A stretch of DNA of 64,000 nt from Planctomycetota bacterium. GTDB lineage: Bacteria > Planctomycetota > UBA8108 > SXIK01. Location of the stretch: NCBI GenBank assembly GCA_965223265.1, contig OZ244999.1, positions 3,744,001-3,808,000 of the forward strand, written 5' to 3'. The notes under the pieces are model-generated. The model saw nothing but the letters and a program-made list of their open reading frames with translations. It was not told the origin of the DNA and ran no database searches. The translations under genes and the position numbers were made by a program. Positions 1-64,000 of the stretch are shown here, piece after piece; position 1 is the first letter of the stretch; every line of letters begins with the position of its first letter.

Positions 1-151
1 GTACAACAACAACGGCGACTACGTGACGGGTTGGAGTCTTGAGAATCGCGAACACAGAGAAAACGCTGCCGCCATCGACGACGACGGCAAAGTCTACGCC
101 CTCTTCGGTGGGCAGGAAGAGGTCGGGGTTCAAGTCTTCGAACCGCAGTAG
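1..151 (+). CDS. C-terminal fragment of an NHL-repeat/beta-propeller protein (5' end outside window)
   Basis: Frame 2 is open from the window edge: YNNNGDYVTGWSLENREHRENAAAIDDDGKVYALFGGQEEVGVQVFEPQ*, TAG at 149-151. AIDDDGKVY and VQVF are NHL-type blade motifs. Confidence 0.6.
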   Translation, partial: YNNNGDYVTGWSLENREHRENAAAIDDDGKVYALFGGQEEVGVQVFEPQ

Positions 152-164
152 GCGCCGCCTGATT

Positions 165-2228
165 TCACTGCGACGAGCCCTCGGCTCGCCCTGCCTTAGC
201 GCAGAGGCGGTTCAGCGCCGATGCAGAAAAGATCAGCGGATAAAGCTTCTCGTAGTACCATAGGTTCGCGAAATAAAAACCGATAGGTGTCGGCCGCTCG
301 AGGCAGCCGGATGCAACCGCGCTCAGGAGCCACTCCGCGCCGCGCTCGATCCGTGCACTGTGCCGCCCCAAAGCGCCATCCGACTCCGTGAGTGCGCTGA
401 GGGCCATCGCGGTCTCTTCCACCGACGAAATCATCGGCGCGGGCGCGGGAGCACGCCCACAGGCTGAGGCCGCGACGCCGTCGCCACCCCAGCCTCCATC
501 GCGCTGCTGGACGCCCGCGAGCCAATCGCTCCCACGCTTGACCATCGCCGCGATCGTGCCCGCATCAGCCCAGCCATGACAAGCGCGCTCCCTCGGAGAC
601 CCCGGTGTCACAAGTCGCGCCAGCGCATCGAGAACACGGGACGTTCCGTAGACAGGATTCTCGAATCCCTCGGCAACTTCATTGCCGAACCAAAGCGGCA
701 CCCACGCCCCGTCACCACGCTGCGCCCGTTCGAGGTAGGCGACCAAACGGCGAGCGGCACGGTCGACACGCGCGCCGAGCGCCGGCTCCAACTCGTGGCG
801 CCAAACAGAAAACGCCGCCAGAACGTGCGCCGAGAGATCAGCGCCGCTGCGATCGAACGGCAAGTTTCCCCAGCCGCGGCAAAACGTCGGGATGCCGCCG
901 TCGCGATTCTGCACTCCCAGGAGCCAGTGGACGCCACGCGCAGCAGCCTCGCGCACGCGTGAGTGTTCGCGTGAGTGCTCGCGCGGCAGAGCGTTGAGCG
1001 CGAGAAGCGCCCCGGCGGTGTCGTCCGCGTCGGGCACTCCACCGCTCAGATCCGTCCACGCCCAACCGCCCGGTGGTGACATCGTGTAGAAGTGAACGTC
1101 GCGGTACTGCTGCTCAAGCAGCCAGCTCCGCACCGACGCCGCGTCCAGCGCTTCAATTTGATGCTGTGGCCCCGCAGCCAAAGCGTTCACACTGAGCGTC
1201 GTCACCCACGTTGCCAGGTTGGTGTCAATCGGCCAGCTTCCATCATCCCGCACCGAGGACTCGAGAAACCGGATCGCCGACCTCGTCACCGGATGCTCGC
1301 TCTGGCCGCAGCCCGCCAGGCTCATGGCGACGAACGACGTCAGTGGCACGGCCTCGAGAAAGCCGCCGCTTTCGGGTTGAATCGTCTGCAGTAGCCTGAG
1401 CGTTCGCCGTCGCGTCTTGTTGCGAACCGCGCGTGAGAACGGATTCGACGTCGGCAAATGGTGATGCCGCACTTGTCCGATCGCGATGAGCGCTGGAAGC
1501 GCATAACTCACGACGGGCAAACCGAGAAATCTGAACCACGAGCGAGGCAGCGATGCGAGCTCGAAGGGAAGCTGCTTCACGAGATGCCAAGCTTCCTTCT
1601 CCGAACCGAGCGCACCGGCAAGCGCACAGTGGGTCAGAATCGGAACGGAAAACGTGCGATCTTCGCCATAGGACGAGGTGATCGCCGCTGCCAGCGAGCT
1701 CACATCGTCACCACCCACCGCCGCGTCGATCCACGCTCGTGCCCGATCGATCGCGATGCGCTCTGCGTCGCCCGACTTCCCAGCGCACACGAGCGCGGCC
1801 CAGCATAGGGTCGTTGTGCTCAGGTTGCTCCGACTGCGCACCGTATCTCCCCAACCGCCGTCGTCGTTTGCATGTTCGACGAGCCAAGAGAGGCCTCGCT
1901 CGACGAGTCGTGCGTGCGAAGCAGCACCCGAAGGCACTTCTTCAGGCGTCACCCGCTCGGCGTCAAACATCGTCAGTGCCAGAGACGCAGTGGCAGTTGA
2001 CAGCGCGCTCGTCGAGAGTTCACCACTCCAGTGGGAGTGGTCTTGACGCGCAAGAAGCAGATCGACAACCTCGTCACGTGCTTTTTCTAACCGAGCAATC
2101 AACTGCGGCGAAAAACTAATGTTGGAGGTCACAGGTGTGTCGTCAAGTAGCTGTTTCGTGAACCGAGCGGACCGATTTGCGCCAAAAGGCGAGTGCACAC
2201 GAGGTGAAGAACGTGAAACATCATCCAA
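165..2228 (-). CDS. Squalene-hopene cyclase-like class II terpene cyclase
   Basis: Intact DXDD protonation motif (GGVPDADDTAGA); QW-type repeats (ANDDGGWG, QPESGGF, QNRDGG, QRGDGAW, QQRDGGWG); C-terminal PIGFYFANLWYYEKLYP. Start uncertain (GTG at 2132 possible). Confidence 0.88.
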   Translation of the reverse strand: MDDVSRSSPRVHSPFGANRSARFTKQLLDDTPVTSNISFSPQLIARLEKARDEVVDLLLARQDHSHWSGELSTSALSTATASLALTMFDAERVTPEEVPSGAASHARLVERGLSWLVEHANDDGGWGDTVRSRSNLSTTTLCWAALVCAGKSGDAERIAIDRARAWIDAAVGGDDVSSLAAAITSSYGEDRTFSVPILTHCALAGALGSEKEAWHLVKQLPFELASLPRSWFRFLGLPVVSYALPALIAIGQVRHHHLPTSNPFSRAVRNKTRRRTLRLLQTIQPESGGFLEAVPLTSFVAMSLAGCGQSEHPVTRSAIRFLESSVRDDGSWPIDTNLATWVTTLSVNALAAGPQHQIEALDAASVRSWLLEQQYRDVHFYTMSPPGGWAWTDLSGGVPDADDTAGALLALNALPREHSREHSRVREAAARGVHWLLGVQNRDGGIPTFCRGWGNLPFDRSGADLSAHVLAAFSVWRHELEPALGARVDRAARRLVAYLERAQRGDGAWVPLWFGNEVAEGFENPVYGTSRVLDALARLVTPGSPRERACHGWADAGTIAAMVKRGSDWLAGVQQRDGGWGGDGVAASACGRAPAPAPMISSVEETAMALSALTESDGALGRHSARIERGAEWLLSAVASGCLERPTPIGFYFANLWYYEKLYPLIFSASALNRLCAKAGRAEGSSQ

Positions 2229-2270
2229 CAGCTCGCTGACTGGCCAGCCTGAAGTTGTGGGCGAGAGGCA

Positions 2271-3230
2271 TCACTCGACGAGCGCCAAATGACCCAAGGC
2301 GAGGAGACCGTAGTACGTGTATTCGCAATCTAGGACATCGTCAGCCCAATGGCCGAGAAAGCCGCCACGGTTTGTCCACAATGAGTCGACGAAGTCGAGA
2401 CACGGCTCTCTGAGGTGGTCGAACGATCGCTGCTGGCCGGCAAGAGCGTGCAGCGCCGTTGCCGTCGACAAGAGATCAGGTAACGGTGTCGCCGGCGCGG
2501 CGCGAAAGCCGCCCTCCACATAGCACGCGTCCAGGAGCCACTTGCCGACGTCGTGCTCCAGAGTGAACTCGAGGTGCCGAGCGATCGTCGCGGCGGCGGC
2601 GGCGGCCGGCGTCGTGCCGCTGAGCGCTGCTGGCTGATTGCCGTACGATCCGTCCGCGGTTTCCATCGCCTGCACAGTCGCGGCAGCGCGTTCTCTGTCG
2701 AGGAGCCCAGGAGCGGAGTCAAAGGGTGCGTCCTGTTCGATCCCAAGCATCAAAAACACATCGTAAACGGTTTCGAACTCGCGCTCGGTTTCGAAACGAG
2801 GACTCGGAGCGGCGCCGGAGCCTGACGCCGTGGTGGCATCACGCTCGGACGGCTCTCCTTCAGCGCCGCCGCGACGCAGCCGACGCGCGTGATCACGAAG
2901 GCGTAGACACTTGTCGGCCTCGAGCGACGCGTCCGGAAGACTCGCCCAAGCACGCGCCAGGCACGCCAGGTGGACGAGATCGAGTCCCTCTCCGTCGCCG
3001 AACTCCTGCAGGTACGCAGCGATCTGCTTGCTCGGAATGTCTGCCTGAAGCGCCAGAAGACACTCGATGCCGAAAACCGTGTAGTAAAGATCGGCCTTCT
3101 CTTCCCGATCCGCGAAACCACCCTCGGGGAGCAGACGGCTCAGGACAAAGTCGCGAACGAGTTCGCTCGAGTCATGCAGAAGCCGTGGCGCCAGCCTGGC
3201 TACCTGCAGCATTTCGAGCCTCAAACTCAT
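2271..3230 (-). CDS. Prenyltransferase/squalene-oxidase repeat protein (protein prenyltransferase beta-subunit-like alpha/alpha barrel)
   Basis: Repeated GGF/DGSY turns (EGGFAD..DLYYTVFG, EGGFRA..DLLSTATAL, RGGFLG..DCEYTYYGLLALG). Overlaps the upstream gene by 59 bp. Confidence 0.78.
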   Translation of the reverse strand: MSLRLEMLQVARLAPRLLHDSSELVRDFVLSRLLPEGGFADREEKADLYYTVFGIECLLALQADIPSKQIAAYLQEFGDGEGLDLVHLACLARAWASLPDASLEADKCLRLRDHARRLRRGGAEGEPSERDATTASGSGAAPSPRFETEREFETVYDVFLMLGIEQDAPFDSAPGLLDRERAAATVQAMETADGSYGNQPAALSGTTPAAAAAATIARHLEFTLEHDVGKWLLDACYVEGGFRAAPATPLPDLLSTATALHALAGQQRSFDHLREPCLDFVDSLWTNRGGFLGHWADDVLDCEYTYYGLLALGHLALVE

Positions 3231-4890
3231 TGCACCAACCTTTGATCTCGAGGTCGCCGAACACCTTGCCGAGGACGCGCCGCAGAAGCCCTTTCACGCT
3301 GGCATGCTCCACCCCCCAAAGTGTGCGTGTCGCTTCGTCCTTGTACGCCTCGAAGAGCTCTCGGCAACGCTCCTCGACGCCCAAGCGTGCCATCCTCTCA
3401 AGGATCTCCTGTGCATCAACACGATCGATCTCGCGTCGCCACAGCTTGCCGAAAAACTCACGATCTCGGCCTTTGGCACGGTCGTACGCCACCGCCAACG
3501 GCAACGTCGGCCGCAGCGCGACAAGATCGCTCGCTTCACTCGTGTCCGCAAGATCGTTCAGGTCATCCTGGATCTGATAAGCGATGCCCAGCGCGCGACT
3601 GAAATCCTCAATCGATGCGTCAAGACCCGTCTGGCCAGCAAGAACAGCGCCGAGCTTGAGCGCCACCTCGAAAGCTGGCGCTGTTTTCTCACGGAAAATA
3701 TTGACAACTTCGAGGGGAGCGAGCGGTCGCGGATCACGCGCCCAACAGAGCTCCGCCCCTTGGCCGCGGCAGAGCGTTCGATGTCCCACGGAGGCGACGC
3801 GTACGAGCTCCGCTATGGTCGCTCCGTCGGCTCCCGTGAGTGCGAGTTGACGGTAGCCCTCGCCGATCAAAAAGTCGCCAACATTAAGCGCCACAGCGAC
3901 CCCATACTCTGCGTGGAGGGTCTGCTCGCCGTAGCGGAGTGCATCCTCGTCCTCGATGTCGTCGTGAATCAGACTCGCCTTGTGAAAACACTCCACCGCG
4001 ATCGACACCCGCTTGAGGGCCTCGGAAGGCTCAGCTTGTGAATCGTCGTGCAGCGCCTGAAACACCGCTGCGGTGAGAAAGGGGCGCCATCGTTTGCCGC
4101 TGCGCGCCAGCCACTCGAGGGCGATCGATTCCGTCTCCCCTGCAGGTGCACCGAGATGCTTCTCTATAGTTTCAGAGTCGAACCAGCCACGCACTTCGTC
4201 GCGTAGTGCTGTCAGGTTGAGGCGTCGCGTCTTGTCTTCGCTGGTCAACTGAATCACGTCCCAGATCCACTCGAGATCCACGGATGTATCCACGCAGTCG
4301 TCTTGCAGTAGCGGAATGGCGACACCAGGAATTGCCGCAGCCTCCATGAAAGGAAAAGCACGCTCGAGAACACTGAGGCAACTGACGCCGACGATCGCAT
4401 CGATCTTACCCGTCTCGATGATCGCCATAACGATCGGCGAGCCCTCCGCCACCAAGACGGCGTAGCCAAGTCTCTCAGCTTCCGTCTGCAAGTCCTGAAT
4501 CGAACACATGCCGCACTTCTTGCACAGAAGGCCGAACTCGTCAAACGGCGCCGGGCAGTGCGCCTCGACGCGAAGACACTTGGGCAGCAGAAGCAGCCGT
4601 CGCTCGTACGGAATTGAAGCGAGGGTTTCGCGCCAGAGCTCGTTATTGATGAGTACAGCAGCGAAATCGAGGAACTTCGCGTCAACGTTTTCGACGGCGA
4701 CAAACTCTTGAGCCGCCTCCCTCAGGCCGGTCATCGGAATCGGCGGGACCAGTTCGCGACGCGCGACAAAAGACGCGACTTTGCGACGGACCCACTCCCG
4801 CTGCTCACGCGTGGCGGGAATGTTTTCTTGAGGCGCACGAGTGGGCGGCTGTGCAGCAAGAGTCGGCAGGATCTTGAGCGGGCTCGACAA
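3172..4890 (-). CDS. DUF116 (Cys-rich) domain fused to a trans-polyprenyl diphosphate synthase
   Basis: GKRWRP, FARM (HKASLIHDDIED..RYG), GQ, KTA and SARM (YQIQDDLND). N-terminal LLLLPKCLR..C..CKKCGMC..IVGVSC..C pattern of DUF116. TTG start at 4890 has a GGAGA SD (ORF track start 4911). Confidence 0.85.
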   Translation of the reverse strand: MSSPLKILPTLAAQPPTRAPQENIPATREQREWVRRKVASFVARRELVPPIPMTGLREAAQEFVAVENVDAKFLDFAAVLINNELWRETLASIPYERRLLLLPKCLRVEAHCPAPFDEFGLLCKKCGMCSIQDLQTEAERLGYAVLVAEGSPIVMAIIETGKIDAIVGVSCLSVLERAFPFMEAAAIPGVAIPLLQDDCVDTSVDLEWIWDVIQLTSEDKTRRLNLTALRDEVRGWFDSETIEKHLGAPAGETESIALEWLARSGKRWRPFLTAAVFQALHDDSQAEPSEALKRVSIAVECFHKASLIHDDIEDEDALRYGEQTLHAEYGVAVALNVGDFLIGEGYRQLALTGADGATIAELVRVASVGHRTLCRGQGAELCWARDPRPLAPLEVVNIFREKTAPAFEVALKLGAVLAGQTGLDASIEDFSRALGIAYQIQDDLNDLADTSEASDLVALRPTLPLAVAYDRAKGRDREFFGKLWRREIDRVDAQEILERMARLGVEERCRELFEAYKDEATRTLWGVEHASVKGLLRRVLGKVFGDLEIKGWCNEFEARNAAGSQAGATASA

Positions 4891-5105
4891 CGTGTTTCTC
4901 CAGTTCGACAATCAGTCCCGTCGCCGCGGCGCCATGAACCAGTTCATGACAGGTTCTGAAGACGCCATCGAGCAGCCACACGCGTAAAATCGGGCGACCG
5001 ACTCAGGACATGGCATAAAGGAAGTATTGTAATCAAAGAGATGAGAGGCGGGAACGATTTTTCGTCTCGTGCGGCCCACATGTGCGACCTCGAGAGCGCA
5101 CCCGC

Positions 5106-5978
5106 TCAGTCGGTCGTACCCGGCGGAGGCATTTCGCCCGCGCTTCTCTCCGCCGCGGCCTCCGCCTTCTGCTTGATTTGATCAAGCGACGGCAGCGACA
5201 TCAGAACTTCCTGCGGGATGTCGAGATCGCCCTGGAGTTTCTTAAGACAGCGCATGCGCTCCTTGAGCGCCTTCGTCTCGTCGCGCTCTTTGCTGAAGCG
5301 GGATGCAGCGCGCTCGTGGCGTTCGCGCAGCATGCTGTAGATGTCACCGCCGAGAAGAGCTGACACGTCGACCTTCATCTTCTCGCGCTCGACATCGGCT
5401 TCCTTCACCTCGTCGCCGTTGATCGGCCCGGCGTTGTACTTCGGGAAAAGGATCGCCACCTCAGGGCAGACGCGAGAACATGCCGGACAGTTGGTCTTAC
5501 ACTTGTCAGGGTTGCGCACCTCGATTTCGCTGTCTGCATCAACGCCGTAGACGTCGAAGAGACAAAAACTGAGGCACTGCATGCAGTTCGTGCAGCGCTG
5601 ATAATCGATCACGGGAAACCACGGCTTCCACTCGCCTGGGACGTAGGCGCCAAGCTCCGCTCGAGTCTGTTCGACAGCTGCCACGATCGCTTCCGGCGCT
5701 AGACCGCGGATCTCTAGGACACGCACATCGACATTCGCCCCAGCGGCAGTCTCGCCGACAAGCTTGCCCGGCGCTGCGTCTGACACTCCCTCGCCGAGCA
5801 GCACCAGATGACTCGCATCGGCTGCGGCAACCTGTCCGGTGCCGCGTGTCGACGTCACCGAAAACCCTGCCACGAGGAGCGCTTCAATCACTTCAGCGCG
5901 GCGAGCGTCGTCGAGCTCCTGCCCCTCAGTTCCTTCTTGAAGTAGCAACCGAAGAGGCGCACTTGTCGCTGTGCTCAT
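5106..5978 (-). CDS. 2x[4Fe-4S] ferredoxin-domain protein
   Basis: CTNCMQCLSFC and CKTNCPACSRVCP motifs. ATG at 5978 has a GGAG SD and an ATGA overlap with the upstream stop, so the ORF-track extension to 6182 is spurious. Confidence 0.85.
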   Translation of the reverse strand: MSTATSAPLRLLLQEGTEGQELDDARRAEVIEALLVAGFSVTSTRGTGQVAAADASHLVLLGEGVSDAAPGKLVGETAAGANVDVRVLEIRGLAPEAIVAAVEQTRAELGAYVPGEWKPWFPVIDYQRCTNCMQCLSFCLFDVYGVDADSEIEVRNPDKCKTNCPACSRVCPEVAILFPKYNAGPINGDEVKEADVEREKMKVDVSALLGGDIYSMLRERHERAASRFSKERDETKALKERMRCLKKLQGDLDIPQEVLMSLPSLDQIKQKAEAAAERSAGEMPPPGTTD

Positions 5979-6403
5979 GGGGTCTCCTGATCTTCCGTCG
6001 ACGCGGCCGCTCCTGAGGTGGCTCCGGACGTGGCGTCTGAGTTGCCTGCTACCGTGCCGCCACTCGCCGTCGCGCGCGCCTCGCCCAGCAAACCCGCGAC
6101 GACGTCGCTCGCATCGCTCGTCCGCATATTCTCGATGCAGACGTCGCTCGCGAGGGGCGCACCCGCGGCTTTGAAAAGCCATTTGACCGAACGCGGAAAA
6201 CAGGCCGCGATCCGCACCTCCTGGTCTCCCTCGGCGAGTCGGCGTAGCGATGGATCTCGACGGGCGGACAGTTCACAGAGGTCAGGCACAGCGTCGAACG
6301 CTCGCCCCGAAGCGGCAAGGCGAGCCAAGACCTCGCGTTTGACGGACTCTGGAATAATCTTGGCGTAAGCGCAGTGGCAGTAAAGAATCCGGTGTGAAGC
6401 CAT
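5975..6403 (-). CDS. Small Cys-rich protein resembling the HdrA N-terminal Fe-S domain
   Basis: RILYCHC...DLC...IAACFPR...ENMR matches the CHC / C / AACxPR / NIR pattern of HdrA N-termini. Translationally coupled to the ferredoxin gene. Confidence 0.7.
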   Translation of the reverse strand: MASHRILYCHCAYAKIIPESVKREVLARLAASGRAFDAVPDLCELSARRDPSLRRLAEGDQEVRIAACFPRSVKWLFKAAGAPLASDVCIENMRTSDASDVVAGLLGEARATASGGTVAGNSDATSGATSGAAASTEDQETP

Positions 6404-6498
6404 ACGGTGTCAAGGGTGCTTTCGTAGCGCCGATCGCGAGGTGCGAAGCAAGGTATGTGTAGACCGTTTGTATACAGTCACACGACGGGATGCAACGT

Positions 6499-7611
6499 TT
6501 ATGCGGCGTCCGTGTCGCGGTGCGTCGGCTCCGGACGGCCAGGACGAAAACACTCTACGTGGTCAACTTCGATTGAAACGGCACCACCCAGGTGATCGGA
6601 GTGAATGGCGCTTTCGAAGGCGGAGCGCAGGGCCTCGGGCGGAGCTTCGGCGCGCAGGTTGACGACCAGTTCAGCACTGGTCATCAGATCGGAAAGGCGC
6701 TGCCCAAACTCCGGTGTCCCGTCATCCCGCACCAGGTTGATCAACGCGATCTCCCCAAGCACGCTCTCCGGCGACAGCGTCATCTTGAGATGCGCGATGT
6801 CGTGAACAGTTCCCGACAGCGACGATTGAAACTGCCGCATCAGGCTCTCCAAAAAGACGTTGCCATCGATTGGATTCACCGCCTCAATCGCGACTGTCGC
6901 ATTGAGCCAGCCAAGTTTCGACTCGCCTTCGGCGTACACATCGTAGTCAACAGACATCGTGCGGGCATGCCCCATCTCGCGCGCCAACACCCAATCGAAC
7001 CAAGCGTCAAGACCCGCGCCGCTCTTCGCCGAAACCTCGAACAGCACCTTGCTTCCATAACGACGCTCGAGTTCGGCCATCAGCGCTTGCCGATCCGCCG
7101 CCTCTAGCGTGTCGATTTTGTTGACAACAATCGCCTCAGCTTCCTCCAGCTGCTTGAGGTAGATGTACTCCACCTTCTCGGAGAATCGCCGCCCCTCGAC
7201 AAGACCCAACATGCGTCGGGCGCGCGTCGGGTCGACGAGCACGCTGAGAGGAGCGATGCGGAAGCTCTCTCCGTACATCCTACGTAGAGGATAGGTGACC
7301 GAAGCGACCAGGTCCGTGCAACTACCGACGGGCTCAGCGAGAAACGCCTGCGGTCGTGCCTCCGCGGTCAACCGCTCGGCTGCTTCAACGAGAGATCGAA
7401 AACGACAACAAAAGCAGCCGCCTGGAATCTCTGCGACGCGATATCCCTGCTGCCGAAGCGTCTCTGTGTCGACGAGACCGGCCCCCTGGTCGTTGGTGAT
7501 GAGCCCGACCCTGTCGCCGCGGGCGGTCAGGCGGCGCGCCAAGCGGCCGATCGCGGTGGACTTCCCGGCGCCAAGGAACCCGCCGATCATGATGTAGAGA
7601 GCTTTGGTCAT
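6499..7611 (-). CDS. COG0523/CobW-type G3E GTPase (putative metallochaperone)
   Basis: Walker A GGFLGAGKST, CxCC metal motif GGCFCC, AEPVG, NKID. ATG at 7611 with ATGA overlap to the gcvH-like gene. Confidence 0.88.
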   Translation of the reverse strand: MTKALYIMIGGFLGAGKSTAIGRLARRLTARGDRVGLITNDQGAGLVDTETLRQQGYRVAEIPGGCFCCRFRSLVEAAERLTAEARPQAFLAEPVGSCTDLVASVTYPLRRMYGESFRIAPLSVLVDPTRARRMLGLVEGRRFSEKVEYIYLKQLEEAEAIVVNKIDTLEAADRQALMAELERRYGSKVLFEVSAKSGAGLDAWFDWVLAREMGHARTMSVDYDVYAEGESKLGWLNATVAIEAVNPIDGNVFLESLMRQFQSSLSGTVHDIAHLKMTLSPESVLGEIALINLVRDDGTPEFGQRLSDLMTSAELVVNLRAEAPPEALRSAFESAIHSDHLGGAVSIEVDHVECFRPGRPEPTHRDTDAA

Positions 7612-8177
7612 GCGCTTCCTGAATCTTCGCTTGAGTTGAGATCGCCGGACTTCCACGGCTGCTCGAGCATCTTATCGATCGTCCGATTGAGGTGCTCGAT
7701 ATAACCGTCCACGTCGACAACCGCAGGGTCGGGCCTCCCCGAGATCTCGTACAACCAACCGTCGCCGTACGGGTCGCGGCAGATCGACTCGAAATCCGCG
7801 GGCGTCTGTGTGTTGGCGCCGAGAAAGCTCCCGTCGCCGACGCAATAGATGTCCGAAACCGCCTTGAAACCTTCGATCCAGCCGATCGTGTTGCCGGCAG
7901 ATACCGCGCCGCCCGGCGCGACTTCCAACTCGAACTCGACGATCTCGCCAAGCATGCGCGTTGCGAATGAGGTCAGTCCGATCCGCCACGTGCCTGGCGT
8001 TCGCTCAGACAGCCAGTAATGAGATAAGCTGTACGTATAAGCTCGCGGCAGCCGCGTGGAAAAGTGGTTGCGCTTGAACCGCACGAGCTCCTGCGAGCCG
8101 TCGCCTCCTGAACGTTCTGTCAATCCGCACTCCAAGTCGCTTTTCATGCCAGCGTCGTCGATGGCGCCATCCGCCAT
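7608..8177 (-). CDS. gcvH: Glycine cleavage H-like lipoyl-carrier protein (orphan)
   Basis: YSLSHYWL..RIGLTSFA..LGEIV, IEGFKAVSDIY (lipoyl Lys retained), DPYGDGWLY. No gcvT/gcvP/lpdA in the window. Start uncertain. Confidence 0.8.
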   Translation of the reverse strand: MADGAIDDAGMKSDLECGLTERSGGDGSQELVRFKRNHFSTRLPRAYTYSLSHYWLSERTPGTWRIGLTSFATRMLGEIVEFELEVAPGGAVSAGNTIGWIEGFKAVSDIYCVGDGSFLGANTQTPADFESICRDPYGDGWLYEISGRPDPAVVDVDGYIEHLNRTIDKMLEQPWKSGDLNSSEDSGSA

Positions 8178-8202
8178 GTCGTCAAAGCGAAGGCCATCTC
8201 CT

Positions 8203-8232
8203 CTTATAGTTACTCAAAGCAAACTCGGTCAA
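8203..8232 (-). promoter_or_regulatory. Possible internal sigma70-type promoter for gcvH-GTPase genes
   Basis: Minus strand TTGACC (8232-8227), 18-nt spacer, TATAAG (8208-8203) in the intergenic gap. Confidence 0.3.
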
Positions 8233-8282
8233 GGAAAAGGGCACGTGTGGCCCGCGTGGTCGTCACGGCAGCACGAGTCGCG

Positions 8283-9536
8283 TCAACCACACGATCCGGA
8301 CGCCGGCAAACAACTCGCGTCCATCGGTGTCGAGCCACCTTGGGATGCGGCTGCGCGCACTCGCTTGACAGCGTCGACGATCCGTGCAGCAGCCAGTTTG
8401 ATCTCGCGAGACGTGGTCGGACGCCCGAGGCTGAGACGCACCGACGAACGCGCCCTTACATCGTCGCCAAAGAGGGCCTTGAGGACGTAAGACCCGTCAC
8501 TCGACGCTGACGAGCAGGCGGCCCCGGACGAGGCCGCAACACAATCGAGTGCGCCCAAAAGCGCCTGCGCGTCGACGCCGGCGAACGAAACATTTAGGTT
8601 ATTGGGCAGGCGCTGCTCGAGCGATCCGTTCAGCACCACACCGTCAAGGGCGCCCTGCAGCGCAGCGAGCAGTTCGTCGCGCAGCCGCTGTGCCTGCTGG
8701 GCGTCCGCTTGACGCTGCGCGGAAGCGATTTCACATGCCTTCCCCAACCCCACGATGCCGGAGACGTTCAGCGTCCCCGATCGCATGCCGCGCTCATGTC
8801 CACCGCCGTCGATCAGCGGCTCCAAGCGCACTCGTGGTCGACGGCGCCTGACATAGAGCGCGCCAACTCCTTTGGGTCCGTACATCTTGTGCCCGGAAAG
8901 CGACAAAAGGTCGACGCTCAATCGTTCGACGCTGACATCGATGTACGTGGCAGCTTGAGCAGCATCGGTGTGCAACGGCACGCCCCGCTGGCGACAAAGC
9001 AGACCGACCTCGGCGATCGGATTGAGAGTACCGATCTCGTTGTTGGCCAGCATGAGCGTCACCAGCGCCGTACGTTCGTTCATTGCATTCGCTACGGCTT
9101 CGACGTCGATGCGTCCGTCGGATTCGGGCTTCAAATACGTCACCTCGCAGCCCTGACGTTCGAGTCTACCGCATGCATCCAAGACCGCCTTGTGCTCGAG
9201 CGCAGACGTCACCACGTGCGGCCGCCGGTGTGGCGATCGAGCAACGACACCCCGAACGGCCAAGTTATCGGACTCTGTCGCCCCCGACGTGAACACCACT
9301 TCGCGCGGGTCGCACTCGAGTAGTTGGGCGACACTCCGGCGGGCCGCAGCGACCAGCTCGGCGGCTTCGGCGCCGAAAGCATGCTGCTGGCTGGCGGCAT
9401 TGCCAAACACGTGCGTGAACGTCGGCTGCATCGCCTCGACGACCCGCGCATCACAAGGCGTGGTCGCGTGGTAGTCCAGATAGATGTGGTCTGCGGATTT
9501 CACAGGCGCATTCAAATGCAATCGTCGTGCCGTCAC
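8283..9536 (-). CDS. iscS: Cysteine desulfurase, group I (IscS/NifS type)
   Basis: YLDYHATTP, FTSGATES, HTDAAQ, PLP lysine in SGHKMYGPKG, RSGTLN, catalytic SSGAACSS. No iscU/iscA adjacent. Confidence 0.92.
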   Translation of the reverse strand: MTARRLHLNAPVKSADHIYLDYHATTPCDARVVEAMQPTFTHVFGNAASQQHAFGAEAAELVAAARRSVAQLLECDPREVVFTSGATESDNLAVRGVVARSPHRRPHVVTSALEHKAVLDACGRLERQGCEVTYLKPESDGRIDVEAVANAMNERTALVTLMLANNEIGTLNPIAEVGLLCRQRGVPLHTDAAQAATYIDVSVERLSVDLLSLSGHKMYGPKGVGALYVRRRRPRVRLEPLIDGGGHERGMRSGTLNVSGIVGLGKACEIASAQRQADAQQAQRLRDELLAALQGALDGVVLNGSLEQRLPNNLNVSFAGVDAQALLGALDCVAASSGAACSSASSDGSYVLKALFGDDVRARSSVRLSLGRPTTSREIKLAAARIVDAVKRVRAAASQGGSTPMDASCLPASGSCG

Positions 9537-9879
9537 AAAGGATCTCTGGGCGCATCGTTCCCAGGAAGCAGTATACTACGCTGAGAGACCATATGAATGC
9601 TCGGCGCAGCGCGGAACGAGTGCCCACACGCCCCAAACGTTCACTCCCATCGAGGCCGCGAGCGTGAACTGCGGAGGTTCTGGGCCTGTCAGGGTGGATC
9701 GATCGATTCTCCTTTCCCAGTTTTTGCGCCACGGATATGATGCGGCTGGCCGGATGATCAGAAGCCACGACAAGTCCTAGATTCTGCCATCGACACTGCC
9801 TCCGGCTGCGCCTGAGAGTTCTCGTCGCGGCTCGCACACCGAACCCGCGCCTCTCTGAATTCGCCGACTGAAAGCTGCG

Positions 9880-11196
9880 ATGACTACACCTCTCTCGAAG
9901 GAAAAGACGGAAGTTGGAAGTTACTTCATCTCCAACTACCCGCCTTTCAGTTTCTGGAACGCCGAGTCCATTCAAGACGCTCGGGATGCACTGCATAACC
10001 CGGCGCCGTCTGGTGTGCCTTTGGGACTCTACTTGCACGTGCCGTTCTGTCGCAAGCGCTGCAAATTCTGCTACTTTCGCGTTTATACAGACAAGAACAG
10101 CAAGGAGATCGAGCGTTACCTCGCCGCGCTGACGCGGGAGATCGAGATCTACAGCCGCCTGCCCGTCATGCAGAATCGTTCGCTTGGATTTGCTTACTTC
10201 GGCGGCGGCACCCCGTCGTTCTTGAGTGAAAAGCAGCTGCTTTCGCTCGTCGAGCGCCTGCGCCAGCTCGTCAGCTGGGATGACGCCGAGGAGGTAACGT
10301 TCGAGTGCGAGCCCGGCACCCTGACGGAAAGCAAGCTCAGCGCCATCCGTGACATCGGCGTCACCCGCCTCAGCCTCGGCGTCGAGAATCTCAGCGACGA
10401 GGTGCTCGAGGAAAACGGACGCGCGCACCGCAGCCCAGAAGTGTTTCGCACCTACGAATGGGCACGCGCGACAGGGTTTCGTCAGATCAACGTTGACCTC
10501 ATCGCCGGTATGGTCGGCGAGACGGAGGCTAATTGGGAAAGCTGTGTCCGTAAGACGATCGAGCTGGCGCCGGACTCCGTAACGATCTACCAGATGGAGT
10601 TGCCGTTCAATGCCGTCTACTCCTCCGAGCTGAAGGAAGGGCGTTTGGCTGTTGCCGATTGGGCGACCAAGAGGCGCTGGGTGAGCGAAGCGTTCGACGC
10701 CTTCGCGGCAGCGGGTTACTCGGTTTCAAGCGCGTACACGCTGGTGAAGGACCCGCATGTCCGGTTCGTCTACCGCGACTCACTATGGCACGGCGCCGAC
10801 ATGATCGGCAGCGGTGTCGCGTCGTTCTCACACGTCGGCGGCGTTCACTACCAAAACCTCGACGGCATCGACGCGTATTCTGAGCAGCTCGAGCGCGGCG
10901 AACTGCCGCTCTCACGCGCGCTCAAGGTCACCGAGCGACAGCTACTGATTCGCGAGCTCATCCTGCAGCTCAAACTCGGCTGGCTCGACCGAGAGTACTT
11001 CCTGAACAAGTACGAGATTGACATCGCAGCTGCATTCCGACCGACGTGGGAGAAGTTACAGGCGGAAGGTTTTCTCGCCAGCGAAATCGAAGCGCCCGAC
11101 AAGAAACTACGCCTCACACGCACCGGATTGTTGCGCGTTGACGCCCTTCTTCCGTCGTTTTTCGAACCCGAGCATCGCGGTGCTCGTTATACGTAA
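9880..11196 (+). CDS. HemN-like radical SAM enzyme (class C methyltransferase/oxidase family)
   Basis: LYLHVPFCRKRCKFC (CxxxCxxC), YFGGGTPS, RLSLGVE, NVDLIAGMVGET, HemN C-terminal LRLTRTG. Confidence 0.9.
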   Translation: MTTPLSKEKTEVGSYFISNYPPFSFWNAESIQDARDALHNPAPSGVPLGLYLHVPFCRKRCKFCYFRVYTDKNSKEIERYLAALTREIEIYSRLPVMQNRSLGFAYFGGGTPSFLSEKQLLSLVERLRQLVSWDDAEEVTFECEPGTLTESKLSAIRDIGVTRLSLGVENLSDEVLEENGRAHRSPEVFRTYEWARATGFRQINVDLIAGMVGETEANWESCVRKTIELAPDSVTIYQMELPFNAVYSSELKEGRLAVADWATKRRWVSEAFDAFAAAGYSVSSAYTLVKDPHVRFVYRDSLWHGADMIGSGVASFSHVGGVHYQNLDGIDAYSEQLERGELPLSRALKVTERQLLIRELILQLKLGWLDREYFLNKYEIDIAAAFRPTWEKLQAEGFLASEIEAPDKKLRLTRTGLLRVDALLPSFFEPEHRGARYT

Positions 11197-11213
11197 ATCA
11201 CCCGACACTCTCT

Positions 11214-11792
11214 ATGCCACCTGAAACGACCGACCTGACGCTGGACGCGCTTCTGAAACTGTTCCCCGCGAGCGCGCTCGAGCACCTGAGTGCCGAGCTC
11301 GTCAGCGCCGACGACGTGCCCCAGCCGTTTCGACGCTTGCTTGTCCACCATCAGCACATGACGGTGACACTCGAGGACGAGTACCAGAGCACACTGGAGC
11401 TCCAGATCCTGGCGCGAAAGCACAATGGTACGAAGTACGCGCGCCTGCTGAGACTCACCGCCGGCAGCGACGGACCGGTCGTCCTCGTCGGTATCATGCG
11501 CTTTCACTTGGAATACTGCAGCTCCCAGGTCGCAGCGGAAATCGTCCGCGGCACGGCGCCCTTGGGACGGATTCTGATCGATCACGACGTCATGCGCTCG
11601 ATCGAATGTCATGCATACTTGCGCTTCAAACTCGACGACGAGCTGCGTTCGCTCTTCGCGCTGCCAGCGGACGCGTCCGCGTCAGAGACGTACGGCCGCA
11701 TCGCTCGCATCATATGTGACGGCGAACCCGCTGTGGAGCTCCTGGAGATCGTTGCTCCAGCGGTGACGTCGGAGTCTTCTTCACTCCTCTGA
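11214..11792 (+). CDS. Chorismate lyase (UbiC/UTRA-fold)-like protein
   Basis: LLVHHQHMTVTLE and PLGRIL resemble the UbiC/Rv2949c SLTxxL and PLGxxL motifs; about 190 aa with terminal ELLEIV strand. Confidence 0.5.
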   Translation: MPPETTDLTLDALLKLFPASALEHLSAELVSADDVPQPFRRLLVHHQHMTVTLEDEYQSTLELQILARKHNGTKYARLLRLTAGSDGPVVLVGIMRFHLEYCSSQVAAEIVRGTAPLGRILIDHDVMRSIECHAYLRFKLDDELRSLFALPADASASETYGRIARIICDGEPAVELLEIVAPAVTSESSSLL

Positions 11793-11883
11793 TGGCTCGT
11801 CATCCGATCGCTCATCGTTCATCGCTACGTCTCGACGACACGACAGAAGTCTTCACTCTTTACCACACTACGACGAAACGGAC

Positions 11884-13149
11884 ATGACCAGCAAGAAGCT
11901 CGACTTCGCCGACGTCGTCGTGATCGGCGGCGGCCCCGCCGGCTCCACCACGGCGGCGATCCTGGCCCAGAGCGGCGTCAACGTTGTCGTCTTAGAGAAG
12001 GAAACATTCCCTCGCTTCCACGTCGGCGAATCGTTGATTACGGAGACCTATTGGACGTTCGAGCGCATTGGTATGCTGAAACGTCTCCAGGACTCTCCTT
12101 TCCCTCGGAAATACAGCGTCCAGTTCATTTCTGAGAGCGGCAAGGCGTCGCGACCATTTTACTTCTTCGAGCGCGACGACCATGAAAGTTCGGTGACGTG
12201 GCAGGTGGACAGGGCTGAGTTCGATCAGATGATGCTCGACAACGCCCGTGAGCGAGGTGCGACAATTGTCACCGGAGCCACCGTCGAACAAGTGCTCTTC
12301 GAGAACGGTACCGCGACCGGCGTCAAGTGGCACGACGAGACCGGACGCGAGGCAACGCTGAATGCGCGCGTCGTGGTCGATGCCAGCGGCCTCCACTCGG
12401 TCATGGCGCGGCAGCTGCGGATTCTGAAAAAAGACCCGAAGCTCGTCAAAGCGGCAGTGTACGGCCATTTTCGTGGCGCTCGTCGCGACAGCGGCATCGA
12501 CGAAGGCGCCACGCTGATCATCCACACGCAGGGCAACCGAGGCTGGTTCTGGTACATTCCTCTCAGCCACGACCGCGTCAGCGTCGGCGTCGTCGGAGCG
12601 GCCCGCGAGCTCATGCGCGGCGGAGAAAAGCCACAGCAGATCCTCGAGCGTGAAATCGCTGCCTGTCCTTCCGTCCAAGACCGCCTGAAGAGCGCGACGA
12701 TTTGTACGGACGTCCACGCCACAAGCGACTACACGTACCGCGCCTCGCGCTGCGCCGGGCCCGGCTACATGCTCGTCGGTGACGCGTTTGGATTCCTCGA
12801 TCCGATCTACTCCTCGGGAGTACTGTTAGCGCTCAAGAGCGGCGAGCTCGCGGCCGACACCCTCATCGAAGCGCTGGCCGACGGCGACGTCTCGGCTGAT
12901 CGCCTCTCCACCTATGGCACTCAGCTGAGTCTCGGCCTGGAGACGTTCCGTAAGATGGTTTACGCGTTCTACACCCCGGGGTTCAGCTTTGCGAACTTCG
13001 TCTCGCAGCACCCGGAACACCGCGACAGCCTCGTCCGCATTCTCATCGGCGACGTCTTCAAGGACGACACGGACGACATCTTCGCCGCCATGAGCACAAT
13101 GTGCGATCTCCCGAAGCCGCTCCCGGCACTGGGGTCGGATGCGTCGTAG
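11884..13149 (+). CDS. FAD-dependent oxidoreductase of the flavin-dependent halogenase family
   Basis: GGGPAGS, FPRFHVGESL, FPRKY (position of catalytic Lys), WxWxIP motif (GWFWYIP), VGDAFGFLDPIYSSGV. Confidence 0.85.
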   Translation: MTSKKLDFADVVVIGGGPAGSTTAAILAQSGVNVVVLEKETFPRFHVGESLITETYWTFERIGMLKRLQDSPFPRKYSVQFISESGKASRPFYFFERDDHESSVTWQVDRAEFDQMMLDNARERGATIVTGATVEQVLFENGTATGVKWHDETGREATLNARVVVDASGLHSVMARQLRILKKDPKLVKAAVYGHFRGARRDSGIDEGATLIIHTQGNRGWFWYIPLSHDRVSVGVVGAARELMRGGEKPQQILEREIAACPSVQDRLKSATICTDVHATSDYTYRASRCAGPGYMLVGDAFGFLDPIYSSGVLLALKSGELAADTLIEALADGDVSADRLSTYGTQLSLGLETFRKMVYAFYTPGFSFANFVSQHPEHRDSLVRILIGDVFKDDTDDIFAAMSTMCDLPKPLPALGSDAS

Positions 13150-13167
13150 CGTGACCGTTCACGCTAC
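13146..13167. terminator. Hairpin between convergent halogenase-like gene and vapC
   Basis: Perfect 9-bp inverted repeat GTAGCGTGA-ccgt-TCACGCTAC overlapping the stop codon; no strong U-tract. Confidence 0.4.
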
Positions 13168-13231
13168 AGAGCTACCTACAGGACAGAAACACCTATGCTG
13201 TTCTCAGGTCGCGAAGATTCGACCCCACCTC

Positions 13232-13660
13232 TCACGCCAGCGGGTTCGTCCAGCGCACCGCGCCGAAGCGTCCGAAGTCGGCATCGCAGGAGCACAGCTC
13301 CGCTCCATACTCGATCGCAACGGCAGCGAGGTGTGCGTCGGTGGTCAAGTTGCCGGCGGTGCCAAGCGGAACGAGGAGATCTCTCATGATCCGCACGTGG
13401 TTGTCTGTCGGTTCGAGCACCACAGCGCACGGCTGCGACAGCCACGACTCGACGAGGCGGAGCGCTTCGGCGACCTCTAACGGTTCGGGAAAAATCACCG
13501 CCCGCGTGCTCAAGCGAAGAAACGCGAGGATCACGACCCAAGTGAACGCCACCGTCTCACTGCCCGAGAGCACCGCCTCGAGCCACCTCTTGGCACCTTC
13601 ATGGCCCGGCGCGTCCTCGTTGACCGCGTAGAGCAGAAGATTGACGTCGACGAGCTTCAC
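13232..13660 (-). CDS. vapC: VapC PIN-domain toxin
   Basis: LVDVNLLLYA, FLRLST, NLTTDAHLAAVAIE, DADFGRF, WTNPL; GTGA overlap with the antitoxin. Confidence 0.93.
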   Translation of the reverse strand: MKLVDVNLLLYAVNEDAPGHEGAKRWLEAVLSGSETVAFTWVVILAFLRLSTRAVIFPEPLEVAEALRLVESWLSQPCAVVLEPTDNHVRIMRDLLVPLGTAGNLTTDAHLAAVAIEYGAELCSCDADFGRFGAVRWTNPLA

Positions 13661-13917
13661 TTGCGCAGACTCAGCTTGCGCGCGATCTCCTCGTCTTCCA
13701 TCGCGGCTGCGAGCGCCAACGCCTTGTCGAGCGCCTGCTCCGGCCTGAATCCCATCCGAAAAGTCGGCAGACGGTACGGCTTGGAGACACCGCCCTTGCG
13801 AGAAAGCCCCTCTCTCAATGCTTGATTGAGCGCCTCTTTGAACGTTATGTCACGCTCACGCATGACCTTACGCAAAAGGGCTTCGACATCTGGTTCGAGG
13901 GTCACGGTGGTTCTCAT
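13657..13917 (-). CDS. vapB: VapB antitoxin (ribbon-helix-helix/CopG type)
   Basis: MRTTVTLEPDV..FKEALNQALR RHH N-terminus; directly upstream of vapC. Confidence 0.9.
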   Translation of the reverse strand: MRTTVTLEPDVEALLRKVMRERDITFKEALNQALREGLSRKGGVSKPYRLPTFRMGFRPEQALDKALALAAAMEDEEIARKLSLRK

Positions 13918-13923
13918 AGAGGA

Positions 13924-13971
13924 ATCATAGCACCAAATGAGTTGCTGTCAAGCTGTCAAGCTGTCAAGCTG
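13924..13971 (-). promoter_or_regulatory. vapBC promoter (leaderless) with 3.5x 8-bp direct repeat
   Basis: Minus strand (TTGACAGC)x3; last TTGACA 13951-13946, 16-nt spacer, extended -10 TGcTATGAT (13929-13924), ATG only 6 nt later, no SD. Confidence 0.75.
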
Positions 13972-14057
13972 CAGTGGTCTCCTTGGATTAGTTGGCGTCC
14001 GAGTCTATACACACCTATACCGGCTTTCCCCGACAGGCTCGAAACTTTAGGAGAGAC

Positions 14058-14258
14058 ATGCCGAGCAAGAACGTCGACGAACTCTGCGAGCAACTCGGCC
14101 ACGAATCGGTTTTGCGCGGACGGATCTTACCGTTGCTTCTGGGAATGATTGGAATGATCGCGGTTTCGGCGGGAGGTCCACTCATGTTCGTGGGTCAGCC
14201 AACGGCCTGGCAAATCGCCTGCGGTTACTTAGCGATGGTGGTGGGAATAGGGGTCTGA
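14058..14258 (+). CDS. Small membrane protein (66 aa), possibly truncated
   Basis: AGGAGAG SD before ATG 14058; two hydrophobic stretches (ILPLLLGMIGMIAVSAGG, IACGYLAMVVGIGV). Confidence 0.4.
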   Translation: MPSKNVDELCEQLGHESVLRGRILPLLLGMIGMIAVSAGGPLMFVGQPTAWQIACGYLAMVVGIGV

Positions 14259-14420
14259 CAATCATCCGGACGAATATCTTGAGCTCAGGTTCAACAGATT
14301 TTATCAACGCTCGTCAAAGAGTGGTGGGGGCGTCTCCACCTTGATGGTCGTGTCCCATAGACGTTACCCTGACCTCCGACCCGAAGCGCGTATCCAGCTG
14401 TGACCCACCGGAGTAGCACC

Positions 14421-16391
14421 ATGACGAATGTTCGACCTGAATCCTCAACAGAGGATAAGGGCAAGCGCGATACCTTCATGGCCGCGCTGACCGCGACGTT
14501 GTCACCGCGCCTTGAGCCGGAGATCATTGTTCCAGGCGAAGACGCAGAGGTCCATGCCCCGTGTCAGGAGCGGCCAGAGAAACTCGTGGAGTGCTCCCGT
14601 CCTGAGCCTACGGCCGGGCCAACCTATACCCTCCCCTTCGTGCAGCCGATCGGTCTGCAGGAACTCGAACTTCGACCTGCGCCTTCCCTGGCTTGTGTTT
14701 CGTTGGCCGATTCACCGGACAGGAGACTCCGCGCCGTATTGTCGCTCGACATGATTCTTGAGCAGCGCTGGTTCTTTCAGTCTCTTACCATCGCGGACCT
14801 TAGCTCCACGCTCAGCCTCGCACCAAACGAGACCATCTCGTTTCAGTCCAAATCAACGCAACGCAAACACTTTGAGCAGTCTGCCGTTGATTCGGTAGAA
14901 GGGCTGGAGTCATCCGAAGCAACTACGATCGATAAAGACGTTCTCAACGTTCTTCGTTCTTCGAGTACAACCAAAAACTGGACCGTCGGCACTAACGCCA
15001 CAGTGAGCGTTGGGTACGCCAGCGCAAGCGTCAGCACGAGCAAATCAAAAACAGTCAATAGTTTGGCCCGCAACGCGAGCGAGTCGCTAAACGAGACGAC
15101 CAGAAAGTCCTCGAACAACCTAAAGACTCTTCGCAAAACGGAGATCACTCAGGCGACGGATGAGACCCTCGAGGAGGGCATCTCCCGAACTGTAAGCAAT
15201 CCATACAAAGACCGTTCTTTGCTAATTAAGATCTACGAGTTAACGAAAGAATATTGCGTAGAGACAGCGCTTGTAGACTATCAGCTTTCTTTAGTTTTGG
15301 AGGTCGGTGGATTCGTATTCGACGCACAGTTCATCTTGGAGAATGGCGACTTCCTTTCGGAAGCCTTGCTCGACACCGTAATGCAGGCGGAACTTGCGAC
15401 AGCCTTAGAGACAGCCTCCGCTGTCGACACCCGGGGAAGAGATCGTGAGCGTCGCGCCCAAGAGATTGCGAGCACAGCGCTCCGATACCTGTTCGATGTC
15501 CCTAACGTGTTCGGCCTTCCCGCCGACAACGACCCGGCCACTTCCTTTACAACGGGAAACACCGCTCTCGCAAGCGGAAACTCCGCGCTCGGAGATGCGA
15601 TTCAACTCGATATCGCCGGCACAGATACCGGGGACCTCGGGAAGATATTCACGGCACTAAACGTTCACTACAAGCTATATGAAGCGATCGAGCGCCCGCC
15701 CGCGCAGCCCATTGAGCGCGTAGAAGGAATTGACCGAGTTGATTTGGCGCTCGCGATCGAGTCGTACGTAGCGCCGCTCTGGTCAGCAGTTTCGGGAGGT
15801 CGGCTGGGCAACATCCTCGACGATGTACACACGACCGAGGTGTTTCGACGTCTTTCGGGATTCCTCAGCTTGGTTTCCCCTCTCCTGAAGCCTCTTGTGG
15901 AGCCTGCATCTGATCGTTTCGAGGCGCAGAGCGCCGAACGTCGAGCAGCTTTCGTTGTGGATCGCGTCGTTCGACACCTTGATTGTCATCATGACTATTA
16001 TGCGGAAAGGTTCCTCGATTACGCTGCCCGGACCACACGAATGGTCTCGGTTAAGAGTTTCGCGGAGCGAGCCGCGCGTACCTTGGGCTCTATCGCACCT
16101 CAATACTTCGACATAGAGGCAACGTACGTTCGCGGCAAGAACGTGGTCGTCCCTCTAAAATTCGGTAGAAAATCGATCCTGAATCTACTTAGGCAGAACG
16201 ACGAAGACGACTACGAGGAAATCAAACTGGGCCGACAAGGAAGCGTGAAGGTCGCCGTGCCGTGCGAAGGCATCCACATCGAAGTCGTACCGGGAGAATG
16301 CGAGCTTCCCGACGTGCCTAACAGCTTTGAAGTCCGCGGAAATATCTCGTTCGGAGGGGCCAGCTCGGAAGCAACCGCCGACAGGGAGTAG
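14421..16391 (+). CDS. Hypothetical protein with Ser/Thr-rich amphipathic beta segment (pore-forming-toxin-like signature)
   Basis: Long ORF, GGAG SD before ATG 14421; LSLAPNET..S/T-rich..RTVSNPY..YEL architecture; A/T-richer codon usage than flanks by eye. Confidence 0.8.
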   Translation: MTNVRPESSTEDKGKRDTFMAALTATLSPRLEPEIIVPGEDAEVHAPCQERPEKLVECSRPEPTAGPTYTLPFVQPIGLQELELRPAPSLACVSLADSPDRRLRAVLSLDMILEQRWFFQSLTIADLSSTLSLAPNETISFQSKSTQRKHFEQSAVDSVEGLESSEATTIDKDVLNVLRSSSTTKNWTVGTNATVSVGYASASVSTSKSKTVNSLARNASESLNETTRKSSNNLKTLRKTEITQATDETLEEGISRTVSNPYKDRSLLIKIYELTKEYCVETALVDYQLSLVLEVGGFVFDAQFILENGDFLSEALLDTVMQAELATALETASAVDTRGRDRERRAQEIASTALRYLFDVPNVFGLPADNDPATSFTTGNTALASGNSALGDAIQLDIAGTDTGDLGKIFTALNVHYKLYEAIERPPAQPIERVEGIDRVDLALAIESYVAPLWSAVSGGRLGNILDDVHTTEVFRRLSGFLSLVSPLLKPLVEPASDRFEAQSAERRAAFVVDRVVRHLDCHHDYYAERFLDYAARTTRMVSVKSFAERAARTLGSIAPQYFDIEATYVRGKNVVVPLKFGRKSILNLLRQNDEDDYEEIKLGRQGSVKVAVPCEGIHIEVVPGECELPDVPNSFEVRGNISFGGASSEATADRE

Positions 16392-16395
16392 GAAC

Positions 16396-17262
16396 ATGCC
16401 CCCACCGAGAAGGGTTGCACCGCCAAAAAGGGGCCTACAGAATTACCAACGGGTTCGCAAAAAACTGCAGACTGCACAGCAAGCGACCGACGACCGAACG
16501 AAGAAGAAGGCTTTTGACTCAATCCGAAGATTGCTGCTACGGAATCGCAAAGGAATTCCTGGTCTGGAGAAGGCCTACAACCATAACCATCACAATGGCG
16601 AACCGTGGGGGCTGCGCGACGATATCAAGAGGGCGTTCGCTGAGAAGCGAGCGGCGCAACTAGTGGAACTGCTTAAGTCCACAAACCCGATTCGGGAACG
16701 GCCGTCGAGAGATTCAGTTAGGCGCCGAAACTTCCAACAGACCGTCTCCGAACTCGAGAGCGCCTGGCCCGCGAAGCTCCGAGAGATCTCGCGAAAAAGA
16801 GCTGAAAAGGACGAGTGGGCCGTTTTTTACCATGAGAACTTCATACAGATATACTTGCATCGAGGCGACCTCAACAAACTAGGTTGGTACGTCGATGAAA
16901 TTCCGTCTCGAGTACCGAAGTCCATGAAAGACCCCATTCGTACGGACTTTCAACTATATGGAAGAATGAGGAGGGTTTGGGGCGGTCGATATGGAAAACT
17001 GCACCAGAACGCGGTGGAATTCCGAGCGACGCGCGGGATCCTCTCCCGACTGTCACGTGACGACGTCAGGAAGAAAGTGGAAGACTTTCTCTCTCGAGAA
17101 CTTCGAAAGCACGACGAGGTCTTGAAGCGCCTTCGCCCCACTGCGGGACCTCCGGGAGGCATACTTCAGTCCGTGGGTTTTTGGCGCAAGGTGTTCGAAC
17201 GCGCCCTGAGAGACCTCAGGGAGGGGAAGGAACCTAAGTTCCCATTCCCCCCCATTTTCTGA
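16396..17262 (+). CDS. Hypothetical highly basic protein (288 aa)
   Basis: ATG 4 nt after the upstream stop with GGGAG SD; very Arg/Lys-rich; no recognisable motif. Confidence 0.65.
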   Translation: MPPPRRVAPPKRGLQNYQRVRKKLQTAQQATDDRTKKKAFDSIRRLLLRNRKGIPGLEKAYNHNHHNGEPWGLRDDIKRAFAEKRAAQLVELLKSTNPIRERPSRDSVRRRNFQQTVSELESAWPAKLREISRKRAEKDEWAVFYHENFIQIYLHRGDLNKLGWYVDEIPSRVPKSMKDPIRTDFQLYGRMRRVWGGRYGKLHQNAVEFRATRGILSRLSRDDVRKKVEDFLSRELRKHDEVLKRLRPTAGPPGGILQSVGFWRKVFERALRDLREGKEPKFPFPPIF

Positions 17263-17517
17263 TTTCGAGACTCTCATTTCGCGTGATTGCGAAAAACTCC
17301 ACGCCGAATTCGTCCGTCATGTTGAACTTCGCTCGGCCCTCGGCGCGCGCTCGAACTTCGCAACTTCGACCGCTCCGAGACGAGGAGGGCTACATAGAGG
17401 CGGCTCCGGTGTATCCCGCTGAGTCAAGCCGCGTCGGCATTGGTGTCGGCGGTGAGGCGCCAGAGCTCACGCGCGATGGAGAGGAGCCTCAGCGATGTGC
17501 GGCGGGTACGCCCTGAA

Positions 17518-17844
17518 TCAGTGGTCGAACACGCCGCGCTCGAGTTCTGTGCCGCAGAAAACGCACGACTCACGGCTCCGCGCTTGCTTCCGACCGCACT
17601 TCGGACAATCTCGAGTTTCGGGAGCAGCACGTCCGTCACGCCTGCCATCAGCGAGATCGAGTTCCTCGATCCTCAGCATCAGCTCTTCGTCGCTGTAGTG
17701 ATGCTCTTCCTTCAAGAGCGTCCAGAGTGCCTGGGTGATCAGGTAGAGGCGTTCGAGATCGTCTCTGAGTTCCAGGGAGGCTTTCTCTCCGCGCTCGCCC
17801 GTGCGCTGCGCACGCCATATCTGAGGGTAGTAATCCGCCATCAA
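17518..17844 (-). CDS. Hypothetical protein with C-terminal zinc ribbon
   Basis: LWTLLKE..IEELDLADGRRDG followed by CPKC-x10-CVFC; GAGG SD. Confidence 0.75.
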   Translation of the reverse strand: MMADYYPQIWRAQRTGERGEKASLELRDDLERLYLITQALWTLLKEEHHYSDEELMLRIEELDLADGRRDGRAAPETRDCPKCGRKQARSRESCVFCGTELERGVFDH

Positions 17845-18044
17845 AACCTCTCGAATCTGTCATTACGAAGCTGGCACGTTGGATTGCCCGTTCCGACACG
17901 GTTCGATTTGGACTGGCGAGAGAGCACATGCGGAGGCGATAAAGTCCAAGCCACAGTAATCGCCAGAAACGCGCATCGGACGTAATTCCGACGGCCAAAC
18001 TTACCACTGGGCCAAGACGACCTACCAAAGGGCACCTTCGCCAT

Positions 18045-19334
18045 ATGAAGAACAGCCAGGACCTGAAGCACGTGGTCATTGTCGGCGGCGGTTTCGCCGG
18101 CTTGAACGCAGCGAAAAAGCTCGGAGGTGCACCGGGACTCAAGGTAACGCTCGTCGACAAGCAGAACCACCACCTTTTCCAGCCTCTTCTCTACCAAGTC
18201 GCCACCGCTGGACTATCGCCCGCGGATATCGCCGCCCCCATCCGCAGTCTCCTCTCGCGCCACAAGAACGTCTCTGTTCTTCAGGGAACGGTAGGCGGCG
18301 TTGACCTTGAGAGAAGAAGCGTTGTCGCCGACTTCGGCGAGCTGCAATTCGATTATCTGCTTTTGTGTTGCGGCGCGGTGCCGTTCTACTTCGGCCACTC
18401 CGAATGGGAGGAGCACGCCCCGAGCCTGAAAACGATTCCGCAAGCCACCGAGATTCGCCGAAGATTGCTGAGTTCCTTTGAAGCTGCTGAGCTCACCGAT
18501 AATCTCGAGAAAAGACGCCAACTTCTGACGAGCGTCATCATCGGCGGTGGTCCCACGGGAGTTGAGCTTGCGGGGGCGATCGGCGAGCTGAGCCGTTTCA
18601 CGCTTGCGAAGGACTTCCGCAGGATCGACGCCAAGCTCACCCGCATCATCCTCATTGAGGCGGGCCCTCGCATTCTCCCATCGTTCGGCGCGGATCACTC
18701 CTCGAGGGCGACTCGGGACCTGGAGACTCTCGGTGTCCAGATATGGACGAACAGCCTGGTGAGCTCGATCGACGCCGATGGCGTCGCGGTTGGATCGGAG
18801 CGCATCGCCGCCGCAACGGTGCTCTGGGCCGCGGGCGTGCGCGCCGTCGACTTCGAGCAAAGCGATGGAATGCAGCGAGATCAAAGTGGGAGGATCGCGG
18901 TGACGGACGACCTGAGCGTTGCCGGACATCCGAATGTGTTCGTCGCTGGCGACCAAGCGAGTGTCGACCCAGCGCTTCCCGGCACGGCTCCCGTCGCGAT
19001 GCAGCAGGGGCGATTCGTCGCCAAGACGATCCTGAGGGACATTGCAGGCGAGCCGCGGGAAAACTTTCAGTTCGTCGACCGAGGTCAGATGGCAACGATC
19101 GGCCGCAGTCGCGCAGTCGTCGAAATCCGCAAGCTGAAATTCTCCGGCTTGTTCGCGTGGATCACTTGGCTGACGGTCCACATCTATTTCCTCACGGGAT
19201 TCAAGAACCGGCTTTTCGTTGTGCTCAGCTGGGCCTGGTCTTACCTGACATTTCGTCGCGGAGCACGCTTGGTGGTTGGGCGTGAGTGGCGCCTCAACAG
19301 AGGAGACCTGAAAAAGCGGCAAGAATCCGCCTGA
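18045..19334 (+). CDS. ndh: Type II NADH:quinone oxidoreductase (NDH-2)
   Basis: GGGFAG, HLFQPLLYQVATA, GGGPTGVELAG, LWAAGV, FVAGD, APVAMQQG, MATIGR, HIYFL. Confidence 0.93.
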   Translation: MKNSQDLKHVVIVGGGFAGLNAAKKLGGAPGLKVTLVDKQNHHLFQPLLYQVATAGLSPADIAAPIRSLLSRHKNVSVLQGTVGGVDLERRSVVADFGELQFDYLLLCCGAVPFYFGHSEWEEHAPSLKTIPQATEIRRRLLSSFEAAELTDNLEKRRQLLTSVIIGGGPTGVELAGAIGELSRFTLAKDFRRIDAKLTRIILIEAGPRILPSFGADHSSRATRDLETLGVQIWTNSLVSSIDADGVAVGSERIAAATVLWAAGVRAVDFEQSDGMQRDQSGRIAVTDDLSVAGHPNVFVAGDQASVDPALPGTAPVAMQQGRFVAKTILRDIAGEPRENFQFVDRGQMATIGRSRAVVEIRKLKFSGLFAWITWLTVHIYFLTGFKNRLFVVLSWAWSYLTFRRGARLVVGREWRLNRGDLKKRQESA

Positions 19335-19436
19335 GATAACGTCGAGCTCTGTGAATTTCGGACCGCGGGTCGACTCGGCATCGGATATGCTGCCTGCTGG
19401 TCTATCAAACTCACCATCCGCCGCGGAGCTTTGGTC

Positions 19437-21602
19437 GTGCCTTACCATCCCTTTTTCATCTACCGTCTATTGGTTGCCACCTCATGGGCGGTGCTCCTCG
19501 CCGCCCCCCATCTCAAGGCGCAGAATCCGAGCTACGCCAAGCAACCGACCATCGTGGAGTACGATGTAGATCCGGCCTGGCCTCAACGACCCGACCATAT
19601 CGTCCGCAAAGGCTGGGTTTCGGGACTTGCCATCGACAGCCAGGACCAGATTTGGCTCTTCGGCAAACGCCCGGATCCAGTGCAGGTCTACACCGCCGAT
19701 GGGAAATTCGTCCGCACCTGGGGACAAGGCCTTTTCAGCAACCCACACCACCTGCGGATCGGTCCGGACGGAAACATTTGGGTGGCCGATTTTGGCCTGC
19801 ATATCGTGCAGAAATTCACGCCGGAGGGAAAGCTCCTGCAGACCCTTGGAGTCAGAGGCGAGAAGGGCGACGACGAAACGCATTTCAACATGCCGACGGA
19901 CATGGCCATCACTCCCGCCGGTGACATCTTCGTCACCGACGGCTACGGCAACCGCCGGATCGTCCATCTCGACAAACACGGAAAGTTTATTAAGGCGTGG
20001 GGGCGGTACGGCTCACGCCCGGGGGAATTCATCCTGCCGCACGCGATCGTTGTTGACGCTGAGGGTCTACTGTACGTGGCCGACCGCAACAGCGCCCGCA
20101 TCCAGGTCTTTGACCAAGAGGGAACGTTTCTCGATCAGTGGTCAAACGTCATCATGCCTTGGGGCCTCTCCATTTCCGGTGATGACATCTGGGTCTGTGG
20201 ATCCTCGCCTCACTGGTGGCTCCGGAGCGAGAAATACCCCGAGTATAAGGATCAGATGTTCGTTCGTTTCGATCGCAGTGGACGCGTTCTTCAGCTCTGG
20301 ACGATCCCCCTCGGCGACATCGGCGAGGATAAGAACAACCCGGATGTCTCGCTACTGCACTCTGGCGAGGCTGTCGGGGTGCACTGCATCGCGGAAGACT
20401 CGAACGGCAACATTTACCTCGGAGAAATCTACAGCGAACGGGCGCAGAAGTTCGTGCCCGTGACGAGTCGTGCGACGCCGCACCAGCGCCGCTTCATTTA
20501 CAACTCGGACGGCACCAACATGTTCTACCAGCAAGTGCCGCCCATGGCTGCGTCCGACGTACATCGATATATCGACGAGGTCGCAGACAAAGGTGTGACG
20601 ACGTTCTTCTACAGCCCGAACGTCGGCATGCTAGCGAACTACCCAAGCAGACACCCGGGGATGGTGGGGGCAGGAGTTTCGCAGGAAAAAGAGCGCCGCA
20701 TCCACGAGGTCGCCATCGAAAAAGAGTCGACCGAGCGTGCGATCGTCAATCTCCGCGCTCTACTTTCCGCCGGGCATGATCCGGTCGGGCTCATCCTCGA
20801 ACGAGCCCAAGCGAAAGGCCTCGAGGCGTTCATCAGCTATCGACTCAACGAGATTCACGATGTGCAGAACCCTGATACGAGCCTGATTGTTTCGCCCTTT
20901 TGGCGCGAACATCCCGAGTGGCGTGTCGGCCAGCACGGCGACGAAGTGAGCCCGCTCTTCAAGGAGATCATCGGCGGTCGCCCTGACTACAAAGTGCACC
21001 CGATCGTCTCGTCTTGGTTTCCCGGCGCTCTCAACTTCGCGGTTCCAGAGGTTCGCGCCGAGCGCCTCGCTGAGCTGCGCGAGTGCTGCGAGCGCTACCC
21101 CATCGACGGACTCGATCTCGATTTTCAGCGCTTTCCCATCTATTTCCCTCAGGACGAAGGACACAAGCACGTCGAGACCATGACCGAGTGGGTGCGCCAG
21201 GTGCGGGCGATGACGCGCGAGGTCGCGCGCAAGCGAGGCAGGCCGATTCTTCTCTCGGCGCGCATCCTCGCCAAGCCCGAGCAGTGCCTCGCCATCGGCC
21301 TCGATCCCGTCACGTGGGCCAAGGAGGGTCTTCTGGACTTCGTGATCGTCTCTCACTACCTGCGGAACGATTTCCCGCTACCGATCGCGGAGTACAAGAA
21401 GCTGATCACGAAGATTCCCGTTTACGCCTGCATCGAAGTCGAGCGCGACGCTGAGAACTACCGTCGCATCGCGCGCGAGCTTTGGGACGGCGGCGCCGAT
21501 GGGCTCGCCATGTTCAACTTTTTCACGTGGCGCGAAGGAGCCAAGAAGGAACCGGAGTTCGAACTTTTCCGCGAGCTTTCCGACCCGGAGAAATTGAAGT
21601 AG
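19437..21602 (+). CDS. Secreted NHL-repeat propeller fused to a glycoside hydrolase-like (GHL10/DUF187-type) TIM barrel
   Basis: Signal peptide; NHL blades (FNMPTDMA..DGYGNRRI, PHAIVVD..YVADRNSARIQVF); second half FIYNSDG..SYRLNEIHD..LNFAVPEVR..DGLDLDF..GADGLAMFNF. GTG start with GGAG SD (track start 19431). Confidence 0.8.
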   Translation: MPYHPFFIYRLLVATSWAVLLAAPHLKAQNPSYAKQPTIVEYDVDPAWPQRPDHIVRKGWVSGLAIDSQDQIWLFGKRPDPVQVYTADGKFVRTWGQGLFSNPHHLRIGPDGNIWVADFGLHIVQKFTPEGKLLQTLGVRGEKGDDETHFNMPTDMAITPAGDIFVTDGYGNRRIVHLDKHGKFIKAWGRYGSRPGEFILPHAIVVDAEGLLYVADRNSARIQVFDQEGTFLDQWSNVIMPWGLSISGDDIWVCGSSPHWWLRSEKYPEYKDQMFVRFDRSGRVLQLWTIPLGDIGEDKNNPDVSLLHSGEAVGVHCIAEDSNGNIYLGEIYSERAQKFVPVTSRATPHQRRFIYNSDGTNMFYQQVPPMAASDVHRYIDEVADKGVTTFFYSPNVGMLANYPSRHPGMVGAGVSQEKERRIHEVAIEKESTERAIVNLRALLSAGHDPVGLILERAQAKGLEAFISYRLNEIHDVQNPDTSLIVSPFWREHPEWRVGQHGDEVSPLFKEIIGGRPDYKVHPIVSSWFPGALNFAVPEVRAERLAELRECCERYPIDGLDLDFQRFPIYFPQDEGHKHVETMTEWVRQVRAMTREVARKRGRPILLSARILAKPEQCLAIGLDPVTWAKEGLLDFVIVSHYLRNDFPLPIAEYKKLITKIPVYACIEVERDAENYRRIARELWDGGADGLAMFNFFTWREGAKKEPEFELFRELSDPEKLK

Positions 21603-21796
21603 CGATAGTTTCTCAGGGGATGGTCGCGATGTAGGCGGGACTGGCTTGGCCGAATACTCACTGAAGTGCGCGAACTTACTCGAACGTCCAAGGGTCAGAC
21701 AGCACTCATGGTACCTTTGGCCGCACTGGACCGTGCTGTTCGCAGGCACTCGGTGACCCAGCGAGTCTGCGCCGAAGTCTAAGATGGGATAGGCGA

Positions 21797-22717
21797 ATGC
21801 GAGGCGACGTTGTCTATCGAGTGTATGGGCTACACGAAGGAAGAGAGCAGGACCAGTATTTCGATTGCTATCGAACAGCTCAAGAAGCGGAGGCTCGGAT
21901 CGCTGAGCTGAAGTCGAAACCCGATCATTGGAGCGAAAAATATCACAACAAGGGATTCGTTATCCGAGAAGCTGTGGTCGATACGGATTTTGAGATCCCG
22001 TCCCTACCAAAACCTCGTGACAACTATGCTGTCAGAATCTCTACGAAACCTAGCGATCCAGGGACCTGGGACTCAACCCTCGTCCAGGTATTCCGGCGAG
22101 ACCCATCCGGCGACCATTTGATCTGTGAATACGAACGCAACTACTCGATGTTTCAAACCTTTGAGCCGTTCCGGCAGGGGCAACGGGAATTTGCTCTCGT
22201 CTCCCGCGACTACACCAAGAGTGCGGTTCTCGATTTGGCCTCGGGAGAAGTCATTGCTGAGGAGGCAGAAGAGTACTATGGAGAAGATGCTCAACGTCCC
22301 GGCGCTGGATTCTGCCCAGTTGGGTTTTTCGTCCCTGATTGGTGGGACGTGCATGATGATTCCGTTATCCCTGGGAGCGAATTCTGGGATGAGGACGATG
22401 AATGGCCGACAGGGGGTTTTGGATTTGTCTGGGGGTGTCACTGGGGAGACGATAGTTCGTGGAAGGTGCAGCACCTTGATCTTTCGTGTGTCCGGGACGG
22501 CGTGATCAAGCGCGATGATCGATTTGGATACATAGAGTTGGCTACGATCGGCTACACTTCGCCAGTTTTTCGATCCTCAGCCGCGAGGACGACCCCCTCA
22601 CGCCCTCCAGAGTTCATTCGGCTCTGGAGCGAGAAAGGAGTTCCTCGAGTTACATTCGCGGTTGAATTGGAATTCGATCTTCGCACCGGAAAAAAGTTCG
22701 ACTCAGACGTCTCGTGA
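21797..22717 (+). CDS. Hypothetical protein (Trp/Asp-rich)
   Basis: 306-aa ORF filling the intergenic space; GFCPVGFFVP, FVWGCHWGDDSSWK; A/T-richer than flanks by eye. Confidence 0.7.
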   Translation: MRGDVVYRVYGLHEGREQDQYFDCYRTAQEAEARIAELKSKPDHWSEKYHNKGFVIREAVVDTDFEIPSLPKPRDNYAVRISTKPSDPGTWDSTLVQVFRRDPSGDHLICEYERNYSMFQTFEPFRQGQREFALVSRDYTKSAVLDLASGEVIAEEAEEYYGEDAQRPGAGFCPVGFFVPDWWDVHDDSVIPGSEFWDEDDEWPTGGFGFVWGCHWGDDSSWKVQHLDLSCVRDGVIKRDDRFGYIELATIGYTSPVFRSSAARTTPSRPPEFIRLWSEKGVPRVTFAVELEFDLRTGKKFDSDVS

Positions 22718-22801
22718 TCTCTCGCAAGTGACAGAATAGATGGCACCCGGCAACTGAAGGGTTGTTCGTCGACCTGCCAGCACTTACGCGTTCTTCTACG
22801 C

Positions 22802-24364
22802 TCAGAGCGTCGGCCCAATGTTCCACGGGCTGAACTCCTCCTCGCCGACGCCCTGGAGCTCGCTCTTGGTGTGCTCGCCGCTGGCAACGCGCAGCACCAG
22901 CTCAAAGAGATCCTCGCCAACCGTCTCGACTGGAACACCGTCAAGAATAACGCCAGCGTTGACGTCCATGTCGGCCTCCATGCGCTCGAACATCTCGGTG
23001 TTCGTCGCCACCTTGATGCAGGGGCTCGGCTTGCACCCATAGACCGATCCGCGGCCGGTGGTGAAGACGCAAACGTTCGCGCCGCCGGCGACGATTCCTG
23101 TCATCGACACCGGGTCGTAACCCGGAGTGTCCATGACGACGAACCCTGGCTCGGTGATCGGGTCGGCGTAGCGGTACACAGCGCGCAGCGCCGTCGAGCC
23201 GCCCTTGGCGATGGCGCCGAGCGACTTCTCGTAGATCGTCGTCAGGCCGCCTTCCTTGTTTCCAGGTGAGGGGTTGTTGTTGATCTCGGCGCCGAAGACG
23301 CTCGTATACCACTCCCACCATTTGATGCGCTCGACGAGGCGTTCCCCAACCTCCCGCGACACGGCCCGCCGCGTCAACAGATGCTCGGCGCCATAGATCT
23401 CAGGAGTTTCGCCGAGGACTGCCGAGCCGCCGCACGCGACGATGCGGTCAGCGGCGACACCAACCGCCGGGTTCGCCGTGACGCCGCTGTTGCCATCCGA
23501 ACCACCGCACTGCATGCCGAAAACGAGTTTCGACGCCGGCACCTCCTCGCGCCGGACGTCATTGGCACGCGGCAACACTTCGAGGAGTGACCTGACGCCC
23601 GCCTCAACCGTTCGCGCGATGCCCCCGGCCTCTTGAATGGTCACCACTGGGGGAGCCACCGCCTGCGACGAGCTCGCGACTTCACTCTTCAGGCCTTCAA
23701 TCTGGACGAGTTTCTGACTCTCGATCAGGTGCGACGTTTGGCCGATCTCGCATCCGAGACCGACAAGCAGGTAGGCACCGATGTTCGGGTGACGCGCAAA
23801 CCCACCCAGCGTCCGCGCCAGTTGCAAGTGATCCTCGCCATCGTACGCCATCCCACATCCCGTCTTGTGCGTGATGGGCAGCACGCCGTCGACGTTCGGA
23901 AACTGCTGCAGCACGTCGCCCGAGACTCTCTGAGCGATGTACTTGCTGGTCGACGCCGAGCAATTCACCGTACTGATGATGGCCACGTAGTTGCGCGTGC
24001 CCACGCGACCGTCAGCGCGCACGTAGCCGCGAAAACTCCGGTCCGAAATCGGCTCAAGCGGCGGCGGCACGTCGGCAGCGAAGCAGTAGTCGCGATCGAA
24101 GGCTTGGGCCGAGCAGTTGTGCACATGGACTTGCTCGCCGGGTGCGATGTCAGCAGCGGCAAAGCCGATCGTGTGCCCATACTTGCGGACTGCATCGCCC
24201 TCGAGGATTCGTTCCAGCGCTACCTTATGCCCCATCGGGATCGGCACTTTGGTCGTGATACTAACGCCATCGACTTCGAGCGTCTCGCCCGCCTGAACGT
24301 GCACGCAGGCCACGGCCACGTTGTCGTCCATTCGGAGCCGGAGGACGCTACGCTTCGAATTCAC
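22802..24364 (-). CDS. uxaA: Altronate dehydratase family (UxaA/GarD) with SAF domain
   Basis: DNVAVA..GHKVAL..KYG..HVHN (SAF), GTRN, GLGCE, QCGGSD, NPSPGNKEGGLTTIYEKSLG, FTTGRG. GTG at 24364 with GAGGG SD. Exact substrate unproven. Confidence 0.88.
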   Translation of the reverse strand: MNSKRSVLRLRMDDNVAVACVHVQAGETLEVDGVSITTKVPIPMGHKVALERILEGDAVRKYGHTIGFAAADIAPGEQVHVHNCSAQAFDRDYCFAADVPPPLEPISDRSFRGYVRADGRVGTRNYVAIISTVNCSASTSKYIAQRVSGDVLQQFPNVDGVLPITHKTGCGMAYDGEDHLQLARTLGGFARHPNIGAYLLVGLGCEIGQTSHLIESQKLVQIEGLKSEVASSSQAVAPPVVTIQEAGGIARTVEAGVRSLLEVLPRANDVRREEVPASKLVFGMQCGGSDGNSGVTANPAVGVAADRIVACGGSAVLGETPEIYGAEHLLTRRAVSREVGERLVERIKWWEWYTSVFGAEINNNPSPGNKEGGLTTIYEKSLGAIAKGGSTALRAVYRYADPITEPGFVVMDTPGYDPVSMTGIVAGGANVCVFTTGRGSVYGCKPSPCIKVATNTEMFERMEADMDVNAGVILDGVPVETVGEDLFELVLRVASGEHTKSELQGVGEEEFSPWNIGPTL

Positions 24365-24550
24365 TGTTCCCTCTGGTTCTGCTTGACTGTTTGTTCTGTG
24401 GGACTGTTTGGCGCTAAGAATGACCTGCCCGATGAGTCCAAAAGTCTGCCACACCGAGACGACTTGGAAAAGGATTTAACTAGGCAGGAAAATGTCTATA
24501 GTGAGGCGTTCGAACCACACCTGGCGCAAACGTCCTCTATCCAACTCGAC

Positions 24551-25759
24551 ATGAAAACGATCGAACTTCCCCCATCGCTCACACCGGTTCTCTGGGACAC
24601 TCTCGAATTCGCTGCGTCGCAACTCGAGCGCAGTGCTGCGGCGTGGCCTCCCGACAGGCCAGCCCCGATCCATACACGCGATGGCAAATGGTACCGAGCC
24701 AAGGACCTCTGGACCGATTGGACACCAGGCTTCTTCGCCGGACAGATGTGGATCATCGCTAAGCTACTCGAAAGCGCCGCTTGGCAGTCGCGAGCGATCG
24801 CCTACACCGAAAAGCTCCACCATCGCTGTTACGACCGCGACGTACACGATCTCGGCTTCGTGTTTTTGTCTTCGTACGGCCGTTGGCGTGACCGCTTGTC
24901 CAGCGGCGATCCACAGCGTCGACTGATCGAAGAAATCATGATCACCGCGGCCACCGTGCAGTCGTTTCGCTGGAACGGCATGACCGAGAGGCAAGGATTC
25001 ATTTACTCATTCAACGGTCCGCAGTCGCTCTTCATCGACATCATGATGAACGTTCGGCTGCTTTTCTGGGCATCGCGGCACGGCGCTCCCTCAGAGGTTC
25101 TTCAGCGTGCCACCGAGCATTCGAAGACGTCGGCTCACTACCTCGTCAGGCGAGATGGACCGCGGCTCGGGGACGAGGACGGTCGAACGGCCCACGAAGC
25201 GATCTTTAACACCGACGCGGGACGAGGGGAGTTCCGCTGTCTGTCAACGCAACAAGGCTACTCGCCTTTCACGTGTTGGTCGCGCGGCCTCGCCTGGGCG
25301 ATGTACGGTTTCTCTGAGGCCTATCGCTACACGGGTGAAAGAGAGTTCCTCGAAACGGCGCAGCGCTGCGCGACGTTCTATTTGAAACACACACCGCAGC
25401 ACGGTGTACCGTACTGGGACTACGGTGCTCCAGACATTCCGAATGAGCCCTACGATAGTTCCGCAGCGGCCGTCATCGGCTGCGCGCTCCTGTTGCTCGC
25501 AGACCATGTCGACGGCGATCAAAGCCGCGGGTACGTCGAAGCGGCACTACGCGTCGCGGAGACTCTGACAAGCGGTGAGTTCCTCGCCAAGGAAAAATCG
25601 CGCGAAGAAGGCATCTTGCTGCAGGGCGTCTACCACCGACCGAACGACTGGGGCGTGAACGCCTCAGTGATGTGGGGGGAGTACTTTTTCCTCGAATTCG
25701 TCGAGAGACTCCTGATCCTCGGCGGAGAGGCGGCCGCCGATCTCCCAGGAATCGACTGA
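24551..25759 (+). CDS. GH88 unsaturated glucuronyl hydrolase family protein
   Basis: DWTPGFFAG, HDLGF, IDIMMN, TQQG..WSRGLAWAMYGF, PYWDY, DSSAAA, WGEYFFLE. True start ATG 24551. Confidence 0.88.
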   Translation: MKTIELPPSLTPVLWDTLEFAASQLERSAAAWPPDRPAPIHTRDGKWYRAKDLWTDWTPGFFAGQMWIIAKLLESAAWQSRAIAYTEKLHHRCYDRDVHDLGFVFLSSYGRWRDRLSSGDPQRRLIEEIMITAATVQSFRWNGMTERQGFIYSFNGPQSLFIDIMMNVRLLFWASRHGAPSEVLQRATEHSKTSAHYLVRRDGPRLGDEDGRTAHEAIFNTDAGRGEFRCLSTQQGYSPFTCWSRGLAWAMYGFSEAYRYTGEREFLETAQRCATFYLKHTPQHGVPYWDYGAPDIPNEPYDSSAAAVIGCALLLLADHVDGDQSRGYVEAALRVAETLTSGEFLAKEKSREEGILLQGVYHRPNDWGVNASVMWGEYFFLEFVERLLILGGEAAADLPGID

Positions 25760-25774
25760 GCGACGACAAGCGTT

Positions 25775-26353
25775 ATGAAACAATGGCTGAGTTTTGCTCG
25801 ACGGTTCGCCTCCCGGCCGCGAACCGTGGGCGCCATCGCGCCGAGCTCGCGCTTCCTCGCTCGCGCCATGCTTGAAGATGCGGGCGTCAGCCAAGCGAAC
25901 TGCGTCGCAGAGTTGGGACCGGGAACCGGAGCTTTCACTGCTGAGATTCTGCCACGACTCGGCGAGCAGACGACGTTCTTCGCCCTCGAGATCGACCCGG
26001 AGTTTGCAGGCGCTCTACGGGACAAATTCCCTCGACTGACGGTTTACAACGCGTCCGCGGAGAGATTGCCCGACTATGCGGCGCAGCACGGACACGATCA
26101 TGTCGACACCGTGCTCTCCGGGCTTCCCTGGGCGAGCCTGCCGCTCGAGGTTCAGGACGGGGTCCTCGAGGCCATCACCAACACACTACGACCAGGCGGA
26201 CATTTCGCTACCTTCGCCTACATTCACGCCAAGAATCTCCCGAACGCGCGGATCTTTCGCGACCGACTGCGATCTCACTTTTCGAAACTCGAGGTGAGTC
26301 CGGTCGTCTGGCGCAATCTGCCGCCGGCCTTTGTTTATCGGTGCAAGAAGTGA
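25775..26353 (+). CDS. Class I SAM methyltransferase (phospholipid N-methyltransferase-like)
   Basis: VGAIAPSSRFLA, ELGPGTG, SGLP, NLPPAFVY. Confidence 0.85.
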   Translation: MKQWLSFARRFASRPRTVGAIAPSSRFLARAMLEDAGVSQANCVAELGPGTGAFTAEILPRLGEQTTFFALEIDPEFAGALRDKFPRLTVYNASAERLPDYAAQHGHDHVDTVLSGLPWASLPLEVQDGVLEAITNTLRPGGHFATFAYIHAKNLPNARIFRDRLRSHFSKLEVSPVVWRNLPPAFVYRCKK

Positions 26354-26472
26354 ACATGAGAAGTTTTCGGAACGTCTACTCCGCAGTGAACACCCGCTAC
26401 CCCAGCTCGAGTTCCGAGAAGATGGGTTATGATGACAAAATGGGGCTACGAACCAAGAGTGTGAAGAACGAG

Positions 26473-27492
26473 ATGCAGGAGCGCAGGACATTACCGGAAG
26501 CCAGATGTTTATCGGGCCATGGAGGCGCAAACAGATGGAGACGCTGCTTGGGTTTCGCTGCAGCGGCGACACTGAGCTTCGGCGTGGGGTGCACGTCGGC
26601 ACCGGAGAATCAAGTCAGCAAAGAAGCGCGCCTCGATCATGGCCTGGAACTCATGATGGCAGGAGACTATCCGCGTGCCGTGGAGACATTCAACGAAGCG
26701 CTTGAGCTCGATCCCGAGCTGACCCGAGCCTGGGTCCACCGCAGCGAGGCCGAACTTCGCCTACGTCTTCCAGCCGCGGCTCTGGAGTCCGCTCGGCGCG
26801 GCATCCGGATCGACCCTGCCTATACTCAGGCTTGGATCCACCAGGGCGCGGCGCTGCTGGCTCTCGGACGCTCGAAAGACGCTCTCGTGTCGTATCAAAA
26901 AGCAGCCGAGCTCGAGCCAACACTGAGCGCGGGCCACTTCGGGCAAGGCAAAGCGCTCGAAGCTCTCGATCGCTACGCCGACGCCGTCATCGCATACGAC
27001 AAAGCAACGGAGCTGGACGAAGAGGACGCAGCGATCTGGTTTCGCAAGGGCGTCGCGGAACTCACGATCCGCTCCAACGCGGCGGCCCTCGCCAGCTTCA
27101 ACCGCGCCATCACGCTCGACCCGGGCAACCTGCGCGCCTGGTTCAACCGTGGACTCGTGCTTGCGCGACTGAAATTGCCGGAGGACGCTCTCGAGGCGTA
27201 CGAGCATGTCCTTGACCAGGATTCGAGTCACGGCGGCGCCTGGGTCGGCAAGGGGACCGCACTCAACCAGGCGGGCAAGTACGACGAAGCGCTCCTCGCC
27301 TACGATCGCGCGCTCAAGCTGAATCCAAACGACGCTGCAGCCTGGTACAACCGAGGTGTGGCGCTCTTTCATCTGAATCGCTTCGAGGAGCAGCGCCAAG
27401 CGTTCGAGCGCGCGGCAGAGCTCGGCAGCGCGCCGGCGCGCGCGCGGCTCAAAAAGCTTGACTCGCCGGAGGCGGCGCCGTCGAAGAGCTGA
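26473..27492 (+). CDS. TPR-repeat (lipo)protein
   Basis: About 8 TPRs (AWFNRG, AWVGKG, AWYNRG); hydrophobic stretch ending FGVGC (lipobox-like). Start uncertain (track start 26341). Confidence 0.85.
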   Translation: MQERRTLPEARCLSGHGGANRWRRCLGFAAAATLSFGVGCTSAPENQVSKEARLDHGLELMMAGDYPRAVETFNEALELDPELTRAWVHRSEAELRLRLPAAALESARRGIRIDPAYTQAWIHQGAALLALGRSKDALVSYQKAAELEPTLSAGHFGQGKALEALDRYADAVIAYDKATELDEEDAAIWFRKGVAELTIRSNAAALASFNRAITLDPGNLRAWFNRGLVLARLKLPEDALEAYEHVLDQDSSHGGAWVGKGTALNQAGKYDEALLAYDRALKLNPNDAAAWYNRGVALFHLNRFEEQRQAFERAAELGSAPARARLKKLDSPEAAPSKS

Positions 27493-27759
27493 GCGGATCG
27501 ACGCTCTTCGCGACTGTTCGCGCCCGGACTTCCCACCAAAACGCGGAAGTCCTTTAGGCGTCACCAGTCGCCGCCTTTGACGCACTGAGCCGGAGCGTGT
27601 CGATGTCAACCTGAGGCTTCGCTACAATCCAAGGCACCGGAGAAGCTTTCAGGCGGGAGTCCTGATCAAGAGCATCGAACTCTCTACAGTCCGCGCATCG
27701 CGTCACAAGTGAGCCGCACACGTTCACCGTGTCCTTTCTCAACATCCGAGGAAGCCATC

Positions 27760-28347
27760 ATGAATGCGACCGTAGCGTCCACGGTGCCGAGCTTTGTCAG
27801 GCGATGGCGGCTTCCGAGCAGTTTCCTGGTTGAGGTCACGAACCGGTTGACAGGTTACACCACCCTGTTGTTGCTGACGGCCAGCCTGTGTGCTGGCTGC
27901 GCCTATATTCCACGAGGAACCACGGAGGAAGTCATCATGCCGGGTCACGATGAAGAAGACAGCGTGAGGCGATGGTTCGAGGAGTGGACCGTGGCGACTG
28001 ATAGTGGCGACCTTGCTCGCGCGCATAGCCTCGTCGCCGATGACGCGGTTTTCTTGGTTCCAGGTTTTGGTCGTATGGACCCAAAAGACTTCATCGAGGG
28101 AGCATCCAGTTCGCCAGAAAAGCTTGAGCAGTACGAATTCAGCGGTGGTGCAGAAGTTGAGGAGATTCGTGTCTCTGGTTCGCTTGCCTACATATTGACC
28201 AAATCCGATTTCGCGATCACCGACAAGGCAAGCGGTGAAGAGACGAAATACAGCGGCCACTCCCTCTCGGTGCTCGAAAAAGGGCCAAGCGGAACTTGGC
28301 TGCTCATTCGAGACGCGAACACGGTGCTGCCGCTGGGCCAAGAGTGA
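27760..28347 (+). CDS. NTF2/SnoaL-like (DUF4440) protein
   Basis: GD..ADDAVFLVPG..EIRVSGSLAY..WLLIRDAN; LCAGC lipobox-like motif; GAGGA SD. Confidence 0.75.
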   Translation: MNATVASTVPSFVRRWRLPSSFLVEVTNRLTGYTTLLLLTASLCAGCAYIPRGTTEEVIMPGHDEEDSVRRWFEEWTVATDSGDLARAHSLVADDAVFLVPGFGRMDPKDFIEGASSSPEKLEQYEFSGGAEVEEIRVSGSLAYILTKSDFAITDKASGEETKYSGHSLSVLEKGPSGTWLLIRDANTVLPLGQE

Positions 28348-28562
28348 TCCGCGCTCCTGGACAGCCAGGAGCCAACGCATGAATGCGAGCTTCCACGAAA
28401 CGGTGCTCAGAAGACCTGGTCTCGATCGTCGGAAGAGTGGATCGCGGAGCAGCTCGATCCCCCGGCGTGCGTGCGAGAAGTGAAGTTTGCTGCCATAATG
28501 TGACTGCTGGATCGTTCACCGATCGATCGTACTCACTCCGGAAAGAGTTTGAAAGGTCTCGC

Positions 28563-29882
28563 ATGCGCCCTCACTTCACGTTCATCCCGCTTTTCATCGC
28601 AGCGGTGCTGACGTCACCATCCCCGTGCGCTGATTGGCCGCAATTCCGCGGCCCAGGCGGTCAGGGGCACTCCGACGCCAAGGACTTGCCGACGTCGTGG
28701 AGCGAGACGAAAAACATCGTCTGGAAAGTACCGATCCCCGGCAGCGGGCATTCGTCGCCCGTGATTGCCGATGACCAGATCTGGCTGACGACGGCGACCG
28801 CTGACGGCAAAGTGATGCACGCTCTTTGCGTGGCGTTCGACGACGGTGCGCTGCGGCATGACGTCAAGCTGTTTGAGGTCGACGCTGCGCCGAAGGCTCA
28901 TGGCAAAAACAGCCACGCCACCCCGACTCCCGTGGTCGACGGTGATCACGTCTACGTTCACTTTGGCGCCACCGGCACGGCGAGCCTGGCGCGAAAGAGC
29001 GGCGATGTCGTCTGGAAGGTCAACGATCTCACGTACAAGCAGCCCTATGCCGCGGCGAGCTCGCCGATGGTCTATGGCGACTTTCTCATTCTCAACTGCG
29101 ACGGCACCGACGCGCAGTTCGTCGTCGCGCTCGAGAAAGCGACCGGCGACGTGGCGTGGAAAACACCGCGCGCTCACCTCGAGGCGCTCCGAGCCGACCC
29201 TGACCAGCGTTTCCCCGATGGGTTCACGCTCATGGCGTACGCGACGCCGCTCGTGATCGACGTCGCTGGAGTACCGCAACTGATCAGCCCGGCAGCGGAG
29301 CACGTCGCGGCATATGATGCACGCACGGGAGAGGAGATTTGGTGGCTCGGCTACAGCGGCTTCTCTGAAGTCGCGCGGCCGGTGTACGCGCATGGAACCT
29401 TGATTATTCTCGGCTTCGAGGAAGTCAGTCAACGCACACTTTTCGCCGTACGTCCGGGTGGACGCGGCGACGTCGGTTCTTCGCACCTGGCGTGGAAGCG
29501 ACGCAAGAGCGTGCCGCACGTACCGTCTCCGCTCGTTGTGGGGGACGAGCTTTACCTGATCGGCGACGGTGGGGTCGCGACGTGTCTCGACGTGCGCACA
29601 GGTGACGAGCACTGGCAAGCACGGATCGGCGGCAACTTCTCAGCTTCGCCGGTCTATGCCGATGGCAAGATCTATCTCTGCAGCGAAGAAGGCAAGACGT
29701 CCGTTCTCACGCCAGGAAAGACGCACAGGACGCTGGCGGTGAACGAGCTCGAAGGCCGCCTAATGGCGTCGCCGGCGGTGGTGGGGGGTTCGCTCATCCT
29801 TCGCACGGAGACTCACCTCTACCGGATCGAAAAACGACTCTCTACGTCCGTACCTCGCGAGGAAAAAACGCCGGGATCATGA
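28563..29882 (+). CDS. PQQ-like beta-propeller (BamB-like) protein
   Basis: Signal peptide then ADWPQFRGP, GHSSPVI, ATPTPV, PSPLV, FSASPV, ASPAV. Confidence 0.88.
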   Translation: MRPHFTFIPLFIAAVLTSPSPCADWPQFRGPGGQGHSDAKDLPTSWSETKNIVWKVPIPGSGHSSPVIADDQIWLTTATADGKVMHALCVAFDDGALRHDVKLFEVDAAPKAHGKNSHATPTPVVDGDHVYVHFGATGTASLARKSGDVVWKVNDLTYKQPYAAASSPMVYGDFLILNCDGTDAQFVVALEKATGDVAWKTPRAHLEALRADPDQRFPDGFTLMAYATPLVIDVAGVPQLISPAAEHVAAYDARTGEEIWWLGYSGFSEVARPVYAHGTLIILGFEEVSQRTLFAVRPGGRGDVGSSHLAWKRRKSVPHVPSPLVVGDELYLIGDGGVATCLDVRTGDEHWQARIGGNFSASPVYADGKIYLCSEEGKTSVLTPGKTHRTLAVNELEGRLMASPAVVGGSLILRTETHLYRIEKRLSTSVPREEKTPGS

Positions 29883-30490
29883 GCTTCGAGAACTGGCTCA
29901 CGTTCTGCGCGATCGAGACACTGCTGTGCTTCACTCCAGGACCTGCGGTTTTGGTCGTGGTGTCAGTGACGATCGCCCGCGGGGCTGGTCCTGGTGTCTC
30001 AGCGGCGATGGGTGTTCTTGCCGCCAACACGCTCTACTTCGCGATCTCCGCTCTGGGTGTGGTTGGAGTGCTTCTTGCCTCGTCACAGTTTTTCGCCGTC
30101 CTTAAGTGCGTTGGCGCAGCGTACCTCGTGGTCGTCGGACTGCGAATGCTCCTCTCACAACACCACCCCACGCTTGAGAACGGGGACGACGGTCTGCGAG
30201 GGCCGTTCTTGCGTGGTCTTGTGGTGCAGGGAGCGAACCCGAAAGCCCTCATGTTCTTTGTGGCGATTCTCCCGCAGTTCGTCAATCCCGCTGAGCCGGT
30301 CGCGCAGCAGATCCTCATTCTTGGCGCAAGTTCAGTCGTGATCGAATTCGTCGCCTTGAACGTCTTCGCACTCGCGGCGGCGAGCACTCGAAAGCTGGTC
30401 GGCGAAAGGCTATCGAGTTCGCTGCAGCGACTCGGGGGCGGCCTCCTCGTCGCTGCGGGGGTACGACTCGCCTTTGACAGGTCCAACTAG
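29879..30490 (+). CDS. LysE/RhtB family translocator
   Basis: TPGPA, GAAYL, NPKALMFF, LPQFV; ATGA overlap. Confidence 0.9.
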   Translation: MSFENWLTFCAIETLLCFTPGPAVLVVVSVTIARGAGPGVSAAMGVLAANTLYFAISALGVVGVLLASSQFFAVLKCVGAAYLVVVGLRMLLSQHHPTLENGDDGLRGPFLRGLVVQGANPKALMFFVAILPQFVNPAEPVAQQILILGASSVVIEFVALNVFALAAASTRKLVGERLSSSLQRLGGGLLVAAGVRLAFDRSN

Positions 30491-30584
30491 GCGTTGGCCG
30501 ACTCAAAGCCAGTCGCGACACGGCGGAGCATCCATGCCCCGATAGGTCGACAGGGTTCGCCTTGCCGTATGGATTCGCCAAGGG

Positions 30585-31430
30585 TCATTCCCGCCGACGC
30601 CACCAACCGATGCTCCAGGGCACCACTAGGAGCAGTCCGAGCGCCGCGACGGTCAATTGCCCTGGCGGGTAACCAAAGCGGTCAGCGATCACAAAACTCA
30701 CCGCAGTGGCAGCAACGGCTACCACGGGTGCGACGATGAGCATGGGACGAATCTCGCGCAGAACGTTCTTGGCGACGAGGGCAGGAAGGACCAGGCAACC
30801 GAAGGTAAAGAGGAGGCCCGAGGAGCTAATCGCCAGGCCGACGGAGACTCCCAACCAAGCTGCGGTCACGAGTGACCAAATCGAAGAACGCATCCCGACA
30901 GCCGTCGCCATCGCCGGGTCGATTGTGAAAAGAACCAAACGGTTTCGACACCAAAAGACGACCGCGGTAGTTCCAAAGGCGAGGACACCGAAGAGCCACA
31001 CTTCAGTGCGCTGAGCCACGACGATGCTTGAGAAGAGGAGGTTATGGACCTCCTCCTGCCCGTGAGGACTGCCCGTAACGATGAGGATCGCCAGACTCCC
31101 AGCGACCAGAAAAACCCAGCCGGTCACCGCCTCGTGACTCTCCCGGCTACCGACGCCTGATGTTATGAGCGCTGCCATGACGGAAAAAACCACTGCGACG
31201 GCGGTGGAGAATTGAGCCGAGCGCAGCCACGACTCCTCGCCAACGACTATGCCAAGCGCTAACACGATTGCAATTCCGAGCGTTGAAGCTTGAGAGACAG
31301 CGGCGCCAAGAAAGATTTGGTCACGAGCGACGACCAAGACGCCGACCTGGGCGAGCAGCCATGCAACGAAACATCCCGTGAGAAAGCTATCTGCGAAGAG
31401 CTCCCAGTAGAGAAGGAGGTGCTCCATCAA
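30585..31430 (-). CDS. Zn/Mn ABC transporter permease
   Basis: Multi-TM ABC-3 family pattern; coupled to the ATPase gene. Confidence 0.85.
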   Translation of the reverse strand: MMEHLLLYWELFADSFLTGCFVAWLLAQVGVLVVARDQIFLGAAVSQASTLGIAIVLALGIVVGEESWLRSAQFSTAVAVVFSVMAALITSGVGSRESHEAVTGWVFLVAGSLAILIVTGSPHGQEEVHNLLFSSIVVAQRTEVWLFGVLAFGTTAVVFWCRNRLVLFTIDPAMATAVGMRSSIWSLVTAAWLGVSVGLAISSSGLLFTFGCLVLPALVAKNVLREIRPMLIVAPVVAVAATAVSFVIADRFGYPPGQLTVAALGLLLVVPWSIGWWRRRE

Positions 31431-32212
31431 GAGGTTTCCCCCTTCGTCTTGACTTCCACACTATGGCGGCCACGGTCGGAACTTACCGAAAAGGGAACTC
31501 CGTACGCACGTTCAAGATGGTCCGAGCGGAGCGTTGTCGCCGCGTCGCCGCAGAGGACTCGCCCGTCGCCGCAAAGCGCGAACCGGGTGCAGTGGCGCAG
31601 GGCAAGCGTCAGTTCGTGGGTGACGAAAACGATCGTGGGGCGCTCCTGCGAATGATGAAGCTCAACGAGGCACTGGAGAAGGTCTTCTGTAGCACGCACG
31701 TCGAGGCTAGCCGTAGGTTCGTCAAGCAGAAGTAGAACAGGACGCCGCACGAGCGCGCGCGCGACGAGCACGCGCTGGCGTTGCCCTCCGGAGAGTGACC
31801 AGTAGTCTCTCCCTTCGCAGCCCGAAAGTCCTGCACGACTGAGTGCCCATTCGAGACGTTCCCGACGATCATGACGGTCTACGCTGATTCCGACCAAACC
31901 GAGGCTGACGAATTCACGGACAGTCGTTGGCAGCGTTCTCTTTATTTCACAACGTTGAGGCACGAATCCGATGCGCCGGCGCCCGTCGAGATCGTGCGAC
32001 TGGAAGACCTTGCCGCGAAACGGACGCACAATGCCAAGGAGCGCGCTGACCAAAGTCGACTTTCCAGCACCGTTGGGCCCCACCACGGCCCAAAACTCGC
32101 CACGAGAAACTTCCATGCTCACGGATTCGAGTACCGCTTTACGGCCATAGCCGAGAGATACTCCGTTGAGTCTAACAAGCCACTCCTGGTCTGGAACTTC
32201 CGAAAGCTTCAA
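31427..32212 (-). CDS. Zn/Mn ABC transporter ATP-binding protein
   Basis: GPNGAGKST, LSGGQRQR, LLLDEP, VTHE. Confidence 0.92.
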   Translation of the reverse strand: MKLSEVPDQEWLVRLNGVSLGYGRKAVLESVSMEVSRGEFWAVVGPNGAGKSTLVSALLGIVRPFRGKVFQSHDLDGRRRIGFVPQRCEIKRTLPTTVREFVSLGLVGISVDRHDRRERLEWALSRAGLSGCEGRDYWSLSGGQRQRVLVARALVRRPVLLLLDEPTASLDVRATEDLLQCLVELHHSQERPTIVFVTHELTLALRHCTRFALCGDGRVLCGDAATTLRSDHLERAYGVPFSVSSDRGRHSVEVKTKGETS

Positions 32213-33291
32213 GGCTCCCCCCCGAGCCGACTCTTCTCCAGCGCATTGACCAGTTGGCGTACGTTGTAGTCGAACACACCTACGTACCCGTCAGCGCCTT
32301 TTCGAGAGCCTGACTGGTGTGCCATCTCTACTACAGAGGTGCCCGCGTGGTGCGCCACGAATTCCGCGTGGCGCGGGTTGAAGTACGCGCAAGAGAGAAC
32401 GGCCGCGACCTTCTGCTCACGCGCGCCCCTAATGACTTGGCCCAGGTGACGTGTCGTCGGAGTGAGTCCAGGCTTGGGTTCAAGGAAGGCGACGACTTCA
32501 AGCCCGAACCGCCCCGTCAAGTAAGGCCATGTGTCGTGGTCAGCTACGCAGCGGGTCCCGTAGTACGGCCATAGAGCGCCGACCCAGCCCCCCAGAAGGT
32601 CCTTCTGTTTTTCCTTCTCGAGAAAGTTGACGAACCGCGCTACGCCTCCACGCTCCAAAAGCTTCAAGAGTTTCGGTACGTCTTCTCGTTTGTACTTGTT
32701 GACCAATTCCTTCCCGAATAGCGATTCCGCGACTCGGGTGCGAAACGCATCGAGGCGCTCAGCAAAGGCTTCTCTTTTTTCTGGGCGCAGATCCGAGAAG
32801 CGCTTCGCCAGGAGCGTCGCGACTCGCAGTCCGTTCAGCGGGTCGAGCAGATAGTGCGGGTTACCGTGACCGTGAACGTCGCCCATTGCTCGACTGACCG
32901 GTGTCTTCGGAACGGCGAGCGGTTGGACGGCTCGAGAGGCGTCGACATACCCTTCCCCCCCGGGACGCACCCTGGGATTTCGAGCTGTTCTTAGCAGTTG
33001 AGGAGCCCAGCCCACTTCCAGTTCGAGTCCGATCGCGACAAAGACGTCCGCGTTGTGGATCGAACGGACGAAACTGGGTCGTGCCACGATCGTGTGCGGG
33101 TCCTGCGGACCTTTCGTGAGGACCGTGACCTGTACATCGTTGCCTCCTACAATTCTCGCGAGGTCCCCAAGATCGGGGACCGTAGCGCACACTGCAAGTT
33201 TCGCCTCTTCAGCCTGCGAGGTACCGGAGAACAGCACCGTGAACAGAGCCAGCAGAGCGAGTCGGGTCTGATTTGTGTTACTCCGTCTCAT
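32209..33291 (-). CDS. Zn/Mn ABC transporter substrate-binding protein (cluster A-I)
   Basis: Signal peptide, QDPH, GDVHGHGNPHYLLDP, EPKPG. Confidence 0.9.
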   Translation of the reverse strand: MRRSNTNQTRLALLALFTVLFSGTSQAEEAKLAVCATVPDLGDLARIVGGNDVQVTVLTKGPQDPHTIVARPSFVRSIHNADVFVAIGLELEVGWAPQLLRTARNPRVRPGGEGYVDASRAVQPLAVPKTPVSRAMGDVHGHGNPHYLLDPLNGLRVATLLAKRFSDLRPEKREAFAERLDAFRTRVAESLFGKELVNKYKREDVPKLLKLLERGGVARFVNFLEKEKQKDLLGGWVGALWPYYGTRCVADHDTWPYLTGRFGLEVVAFLEPKPGLTPTTRHLGQVIRGAREQKVAAVLSCAYFNPRHAEFVAHHAGTSVVEMAHQSGSRKGADGYVGVFDYNVRQLVNALEKSRLGGEP

Positions 33292-33309
33292 CCTTTAACC
33301 TCCCGTTCT

Positions 33310-34716
33310 TCACATCGAGTGAGCTGGGTGCTTTCCGATCAACACTTCGAAGCCAAGCCATACCGAGTGAGCGTCATCCGCAAGGTGATCGGCCTGATCG
33401 AAGTTGTATTGCAGTCGCACGCGAGAGAAGTGAGTTGGCGTCCAAACAATCACGGGCGAGAGACGTTGGCGCTCGTCGCGAAACGGGTCCATGCTGCGCC
33501 CGCCGACGCTCGGTCCATCGCCCGAAACGAATTCGTAGCGCAGACCCGCCGACCAGTCTCTCAAAAATCCCCAGAGAAGTTGTGTGTACAGCCCCCAATC
33601 TCCGAGATCTTCTCCAGGGAGATCAGTGGCCTGGCCGTCGATTTTGTAATCTCGACGCATGATCTCGGATTGCCATGAGACGAACGGCCAACCCCGGTCG
33701 TTGTCGATAGGTTGCCACTTGAGTAAGAAATCCCCTCCGTAGATGACCGTGCGGCCTCCGGAGCCACTGGCGTTGGGACCGACAAGCCCGGAGAGCCCGA
33801 CAGAGGTCGACACCTCATCCGAGACGTCCCACGCGTTCTCCCAACGGCCGAGCCACACAAGGTCTCCAAGGCTCCGAACATCCTGGTCCTGGAATTCAAT
33901 CCCACCGACGGCGCGATCTTCGAAGAATTCGTCGCTTGCCAGGAAGCTGGCCATGGTCTCTCCGTTGGCGTTCTGCAAACCGAAATGGAACTGAGAGAAC
34001 CAGGGCAGGGGAGTCAGCCAGCCAATCCGCGCACCTGGCCCCCGCATCCCGTCAGGGCCAAAGACTCGCGAATTGATCACGGGTTGGTCAAGCCAATCCC
34101 AGGCGTGGGGGTGCCGCGGATTAATTCTCCCAAACTCCGTGAACATCTGCCCGATTTCGAGTTCGAGCCCGTACTCTTCAAGTCCGAATGGAAGCTGCTG
34201 CGTCGTCAGAAATGCTTCCTCGAGTTCCAAGACCGATTCGCCCTCGATTGGGTCGATGAAGTAGATCAGGTGCGCTTCGGCAGTGAAGAAGGGGTCTACA
34301 GCTCCGAGGAGTGAGAGCTCGAGATTCTGTAGCGTGAACCCTCGTTTGCGCGGGTCGTGACCGCCACCTTGCAGAGACCCAAGCGAGGAGTCTCGTTCCG
34401 TCGAGCTGCCGACGGCGAACAGCAAATCAACAGAAAGGTCAGTGAGTCGAAAGGTCACCGGGCCTGACTGGTAGCGCGCAATGTCGTCAGACGCGGACGG
34501 GAGGCTCTGAAGAGCACGGTCGAGAGACGAATCGCTTTGGTCAAGCTCATCGTCGAAAGAGTTCTCTTCCAGTCGGTTCAATTCAAGGTCGATGTTCGAA
34601 GGGCTGGGTTGCTCCTGCGCGTCGGCTGTGGTCGATGGTGACGGTACAAAAACCGTCGCCACCGCCCACGCCACGACGACTACGGAACGCCCTTCGATGG
34701 CATTCATGCGCATCAT
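33310..34716 (-). CDS. Outer-membrane beta-barrel associated with metal ABC uptake
   Basis: Signal peptide; GGHDP, GAVDPFF, FGRINPRHPHAW, alternating beta-strands, C-terminal GKHPAH; GGAG SD. Confidence 0.75.
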   Translation of the reverse strand: MMRMNAIEGRSVVVVAWAVATVFVPSPSTTADAQEQPSPSNIDLELNRLEENSFDDELDQSDSSLDRALQSLPSASDDIARYQSGPVTFRLTDLSVDLLFAVGSSTERDSSLGSLQGGGHDPRKRGFTLQNLELSLLGAVDPFFTAEAHLIYFIDPIEGESVLELEEAFLTTQQLPFGLEEYGLELEIGQMFTEFGRINPRHPHAWDWLDQPVINSRVFGPDGMRGPGARIGWLTPLPWFSQFHFGLQNANGETMASFLASDEFFEDRAVGGIEFQDQDVRSLGDLVWLGRWENAWDVSDEVSTSVGLSGLVGPNASGSGGRTVIYGGDFLLKWQPIDNDRGWPFVSWQSEIMRRDYKIDGQATDLPGEDLGDWGLYTQLLWGFLRDWSAGLRYEFVSGDGPSVGGRSMDPFRDERQRLSPVIVWTPTHFSRVRLQYNFDQADHLADDAHSVWLGFEVLIGKHPAHSM

Positions 34717-34814
34717 GGCGGCTCCAATAGGTTCGCTGTCGGACGACGTTCAGCAACTGAACAGGCCCGGAATGAGGAAGTTAGCCACGCTCTAAGCGCA
34801 GCGAGAACAACTCG

Positions 34815-35177
34815 TCAGCAAACCGGTGGAGCGCGCGGCGTACCGATGCTCAGGTCGATACGCCGGACGAGGAGAACGGAAACCGCGCGGCAGCACGTGA
34901 GGTCCGAGAGCCCAAAGTGTGGGGCGATGAACGCGGCGATGATTCCATAAGACGACGAGCTCTCTAGTGCCTTGCAGACTGGGCATGCGGATTGGCCGTG
35001 GTCATGGTCATGGCCATGGACCGGGGCGCCAGCGACCACCGATTGGTTGCAGCTGCCGCAGCTACCGTCGTGTGGACCGTGCGCCAACGGCACGAGTGTG
35101 CTCGCAACAAACCCAACGAGCGCCAAGAGGCGCACGACGAGAGGAAATCGGCTCTGATGCTCTGTAGACTGCGACAC
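34815..35177 (-). CDS. DUF2946-like His/Cys-rich leader protein with C-terminal RAPP motif
   Basis: N-terminal TM, HGPHDGSCGSC, HGHDHDHGQSACPVC, ends PRAPPVC*. GTG 35177 preferred over TTG 35186 because an extended -10 (TGcTATCCT) lies at 35196-35188. Confidence 0.8.
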   Translation of the reverse strand: MSQSTEHQSRFPLVVRLLALVGFVASTLVPLAHGPHDGSCGSCNQSVVAGAPVHGHDHDHGQSACPVCKALESSSSYGIIAAFIAPHFGLSDLTCCRAVSVLLVRRIDLSIGTPRAPPVC

Positions 35178-35539
35178 GGTAGCCAAGAGGATAGCAGATT
35201 CTGAACGAAAGTCGAAGGTCCTCCCTGGATTTGACGGGCGCAGATAAAACTTGTTGAACTGAGTCGCTGCGCGTCGGGAGGGGCGACCGAAAGCGCTTTG
35301 TGGGCAGTTCGGTAGCCACGGCCAAACTCAAGCACAAGGCGGTCGAGTGAAAGCTTTACGCCGCCGGGCTGCGGACGGCGAGAAACTCTGCAGTCTCGGC
35401 ACCCAAACTGACGTCGACAGCGACAGAATGGCCGTCCACATCCAGCAACGGACGGGCGGAAGTCGCGTTGTGCGATGCTGTCCGATCGCACTCATCGTGA
35501 ATCGGAGGCCAGACCGTTCGCTCTATCGCCCCCTCGGCT

Positions 35540-35653
35540 TCAGTCGGAAGTCAGAGCTCTCCAAACGACAACGCCAAGGAACACCACGGCCAAGAGGATG
35601 GCGAGCACGCCCAGTACGATGAGCACGAGTTCAACGGGACCTGGGATGAACAT
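35540..35653 (-). CDS. Unannotated 37-aa single-TM peptide
   Basis: MFIPGPVELVLIVLGVLAILLAVVFLGVVVWRALTSD*, AAGGTG SD, GC3-rich codons; below the ORF-track cutoff. Confidence 0.6.
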   Translation of the reverse strand: MFIPGPVELVLIVLGVLAILLAVVFLGVVVWRALTSD

Positions 35654-35752
35654 GTGGCACCTTCAGACTCTGCGGTTGCCAACAATCAACAGAGCGGATG
35701 CGGTGCTTCCGATGTCTTCCTGCAGAGAAGTCGTCTGAAGTGGGAGTCATTT

Positions 35753-36139
35753 TCATTCGCTTGCGGAATTCACGCTCGCCGCGCTCAGATGCTCGGCGAG
35801 CAGCATCCAAGCGCCGCTCTCTCGCACCAGGACGCCTGTACCTCTCCCGGACCCGCTCGCCGGGCGCTCATCAATCCGTCCGCTCCATGTGAAATCGAAC
35901 GTGTAGACCGCGATCGGCTCATCTCGTCGAATCCAGTGCAGGTTCAACATCCGGTATGTATCCCCCTGAATCGACGCGAAGTTGCGCTCGAACGCTTGCC
36001 GCACTGCCTCCTTGCCGCGGTGAACAGCTCCGGTGGAAAACGTCACGCACGCGTCCGCATGGACCAGAGGCTCAACCTGCTGCCAATCCTGCGCCTCTAA
36101 GGCGGCTGCATAGGCGCAAAGGAAGTCGTCGGGACTCAC
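35753..36139 (-). CDS. NTF2/SnoaL-like (DUF4440) protein
   Basis: YAAALE..HADA..HRGKEAVR..GRGT..WMLLAEHLS; GTG 36139 likely start. Confidence 0.8.
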   Translation of the reverse strand: MSPDDFLCAYAAALEAQDWQQVEPLVHADACVTFSTGAVHRGKEAVRQAFERNFASIQGDTYRMLNLHWIRRDEPIAVYTFDFTWSGRIDERPASGSGRGTGVLVRESGAWMLLAEHLSAASVNSASE

Positions 36140-36351
36140 GGTCCGCCGATCCCCAACGCTGACCTGTCGACTGAGATGACGACGTCGCTCTTCATTGCAC
36201 CATACTCCCACAGCGGTCAGGCCGAGTTCTTGAAAAAAGCTGAGAAAGTCTGAAACTTGAACTCAACGCGCTGGACTGTACTAAGAAGGCGCACTTGCTG
36301 CGCCTCCTGCACGTATCGCAACCGCCATCGCTCTCAAAAAGGGGGGATCCC

Positions 36352-37185
36352 GTGAACCGCACCGCACTCCTTTCCAGCTTGGCCCTTTGCGTCGCCGCCA
36401 TCGCCGTCCTGCATACCGTCTATGTCACTCATTTAGCACAGTCGCTGCAGGTTCCGGGCGAACTCATGTCGCTCGAGTCGGAACTTGAGCAGACACGTGA
36501 CGTGCTCACGACACTGGAGAGCAAGCTCGATCAGCTCGGCTCTCAATTCCTGAACGTTGGCGGCACCACAGCGGTCAGCGCCGTGGCAGCAGAGCTCCCT
36601 CCGGCGGCGGTACCGGTCGCTACGTCGACAATCAGCCCAAAGCTGGATGAAATCGCTGGACACATCGAGACGCTCGTGGCACGCGTCGACGAGCTCAGCG
36701 CCCAAGCGGCGGCGATTCCGATGCCACTGCCATCTCCCAGCGGTCGAGCCAGCGAGACACCGGAGGCTCGCGCCCAGATCGTCGCTGACGGTCAGACCGT
36801 AGCGGAGGATCGGTCGCTCACGCCGCAGGAACGGCTGGGGGCCCTGCGGGCGCTACGATTTCGCGACGGTCGGTCTCACGAAGTGACGCTGGCGATGATC
36901 GAGTTGATTGAAGACCCTAGTCTCACGCCACCACTGCGCGCTGACATCGTTCGCCAACTCGACGAGGTGACGTTCGAAGAGTTGAAGGCTCCTCTCCTTC
37001 ACATCATTGCATCGGACCCTGACGTCGAAACGCGGTCCGAGGCCGTCGAGACGCTGCAGCCTTTCTACGACGACCCAGCCGTCTACGATGCGGTCGTCCA
37101 CGTGCGCGATCATGACACAAGCCATGAAGTCCGTCGTGAAGCCATGCGCAGACTGCAGCAGTTCGATGAGTGGTCCACGCGCTGA
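36352..37185 (+). CDS. Membrane-anchored coiled-coil + HEAT repeat protein
   Basis: AAGGGGG SD, N-terminal TM, coiled coil, HEAT-like DPDVETRSEAVETL and DTSHEVRREAMRRL. Confidence 0.75.
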   Translation: MNRTALLSSLALCVAAIAVLHTVYVTHLAQSLQVPGELMSLESELEQTRDVLTTLESKLDQLGSQFLNVGGTTAVSAVAAELPPAAVPVATSTISPKLDEIAGHIETLVARVDELSAQAAAIPMPLPSPSGRASETPEARAQIVADGQTVAEDRSLTPQERLGALRALRFRDGRSHEVTLAMIELIEDPSLTPPLRADIVRQLDEVTFEELKAPLLHIIASDPDVETRSEAVETLQPFYDDPAVYDAVVHVRDHDTSHEVRREAMRRLQQFDEWSTR

Positions 37186-37272
37186 GGTCAGGGGCGCTGA
37201 AGTTAGGCAACGAGGGAGGCACCGGATACCACGAGCTGGGCCGCTTGTTTCCGCACTTCGCCCGGCGGTGCG

Positions 37273-38370
37273 TCACTGCTGGCGGTACTCCTTGAGAACT
37301 CGCGCCACCAGCGCTCGATGAAACGTCTTCAGATCGGCGTCGTAAAACTCCCGCACGAGCCGTTCGATCGTCCGCCTTGGTTTCAGACGGACTTGTCGAA
37401 TCACGTCGTTCTCATCTTCGGGACGAGCGCCGGACATGCGCATCAGCGCCCGCAGCAGCTTCTCGCGCGAAGCGCGTTCACCGCCGATTTCACCCTCGGC
37501 GAAAAAGTCAACGACGGCATAGCAGAGCCCGTACCATCGCGCAACTGAGTTGTCGCCGCGGCCGAAACCGCGACGCGCGTCCAAGAACTTCAGGAAGTCG
37601 GGGTAGGCCTGGATCCAGCTCAGTGCGTTGCGGCAGTTCGCCTCAAGCTTCTGGCGCTCGGTCGTCCGAAAGTAGCGGTAGTACTCCGTACTCAAACGGC
37701 TGGTGAAATGGGTGGCAAGCCCTTCCTCCAAGACTGGCGGCAACGTTCGGCCGAAGTAGATCGAATTGAGGTAGTGCACACACTCATGATAAAAGGCCGC
37801 CTGCATGAGAAGCTCGCGATCCTTGAGCACGCGGGCGTACGGCGGCAGGTACCACTCGACGCGTCCCATCAGCTTTCTTTTGAAGGGATCCTCGTCGGCG
37901 ATCATGTAGTGCCCTCCCGAGGTGACGCTGCCGCCAGCTTTGCGATAACGCGTTTGGCTGTCGTAGGCGATGAATTCGAGCGAGTGCTCAGTGAAGAGTT
38001 CCTCTATACCGTCGTAGTCTTGGCGTAACGCCAAGAGGGTGGACTCGACGCGTTCGAGGAGCACTTGATCGGGCATCTTCAGATTTCGCCGAAAGTGCGC
38101 CCGGTCGATCAACCGCAGCCTCACCTCCTCGCCGACGCCGAATTCCCGCAGGAGCTCAGTGGCGCGCACCGCCGACCGATCGCCAGGGTAATCGCGGACG
38201 ATGCGCTCGAGGAGAGAGATTCCCTTCTCGTAGCGCTTCGTGTTGAGAATCTTGGCCGCGCGACGCAGATCTCGCCGCGCCGTTTCGGATGATTTCTCGG
38301 GTGCAGCGGCAACAAATAGCAGCGCGACCGCACCTGCAAGTATCACCAATCGCGTGCGGCACCGAGTCAT
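37273..38370 (-). CDS. Secreted gluzincin-like (HExxH) peptidase domain protein
   Basis: Signal peptide, TPR-like N-terminus, YHECVHY...LEEGLATHF. Confidence 0.7.
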   Translation of the reverse strand: MTRCRTRLVILAGAVALLFVAAAPEKSSETARRDLRRAAKILNTKRYEKGISLLERIVRDYPGDRSAVRATELLREFGVGEEVRLRLIDRAHFRRNLKMPDQVLLERVESTLLALRQDYDGIEELFTEHSLEFIAYDSQTRYRKAGGSVTSGGHYMIADEDPFKRKLMGRVEWYLPPYARVLKDRELLMQAAFYHECVHYLNSIYFGRTLPPVLEEGLATHFTSRLSTEYYRYFRTTERQKLEANCRNALSWIQAYPDFLKFLDARRGFGRGDNSVARWYGLCYAVVDFFAEGEIGGERASREKLLRALMRMSGARPEDENDVIRQVRLKPRRTIERLVREFYDADLKTFHRALVARVLKEYRQQ

Positions 38371-38471
38371 TTCGTACCCCTTTCAGGCATCGAGAAGTGG
38401 TGAACGAGGAACGTAGTGGCACCCTGAAGCGGAACTACCCGAGCTGTCATGTGCCACCGTCTGTGACTACC

Positions 38472-38891
38472 TCAGAGAGAATTCGCGTCTGTGGAGAGTC
38501 GCTCATGTTTTCGGAGCGCCATACCGGTCAGGGGTTGCATGCCGAACCGTCGGTAAAATGCCTCAAGTTCTGGGTCGCAAACCAGGTCAGCCATGTACAG
38601 ATGTTCCAGCCGCTGAATCATCCGCCGCATAAGGTGTGACCCGATGCCCCGGCCTCTGAATTCTGGAACGACTTCGATGTAGGAAATGTAAGCTGCGAAC
38701 ACACCGTCTGTCACCGCCGGAACAAAGCGAACAACGCTCTCATTGGTGTCATCGACGGCGAGCACGACGAACGGACTACCATGAAGCAGTCGGAGTAATT
38801 TCTGAGGACTCGGCGGAGCCGTCCAACCCTGAAAGAAGCCCTTGAGCTGCGACTCCTCCAGATGTTCAGGTGAATCGGTATAGTTGATCAT
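38472..38891 (-). CDS. GNAT family N-acetyltransferase
   Basis: IEVVPEFRGRGIG, FYRRFG. Confidence 0.9.
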   Translation of the reverse strand: MINYTDSPEHLEESQLKGFFQGWTAPPSPQKLLRLLHGSPFVVLAVDDTNESVVRFVPAVTDGVFAAYISYIEVVPEFRGRGIGSHLMRRMIQRLEHLYMADLVCDPELEAFYRRFGMQPLTGMALRKHERLSTDANSL

Positions 38892-38933
38892 CGGTCGCCT
38901 GTGGCGTCGACGTGTCTTTCGGGATGGGCACTC

Positions 38934-39416
38934 TCAAGCCTCTTTCCGAGCATCCGCATTCAACAAGGCGCTGAGGTCGTCGGCAAACATCCGCAGGCAA
39001 GACTGATCGGTGACGAAGTAGTACTGCGCCTGCAACCGCCCGGCACACAAGTCGATCGAGATGACCTGATGGCGGGTCGCGATCACGTCATTTCGAGGCC
39101 CGAAGAAGAGGTCGAACGCTTGACGATGATCGTACGCCAATTTGTGTTGGCCACGCAAAGGTGTAGCCGTCATGGCTTCCAGCGGTAGCTCCACCCACTC
39201 TTTCAAGCGCTGCCGAAGAATGTTCAATGCGCTTTTTTTGAGAAAAAATCCTTCGACGGTGAGCGAGAGTCGTTGGTCATGCCCGCCCTCCCAAAACTCC
39301 CCCTCGATTCGAATCGACGCTTCTTGTACGGAAGTTCCTCTCACGCGTGAGGGGCTCCCAGAACGAATCTCAAATCCGTGCCCGCCGCTATTCGAATGGA
39401 GGACTGCGCGTGTCAT
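38934..39416 (-). CDS. Hypothetical protein
   Basis: ATG 39416 with GAAGG SD just after the upstream stop; ends FVTDQSCLRMF. Confidence 0.6.
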   Translation of the reverse strand: MTRAVLHSNSGGHGFEIRSGSPSRVRGTSVQEASIRIEGEFWEGGHDQRLSLTVEGFFLKKSALNILRQRLKEWVELPLEAMTATPLRGQHKLAYDHRQAFDLFFGPRNDVIATRHQVISIDLCAGRLQAQYYFVTDQSCLRMFADDLSALLNADARKEA

Positions 39417-39435
39417 CTTCCGTGCCTTCCACGAA

Positions 39436-41742
39436 CTATTTCGCGAGGAAGCCGTAGTGCCGCCCCATGTAGTAAGGCAGTAAATAGAACGACCCCTCAT
39501 ACTCGCTGCGGCCGCTTCCTTGCCCGTGGTCGAGGGCGAAGTGGTCGCTGTTGATGCGAATGTGTGATCGCTCGTCGACGGGGATGGCGTCGCCTGAGCG
39601 CGACCAGCCGTATCCAGGCCGTTGTCCGGGAGTGGGATCGAGCGCGATGTCGAGACGATGGCTGTTTTTCATCTCCCAGCCGATGAGCAGCCACGGCGTG
39701 TCGCGAAGCGTACGAACAGCGTTGGCAAGCAATCTTTCGCGGTCAGGCTCGCCCTGGCGAAAAATCAGGCTCGGAGCGGGGGACCGCAGCGCGGCGTAGA
39801 CGAAGTTGAAGAACGGATCGTTCTGCCGACTGACAAAAAGCCAATTGCGGTCAAGGCTCGACTCGTAGATCCGTCGCAGCTTGGGGTCTGACTCGTACTT
39901 CACCAAGCCGTAGTAGCTCAAGAACGCAAGGTTGTTGTCCCAGGCGACGACGTGCCGCGGCGGAAAGACCGCACGACCCGTGATGGCGACGATATGGTAA
40001 GCGTGCTCGTCGCGGAGGTAGGCCGCGGCGGCTGCGTATTTGTCATCACCGGTGATGTGGAGAGCGACGTTGAGAAACGAGAGGATCTCGACAGCTTGCA
40101 GCCCACGGTCTGCCCAGCCGCGCGCGGAATTGACGTACTCAGGCGACCAGTTCGCCCAGCGCGTCGGCAGACCATCATGATCGATGAGGCGATAGCCGCC
40201 CTCGATGATGTGATCGGTCATCGCGCGGACGAGTGCGCGCACCTCAGCCCGCTCCTCATCAGTTTCAGCGACGTGGTCATAATAGGCGGCGAAAAAGAAA
40301 TAGTGACCGCAGATCTCGTCGGAGCTGGTGTCACACTTCCACCAGTACTTTCCATCGGCGCTCTTTGGCCAGCGCGGCAGAATCTCCTTCCAGTACGGGT
40401 CTCGCTCCTTGTGGCGACGGTTGTACTCGACGTCGAATCGAATGTTCGGATCTTCGCGGCCATCGACCGGAAGAATCGAACGGGCGGGAAAACCGCTCAT
40501 CGGTGTGATGTCAACAAGCGACTTGAGCGCCCGAAAACAGCGTTTCGCGCGCTCTTTCGCCACCGATTCGCGCGTCGCGGCGTAGCGAAAAGTCTGCGAC
40601 GCACCGTACGTCGCCGTGTAGAGACCATCGTTGTCTGTATCGCGGATGTACGTTTTTTCGAGGTTGCCAGGCTCCTCGAGGACGCAGCGGACCACGAAAT
40701 CGAGTCTCCGATGCCTTTGATCGACGATCGCTTCGAAGTGCTGCGCCTTCCGCGCCAGAGTCATCTCGCGCCGCTCGATTCGGCTGACGCCCTTGGGCGT
40801 CGCAATCCATGCCGTTCCGTTTGGCGCGACGGCGATGTCACTCACTCGATCATCGGCAAGCCAACGATCGCGCGCTCGGTAGCGCCAGCGTTTGCCATCG
40901 TAGCGAAAGGCGCCTCGAGTCGTGCCGAACCACACAGTACCATTCGGGCCGGTCGCGGCACACGTGAACTGGTTGTAAGGGAGTCCCTCGTCGCCGGTGT
41001 AGAGATTCCACGCGCCGTTTCGTAGTTTCCCTGCGCCTTCCCTTGCGCCGAACCATAGACCATCGTCAGTGGCGACGACAGCCGCAACGTCGCGCGGCAC
41101 CCAGCTTCGGCGCGTGTCGGCGGGCAGCAGATGCTCGTACGTCCATCCCTCGGAGTCCGAACCCGTCGCAGCGAAGAGCCCCGAGGTGGTACCGACGTAG
41201 AGCCGACGAGATGTGGCGGCGACCGCGAGAACGGCTGAGGGCAGCTCAAGGGGCTTGACCATCGCTCGCCCGGCGCTCACGAAGTGGACACTTTGACCGA
41301 CCCCGACGGCGACGCCCACCCCAGTGGGCGTCAGCGACACTGCGACACTCTCAGCTCCTTCATCGCGAAACTCGCCCACGTCGACCCAGCCAGTGGCGTC
41401 TCGCCGCGCCAGGCGACGGCGGCCGAGCGCCCAAAGGCGGTCACGACTGAAGGTGAGCCGCACGACAGCAAACGTCGGGGAGTCGATCGCTGCCCACGAG
41501 GCGCCGTCGAAGCGAGCCAAGCCAGCGCGAGTGGCAGCTGTCGGGCGCCCACGTTCGTCCAGCGCCACGGCTGCGACGTCGGCGTCCGGAAGACCGTCTC
41601 GGACGGCAAAGCGGGTGACGACATCCTGATCAAATGTCTCACCTGCTCGGGCACCACCCAACGGCGCTGCGCCCTGAATCAGTAGCACGAACACGATCGT
41701 GACGTGTCGCGCCGACATGGTGATGACTGTCTGGGTCTTCAT
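39436..41742 (-). CDS. Two-component-regulator-type propeller fused to a helical (alpha/alpha barrel-like) catalytic-looking domain
   Basis: Signal peptide; Reg_prop repeats (DGLP, EGLPYN, WFGTTRG, WIATPKG); second half TDNDGLYT..GFPARS..WKCDTSSDE..GLPTRW..YLLPYYMGR. Confidence 0.75.
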   Translation of the reverse strand: MKTQTVITMSARHVTIVFVLLIQGAAPLGGARAGETFDQDVVTRFAVRDGLPDADVAAVALDERGRPTAATRAGLARFDGASWAAIDSPTFAVVRLTFSRDRLWALGRRRLARRDATGWVDVGEFRDEGAESVAVSLTPTGVGVAVGVGQSVHFVSAGRAMVKPLELPSAVLAVAATSRRLYVGTTSGLFAATGSDSEGWTYEHLLPADTRRSWVPRDVAAVVATDDGLWFGAREGAGKLRNGAWNLYTGDEGLPYNQFTCAATGPNGTVWFGTTRGAFRYDGKRWRYRARDRWLADDRVSDIAVAPNGTAWIATPKGVSRIERREMTLARKAQHFEAIVDQRHRRLDFVVRCVLEEPGNLEKTYIRDTDNDGLYTATYGASQTFRYAATRESVAKERAKRCFRALKSLVDITPMSGFPARSILPVDGREDPNIRFDVEYNRRHKERDPYWKEILPRWPKSADGKYWWKCDTSSDEICGHYFFFAAYYDHVAETDEERAEVRALVRAMTDHIIEGGYRLIDHDGLPTRWANWSPEYVNSARGWADRGLQAVEILSFLNVALHITGDDKYAAAAAYLRDEHAYHIVAITGRAVFPPRHVVAWDNNLAFLSYYGLVKYESDPKLRRIYESSLDRNWLFVSRQNDPFFNFVYAALRSPAPSLIFRQGEPDRERLLANAVRTLRDTPWLLIGWEMKNSHRLDIALDPTPGQRPGYGWSRSGDAIPVDERSHIRINSDHFALDHGQGSGRSEYEGSFYLLPYYMGRHYGFLAK

Positions 41743-41914
41743 CTTGATTGCTTCGCATCCTAAACACCTTCCGCCTCGTCCCCCAACGCCTTTTCGGCCC
41801 CGCTTCTGTCGGCGCGCGACCCGATCGAGGTGGGCATTGACTTTTCGCCCCCCTTCTGAGATTCTCTTCTTCGTGGCAAATGTGTGAAAGGCGGCAGATC
41901 AGGGAGGTCCAACG

Positions 41915-44500
41915 ATGGGCGACCTACGGCGCGAAGTGTCCAGACATAGCGTGTCCAGACATAGCGCAGCTTCAACGGCAGCGATGCCAGTAACCACGGG
42001 AGGCGGAGAGGCTCGATCCGCGCTGCTCATGCAGCCGGCCAAGGCGTGGAGCGTTTTCGTTTTCGGGGCACTATTTCCTGCCATCGCAGTGGGAGCGGAA
42101 TCGGTATTCCGCGTGCTCAGGGAGTTCTTTGTCGACGTCATGCCCACCTGGACGCACCTGATCTGCGGCTCCGTCGCACTCGCGCTGTGTGCCTGCGCTC
42201 CGTGGCTTCGCGTTGGCATGCTCAAGCGGCCGGTGGTGGGTTTCGTCATACGCTGCGCTGCGGGCTTCTCGGTGGGGATGTCTGCGTTTTACTTTTTCTT
42301 TCTGCTCCCCATCCTCCCTATCGCGCTCTTCGGAACACTCTTCTTCGGGGTCGGCTTGCTAGGTTTCGCTCCACTCGCCCTCTTCTGTTTCTCCCTGGCA
42401 ACAAGCAACGCCATTGGGACGGTCGAAACGCCGCACCGTCGACTGCACTGGGCGGTGGGCGTCACCGCCGCGATCCTCGCCGTGTTCTTTCTTGAGGGGT
42501 CCTTCCTACGCTCTTGGAGCGTCCTCAATTCCGCGCAGGTGACGACTCCGAGTGTCCGCTTAGCTGAGCTTCGGCGCTCGGTCGGTCGGGAAGAACTCGC
42601 ATCGGCCTGCCGCGGACAACGCTATTCCCGCAGCCTTCTGGCGTCGTTTCGCGAAAACAACATGACTTCCATCGGAGGATTCGGGCGCCGGATCACATCG
42701 CCCCGACCGCTCTACTACCGAGTCACAGGCGAGCCGCTCGAAAACGTCGACCTCACCAACCACGCACCGTTCGCGTCCTGGAGCACCAATTCCCGCAGGC
42801 CAGACCCGGAGCTGGACATCCATCAGGCGACGAGCCGCGTGGGCCACCCGGTCTCTGGACTTTCGCTATCGGAGAGCTCGCTTGAGGGAACGATCGACAA
42901 CGATGCCGCCGTCGCGACGCTGGCGTGGACTTTGGTCTTTCGCAACGACCACGCACGTCTGCCCCGCGAAGCTCGAGCACGGGTGAAACTCCCGACCGGA
43001 GGAGTCGTGAGCGGCGTGACGGCGTGGATGCACGGCAAACCTCGTGAGGCGGCTTTCGGCTCGATGGCTCGCGTCGAGAGCGCTTACAAATCGGTCGTGC
43101 CAGAACGACAGTGGCGCTTGGAAGACCGAGACCCTCTTCTCGTCCTGCACGACGGTCCGGATCGCGTGCGGCTCCAATGCTATCCCGTTCCCGCAGGTGG
43201 CAGGACCATGCGCATCCGGATCGAGGTGACGGCGCCGTGCCACATCGACGCGTCGGGTACCGCGACGCTCGCACCGCCGCGATTCCTGGAAACGAACTTT
43301 CGCTCCCGTGGCTCCTTTCGCCACCAACTCGCCTTCAATGCATCGGGGCCCATTGAGCGCGTACGGCTCGCGGCCAACCAGGCAAAACTCCGCTCAGAAG
43401 TGGTGGGGGGCATACACCGCCTACGCGGTGAGTTGACGCGACGCGAGCTGAGTTCGGGAGGTGTGCTCGTGCGCGTCGATCGGACAGACGCACCAGAAGT
43501 TGTTTGGTGTCGTAATCCTCTGGCGAACAAACAGGAGTCGGCGTCAACCTTTGTCGTCCAAGAGCTACGAAGAGTTCGCAGCGAGCCGCCACGCCGCGTC
43601 GCTGTCGTCGTCGACACCTCAGGAGCAATGCGCCCCTACTTGCATTCGGTCGCAGACGCATTTCGGGACGTCTCCCCTGACATCCGCTGGCAGCTCGTGA
43701 TCGCCGGCGACAATGTCGACGTCTTTGAGCCAAAGAGCGAGGCGGAACGCAGTGCCCCCGGCGCGTTTCTCGAGTCTGTGATCGCCGCACAAGAGGCGGT
43801 GGGCGGACGGGACAACGCCGCGGCCGTCAGACGCGCGCGTCAGTTCGCGAAGACTCCGGCCGACATCACGCTGTGGATTCATAGTGGGCAGCCCGAAACC
43901 CTCGGACCGGATGCCAATCTCCTCAGTGGCGAGCCAGAAGCGGGCCGCGGCGTTCGAATGGACCACGAATCGTCCGAAGGGCGGGTCGTCGAGCTTCAGG
44001 TTTGCGGCGGTCGCAGCATCGTCCTCGAGCAGTTCGACTCGATTCTCTCGATCGAAAGCCTTGCCAGCACCGGATCGCCGCAGCGGGACCTCGAATCCTT
44101 CATGGCACACTGGTCTGCCGGTGCCGAAGTGGTGGAGGTGATGCGTCGACGCACAGAGACTCGACCTGATGGGATGGCGACCACACCGACACTGGCGCTA
44201 CTTGAGGCGAAAAATCGCGTCGAGAGGATGGCTCGGTCCCAGCAGACTCACCGTGATGCGGCGCGCCTCGCCGTAGAGAGCCGACTGGTCACGAGGGTCT
44301 CCGGCGCTGTGGTCTTGGAAACCGATGAAGAGTACGACGCACACGGACTCAAGCGACCGCCGGAGGCCGTTGAATTGAGCCGCGGTCCAGCCCTGCCGGA
44401 GCCGGAAGTTGTTGCGCTCCTTGTCGTCACGGCACTCATTGCCGCTGGACTCCTCGCGCGCGAACTTCGCAGCCGCTACCGGGTCGCGGCCTCAGGATGA
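41915..44500 (+). CDS. Membrane VIT/vWA-domain protein with PEP-CTERM-like sorting signal
   Basis: GGGAGG SD; N-terminal TMs; VIT core (EARARVKLP..REAAF..RDPLLV..LQCYPVP); VVVDTSGAM; LVTRVSGAVVLET; C-terminal LPEPE + TM + basic residues. Confidence 0.82.
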   Translation: MGDLRREVSRHSVSRHSAASTAAMPVTTGGGEARSALLMQPAKAWSVFVFGALFPAIAVGAESVFRVLREFFVDVMPTWTHLICGSVALALCACAPWLRVGMLKRPVVGFVIRCAAGFSVGMSAFYFFFLLPILPIALFGTLFFGVGLLGFAPLALFCFSLATSNAIGTVETPHRRLHWAVGVTAAILAVFFLEGSFLRSWSVLNSAQVTTPSVRLAELRRSVGREELASACRGQRYSRSLLASFRENNMTSIGGFGRRITSPRPLYYRVTGEPLENVDLTNHAPFASWSTNSRRPDPELDIHQATSRVGHPVSGLSLSESSLEGTIDNDAAVATLAWTLVFRNDHARLPREARARVKLPTGGVVSGVTAWMHGKPREAAFGSMARVESAYKSVVPERQWRLEDRDPLLVLHDGPDRVRLQCYPVPAGGRTMRIRIEVTAPCHIDASGTATLAPPRFLETNFRSRGSFRHQLAFNASGPIERVRLAANQAKLRSEVVGGIHRLRGELTRRELSSGGVLVRVDRTDAPEVVWCRNPLANKQESASTFVVQELRRVRSEPPRRVAVVVDTSGAMRPYLHSVADAFRDVSPDIRWQLVIAGDNVDVFEPKSEAERSAPGAFLESVIAAQEAVGGRDNAAAVRRARQFAKTPADITLWIHSGQPETLGPDANLLSGEPEAGRGVRMDHESSEGRVVELQVCGGRSIVLEQFDSILSIESLASTGSPQRDLESFMAHWSAGAEVVEVMRRRTETRPDGMATTPTLALLEAKNRVERMARSQQTHRDAARLAVESRLVTRVSGAVVLETDEEYDAHGLKRPPEAVELSRGPALPEPEVVALLVVTALIAAGLLARELRSRYRVAASG

Positions 44501-45936
44501 AGCCGGTGCTGCTGCTGGCGCTCGGTATTCTCGCCGTCGCGTCAGCACTACCTACCTACTCGAAGCACGTTCTCGCACGCCTCGACGAGGCGACGTGCGT
44601 CGTCGCTCTCGTGACGATCGGCACACTCGCTCTTCTCCGCGTCGCGCAGCATCGTCTCAACCACACCACATGCCAACGAGCGTCCACGTCAACGCGCGGA
44701 GCTTCGCTTGGCGTTGCGGCGGCTCTCGCGTTGGCGTACGGGCTTCTGGCGCCTGTGGTGCCGCCGATTCTCCGCCTGGCGCTCGCGATCCTTGTCCCTA
44801 TGGCGGTGCTCAGTGTCGTTCTTTGGGGGCGCACCCTACAGCTCGGCCTCTTCGGACTTGCCCTCATTTCGTTACCGCAAGTGGACGGTCTTCGAACGCT
44901 CCTGGGGTACCCTCTTCGCGTTGCGGTTGGACGGGCAAGCCTTCCCATTCTTCGACTCTACGGCTACCCGGTCGAGCTCGAAGGAACCGGACTGGTGACG
45001 GGGAACCAGACGATTTGGGTTGACGCACCGTGTAGCGGCATACAGATGCTGTCGATCGGTGGCCTGCTCGCGTCAGGGTTGGTGTTGGCCTACAACCTCG
45101 CCCCGTGGCGGGCTCTCGCCGTAGCGTCGGCTTCGTGCGCGCTACTTTTCGCAGCCAACGTGATGCGCACCGTGTCGCTCTTTCATCTTGAGGTCCAAGG
45201 ACTAGCCGGCGAACGGATCCACGCAGCGATCGGACTTTCTTCCTTTGCGCTAGCAGCCATCATGATCGTCGTGATCGTCTCCTGGGCCAAATCGCATAGT
45301 TCGACTTCCTTTTCCGTCCTCGCTCCCGTACGTCATGTCAAATCCTTCGTCTTCGCGGCGGTCGTCTCGGGTGGTCTCGGTTTTGTGTTACACCCTTCAG
45401 ACGCCCTCGAATCAGGCCTCAACGTGAACATGGAATTCCCCGGCTGGCCGACGCAGCTTCGAGGCGAAGCACTGACGCAAATACCTCTGAGCGATGGTGA
45501 GCGCGCATTCGCAGAGGATTTCCCCGGACACATGGCACGGTTTAAAGCGGGCGACGCCCAGGTGATTCTCCGCTGGGTGACTCGAGTTACGCGGCAAGTG
45601 CACTCAAGCGACGTCTGCTACCGGGCCGCCGGCTTTTCAATCTACGACCGGATGATCGAACGCGAAGGGGGCACCGAAGAAAGCATCGACGGAGTGACTC
45701 ACGGAGTGACTCACGGAGTGACCGAACGATGGTCGACCTTCAGGGCCGAGAAGAATGGCGAACACCACTTGGTCCGCGAGAGAATTCGCGACGAGCAAGG
45801 GCGCCAGTGGACGGACCTCTCATCGTGGCTGTGGCAAGCGGGAGTCGGAAAGCTCGATGGTCCGTGGTGGTCGGAGGTCTGGATCGAGCCAGGGACCGGA
45901 GGCAGCGCGGCGGTAGAGTTCAGCGCGACGCCGTAA
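44497..45936 (+). CDS. Exosortase (XrtO/XrtQ-like) fused to a C-terminal soluble partner domain
   Basis: Multi-TM with Cys/Arg/His triad (VDAPCSG, ANVMR, IHAAIG); then FPGWP..FPG..RF..LRWV..H..DVCYRAAG..WTDLSSW..GPWW; ATGA overlap. Confidence 0.82.
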   Translation: MKPVLLLALGILAVASALPTYSKHVLARLDEATCVVALVTIGTLALLRVAQHRLNHTTCQRASTSTRGASLGVAAALALAYGLLAPVVPPILRLALAILVPMAVLSVVLWGRTLQLGLFGLALISLPQVDGLRTLLGYPLRVAVGRASLPILRLYGYPVELEGTGLVTGNQTIWVDAPCSGIQMLSIGGLLASGLVLAYNLAPWRALAVASASCALLFAANVMRTVSLFHLEVQGLAGERIHAAIGLSSFALAAIMIVVIVSWAKSHSSTSFSVLAPVRHVKSFVFAAVVSGGLGFVLHPSDALESGLNVNMEFPGWPTQLRGEALTQIPLSDGERAFAEDFPGHMARFKAGDAQVILRWVTRVTRQVHSSDVCYRAAGFSIYDRMIEREGGTEESIDGVTHGVTHGVTERWSTFRAEKNGEHHLVRERIRDEQGRQWTDLSSWLWQAGVGKLDGPWWSEVWIEPGTGGSAAVEFSATP

Positions 45937-46108
45937 CCTATGACGAACATAGCCTAGCGCTAAGCCGGCGCCACCGTTTCGTCAGCCAATCAGATTGGTC
46001 TCTGGGAGAATCGTTGCGATCCTCCGGCGGCCTGGCGTCGCGGCTCGCGACACGTGAACGCGAGAGTCGCGACGGCCATCGCCTATCTGTGAAGCGGCGC
46101 CATTCGCC

Positions 46109-47692
46109 TCACTGCACCTGAAACGAGTAGAGATCCGCTTGCTCGAGGTGAAACCGCAGCCGTACGACCCGACCGCGCAGAGTCCGGAGCGGCCGCGTCC
46201 ACTTGGGCTCGAAACGAATGTCGTCGATGCGGGTGTAGGTCTTGGCGTCGTAGCCCGAGAAACCGAGGATCGGCTGCTCCTGGACGTCGAGAATCTCGAC
46301 TCGCAGGGAACCCGCTTTCGCATCGACGTTGACGACGAGCCGCTCGCCTGCGAGTCGAAACGGACGCGTCACAACCTCGCCGGGTCCGTGGCCGACGTGA
46401 AGGCCGACGAAACCGTCAAGCCGCAGCGTCGCCACGCCGATCGTCGCCGTGCGCTCAAACCAAACCGGCGGCTCAAGCTCGGCCGTCCCATGACGCTCGT
46501 TCGAGCCACTGTAGTAAAGCCAGTGCTTGTCCGCGAACGTGACCACCGTCGAGCTCGGGAACACCGAATCCTTATCGAAGCTTCCAGGCGGGCCGCGCGG
46601 CACGATCGGCCTCCCGGCGTAAACCCACTGGAGGTCCCACGAGGCGCAGTCCCGGCTTGTGGCGATGTAGAACTCCATGACGTCGCGATCGTGACGCCGG
46701 ACGTGATCGCTCTCTCGGCCTTCGCTAATGTCGCCTGGATACTCGTAGACTGACAAAAGTCCGAAGTAAACGCCTTCGTAGATCCAAACTGTCATAGAGT
46801 AAATCTGCCGCCGCAGATACTCCTTCGGACCTTCGCGGTGGAACCACCACTCGCTTACAGTCTCCCAGCGCCCCGGCGCTGCGTGGATGTCCGCGTTCGT
46901 CATGCTACGCGTGCCCCTGACCTCGAAATCCTTCGCCGCGGTGTACGCCACCGGACCACCTCCGGCGCCGAAGTCGGTACGCGTGAACAGCCGATAGGTT
47001 CGCGCCGCACCGTCCCACAGAATCTGGTTGTGGCAGTCCGCAGCGCGATAGGTGACCGGCTTGCCGTCGTTGAGCGGCGTCCAGTGAGTACCGTCGCGCG
47101 AGACCGCAATCCCGGCTGCCATTCCCGGCGCGTCGTAGCCGCCCAGATAGCGGTGCGCAGAGTCCGAGCCGGGACGATTGAGCTCCACAGCAAGGTTGTA
47201 ATCGCCCGCGAAGTTGATGCCGCTCAGCTTCCCCTTAGATTCGAACTTGAGCCCATCGCTCGACTCGGCGTAACCATAACCGTCGCCGCTGGGAAGACGG
47301 TACCACATCTGAAAGCGATCACCGTCGCGTCGCACACTGCCGTAGAAACGCCCTGCCTCAAAGATCGCCCGCGCGCCGTTCTCCTTCGTCACCCGCCCGA
47401 GACTACGTTCGACGCCTGGCATGCGCTCGATGACGTAATCATCGACGAAGAGCTGCTTGGCGGTACCGACCTCAACGAATTCCGTCGGCGCCCGAGTCGA
47501 TTGGCCGGCGAACAGGGTGGTGACAACAAACGCGCAACTGGCGCACGACCAGAAAAAACGCACAGAACCTCCCAATGCCAAAACGCAAGCTCGACCCTTC
47601 AGGTGGGGCACGCGCGCTCCAATGCTCGAACTCATGCTCTCTCCTGCAGCCGCGTCGTTAGAGGCGTCTCTATCCATCAAACGCTCATCCAA
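46109..47692 (-). CDS. Five-bladed beta-propeller glycoside hydrolase-like protein
   Basis: QLFVDDYVI, YAESSDG, SRDGTHW, QIYSM, SRDCASW, LYYSG, LRLDGF, LYSFQ. Start uncertain. Confidence 0.7.
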   Translation of the reverse strand: MDERLMDRDASNDAAAGESMSSSIGARVPHLKGRACVLALGGSVRFFWSCASCAFVVTTLFAGQSTRAPTEFVEVGTAKQLFVDDYVIERMPGVERSLGRVTKENGARAIFEAGRFYGSVRRDGDRFQMWYRLPSGDGYGYAESSDGLKFESKGKLSGINFAGDYNLAVELNRPGSDSAHRYLGGYDAPGMAAGIAVSRDGTHWTPLNDGKPVTYRAADCHNQILWDGAARTYRLFTRTDFGAGGGPVAYTAAKDFEVRGTRSMTNADIHAAPGRWETVSEWWFHREGPKEYLRRQIYSMTVWIYEGVYFGLLSVYEYPGDISEGRESDHVRRHDRDVMEFYIATSRDCASWDLQWVYAGRPIVPRGPPGSFDKDSVFPSSTVVTFADKHWLYYSGSNERHGTAELEPPVWFERTATIGVATLRLDGFVGLHVGHGPGEVVTRPFRLAGERLVVNVDAKAGSLRVEILDVQEQPILGFSGYDAKTYTRIDDIRFEPKWTRPLRTLRGRVVRLRFHLEQADLYSFQVQ

Positions 47693-47698
47693 GCTTCC

Positions 47699-48142
47699 CT
47701 ACTGGCGTACACGGCTTGACTTGACGAACATGACGATCTCTGATCGTCCCGTCCCGCGCCTTCTGAAGAAGTAGAGATCCTTAGACCTCGGCGCAGCCCA
47801 GCCCCACGCGCCTCCGCTCACGAAGCGTTCGAATTGAGCCCAGATAGCCACATTGTGGGGCGGCGAGAACAGCGCCCGTCGCCGGCGATTGCAATCGCCG
47901 TCATCGTGCTGCATCCAGAAACCGACGATCGAGCCGCTGCTAAAAGCGACTCTCGCCTTCTCAACCCACGACGCCTTCAGCTGGTCTGACTCGGCGATCT
48001 CGCCATAGTTCTGCGGCAGCGAATGCAGCGTTTCCACTTCGTCGCGAAACTCCTCCGCTAGCCTCGCCGCTTCTTCGTGCGAGAGGGAGTAGCAACCAAA
48101 AGAAACTGTCGAGATCAACACCAGACTTCCAGTCTGCGTCAT
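47699..48142 (-). CDS. Hypothetical protein (possible lipoprotein)
   Basis: GGAGG SD; hydrophobic start ending SFGC. Confidence 0.55.
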   Translation of the reverse strand: MTQTGSLVLISTVSFGCYSLSHEEAARLAEEFRDEVETLHSLPQNYGEIAESDQLKASWVEKARVAFSSGSIVGFWMQHDDGDCNRRRRALFSPPHNVAIWAQFERFVSGGAWGWAAPRSKDLYFFRRRGTGRSEIVMFVKSSRVRQ

Positions 48143-48201
48143 TGTCGCCTCCGCGGTCTACGCGATGCGATCAGCCCGACACCCACCCGCAGGACGGAAC
48201 G

Positions 48202-49407
48202 TCAATCGGACGGCTCAGAACTCTGACTCTCCACCAGCCCCGCGGCAAACTGTAGCAAGTCTTCACGCTCTCTCGCGTTCGTCAGCAATCGCGAATAGTT
48301 GCCGGCTTGCTCGCAGAGCGCCGTCAGACTCGGCGCCAACGTCGGCCGCACGTTCGTCGGAGCAAGGTACTTCAGATAGGCGTCAATCGCATCGCTATGG
48401 CGCCCAACGCGATGCAGCAAGTAAACCAGCACCTCTCCGGGAAAATGGCGGCCCTCTTCGTCAGGCGTGTGTCTGTCAGCCGCTTGGGTGAAGTAGCGCA
48501 CCGCACCGTCCACACCCTCGCCGATGAGGGCGCGCAGAAAAATTCGATAGTCGTTGTAGAAGTCTTCGAACGGCGGCACGTCAGGATGCTGAAAGTCGCG
48601 ACCGAGCTTGCGACCGTACTCGGTCATTTGCAGGGCCTTCGAGAGTGCATCATGATCCGTCAAGGAGGCTGCAACCCGGACCACCGACATCAAATGACTG
48701 ACATCGACATGATAGCCAAACCCTTCGAAGAGCCAGTCTCTTCCCTCGATCAGACCGCGAAGATCCGCCTTCGAGAGATCCTCTTCTGGCTTAGGACGAT
48801 CGTCCCGTGACTCGATGTCCGCTCGGACGTTTTCGACCAAGTCGTTATAGAGCCGAGTGACGAGTAGCTCACCGCAGTGCTCTCTGACGTCCCCCTTGTA
48901 TGCGAACTGATGCTCGAAAAGGGTGATCGCCCTGCACACTCCGTAATGTTCTAGTACGAGCTTGTAGCCGTGCTTCGGATTGGCGCCTTGGTTGAGCGCA
49001 ATGTCGACGACCTCGTCGAGTTGGTTGAGTTCGTTCTCATCGTCGCTCTCGGGGTCCATCTGCCACTTCGAGATCGATTCCGCAACCAGCTTCGGCTCGT
49101 CGATCGCACGAAAGTAAGGCCATGCACCCGAGATATTATTGTCCTCAAGATAGAGCTTGCCGACCTTCCGACACACCTCGATGTAGTACTCCTCGACCTC
49201 GCCCTGGACGTGCTCTGGAAGATCGCTGATCGACTCGGTGCCTTGAAGCGGCAACTGCAGCTGATGGCGCTTCTTCATCAGAAGTGCTTCGAAAAGCTGC
49301 GGATACTCCTTCTTGGCCTCGAGGATTTCGATGAGTCGGTCAAACGCAGCATCGACTCCGTCTTCTTCGAGAGTCTTCTCGAGAGCGGAAAACGGATCTT
49401 CGGTCAT
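48202..49407 (-). CDS. Conserved helical hypothetical protein
   Basis: 401-aa acidic ORF with GAGGAG SD; AWPYFRAI, GVCRAIT, YHVDVSHL motifs. Confidence 0.8.
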   Translation of the reverse strand: MTEDPFSALEKTLEEDGVDAAFDRLIEILEAKKEYPQLFEALLMKKRHQLQLPLQGTESISDLPEHVQGEVEEYYIEVCRKVGKLYLEDNNISGAWPYFRAIDEPKLVAESISKWQMDPESDDENELNQLDEVVDIALNQGANPKHGYKLVLEHYGVCRAITLFEHQFAYKGDVREHCGELLVTRLYNDLVENVRADIESRDDRPKPEEDLSKADLRGLIEGRDWLFEGFGYHVDVSHLMSVVRVAASLTDHDALSKALQMTEYGRKLGRDFQHPDVPPFEDFYNDYRIFLRALIGEGVDGAVRYFTQAADRHTPDEEGRHFPGEVLVYLLHRVGRHSDAIDAYLKYLAPTNVRPTLAPSLTALCEQAGNYSRLLTNAREREDLLQFAAGLVESQSSEPSD

Positions 49408-49609
49408 TGATTCGAAAACTCCTCAAAGCATAGATCGAAAGCGTACGCGTCGGAGCCGCAAACGCATGCGACGCGCTCATGACGGACGAAGGAGAGATCT
49501 GCTTAGGTTTTGAGGCGGCAGGCAAAGGGCGTCAACACGCCGCCGGGACGTGTGGGCCCACGACCTGAGAGGGTCGATGAGGGTGCTGCTCACTCTCGAC
49601 CGTATTATA
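49408..49609 (-). promoter_or_regulatory. TATAAT -10 and structured ~190-nt 5' leader
   Basis: Perfect TATAAT at 49609-49604; leader contains CCTCAAA..AGATC / GATCT..TTTGAGG arms that would cover the SD. Confidence 0.4.
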
Positions 49610-49693
49610 GCGCCGAAGCTGCGTTGACCCAGAGGTTTACGTGAGCCTGGGGTCGGCGGCAGACGATCGCAGGTGCGGCCTTCGTCGGAGTGG

Positions 49694-50233
49694 TTAGTTG
49701 AGCACGCTCGACTCTTCGTGCTCGCACCCAGCATCCAGACAGCCGCTGTGGTACCACGAAGACTCATGCTCAGTGACCTCGCCACCCGCGAGCATACTCG
49801 ATACCAACATCTTACCGCACGCAGCGCAGCGTTCATTGAGATCGGGAACCTTGACGACCGTCTCCGCGACGACCACCACTTCGCACTTCTGCGTTGCTTC
49901 GCTGTAGTCGGCAACCTCTCGACGAGAACATTCCGCGAGCAGGCTCTGAATCTCGTGAGCCAGACTCTCCGGGATCTCGACGGTCGCCTCTTCTGCCACC
50001 GCGGCTTCGAACTCTTCGATCTCCGTCAGACCGTTTTCCGCTCGTTCCTTCGGGGTGTTCTCGGCGTCGAAGAACTCGTCCAGCTTGCGGATCAAATACC
50101 GCTGCGACACTTCCAGGCGGTCGATGCGCTCAAGGAGGTCTTCTTGCCCTTCGGAGACGCGCTTTCGAATGGACGTCAGCTCGATCAACTGGCGACGGAT
50201 TTCACGTTCGAAATCGTGCTTGCTCCAGACCAT
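49694..50233 (-). CDS. Coiled-coil protein with C-terminal CxxC-x22-HxxC zinc finger
   Basis: AGGA SD; N-terminal coiled coil; CAAC...WYHSGC. Confidence 0.65.
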   Translation of the reverse strand: MVWSKHDFEREIRRQLIELTSIRKRVSEGQEDLLERIDRLEVSQRYLIRKLDEFFDAENTPKERAENGLTEIEEFEAAVAEEATVEIPESLAHEIQSLLAECSRREVADYSEATQKCEVVVVAETVVKVPDLNERCAACGKMLVSSMLAGGEVTEHESSWYHSGCLDAGCEHEESSVLN

Positions 50234-50641
50234 GTTTTCCTACCGCATTCTTTAGCAGCCGGATGAAAAGTTGCCCCGAGCCAACAAATGGTCTCTTCGT
50301 CTCCGACGGCTGTCAAACCACTCCGTACGTGCCCAACGATCAAACAATCAATCAGCTTCGGAGATTGTTGTATCAGGTTGGGCGCCTCACTTCACTTCTG
50401 AATCAGGCCGCCTCAGACGCGCGGCACGATTTCGCACGCCGCCGCATGAATCGCAACAAGGTAGAACCCCAAATCCGCACCTGTTGTGACTTGTCTAACG
50501 TGCCTGATTCCAGGTCGAAATTCTATCGAACGCCTGTGCGAATTCCTAACCAAAAAGCCTGTTTTGGCGGCGTCGAACGCGGTACCGGTAATCGTCCGGT
50601 CGTACCAGAAAGCCGCAGCGACATCGGCGTCGACCGACACC

Positions 50642-51679
50642 TCAGGGCGCAAAAAGCGGTTGGGTCCAGGCATACTCGCCGCGGCTCGAGACGACGCGAG
50701 CGCGAACGTACTTGTCACCGGCGCGAAGAGTGTAAGACGAGCTCAACTCCTTGACGCGAGCGAGGACGCGCCCCCCTTGACCAATGTAAAACGTAGTGAA
50801 CTTCGTGTCGCCCTCCTTCTCTACCTCGACGCGTAGCGTACTGTCTTCATGGGCGAGGTCGGCTAAGGTGACACCGGTCGAACAGTAGTAGTTGCCAGCT
50901 TCGAACGCGGTGCGAATTGCACTCCGCGTTAGCTCCGCAGCCCGCACCATGATCCATCCCTTGCCAGGATTTGACTCCCGTGGTCCCCAGGTCTGGAAGT
51001 TGTGAGCGTCATCGACCGCAACCCCAAAGATCCGCTGACCTCTACTGAGGAGGTCATCCCACATCTCCTCAAGACTCGGATACCCACCGCCACCAAAGTT
51101 GTGGACACCGGGATGGCCGTTGAAAATCTCAAAATGCTTGAGCCCCTTGATTCCAGCGAGGTCGTCCGCCGAGAGCGACCAGCGGAAGTTGGGATGATTC
51201 ACATGAGGGATGCCACCGGCAGCGTGGATCGCATCGACATTACGCTGCAGGGTCTCGCGCACGGACCCACCGCGCCGAGGACCAACGACACGGTTCGAAT
51301 CGACCGCGTTGATATGGACCTGCACCTCATCGAAGCGATCGGTCACCTCCTCCCCGGGGATCAGCAGAAATGGCCTTTTGCCGCGAACATAAACTTCGCG
51401 ATCGAATTCGCGCTGCAGCAGATCGATCTGAGTGTAGTAGTTGTGATCGCTGAGGACGAGAAAATCATATTCGTGGTCTCGATACCAATGGGCCACTTCG
51501 CCGGGCGCACTGTCGCCGTCAGAGTTGAGCGTGTGGGTGTGCGTGTTGCCCTTGAACCATTTCAGCTCTCCAGCGCCTGACGTTGCGATAGCGCTGTGGT
51601 GAAAGCGCACCGCGATCGCCGCAAGAACGAAAAGCAATGCCATCACAAATAGGCGGATCGGTGAACCACGTGAATCCAT
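50642..51679 (-). CDS. PHP-family (CehA/McbA-like) metallohydrolase
   Basis: KGNTHTHT..SDG, LSDHN, GEE, NHP, EIFNGH, DDAH, AWTQP; AAGGAG SD. Confidence 0.88.
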   Translation of the reverse strand: MDSRGSPIRLFVMALLFVLAAIAVRFHHSAIATSGAGELKWFKGNTHTHTLNSDGDSAPGEVAHWYRDHEYDFLVLSDHNYYTQIDLLQREFDREVYVRGKRPFLLIPGEEVTDRFDEVQVHINAVDSNRVVGPRRGGSVRETLQRNVDAIHAAGGIPHVNHPNFRWSLSADDLAGIKGLKHFEIFNGHPGVHNFGGGGYPSLEEMWDDLLSRGQRIFGVAVDDAHNFQTWGPRESNPGKGWIMVRAAELTRSAIRTAFEAGNYYCSTGVTLADLAHEDSTLRVEVEKEGDTKFTTFYIGQGGRVLARVKELSSSYTLRAGDKYVRARVVSSRGEYAWTQPLFAP

Positions 51680-51945
51680 AGCGGTGCTCCTTGTCGCACT
51701 CTCAGCTGGTTGATGGAACGCTCAGCATACTCCGTTGCGACGCTACGAACAACGGTTCGCGGCATCGTGCACGAAAACCCGGCGGGAAAAAAGACGTAGC
51801 GGGGGTGGTGGTGACGTGGTTCCATCGACTCGGCGAGGTGAATCAGCGGAGTTGAGTTGAGTCCTATTGGCAGCCGGGCGCTGAGCGCGTCCGCGCGGGC
51901 GTCGAGAGACCCATCGTCGGACGTCAAACCGTTCTCATCGCAATC

Positions 51946-54900
51946 ATGCAGTCGATCTCAGAACGATCGAGGGCGATGCCTCTGGCCGTTTTCTGGCAAC
52001 TCGTGCTGACGTTGCTTCATGCCTCAGTGCTGAGCGACGTTACCGACGATCTGGAGTGCGCCGGCGGCCTGCGCTCGCTGCGCGCCCCTGTGCGCCTGCC
52101 CCTCGAAGCACCTCAGGGCATTACCATCGACGAAGGTACAGACACGCTCTGGATTTCGTCTGCAATCTCTTACTCGCTTCTGCAAGTGGACCGTCAGCTA
52201 CGCGTTCTCGGTCGACTCGACGTTCCCTTTCCTCCGATTCTCGGCGGCGGCATCACCGGCGTCGCCTATTTCGAAGCTGCCGATTCGTTTTTCGTTGCCA
52301 ATCCGCGTCTCGGGGAAGTCTGGGAGATCGATCGCGGTGGCGAGGCAACGGGGAGAGTCCTGCCGCTAAGCCAGACGACCACAGAGCCGCTGCCGGAAGT
52401 CTTCCCGCGGGGCATCGCGTTCGACGGCTCAGGAGATTCCGGCGCCGGGTCGATCTGGGTCATCGAGGCAAGCTCGGCGGCGATCCTAGAGATTGGACTC
52501 GCAGGAAGCGGAGAGGTCCTTCGCTCGTTCTGCCACCCCGACGACAGTGACGGCTGCAGCCTGGGCAGTCAAACGACATTCTCACGCGACGTCGGCATCG
52601 TCTCTAGTGCGGGTGGCGACGCGATCACGTTTGAGGTCATCGGCGGTGTCCCCGGGGCTGAAGTGCTGCACCGCGTATCACTCAGCGGCGAAGTCATCCC
52701 ACCCAGCTTGCCGCTGCGCGTGATCGGCGGCAGCCCCGGCGGTTTCGTGCGCGATCGCATTGCAGAGGCGGGTGGGGGACTCGTCGACGTCTACTACGTC
52801 ACCGTCGAATCGAGCGCTGAGCTGCACGTTTTGGAACGCGTAACGCCGAAGCTTCTCCCGATCACCGAGTTCGCTTGCCGCTCGACTTCCACAGACGTCG
52901 AGTTGTCCTGGCGCAACTACGACGCGTACGAACGGATCGAGCTCTATCGCGACGAGGAGCTCGCCGCCACCCTCGCGGGAACGACTGCAACGCACATCGA
53001 CCCCTCGCCGAGGCACGGAGTTCTTGACTACCGCGTGCGCGCGGTGTCCGGCGAGTGCACAACCGACGCGCGGTGCACCGCGGTGATGGGCGCCGGACGC
53101 GTCATGCGGTCGGCACCATTCGACTACGAAAACCCTTTCGACATGACACAGGACGCAGACGGGAATCTCTGGGTCACTACGGCAGACGAAATCGTGCGCC
53201 TCGACCGCGAATTGAACCTGTCGGCACTCCTTCCCGGGCCATTCACGGACGACTCAGCGCTGGTCACCGGCATTGCGTTCGACGAGGACCGCGGTGTGTT
53301 GTACGTCTACGACACTGTGTCGCACAGTATCACCGCGATCGAGGCGACCTCAGGAGACGTCGTCGACGAACCGTTCCCTAGCGGTCTGCCTCCAGACCCC
53401 GAAGTCTCTCATTTCGTCACCAAGCTGCTCTTCGATGCAGACGGAGCCGGCGGCGAGGGCACTTTCTGGCTCTTGGACACTTCAGACGGCGCTCTCGAGG
53501 AGCGCTCGCGTGCGGGCGAACTCCTTCGGCGCTGTCCGGTCCCCGGCCGTAGCCAAGGACTCACTGCCGAGGATGAACCGCGACTACCGCCCCTCGCCGG
53601 TCTGTCGGGGGCTGAGCCGCGCGGCTTTACGAGGCTTGAGTTTGCCACGGCGGACCTTCGCGCGCCTCGCGTCGACCGCATCGTCGAGCTCGACATCGCT
53701 TCCTGCTCTACGACCGGCCAGGAAATCCCGCTTGCTGGAATTGCGGCGAAGGCTTCACTGCAGCGGCTAATCTATCACCGCAGCCGCGTTCCCGATATAC
53801 CACCCACGGCGTACGTCGTGAGCGGATTCGCCGCTGAAAGGAGCGTCCACGCGATCGACGTCAGTCGCCCACCCGTCCCCCATCCGTCAAATCTTTCGTG
53901 CGCTCAGCTCTCGTCGCAGCCGAGTGCGGACATCGAATTCGACTTCGCCGTGAGCGTCGATGAAATCGAAATTCGGCGTGACGGCGAGGTCATTGCAGTG
54001 CTTCCAGGAGAGCAGCGCCACCATGTCGATGTCGACGTTTCCCTCGGCGAGCACCACTATTCGGTGCGCGGCCGCATCGGCACGCAGTTTGGCGACGAAC
54101 GCACATGCTCACTCGTGATCGGACCCGGCTCGCTTGCGTCCTACAACTTCGACGCACCATCCGGTGCGCTCACGCACCAGGTCGTCTTCGATTCGCAGCG
54201 CGAGGAGTACATCGCCGCGGCGTCTTTGCGGCGATTTGCTGGCGAGCTCCGCGTCTTTGATCGCGCTTTCGCTCCGCTGCGCAGTCTGCCCTCACCGTTC
54301 GTCGACCCCTTCGTGATCGCTGCATTAGCGCTGCGCGAAACCTCTCCGAACGGTGAAGGTGAGACAGGCGTGGAACTCTACTGCTTGGGCTGGCAGCCGG
54401 GGGCGCTTCCGGGCGCTCAGAGAGTACTCCCAGTTCGCGTCGTCGACGGGGCGGGCGCCACGATGCGAGCCTTCGAGATCGCGCCTCCTGAACCACGTGG
54501 CAGCTTCGTCACCTTTCCTAGCGGTATGGCTTGGGACGCAGCGACAGATACGCTGTGGTATCTCGAGCGCAACGCGGCACAGGTCGTCAACGTCGATTTG
54601 AACGGCACGACGCTCGCAAGCTTTCCACACCCAGCGCCGATTCACCAAGATGGAGTGCAGAACTTCGGCATCGCCATCGCGTCTCATTTGAACACGCTCT
54701 ACTTGACGAGCGCTGATGTACTGGATCAGCACATCTCCAAAATCGTCGAAGTGAGCCGCAGTGGCCGTTTGACGGGAGTTGAGATCCCAGTCAATCCACT
54801 CGGCTTCTACGAGAACATCCGAGGATTCACGCTCCTCCCCGACGCGACACAATTCGTGGTCGCCGCTTCTGGCTCTGGCAACTTCGATTGGCTCACTCAT

Positions 54901-55416
54901 CGAGCGTTCGCTCCGGTGCCTCCCGTCCGTGATCTCCGCTCGATAAGGGTCAACGACAGCGTCGAGCTCGAGTGGTCAAACGCAGCCGTCTACGAGGCGG
55001 TTGCTGTTATCCGCGACGGAGTCCGCGTTGCCACACTCGCCGGGGAGTCAAGCGCGTGGACGGACCACTCACCGCTCACGACCGTCAGCACCTACCGAGT
55101 TGCGCCCCTGCTAGGACAGCTTGAAGGGCCTGGGGTCGTCTGCGAAACGCCAACGCCGCGCCCCTTTCTACGCGGTGATGCCGACCCAAACGGGTCGCTC
55201 GACATCGCAGACCCCGTCGCCATCCTCAACTATCTCTTCCTCAGCGCTACAGAGATCGCATGTCTCGACGCTGCCGATGGCAACGATGACGGCAGCGTCG
55301 ACATCTCCGACCCGATCGGCCTTCTCAACTTTCTGTTCGTCGACGGCACGCCGCCGGCCTTCCCGCATCCGCTTGCAGGGTTTGATCCGACCCCGGACGA
55401 GCTCGAGTGTCGCTGA
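51946..55416 (+). CDS. Large secreted protein: three propeller + Ig/Fn3-like modules and C-terminal dockerin-like domain
   Basis: Signal peptide; three LxW..Y..I..RDG..ATL.G..D modules; FLRGDADPNGSLDIAD..CLDAADGNDDGSVDISD..DPTPDELEC. Confidence 0.85.
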   Translation: MQSISERSRAMPLAVFWQLVLTLLHASVLSDVTDDLECAGGLRSLRAPVRLPLEAPQGITIDEGTDTLWISSAISYSLLQVDRQLRVLGRLDVPFPPILGGGITGVAYFEAADSFFVANPRLGEVWEIDRGGEATGRVLPLSQTTTEPLPEVFPRGIAFDGSGDSGAGSIWVIEASSAAILEIGLAGSGEVLRSFCHPDDSDGCSLGSQTTFSRDVGIVSSAGGDAITFEVIGGVPGAEVLHRVSLSGEVIPPSLPLRVIGGSPGGFVRDRIAEAGGGLVDVYYVTVESSAELHVLERVTPKLLPITEFACRSTSTDVELSWRNYDAYERIELYRDEELAATLAGTTATHIDPSPRHGVLDYRVRAVSGECTTDARCTAVMGAGRVMRSAPFDYENPFDMTQDADGNLWVTTADEIVRLDRELNLSALLPGPFTDDSALVTGIAFDEDRGVLYVYDTVSHSITAIEATSGDVVDEPFPSGLPPDPEVSHFVTKLLFDADGAGGEGTFWLLDTSDGALEERSRAGELLRRCPVPGRSQGLTAEDEPRLPPLAGLSGAEPRGFTRLEFATADLRAPRVDRIVELDIASCSTTGQEIPLAGIAAKASLQRLIYHRSRVPDIPPTAYVVSGFAAERSVHAIDVSRPPVPHPSNLSCAQLSSQPSADIEFDFAVSVDEIEIRRDGEVIAVLPGEQRHHVDVDVSLGEHHYSVRGRIGTQFGDERTCSLVIGPGSLASYNFDAPSGALTHQVVFDSQREEYIAAASLRRFAGELRVFDRAFAPLRSLPSPFVDPFVIAALALRETSPNGEGETGVELYCLGWQPGALPGAQRVLPVRVVDGAGATMRAFEIAPPEPRGSFVTFPSGMAWDAATDTLWYLERNAAQVVNVDLNGTTLASFPHPAPIHQDGVQNFGIAIASHLNTLYLTSADVLDQHISKIVEVSRSGRLTGVEIPVNPLGFYENIRGFTLLPDATQFVVAASGSGNFDWLTHRAFAPVPPVRDLRSIRVNDSVELEWSNAAVYEAVAVIRDGVRVATLAGESSAWTDHSPLTTVSTYRVAPLLGQLEGPGVVCETPTPRPFLRGDADPNGSLDIADPVAILNYLFLSATEIACLDAADGNDDGSVDISDPIGLLNFLFVDGTPPAFPHPLAGFDPTPDELECR

Positions 55417-55440
55417 GTGATGGGTGAACCTCGAGTTTAG

Positions 55441-55599
55441 CAGCCTGTTGAAAAAGTGCTTCGAGTCGAAAACTGGTCGCTTCGCGTCCAGATCGGCCGC
55501 GGCGAACGTAGGTAATCTCCGCGATTATCGAGGCTCGCCGCGGTCGATCTGGGCGTGAAGAGGCCAGTTTCTCGGCCGAATGACTTTTTCAACGGGCTG
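55441..55599. mobile_element. 159-bp MITE-like element (IS5/IS1182-type ends)
   Basis: 17-bp terminal IRs CAGCCTGTTGAAAAAGT / ACTTTTTCAACGGGCTG (16/17 match), flanked by TTAG direct repeats (55437-40, 55600-03); no transposase. Confidence 0.75.
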
Positions 55600-55616
55600 T
55601 TAGCCATTCTGCACAT

Positions 55617-55771
55617 CAAAGTAGCAGGCACGCTCTCCGAGGCTGTGAGTTCTTCGATCGCGCCAGAGAAACTCAGGGGCACCTCCGGAACGGCACACGG
55701 AGTGTGCCTGCTACTTTGAAGAGGCGGCGGCAGGTCTTGATAGTAGCAGGCACACTCCGTGTGCCGTTCCG
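55617..55771. repeat. Cluster of three GTAG-type REP palindromes (REPIN-like)
   Basis: GTAGCAGGCACACTCCGTGTGCCGTTCC forward at 55743-55770, its reverse complement at 55687-55714, degenerate forward copy at 55621; internal GGCACAC/GTGTGCC palindrome. Confidence 0.8.
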
Positions 55772-55918
55772 AAAGCTCAGCGTGGGGCGTGACCGGGAGT
55801 TACGCTGGCAGGTTCCAAAACTTCACAGCCGCTCCTGCATGCCGTAGTGTGAAACAAGAGCGACGGTGTACGGGAGCGTGCCGGCCGCGGGTTGATCGTG
55901 GCCACGCGGCCGGAGATT

Positions 55919-57448
55919 TCAAGGCGCCGCCGTCGCTTCGAGTAGCCGGGTAAGCTCGCTGCGGAGCTCCGCCAGCTTCGACATGGCAGACTCCTCGCGC
56001 ACAAGGTTCTTGAGCTCGAAGGGATCGGTGCCAAGATCGTAGAGCTCATCCATCCCTTCCAGCGTTGGGTACCGAATCAGCTTCCAACCCTCGGTGCGCA
56101 CCGCTTGCCAATCGGGAACGCGAGGCACGATCTCTTCGAGAAAGTGCTCGGCGAGAATCGACTGGCGCCATGGCTGCCGCCCACGGCCGAGAAGCGGGAC
56201 AAACGAGCGTCCATGGATCGGCTCCGGCCAGTTGACTCCGGCGAGCTCGAAAAGAGTGGGCGCGACGTCAACGCTAAGAAGAAGTTCTGTACGCTCGATG
56301 CCAGCCGGGATGCCCGCCGGCCAGCGCAGCACAAACGGCACACGCAGGCACTCGTCGTACGCCCATCGTTTCTGGTTGAACTCACCGTGCTCTCCGAGGA
56401 GATAGCCGTTGTCGCTCGTAAACATGACGAGCGTCGAGTCGAGGAGACCGCGGGTAGAAAGCACGCTCAGGATCGAGCCGACGCCGTCGTCGATGGAGGC
56501 GAGGCAGCGCATGCGGTCGCGAATGACCGCATCTCGGTCCCGCGGTCGACCGCGGCGCGGCTCACCGCGCTCGGGCGAAGAGTCGCGCAGATAACGCCAA
56601 ATCGGCTGCTGCGTCTTCACCTTGCGGCGCATGGCCGGTTTGCCGCTGAGATCGTCATCGGCACTCGGTGGGGGAGAGTAGACGACGTCAGCGTAGAGAT
56701 CATCATGTCGATTCGCAGGTAGATACGGTGCGTGCACCGCCTTGTGCGAGACCACAAGACAAAACGGCTGGCGGCGGTGCTGGCGTAGATAGTCCGTCAC
56801 CCAGTCGTTCAAGAGGTCGGTGGCATAGCCGGTCGTCTGCTGGCGATGCCCGTTGACGTTGACCACCGGGTCGATGAATTCGCCCTGCCCTTTGAAGCTG
56901 ATCCAATGGTCAAATCCGGGTCGACGGCTGTCGTCGAAGCCCATGTGCCATTTGCCGATAAACGCCGTCTCGTAGCGCGCCTCCTCGCGCAGTATGCGCG
57001 GAAACGTCATCAGACGATGGCTCAGTACGTCGAGTCCCTGCTTGTCGTTGTTGATGACTCGGTGCGAGTGAGGATAGAGGCCGGTGAGGAAGCTGGCGCG
57101 ACTCGGCGAGCAAAGCGGTGAGGTGACGAAGAAGTTCGTGAACCGGGCCCCTTCACGAGCCAAGCGATCGATGTGGGGTGTCTTCATCGAAGGATGCCCG
57201 GTGCAGCCGAGTGCGTCGGCACGCAGGTCATCCGCGATGATGAAGACGAAGTTCGGTTTTGTCGGTGTGGCCCTGGAATCGTCGACGCCAGCGCCTCGGG
57301 CGTTCCTGGCGAGAAGGCCAAGCAGAACGGCGAGGCCGAACGCAAAGACATGCCGGAAGCGGTCTACTTGCAAAACGGCGGACGGGGATAGAGTGAGTCT
57401 GTGCGCGCTGCGCGCTCTCTGCAGTGGCGAGATCGTCGTTGGTATCAT
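55919..57448 (-). CDS. Formylglycine-dependent sulfatase (S1)
   Basis: PNFVFIIADD, CSPSRASFLTG, GKWH, HKAVH, SDNG, ELYDL..DPFE. Confidence 0.93.
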   Translation of the reverse strand: MIPTTISPLQRARSAHRLTLSPSAVLQVDRFRHVFAFGLAVLLGLLARNARGAGVDDSRATPTKPNFVFIIADDLRADALGCTGHPSMKTPHIDRLAREGARFTNFFVTSPLCSPSRASFLTGLYPHSHRVINNDKQGLDVLSHRLMTFPRILREEARYETAFIGKWHMGFDDSRRPGFDHWISFKGQGEFIDPVVNVNGHRQQTTGYATDLLNDWVTDYLRQHRRQPFCLVVSHKAVHAPYLPANRHDDLYADVVYSPPPSADDDLSGKPAMRRKVKTQQPIWRYLRDSSPERGEPRRGRPRDRDAVIRDRMRCLASIDDGVGSILSVLSTRGLLDSTLVMFTSDNGYLLGEHGEFNQKRWAYDECLRVPFVLRWPAGIPAGIERTELLLSVDVAPTLFELAGVNWPEPIHGRSFVPLLGRGRQPWRQSILAEHFLEEIVPRVPDWQAVRTEGWKLIRYPTLEGMDELYDLGTDPFELKNLVREESAMSKLAELRSELTRLLEATAAP

Positions 57449-57571
57449 TCCGCGAGTCTAACCGCGCCGTCGAAGTTGAGCGAGAGGCAGATCTCTCCGG
57501 CCCCTCGTTCTGCGCGAAAAAGATCCGGCCGCGAATCTCACGTTGTTCGTTCGATCCCGCATGCGGCACGA

Positions 57572-58273
57572 TCAAGGCGCTTCTGCCAACGCCGCCGCAA
57601 CGTCGTGCAAACTCTCAACGACCCAGTCCGCCGCCTCAAGGTGCGCAGCGGCAAACGTATTCGTCACGGCAGCACAGCGCATGCCCGCGCGCGCCGCGGC
57701 TTCGACGCCGCGCGGGCTATCCTCGATCACGAGGCACTCCGAGGCCGAAAGATCTGGCACGCCCTGCCGCTGCAGTTTCTCCAGCGCCCGCAGGAAGGGT
57801 TCCGGATGCGGCTTGGAGCGGACACCGTCACTGGACGAGACGATCACCGGAAAATGTCTCTGCAAGCCATCACACTCAAGAATCGTCACGATCTCGTCGT
57901 GAAAAGCGCCGCTAGCGATTGCCAACGCTACGTGGTCCGCCGCGGCGTCGATGAGCTCGGTCACTCCGCCAAAGAGGCGGACTTGTCCGAGTCGATCTCG
58001 ATAGATCCTGCCTTTTCGTGCCACGATCTCGTCGCACAACTGGGGCGAGAGGGGCCGCCCGGCGGCCTCGAACGCCAGGTGGACGCAGCCTTCATCGTTG
58101 ACGCCGACAAAGCTCTCAGCGTTCTGCTGCGGCGAAATCACAATCCCCTCAGGCTCGAGCGCAGCATGCAGCGCGTCGTAGTGGTGCGGTTCGGTGTCCG
58201 CCACAACCCCGTCAAAATCGAACACCAGCGCCCGCAAGCCACGACAGACCGCACGCGACTTCTCCCAGATCAT
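57572..58273 (-). CDS. HAD-superfamily phosphatase (beta-PGM-like)
   Basis: FDFDGVVADTE, IASG, KPHPE, IEDSPRG. Confidence 0.9.
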   Translation of the reverse strand: MIWEKSRAVCRGLRALVFDFDGVVADTEPHHYDALHAALEPEGIVISPQQNAESFVGVNDEGCVHLAFEAAGRPLSPQLCDEIVARKGRIYRDRLGQVRLFGGVTELIDAAADHVALAIASGAFHDEIVTILECDGLQRHFPVIVSSSDGVRSKPHPEPFLRALEKLQRQGVPDLSASECLVIEDSPRGVEAAARAGMRCAAVTNTFAAAHLEAADWVVESLHDVAAALAEAP

Positions 58274-58296
58274 GAGGTTCTTTTCTCCACCTCGAC

Positions 58297-59379
58297 TCAG
58301 GAGCGTTCCCGCGGCGTGACGACGTCACGGATCAAACTTGCCCTGAGCCCCCAAACACCGTCGGGATCGACAGTCTCGGCGGCGCGCAGATCAGCGATCG
58401 AGCTCGCGGCGTCTTTCAGCCGCGCGTGACAGAAGGCGCGAAGAAACAAACCTTCGAGCCGAACGCGCGCCGTGATCTCCTTGGCGAGCAGTCGGTCGAG
58501 CACCTTGACCGCGCCCTCGGTTTGCTTCAGCGCGATGCGAGTTCGCGCCAGCGCCAGACTTGCCTGGTGAATCTCGGCGGCCTGGTCGCCCGACGTGGTG
58601 TCGACCACTTTTTCAAAGTGCCGAGCCGCTTCTTCCGCCTTGCCCGCGGCGCGGTACATGTCGCCGAGGTCGAGATGCACACCACTGGCGTCAGGGTGAC
58701 GCTTGAGGAAGGCCTCGAGCAATTGAACCGCTTCTTCGCCGTTTCCAGCGGCAAACAAAGCGCGTGCGTACACTCGCTGAGCGTCAGCATCGTCCGGCGA
58801 TTCGGCCGCCGCAGCGCTGAACTTTTTCATGTCGGCGGAAGACTGAATCGCTTTCGAAGCCTCCGAAAGAAAGGCCTCCGGCGGCCGGAATCCGACGATG
58901 CGCTTGATCTCGGCACCCGACGGCGAGAGAAAAAGAATGGTGGGATAACCCTCGACACCGTACCTGGTCCGCAGGTCCGCCCTCTTGTCGCCATCGACCT
59001 TGACGGAGATCAGGCGATCACGCACAAAGCGAATCACGGACTCGTCGCCGTACGTCTCGCGGTCGAGTTTTTTACAAAAGCCGCACCACGTGGTCCAGAA
59101 ATCGACCATGATCGGCCGCGACTCCTTCTTCGCCGCCGCCACCGCAGCTTCGAAGCTCGGCTGCCAGGTGATTCCAGAGTCGTCCGGCGTCGCAGCGTCT
59201 TCAGTCTTTGCCGGCGCCGGCTTCGCCTCTTCACTCTCAGCCACTGCGAGCGCCCCTGAGCCGAAGCTGAAAAGTATGATCCAAATCACGAGGCCGCGAT
59301 CAAAGAATCGCCGCGGGAGAGTGCTCCCCTCGAAGTCTGTCTTCTGCGCAACTGGGCTTCCCTGAGGCGTACAGTGCAT
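58297..59379 (-). CDS. Thioredoxin-fold + TPR protein
   Basis: Signal/TM, DFWTTWCGFC, GYPT, TPR helices. Confidence 0.85.
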   Translation of the reverse strand: MHCTPQGSPVAQKTDFEGSTLPRRFFDRGLVIWIILFSFGSGALAVAESEEAKPAPAKTEDAATPDDSGITWQPSFEAAVAAAKKESRPIMVDFWTTWCGFCKKLDRETYGDESVIRFVRDRLISVKVDGDKRADLRTRYGVEGYPTILFLSPSGAEIKRIVGFRPPEAFLSEASKAIQSSADMKKFSAAAAESPDDADAQRVYARALFAAGNGEEAVQLLEAFLKRHPDASGVHLDLGDMYRAAGKAEEAARHFEKVVDTTSGDQAAEIHQASLALARTRIALKQTEGAVKVLDRLLAKEITARVRLEGLFLRAFCHARLKDAASSIADLRAAETVDPDGVWGLRASLIRDVVTPRERS

Positions 59380-59409
59380 CGTGCTACTCGCTTTCTTCGA
59401 TTGCTTGCG

Positions 59410-60741
59410 TCATCGCAGAAGCCGCGCGTCCGCCCACGCTGCGTGGTCGCCAAAATCGACGCCATCCTCGCCGTAATCAACCACCAATCGGAGACGGCGA
59501 ACGCCTCCAATCGGCACGACGAACTTTTCCGCTGCGTCCGTCTTCTGTAGGGCTTTCTCGTAGATCGTCTTGCCGTCAGCGACAATTCGGTACGTCACGC
59601 CGGAATCGGCACCCGCCCCGTCCACCAAGCCGAGCGTCGCAGCGAACGATTCGTAGTCGCCATCCATGGCGAACTCCAGCGAACTGCGTGCATGCACTCC
59701 GAGGCCACGACGAAAATGCTTGCCATGGATGCGGATCGGACCGCCAGTGGTGGCTTGGTCCTTGCGCCACCCGAAAGCGGATTTCGAACCGATCAAGGGC
59801 TTCTCGTCGACGCTGACCGGTTCAAGGTCGGAAAGAAACCTGACTCTGTCGCTATAGAAACGGATCCTCGCCACCGCACTGAGGGGCACGGCTTGAAGAT
59901 CACTGGCATCGCTGCCATGAAAGCGGACGTGAAGCTTACTCGCCTCGCGCTCGCGGCCAAGTTTCGCGACGTAGACCGGTAACATTCCGCCGCGACGCAG
60001 CTCGAGGAGTGCCGGGATCCCGACCTCGGTCCGCTTGACGGCGATGGGAGCCAAAATCGCTGCGTATATACGCTCCCGCCGGATCGTCCGCGTTCGACCT
60101 TGGTATTCCATGCGCAGCTCGTCGGCTGTGAGTTGCCGCACGGTGCCATCGACGCGCAGAAGTTGGTTCCGACGTTGAACGTAGACTCGATCGTGCGCGA
60201 GTTGCCGCTCAAGATCGTGACCGCGTCCCGAAATCTGCCGTGCACGCCACGCCGCTACGTCGCTTCGAAAGAGCGAGTCCGGCGAGGGAATTGACTGGAA
60301 GCGAAAACCGAAGATTAAGTGCGCCGGCACCTGGAGCTGGCCGACGTCGTCGATACTGACGTTCGCGGTGACGCCATCGGATGCGATCACGTCTGCGCGC
60401 ACAACTTCGCCGCTGCGAAACCAGAGCAAGGGACGTCGCACCTTCCCGGGATCAAAATCGGCGAGCTTCGCGACCTCCTCGTCCGAGACGAACTGAATCG
60501 TCGCGACTTCGTACACCGCGAGCGTCTCGTCGTGGCCAGCGACGCGCAACGTCTCCCCGCCGAGCGACAGGAGAGAGCCTTCGATGCGGCGGTCGTCATT
60601 GAGCACGACGGTGTCAGCGCCGACGAAAGAACCAGACACTAAAATGCAGAAAAGTGCCACGCTTGCACCGAGGAGCCAACGCGACGCGACGCGACACATG
60701 GCTTTCATGTCACCGGCATCATCCCCACCGCCGGTTCTCAC
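59410..60741 (-). CDS. NPCBM/NEW2 domain protein
   Basis: C-terminal FLSDLEP..RGLGVHA..DGK..LRLVVD..GDHAAWADARL; GTG 60741 with GAGGAGG SD and GTGA overlap (track start 61023 is spurious). Confidence 0.85.
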   Translation of the reverse strand: MRTGGGDDAGDMKAMCRVASRWLLGASVALFCILVSGSFVGADTVVLNDDRRIEGSLLSLGGETLRVAGHDETLAVYEVATIQFVSDEEVAKLADFDPGKVRRPLLWFRSGEVVRADVIASDGVTANVSIDDVGQLQVPAHLIFGFRFQSIPSPDSLFRSDVAAWRARQISGRGHDLERQLAHDRVYVQRRNQLLRVDGTVRQLTADELRMEYQGRTRTIRRERIYAAILAPIAVKRTEVGIPALLELRRGGMLPVYVAKLGREREASKLHVRFHGSDASDLQAVPLSAVARIRFYSDRVRFLSDLEPVSVDEKPLIGSKSAFGWRKDQATTGGPIRIHGKHFRRGLGVHARSSLEFAMDGDYESFAATLGLVDGAGADSGVTYRIVADGKTIYEKALQKTDAAEKFVVPIGGVRRLRLVVDYGEDGVDFGDHAAWADARLLR

Positions 60742-61958
60742 CGGACATCCTCCTCGTCGCTCAGCCTCTTGAAGTACTCCTTGAGAAGGCGTTCGTAACG
60801 CGGCGACAACTTTCCGGAGTAGCTCTGCAGTGCGCGCGCACCGTCTTTCGCCTTGAGCTGTCCCCAAACAGTTCCGGGGTGGCCACGCGAAACACCGTGT
60901 AGAAGCACACGCCCCTCTGCCTGCACGAGCTGTGAGAAACGCGCCGGGCTTCGGCTTCGGTTGCCGCCGGGCTTGCCGCCACGACACTGTCCCTGACAGT
61001 TGCCGCCACCGCAGTTGCCACATGTGTTGCGCTCGCGCGCCTCCTGCAATTCGATCAGTTTGTCGAGCGCCGTCAGAATCTCGGTCTCTCGCACCTGCGT
61101 CGGGTCGCTACCGGTGACTTCGTCACTGAGCAGTCTCTCCACTTCGCCCATCCAGTTGGCGACGGTGTGGAGTGGCTTTTGAACAACTCCACTCAGCTCA
61201 TCCAGTCGCTGCTTCACACGTGCGCTCACGCGCTGCGGCACGTCTCGGTAGTCCGTCAGCAAGATCATATACTGCGCAGCCTCGAGAAGCGGTCTTTCAA
61301 GCGCCTCGAAGGCGAGCGCAATCAGTTCACAGGCGCGGTAGTCCTGCACTACGAACAGACGGTGCTTCTCGAGAACAACTTGCGCCAACTCGACCACCGT
61401 GGCGTAGTCATGCTCCTGATCGCCTGCCGAAACGAGATCGTACGTCGACTCCGCCAGAAGAAGCTGCCCATAGGCTGCGACATAGGGGTCTGACGCTCGT
61501 GCAAGCTCCTGCGCGGCGCGTACCGCCGCCTTGGCGTCGCCGCGGCCGAGCGACTCCTTTGCGCGGCCGTATTCGGGGAACAGTTCCGTCAACGCGGTCT
61601 CGATGAAATCGCCAGCGTCGAGACTCAGGGAAGGCTGTGCACAACAACTGCCGTCAGCCTTATGCTCGGCGCCCGCGTGATCTTCGTGGTTCGCGTGTCC
61701 GTCCCCTTCACCCGCGGCGACGTCGGCGTGCTCGTACTCATGGAGCTCGTCAAGCGCTCGTCCGATCTCGTACTCAAGGACAAGAGCTTGGTACTTCAAC
61801 GGATCGACCTGTGCGACCTTGACGAGATGCTGGATGAACGCGGCCGTCTTCTCTTGCGCCGTGAACGCCGATGGGTGCTGCGCCTGGAGCAAAGCGGTGG
61901 GGCCGAAGAACACGACAAACAACAAACCGCAAATCCGATCAGGTCGTGCTGCAAGCAT
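60738..61958 (-). CDS. Secreted hypothetical protein with His-rich and Cys/Gly-rich segments
   Basis: ATG 61958 with GGAG SD; signal peptide; HEYEH..HANHEDH..H..CC; CGNCGGGNCQGQC; C-terminal WGQL..PRYERLLKEYFK. Confidence 0.75.
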   Translation of the reverse strand: MLAARPDRICGLLFVVFFGPTALLQAQHPSAFTAQEKTAAFIQHLVKVAQVDPLKYQALVLEYEIGRALDELHEYEHADVAAGEGDGHANHEDHAGAEHKADGSCCAQPSLSLDAGDFIETALTELFPEYGRAKESLGRGDAKAAVRAAQELARASDPYVAAYGQLLLAESTYDLVSAGDQEHDYATVVELAQVVLEKHRLFVVQDYRACELIALAFEALERPLLEAAQYMILLTDYRDVPQRVSARVKQRLDELSGVVQKPLHTVANWMGEVERLLSDEVTGSDPTQVRETEILTALDKLIELQEARERNTCGNCGGGNCQGQCRGGKPGGNRSRSPARFSQLVQAEGRVLLHGVSRGHPGTVWGQLKAKDGARALQSYSGKLSPRYERLLKEYFKRLSDEEDVR

Positions 61959-62151
61959 TGCGAACTCCCGTTGAAGGCTGAAGTGCCGTTTCACGGCCGG
62001 TCGTCCCAACCGATCGTGACGCAGGAACTCCTGCGCGGCGCCGGGAACTGTACTTGTCATCGTTTTTACCGTCATCAGGGCCGAAACGCTACGAATCTCA
62101 ATGGCATCGAAGCTCGCTGGGAACCGTTTACCGGCCTCTCGGGCGAAGGCG

Positions 62152-64000
62152 TCACCGCTCGCCGACCGCGCCCGCGAGCTTGCGAAGCACGTCCTTAACA
62201 TGCTTTTGTTTGCGGCGGACGGCATCGCACTCAAGCTTTTGTGCCGGTGTGAGGTTTTCAACGCCGAGTCTCTCAGCATCGAAAATCCGCGTCCGCTCGT
62301 TGACGCGAAGCTGCAGCGAGCGAACCATTTTGAGCTCCGCGGACGCAGGAAGCAGCGGCGCCGAGCCGCTCTGCGAGTTGCGTCCCTTGTTGGGATTCGG
62401 GGGCGGTGGATTCTTTTCCGCGACTTCGAGGGCTTTTAGGATCTCTTCGATCGTCGCTTCGATCTGTTTTTGTACCTGTTGGGTTTCGGCGCCGACTTCG
62501 AACGCCGACAGAAGCGACGCCGCGTGCTCAAGGTCGCCGCCGAGGGCGCGAATGATCTGCGGGAAGACAAGCGTCGTGCCGTCCTCCGCAAGGAGATCCG
62601 CCACGTCCTCGGTGATGCGACCAAGCTCGAGCTCGCGACCGGCGAGTCGGCTGGCTGTTTGTCTTTCCCGGCGCCCGATCTCAGGAGCCAACGAATCGTC
62701 CGTTCGGGCAACCACGCGCTGCGCCTCCAGTTTCAGGTGAAGCGAGTTCGTCTGTCGGGATATGCGCCGCTGTTCCTTGAGCATCTTCGTGAACTTGTCC
62801 TTGAGGTACGCCAGGAGCCTGTCACGCAGCGCTTGCTGCAGACGCTCGAGGCTCTCTTCGACCTTCTCTTTTGCAGCATCCAGCTTGGTCAAAGCTTTTT
62901 TCTGACTCGAGCCCGCGCCGCCAGCCTTGCCTTCGCCGAGCTGACCTGAGGCGTTTTGCATGTCGGTGCTGGCCGATTGGATCTCGGTGCGACCCGGGAC
63001 GCCGTCCTCCGACGGCAGGAGTGGCACCGGCTCCTTCATCTTGTCGGCAAGTTTGTCAGTATCCTCTTTCGTTACGTCCTGATCCTTCTGCAGCTTCTCA
63101 AAGTTTCGCTTCAGTCGAAGCCGCTCCAGTTTCTCCCTGGCTGACTGACGTGCGGCTTCGAGAGCTTCGCGCGCCGCGCGGGTTGTGCTCCGCGCCGCGG
63201 TGCCCTCGCCGGCCTCCAAGGCCGCCTGCGCCTTCGTCATCTCCTGCGAGGCGGTGCTGAGCGCCTCTTGGTTGAGCACCGAGCCAGGCTTCGGCGGCTT
63301 TTCAGATGGCGGTTTTTCGCCCGTTGATTCGCCGGGTTGCGGCTTCCCGCCTTGTGGATCACCGGGCTGTGGCCTGCCGGGTTGCGGTTCACCGGGCTGC
63401 CGCTCGCCGGGTTGTGGCCTCTCACCCTGTGGCTCAACAGGCCGTGGCCGGCCGGGTTGCGATGGTCGCGACTCTTTCTCAGACTGACGCTCACGTTCCA
63501 CATCGCGATCGCGCAAGGCGTCCGTATCGCGCTGTACGTCGGACTGCTTCTTCGCCAGGTCGCTGCTCTGCTCCCGGTCCTGCGGCTCCCGAACTGACGC
63601 CTCGAGTTCAGACTGGCGGCGAATCAAATCCTCCAGAATCTCTTGCTCGTTCACAAGTTCCTTCGACTCGACGCCAGCCTTCGCCGCGTCGTCACTTGCC
63701 AGCTTCTCGCGCGTTTCGTCACGAATGATGCCGTCAAGGTCTTTGAGATGCCCCTTCAGGCGCCGGATATGCCGCATCAGCTCGCGTGGATCGATATCCT
63801 CCTGGAGAAGAATCCGCAGGAGGTGCTCTAAGTGGAGACTGACCTCCTTCTGCTCCGCCAGAGCGCGATCGAGCTTGTTTTCGCGGAGATACTCTAGGAC
63901 GCGATCCATATTGTGGACGACCAACCGCCGTCGCGATTCGCGAAACGCGCGTTCAAGCTTAGCGGCGTTGTAGGGCTCAGTGGGGCGCAGCCGCGCAGCG
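62152..64000 (-). CDS. Long coiled-coil DUF4175-like protein (5' end outside window)
   Basis: Frame stays open to the window edge; Q/E/K/A-rich helices; AELKMVRSLQLRVNERT motif; QPG repeats. Confidence 0.8.
   Translation of the reverse strand, partial: AARLRPTEPYNAAKLERAFRESRRRLVVHNMDRVLEYLRENKLDRALAEQKEVSLHLEHLLRILLQEDIDPRELMRHIRRLKGHLKDLDGIIRDETREKLASDDAAKAGVESKELVNEQEILEDLIRRQSELEASVREPQDREQSSDLAKKQSDVQRDTDALRDRDVERERQSEKESRPSQPGRPRPVEPQGERPQPGERQPGEPQPGRPQPGDPQGGKPQPGESTGEKPPSEKPPKPGSVLNQEALSTASQEMTKAQAALEAGEGTAARSTTRAAREALEAARQSAREKLERLRLKRNFEKLQKDQDVTKEDTDKLADKMKEPVPLLPSEDGVPGRTEIQSASTDMQNASGQLGEGKAGGAGSSQKKALTKLDAAKEKVEESLERLQQALRDRLLAYLKDKFTKMLKEQRRISRQTNSLHLKLEAQRVVARTDDSLAPEIGRRERQTASRLAGRELELGRITEDVADLLAEDGTTLVFPQIIRALGGDLEHAASLLSAFEVGAETQQVQKQIEATIEEILKALEVAEKNPPPPNPNKGRNSQSGSAPLLPASAELKMVRSLQLRVNERTRIFDAERLGVENLTPAQKLECDAVRRKQKHVKDVLRKLAGAVGER
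63330..63462 (-). repeat. Degenerate 15-bp coding repeats (PQPGx linker)
   Basis: Encodes SQPGRPRPVEPQGERPQPGERQPGEPQPGRPQPGDPQGGKPQPGE. Confidence 0.7.

What the first reader, a model, noticed from the sequence alone, without database searches (positions are those of the whole stretch)
165..13149. Candidate undescribed pathway: divergent terpene-cyclase / Fe-S / lipoyl-carrier / radical SAM / halogenase cluster
Seen: 8 leftward genes (desulfurase, GcvH-like, COG0523 GTPase, HdrA-N-like, ferredoxin, DUF116-polyprenyl synthase, prenyltransferase-beta-like, SHC-like) face away from 3 rightward genes (HemN-like radical SAM, UbiC-like, halogenase-type) across a ~340-bp gap. Three gene pairs overlap. 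The block is bounded by a convergent gene on the left and vapBC on the right. Established: these families supply a prenyl chain, protonation-initiated cyclisation, 4-hydroxybenzoate-type aromatics, radical methylation, flavin halogenation and Fe-S/sulfur supply. None of the canonical partners (hpnCDE/hpnH, gcvTP, hem genes, iscU) is in the window. Inference: a single pathway to a cyclised, methylated and possibly halogenated or sulfur-containing polyprenyl-aromatic (meroterpenoid, quinone-like lipid or cofactor). I know of no characterised pathway with this combination.
Basis: partly seen in the sequence, partly recalled or inferred. Interest (0 to 1): 0.88.

Follow-up and report, generated by a model that had tools for sequence, protein, structure and literature searches.

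The report
Conserved terpenoid/iron-sulfur cluster beside halogenase module
Eight leftward genes are one copy of a gene set of unknown product that recurs in several bacterial phyla and joins isoprenoid-making enzymes to iron-sulfur, lipoyl-carrier and sulfur-supply proteins, while the three rightward genes are a separate halogenase module that is only sometimes coupled to it.

Summary
All 11 genes, their strands, the 343-bp divergent gap and three gene overlaps are there.

The left arm is a copy of a conserved set: GcvH-like, CobW-like GTPase, an orphan 4-Cys protein, a 2x[4Fe-4S] ferredoxin, a radical SAM enzyme, a DUF116-polyprenyl synthase fusion, a prenyltransferase-beta-like toroid, an SHC-like cyclase that keeps DxDD, and an IscS-like desulfurase. 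It recurs in Planctomycetota, Verrucomicrobiota, Acidobacteriota, Lentisphaerota, KSB1 and Omnitrophota. Here the radical SAM gene lies 1.26 Mb away.

The right arm is a separate trio: a HemN paralogue, a chorismate-lyase-fold protein and a true flavin-dependent halogenase. It resembles the proposed baaAB locus of a planctomycete.

The arms are interleaved or adjacent in at least five planctomycete genomes and co-occur strongly in that phylum. But 34 of 77 fusion-bearing planctomycetes and 18 of 20 fusion-bearing Verrucomicrobiota lack the halogenase. The modules are therefore separable.

The product is unknown, and eight full-text searches found no description. One pathway is partly supported; the chemistry is inference.

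The parts
165..2228 (-). SHC-like class II terpene cyclase paralogue (687 aa)
   Evidence: Pfam SQHop_cyclase_C/N. Below the NCBIfam SHC cut-off, 104.7 against 431 bits. The PDADDT (DxDD) motif is kept in all 16 cluster-type SHC-like sequences aligned, window included; the alignment also held 2 canonical-type SHCs. Best solved relative is A. acidocaldarius SHC, E 9.8e-15. A canonical SHC lies elsewhere in the genome, 468 bits.
2271..3230 (-). Prenyltransferase-beta-like alpha/alpha toroid (319 aa)
   Evidence: Pfam Prenyltrans. The profile's best solved relatives are RabGGTase-beta at 7.6e-16 and FTase-beta at 2.6e-12. The Zn-ligand positions of RabGGTase-beta align to Leu and Tyr. Found next to the fusion in 30 of 53 loci with at least 3.5 kb downstream. 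Its start overlaps the end of the PPS gene by 59 nt.
3172..4911 (-). DUF116 (Cys-rich) fused to trans-polyprenyl diphosphate synthase (579 aa)
   Evidence: Pfam DUF116 and polyprenyl_synt. FARM is DDIED and SARM is DDxxD. Ala/Ser sit at -5/-4. Seven Cys are conserved, including CxxCxxC. The protein is 55-71% identical across phyla. The fusion was noted but not characterised in PMC5898192.
5106..5978 (-). 2x[4Fe-4S] ferredoxin-type protein with a strongly conserved C-terminal extension (290 aa from ATG 5978)
   Evidence: Pfam Fer4 families. Eight invariant Cys and a long conserved tail. Found in 26 of 50 loci with at least 6 kb upstream. Present elsewhere in all 5 Verrucomicrobiota genomes in which the fusion stands alone.
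5975..6403 (-). Orphan 4-Cys protein 'p142'
   Evidence: No Pfam, NCBIfam or PDB relative. C9, C11, C43 and C68 are invariant. 701 representatives among 1.84 billion proteins, many fused N-terminally to the ferredoxin; 3 of 3 tested were fusions. Predicted flavodoxin-like fold, pLDDT 82.
6499..7656 (-). COG0523/CobW-family GTPase (start at GTG 7656 or ATG 7611)
   Evidence: Pfam cobW 82.8 bits. P-loop and the GGCFCC (CxCC) motif are conserved. Found in 23 of 50 loci with at least 6 kb upstream.
7608..8177 (-). GcvH-like lipoyl-carrier paralogue
   Evidence: Pfam GCV_H. Scores 64.5 bits against a cut-off of 115.85. The lipoyl-Lys motif EGFKAxSD is at least 90% conserved. The genome has a true gcvH elsewhere, 142 bits.
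8283..9536 (-). IscS-like class I cysteine desulfurase
   Evidence: NCBIfam IscS 486 bits against a cut-off of 548. One of three high-scoring paralogues in the genome. Sits at the end of the operon in 8 of 20 planctomycete loci.
9537..9879 (.). 343-bp divergent intergenic region
   Evidence: Gap measured. One promoter-like match faces each way, minus strand at 9597-9570 and plus strand at 9714-9741. These are consensus matches only.
9880..11196 (+). HemN-like radical SAM paralogue (not the housekeeping HemN)
   Evidence: TIGR00538 184.8 bits against a cut-off of 325. A true hemN lies elsewhere, 564 bits. Best solved relatives are HemN at 2.3e-33 and NocN at 1.4e-21. Adjacent to the 192-aa gene in 11 of 20 p192-centred planctomycete loci. 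Also adjacent in a Verrucomicrobiales, a Lentisphaerales and a Chthoniobacteraceae genome.
11214..11792 (+). Chorismate-lyase-fold protein 'p192'
   Evidence: No HMM match. AlphaFold model pLDDT 93.5. Best folds are DUF98 protein 2nwi (E 2.2e-8) and E. coli chorismate lyase 1jd3/1fw9 (E 8e-6 to 9e-5). JGI names relatives 'chorismate-pyruvate lyase'. The nearest Atlas clusters carry PF01947 or PF04345 in 11-19% of members.
11884..13149 (+). Flavin-dependent halogenase
   Evidence: Pfam Trp_halogenase 118.8 bits. Carries GGGPAG and WFWYIP (WxWxIP). The ten best solved matches are halogenases or close homologues, from 8zop at 4.8e-67 through Mpy16, PltA, ChlB4, CndH, Bmp2 and RadH to CmlS. The Lys of FPRKY aligns with their Lys. 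Geranylgeranyl reductase scores only 6.5e-15.
13232..13917 (-). Right boundary, not part of the system: vapC (PIN) plus an 86-aa upstream ORF
   Evidence: PIN E 1.1e-13; the 86-aa ORF has no Pfam match. Translations read.

Best explanation
The region holds two conserved modules that can work together.

Module 1 (165-9536, minus strand) is the window's copy of an uncharacterised nine-gene system. The window copy has eight of the nine genes.

Shown for module 1:
- It is conserved as an operon or a dispersed gene set in several phyla.
- Its synthase has intact catalytic motifs.
- Its cyclase keeps the DxDD proton donor.
- Its carrier keeps the lipoyl lysine.
- It carries five proteins or domains with conserved cysteine sets: DUF116, p142, the ferredoxin, the radical SAM enzyme and the CobW CxCC motif.

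Inferred for module 1:
- The fusion makes an all-trans polyprenyl diphosphate, probably C20 or longer.
- The SHC-like enzyme, with or beside the toroid protein, cyclises it by protonation.
- The radical SAM enzyme is reduced through the ferredoxin/p142/DUF116 chain and supplied with sulfur or clusters by the IscS paralogue.
- It modifies the isoprenoid, possibly by sulfur insertion, with the GcvH-like protein as thiol or sulfur carrier or as tether.
- The CobW GTPase loads a metal site.

Module 2 (9880-13149, plus strand) is a HemN-paralogue / chorismate-lyase-fold / halogenase trio. By analogy with the proposed baaAB locus it would make a halogenated 4-hydroxybenzoate-type aromatic.

In this and some other Planctomycetota the two modules are probably coupled, either as a meroterpenoid or as a shared regulon. 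The coupling is facultative.
For: Module 1 as a unit.
- tblastn of the window proteins on 80 loci anchored on the fusion found PT in 41, Fdx in 41, p142 in 37, CobW in 31, GcvH in 29, IscS in 20 and SHC-like in 13 of 80.
- Corrected for contig ends: Fdx 26, p142 25, CobW 23 and GcvH 22 of 50 loci; PT 30 and SHC 11 of 53 loci.
- In 20 PPS-centred planctomycete loci: Fdx 16, GcvH 15, PT 15, SHC 15, CobW 12, radical SAM 12, IscS 8.
- Complete nine-gene operons occur, for example in L145, L146 and L153.
- In 5 of 5 Verrucomicrobiota genomes where the fusion stands alone, Fdx (55-59% identity) and PT (44-52%) lie elsewhere.
- p142 and Fdx are fused in some lineages.
- The fusion tree follows the phyla, with 4 label changes, the minimum possible.
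- Motifs.
- The genome holds separate housekeeping SHC, hemN and gcvH, and two other IscS paralogues.

Module 2.
- Halogenase signatures and chorismate-lyase fold.
- The trio is an operon in 6 of 20 p192-centred planctomycete loci. HemN-like sits next to p192 in 11 of 20.
- The trio is also an operon in a Verrucomicrobiales and a Lentisphaerales genome.
- 42 of 43 p192-bearing genomes have the halogenase.

Coupling.
- L126 reads Fe-ADH, propeller, HemN-like, GcvH-like, Fdx, SHC-like, fusion, p192 on one strand.
- L130 reads SHC-like, fusion, p192 ... PT, ABC, FtsX.
- L147 has halogenase and HemN-like 2-5 kb from the IscS end.
- In G242 the halogenase is 7 kb from the fusion.
- L043 has the same layout as the window.
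- Across 301 Planctomycetota genomes: both 43, halogenase only 12, fusion only 34, neither 212, odds ratio 22.
Against: - No product, transcript or mutant was seen. All chemistry is inferred from family membership.
- The toroid protein lacks the Zn ligands of protein prenyltransferases by alignment, so its role is open.
- No aromatic prenyltransferase (UbiA or ABBA type) turned up among the recurrent neighbours. The meroterpenoid link therefore has no identified joining enzyme.
- The modules are separable. 34 of 77 fusion-bearing Planctomycetota lack the halogenase at E <= 1e-80, and 12 of 55 halogenase-bearing ones lack the fusion.
- In 201 Verrucomicrobiota, 18 of 20 fusion-bearing genomes lack the halogenase, and 2 of 4 halogenase-bearing ones lack the fusion.
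- One Acidobacteriota genome with the cluster showed neither p192 nor the halogenase.
- In most genomes with both modules they lie hundreds of kb apart.
- Related genomes are not independent, so the odds ratio overstates the association.
- Sulfur insertion rests only on the co-presence of a desulfurase, a radical SAM enzyme with four extra Cys, and a lipoyl carrier.
Confidence: 0.45

Rival explanations
1. There are two independent pathways that merely sit side by side. One is an isoprenoid/Fe-S system of general, perhaps membrane-related, function. The other is a stand-alone secondary-metabolite module that makes a halogenated hydroxybenzoate of the baaAB type. Co-occurrence reflects shared lineage and lifestyle, and adjacency reflects clustering of accessory genes.
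For: - The modules occur without each other: 34 fusion-only and 12 halogenase-only genomes among 301 Planctomycetota.
- 18 of 20 fusion-bearing Verrucomicrobiota have no halogenase.
- The f3/g5 genomes carry the trio without the fusion.
- In those genomes the trio sits with its own Fe-ADH, propeller, glycosyltransferase and ABC/FtsX exporter genes.
- Passages of bioRxiv 10.1101/723874 propose that baaA and baaB plus an unlinked methyltransferase suffice for 3,5-dibromo-p-anisic acid.
Against: - In L126, genes of both modules are interleaved on one strand with short gaps: HemN-like next to GcvH-like, and p192 next to the fusion.
- In L130, p192 directly follows the fusion with no halogenase nearby.
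- Five genomes from four families show linkage in three or more different gene orders. Two given genes fall within 10 kb of each other in a 7-Mb genome about 0.3% of the time by chance (my estimate).
Confidence: 0.35
2. Module 1 is a protein-modification or cofactor-maturation system rather than a free-lipid pathway. The GcvH-like protein, or p142/ferredoxin, would be the substrate. It would receive an isoprenoid-derived group through the prenyltransferase-beta-like toroid and be further processed by the SPASM-like radical SAM enzyme.
For: - The toroid's closest solved relatives are protein prenyltransferase beta subunits.
- The radical SAM enzyme's best NCBIfam matches, all below cut-off, include peptide maturases (WgkB, ScmF, GeoRSP, PapB, MftC) as well as NirJ/AhbD.
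- The GcvH-like protein keeps its modifiable lysine and is a dedicated paralogue.
- The operons are compact and leave no room for a separate precursor gene.
Against: - The Zn ligands that activate the protein thiol in prenyltransferases are not conserved.
- No alpha subunit is present.
- An SHC-like cyclase with DxDD has no known role on protein-bound prenyl groups (recalled).
- No ligase or transferase for loading the lysine is in the cluster.
Confidence: 0.12
3. The region is an ordinary hopanoid/squalene or respiratory-quinone (ubiquinone/menaquinone-type) locus built from divergent copies of known enzymes.
For: The families are SHC-like, polyprenyl synthase, chorismate-lyase fold, HemN-like (class C radical SAM methyltransferases act on menaquinone; recalled) and a flavoprotein of the UbiH-related superfamily.
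Against: - Every member scores below its equivalog cut-off.
- The genome has a canonical SHC, hemN and gcvH elsewhere.
- No hpn, UbiA/MenA, UbiD/X or UbiE-type gene recurs near the cluster in 122 loci: 80, 20, 20 and 2.
- The flavoprotein carries halogenase signatures, not hydroxylase ones.
Confidence: 0.05

Closest known systems
baaA/baaB locus of Planctomycetales strain 10988 (proposed route to 3,5-dibromo-p-anisic acid; bioRxiv 10.1101/723874, passages read)
   Same: A chorismate-lyase-like gene lies directly beside a flavin-dependent halogenase gene in a planctomycete. The methyltransferase is not clustered there either.
   Different: - Here a HemN-like radical SAM gene precedes the pair and stays with it across phyla.
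- The pair is linked to or co-occurs with the isoprenoid system.
- The baa assignment itself was not validated genetically, as the paper states.
Squalene-hopene cyclase and other class II (DxDD) terpene cyclases, including the B. subtilis heptaprenyl synthase / SqhC route to C35 sporulenes (recalled)
   Same: - Two-domain alpha/alpha barrel cyclase with the DxDDT motif.
- Encoded next to a trans-polyprenyl synthase whose chain-length region resembles long-chain enzymes (the comparison with long-chain enzymes is recalled).
   Different: - Only 104.7 bits against the SHC cut-off of 431.
- A paralogue of the genome's true SHC.
- No squalene synthase or hpn genes nearby.
- Accompanied by Fe-S, GTPase, lipoyl-carrier and desulfurase genes that no known terpene pathway uses, to my knowledge.
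Lipoate assembly and lipoate-binding-protein systems (LipA; sHdr-LbpA clusters with LipS1/LipS2 radical SAM enzymes and a geranylgeranyl-reductase-like flavoprotein; recalled, papers not read here)
   Same: A dedicated GcvH-like carrier with conserved lysine is encoded with a radical SAM enzyme that has extra Cys, with Fe-S electron carriers and with a sulfur source.
   Different: - No lipoate ligase and no Hdr-like subunits.
- The radical SAM enzyme is NirJ/AhbD/SPASM-like rather than LipA/LipS-like.
- The cluster is fused to isoprenoid enzymes.
Protein prenyltransferase beta subunits (RabGGTase, FTase)
   Same: PFTB-repeat alpha/alpha toroid. These are the best solved sequence relatives.
   Different: - No alpha subunit.
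- The positions of the Zn ligands Asp-x-Cys and His carry Asp-x-Leu and Tyr (the ligand identities are recalled).
Archaeal DUF116 proteins (arCOG02078; PMC5898192, section 3.6 read)
   Same: The same Cys-rich domain with CxxCxxC. In archaea it is associated with a SIMIBI-type NTPase (ArsA-like), and here with CobW. The authors predicted a role in electron transfer and noted the polyprenyl synthetase fusion in Pirellula staleyi (Psta_0175).
   Different: Here the domain has no N-terminal membrane helices visible in the sequence (by eye). It is covalently joined to the synthase.

Membership tests
Squalene-hopene cyclase (TIGR01507) | Score over the curated equivalog cut-off | tested here: not met
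   104.7 bits against 431.1. The genome's true SHC scores 468 bits on PF13243.
Class II (protonation-initiated) terpene cyclases | DxDD(T) general-acid motif | tested here: met
   PDADDT aligns with the DVDDT of the genome's canonical SHC in 16 of 16 cluster-type sequences.
trans-Isoprenyl diphosphate synthases (PF00348) | Pfam score over cut-off; first and second Asp-rich motifs | tested here: met
   141.2 bits against 27. DDIED and DDxxD are conserved in at least 90% of 63 sequences.
DUF116 (PF01976) | Pfam score over cut-off; conserved Cys including CxxCxxC | tested here: met
   125.4 bits against 25. Seven conserved Cys.
Protein prenyltransferase beta subunit | PFTB repeats | tested here: met
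   PF00432 40.2 bits against 26.5. RabGGTase-beta E 7.6e-16.
Protein prenyltransferase beta subunit | Zn ligands Asp, Cys, His (identities recalled) | tested here: not met
   'PDVCYS' aligns to 'PDLLST' and 'DPFHT' to 'DLYYT'. The alignment runs through repeats, so this needs care.
Flavin-dependent halogenases | GxGxxG, WxWxIP and the catalytic Lys (motifs recalled) | tested here: met
   GGGPAG at 15 and WFWYIP at 221. The Lys of FPRKY aligns to Lys in 8zop, Mpy16 and PltA. Top solved hits run from 4.8e-67 to 2.3e-36 and nine of the ten are named halogenases.
Geranylgeranyl reductase family (TIGR02032) | Score over the curated cut-off | tested here: not met
   157.2 bits against 158.8. The solved reductase 3oz2 scores only 6.5e-15.
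Chorismate lyase (UbiC / DUF98 superfamily) | Fold | tested here: met
   Model pLDDT 93.5. 2nwi E 2.2e-8 with TM 0.62/0.74; UbiC 1jd3 E 7.9e-6 with TM 0.54/0.62.
Chorismate lyase (UbiC / DUF98 superfamily) | HMM membership and catalytic residues | tested here: inconclusive
   No Pfam or NCBIfam match. Profile against PDB gives 2nwi at E 0.006. Catalytic residues were not mapped.
Oxygen-independent coproporphyrinogen oxidase HemN (TIGR00538) | Score over the curated cut-off | tested here: not met
   184.8 bits against 324.95. The genome's true hemN scores 564 bits.
Class C radical SAM methyltransferases | Methyl transfer using two SAM; family-specific motifs | not tested
   The only data are similarity to ChuW/HutW at 179.6 bits, below the cut-off of 400, and to NocN at 1.4e-21.
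Glycine cleavage H protein (TIGR00527) | Score over cut-off; lipoyl lysine | tested here: inconclusive
   64.5 bits against 115.85, so the score is not met. The lysine in EGFKAxSD is conserved. A true gcvH lies elsewhere.
COG0523 / CobW GTPases | Pfam score; CxCC metal motif | tested here: met
   82.8 bits against 20.7. GGCFCC is conserved.
IscS cysteine desulfurase (NF010611) | Score over the equivalog cut-off | tested here: not met
   486.4 bits against 548. Aminotran_5 scores 260 bits.
baaAB-type locus | Adjacent chorismate-lyase-like and halogenase genes in a planctomycete; homology to BaaA/BaaB | not testable with these tools
   Adjacency is seen. BaaA/BaaB sequences were not on hand, and the preprint's supplements are closed.

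The most novel reading that the evidence does not exclude
Module 1 is a previously unrecognised type of isoprenoid pathway, old within the PVC group and its neighbours. A cyclised polyprenyl chain would be thiolated or otherwise radically modified on, or through, a dedicated lipoyl-type carrier protein. The electron chain would be private: an orphan 4-Cys protein, a ferredoxin, and a DUF116 domain fused to the synthase. The product would be a new sulfur-containing terpenoid lipid or cofactor. In Planctomycetota it would further be joined to a halogenated chorismate-derived ring.
Probability: 0.25. Interest if true: 0.9.

Novelty: new variant of a known kind. Interest (0 to 1): 0.7.

Why it matters
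- If module 1 makes a distinct lipid or cofactor, it gives a function to several orphan families at once: DUF116, the 4-Cys p142 family, a dedicated GcvH paralogue, a COG0523 GTPase and an SHC paralogue.
- It may also point to an unknown membrane or redox component in environmentally abundant Verrucomicrobiota and Planctomycetota.
- The fusion protein is 55-71% identical across phyla and its tree follows the phyla. That suggests strong, old selection rather than a sporadic secondary-metabolite cluster.
- The halogenase trio widens the one proposed planctomycete halogenation locus (baaAB) to a conserved three-gene module found in at least three phyla.
- The question is directly testable, because cultured carriers exist. 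Pirellula staleyi Psta_0175 is named in PMC5898192, and Armatimonas rosea is named by a source.

Tried and rejected
- Literature. Eight full-text searches gave only Makarova 2015 (the fusion noted, electron transfer predicted), the baaAB preprint and one unrelated figure legend. The terms covered DUF116; COG1852/PF01976/arCOG02078/IPR002829; planctomycete with halogenase and chorismate lyase; SHC with H protein and polyprenyl; GcvH with polyprenyl, radical SAM and terpene cyclase; 8ZOP; and polyprenyl synthetase with SHC, desulfurase and CobW. Subscription-only papers are not covered.
- p142. No relative was found by Pfam (E up to 1), NCBIfam, PDB profile search, Foldseek (best E 5e-3) or VIA-align (best Z 8.1, generic alpha/beta folds).
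- Remnant of the radical SAM gene. tblastn of that protein on window 1-14200 gave nothing better than E 0.8.
- Other recurrent neighbours. SSF symporter, GFO/IDH, ApbE, UvrD and an ABC exporter recur in marine Verrucomicrobiota loci. I judged this to be synteny among close relatives, not cluster membership.
- Horizontal spread as the reason for the high identity. The fusion tree needs only the minimum 4 label changes (FastTree, 63 rows, the top hits only).
- Complex prediction for the fusion with the toroid protein never ran, because the queue was full at every try. Whether they bind is left open.
- The rest of the window (14-42 kb) holds NDH-2, NHL and PQQ-type propellers, a TPR protein, altronate dehydratase and ZnuABC. 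Nothing there is evidently linked.

Full report
**Setting.** The window is G000:C1:3744001-3808000 of a single 9.18-Mb contig. The region is about 60-65% G+C. The phylum sample drawn around it, and the nearest named relatives, are Planctomycetota.

**Observation.**
- Minus strand: SHC-like (165-2228), a Prenyltrans toroid protein (2271-3230), a DUF116-polyprenyl synthase fusion (3172-4911), a two-cluster ferredoxin-type protein (5106-5978), a 142-aa protein without family (5975-6403), a CobW-family GTPase (6499-7611/7656), a GcvH-like protein (7608-8177) and an IscS-like desulfurase (8283-9536).
- Plus strand, after a 343-bp gap: a HemN-like radical SAM protein (9880-11196), a 192-aa protein without family (11214-11792) and a Trp_halogenase-family flavoprotein (11884-13149).
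- Overlaps: PPS/PT overlap by 59 nt. p142/Fdx and GcvH/CobW show ATGA overlaps if the conserved-N-terminus starts are used.
- Left boundary: a convergent NHL-repeat gene.
- Right boundary: a minus-strand PIN gene with a small upstream ORF.
- A terminator-like hairpin follows the cyclase gene, and one promoter-like match faces each way in the gap. These are consensus matches only.

**The left arm is a conserved system.**
- The fusion protein has thousands of relatives, typically 55-71% identical. Sources name them from Planctomycetota, Verrucomicrobiota, Acidobacteria, Armatimonas rosea and an Actinomycetota bin.
- A scan of one genome per species found 440 encoding stretches. The best 80 loci come mostly from Verrucomicrobiota. 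Others come from Planctomycetota, Acidobacteriota, Methylomirabilota, Omnitrophota, KSB1 and Lentisphaerales.
- tblastn of the window's proteins on these loci found PT in 41, Fdx in 41, p142 in 37, CobW in 31, GcvH in 29, IscS in 20 and SHC-like in 13 of 80, nearly always in the window's order and on the fusion's strand.
- Many loci are cut by contig ends. Among 50 loci with at least 6 kb upstream the counts are Fdx 26, p142 25, CobW 23, GcvH 22 and IscS 15. Among 53 with at least 3.5 kb downstream they are PT 30 and SHC 11.
- Clustering all ORFs of the loci revealed a further member that the window lacks. It is a radical SAM protein of about 416 aa, present in 18 loci. Its best NCBIfam matches are NirJ/AhbD/SPASM-type, all below cut-off. 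It has four conserved Cys beyond CxxxCxxC.
- The window's genome has this radical SAM gene 1.26 Mb away, at 72% identity, among unrelated genes. The window holds no remnant of it.
- In 20 planctomycete loci centred on the fusion the counts are Fdx 16, GcvH 15, PT 15, SHC 15, CobW 12, radical SAM 12, p142 11 and IscS 8.
- Several of these loci show the full order GcvH, CobW, p142, Fdx, radical SAM, fusion, PT, SHC, IscS.
- A shorter 'type B' form, GcvH-Fdx-SHC-fusion(-PT), occurs in other families.
- No other gene family recurs.
- Where the fusion seems to stand alone, the partners exist elsewhere in the genome. Fdx and PT were each found in 5 of 5 such Verrucomicrobiota genomes.
- p142 and Fdx are one polypeptide in some lineages.
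- A FastTree of 63 fusion proteins needs only the minimum number of phylum changes. That fits vertical descent. The tree covers only the best hits.

**What the left-arm proteins look like.**
- The synthase half has both Asp-rich motifs and small residues before the first one. From memory, this pattern is that of medium- or long-chain enzymes.
- The DUF116 half has seven conserved Cys. Makarova et al. predicted a flavodoxin-like, metal-binding, electron-transfer domain and noted this fusion (PMC5898192, section 3.6 read).
- The cyclase keeps DxDDT in 16 of 16 sequences. It is nevertheless a distant paralogue of SHC, and the genome has a canonical SHC.
- The toroid protein's nearest solved relatives are protein prenyltransferase beta subunits. 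The positions of their Zn ligands carry Leu and Tyr.
- The GcvH-like protein keeps the lipoyl lysine and is additional to a true gcvH.
- CobW keeps CxCC.
- The desulfurase is one of three close paralogues.
- p142 is an orphan. It has four invariant Cys and 701 representatives in 1.84 billion proteins. It has no Pfam or PDB relative. The confident model shows a generic alpha/beta fold.

**The right arm.**
- The flavoprotein is a flavin-dependent halogenase by every test available. It has WxWxIP and the conserved Lys. Its ten best solved matches are halogenases or close homologues, from 4.8e-67 to 2.3e-36, while geranylgeranyl reductase scores 6.5e-15.
- The 192-aa protein folds with pLDDT 93.5 into the DUF98/chorismate-lyase fold. 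JGI names and Atlas neighbours agree.
- The HemN-like protein is a paralogue of the genome's true hemN.
- In 20 planctomycete loci centred on p192, HemN-like is adjacent in 11 and the halogenase in 6. An Fe-ADH and a PQQ-type propeller often precede them, and sometimes a glycosyltransferase and an ABC/FtsX exporter.
- The same trio is an operon in a Verrucomicrobiales and a Lentisphaerales genome, and is split in a Chthoniobacteraceae and a KSB1 genome.
- The closest published case is baaA/baaB of Planctomycetales strain 10988. There a chorismate-lyase-like gene and a halogenase gene were proposed, without genetic proof, to give 3,5-dibromo-p-anisic acid (bioRxiv 10.1101/723874, passages of the abstract and section 2.3 read). 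I could not compare sequences.

**Are the arms one pathway?**

For:
- L043 repeats the window's layout.
- L126 (G228) has Fe-ADH, propeller, HemN-like, GcvH-like, Fdx, SHC-like, fusion and p192 packed on one strand.
- L130 (G190) has SHC-like, fusion and p192, then the toroid gene followed by the ABC/FtsX pair.
- L147 (G074) has halogenase and HemN-like 2-5 kb from the desulfurase end.
- In G242 the halogenase lies 7 kb from the fusion.
- In 301 sampled Planctomycetota, 77 have the fusion, 55 the halogenase and 43 p192. The fusion and halogenase overlap in 43, giving an odds ratio of 22. 42 of 43 p192 genomes have the halogenase.

Against:
- 34 fusion genomes lack the halogenase and 12 halogenase genomes lack the fusion.
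- Most genomes with both keep them far apart.
- Only 1 of 27 fully flanked fusion loci shows the right arm.
- In 201 Verrucomicrobiota, 20 have the fusion and 4 the halogenase, with only 2 in common.
- One Acidobacteriota carrier showed neither p192 nor the halogenase.
- Related genomes are not independent, so the statistics are descriptive.

My reading is two separable modules that are coupled in part of the Planctomycetota, this genome included.

**Mechanism.**

Shown:
- Conservation of the gene set.
- Intact catalytic motifs of the synthase, the cyclase and the halogenase.
- The conserved lipoyl lysine and the cysteine sets.

Inferred:
- The fusion makes a polyprenyl diphosphate.
- The cyclase closes rings from the distal double bond.
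- The radical SAM enzyme draws electrons through ferredoxin, p142 and DUF116, and draws sulfur or clusters from the desulfurase.
- It modifies the product, with the GcvH paralogue as carrier and CobW as metal chaperone.
- The trio supplies a halogenated, chorismate-derived ring.

No joining enzyme is identified. The role of the toroid protein is open, and sulfur insertion is only one possibility.

**Novelty.** All parts belong to known superfamilies, so this is a new variant of isoprenoid biosynthesis rather than a demonstrably new kind. The combination with a lipoyl-type carrier, a COG0523 GTPase, orphan Fe-S proteins and a desulfurase is unprecedented to my knowledge, and was not found in the eight searches listed. 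Subscription literature and the closed preprint supplements may hold more.

Noticed in passing
G000:C1:5005593-5006837 (locus L090 1498-2754, minus strand), outside the window: The radical SAM gene that sits inside the cluster in other genomes lies here, 1.26 Mb from the window. It is 72% identical to the L011 copy. Its neighbours are a GGDEF gene and a FecCD/ABC transporter.
   Followed up: yes
L009 879-5244 (about 14 to 9.8 kb left of the window start): An ABC ATPase and a 1176-aa FtsX-type permease. They are 56% and 40% identical to the pair that sits directly beside the HemN-like/p192/halogenase trio in L124 and L125. A related pair lies beside the toroid gene in L130 (57% and 36% identical to the window genome's pair) and near the halogenase in a KSB1 genome (L165). 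This may be the exporter of the system.
   Followed up: partly
L009 12954-13868 (about 2 to 1.1 kb left of the window start): A PqqD-like ORF, a radical SAM fragment and a third ORF overlap in different frames over 0.9 kb. This could be a frameshifted or decayed radical SAM/PqqD gene, or an assembly error.
   Followed up: no
L157-L161, L126, L130: A 'type B' form of the cluster occurs in other planctomycete families. The fusion is 37-40% identical over its whole length, measured for L126 and L130 only, and runs to 610-650 aa. The ferredoxin is about 360 aa in L126 and probably includes the p142 domain. CobW and the radical SAM gene are often not adjacent.
   Followed up: partly
window 14000-17000: G+C drops to 54-56% just right of vapBC. 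The stretch holds a 663-aa ORF (14400-16391) and a 311-aa ORF with no family match. It may be an inserted island.
   Followed up: no
window 18045-19334 and 30585-33291: A type II NADH dehydrogenase (NDH-2) gene and a ZnuABC-type metal uptake operon lie 5 and 17 kb from the cluster. No recurrent linkage was seen in other genomes.
   Followed up: no
L150 8048-9583: In this locus a different, 511-aa radical SAM protein occupies the slot before the fusion where the usual 416-aa radical SAM gene sits. ORF clustering put an ORF of L155 in the same family, but I did not scan that one.
   Followed up: no
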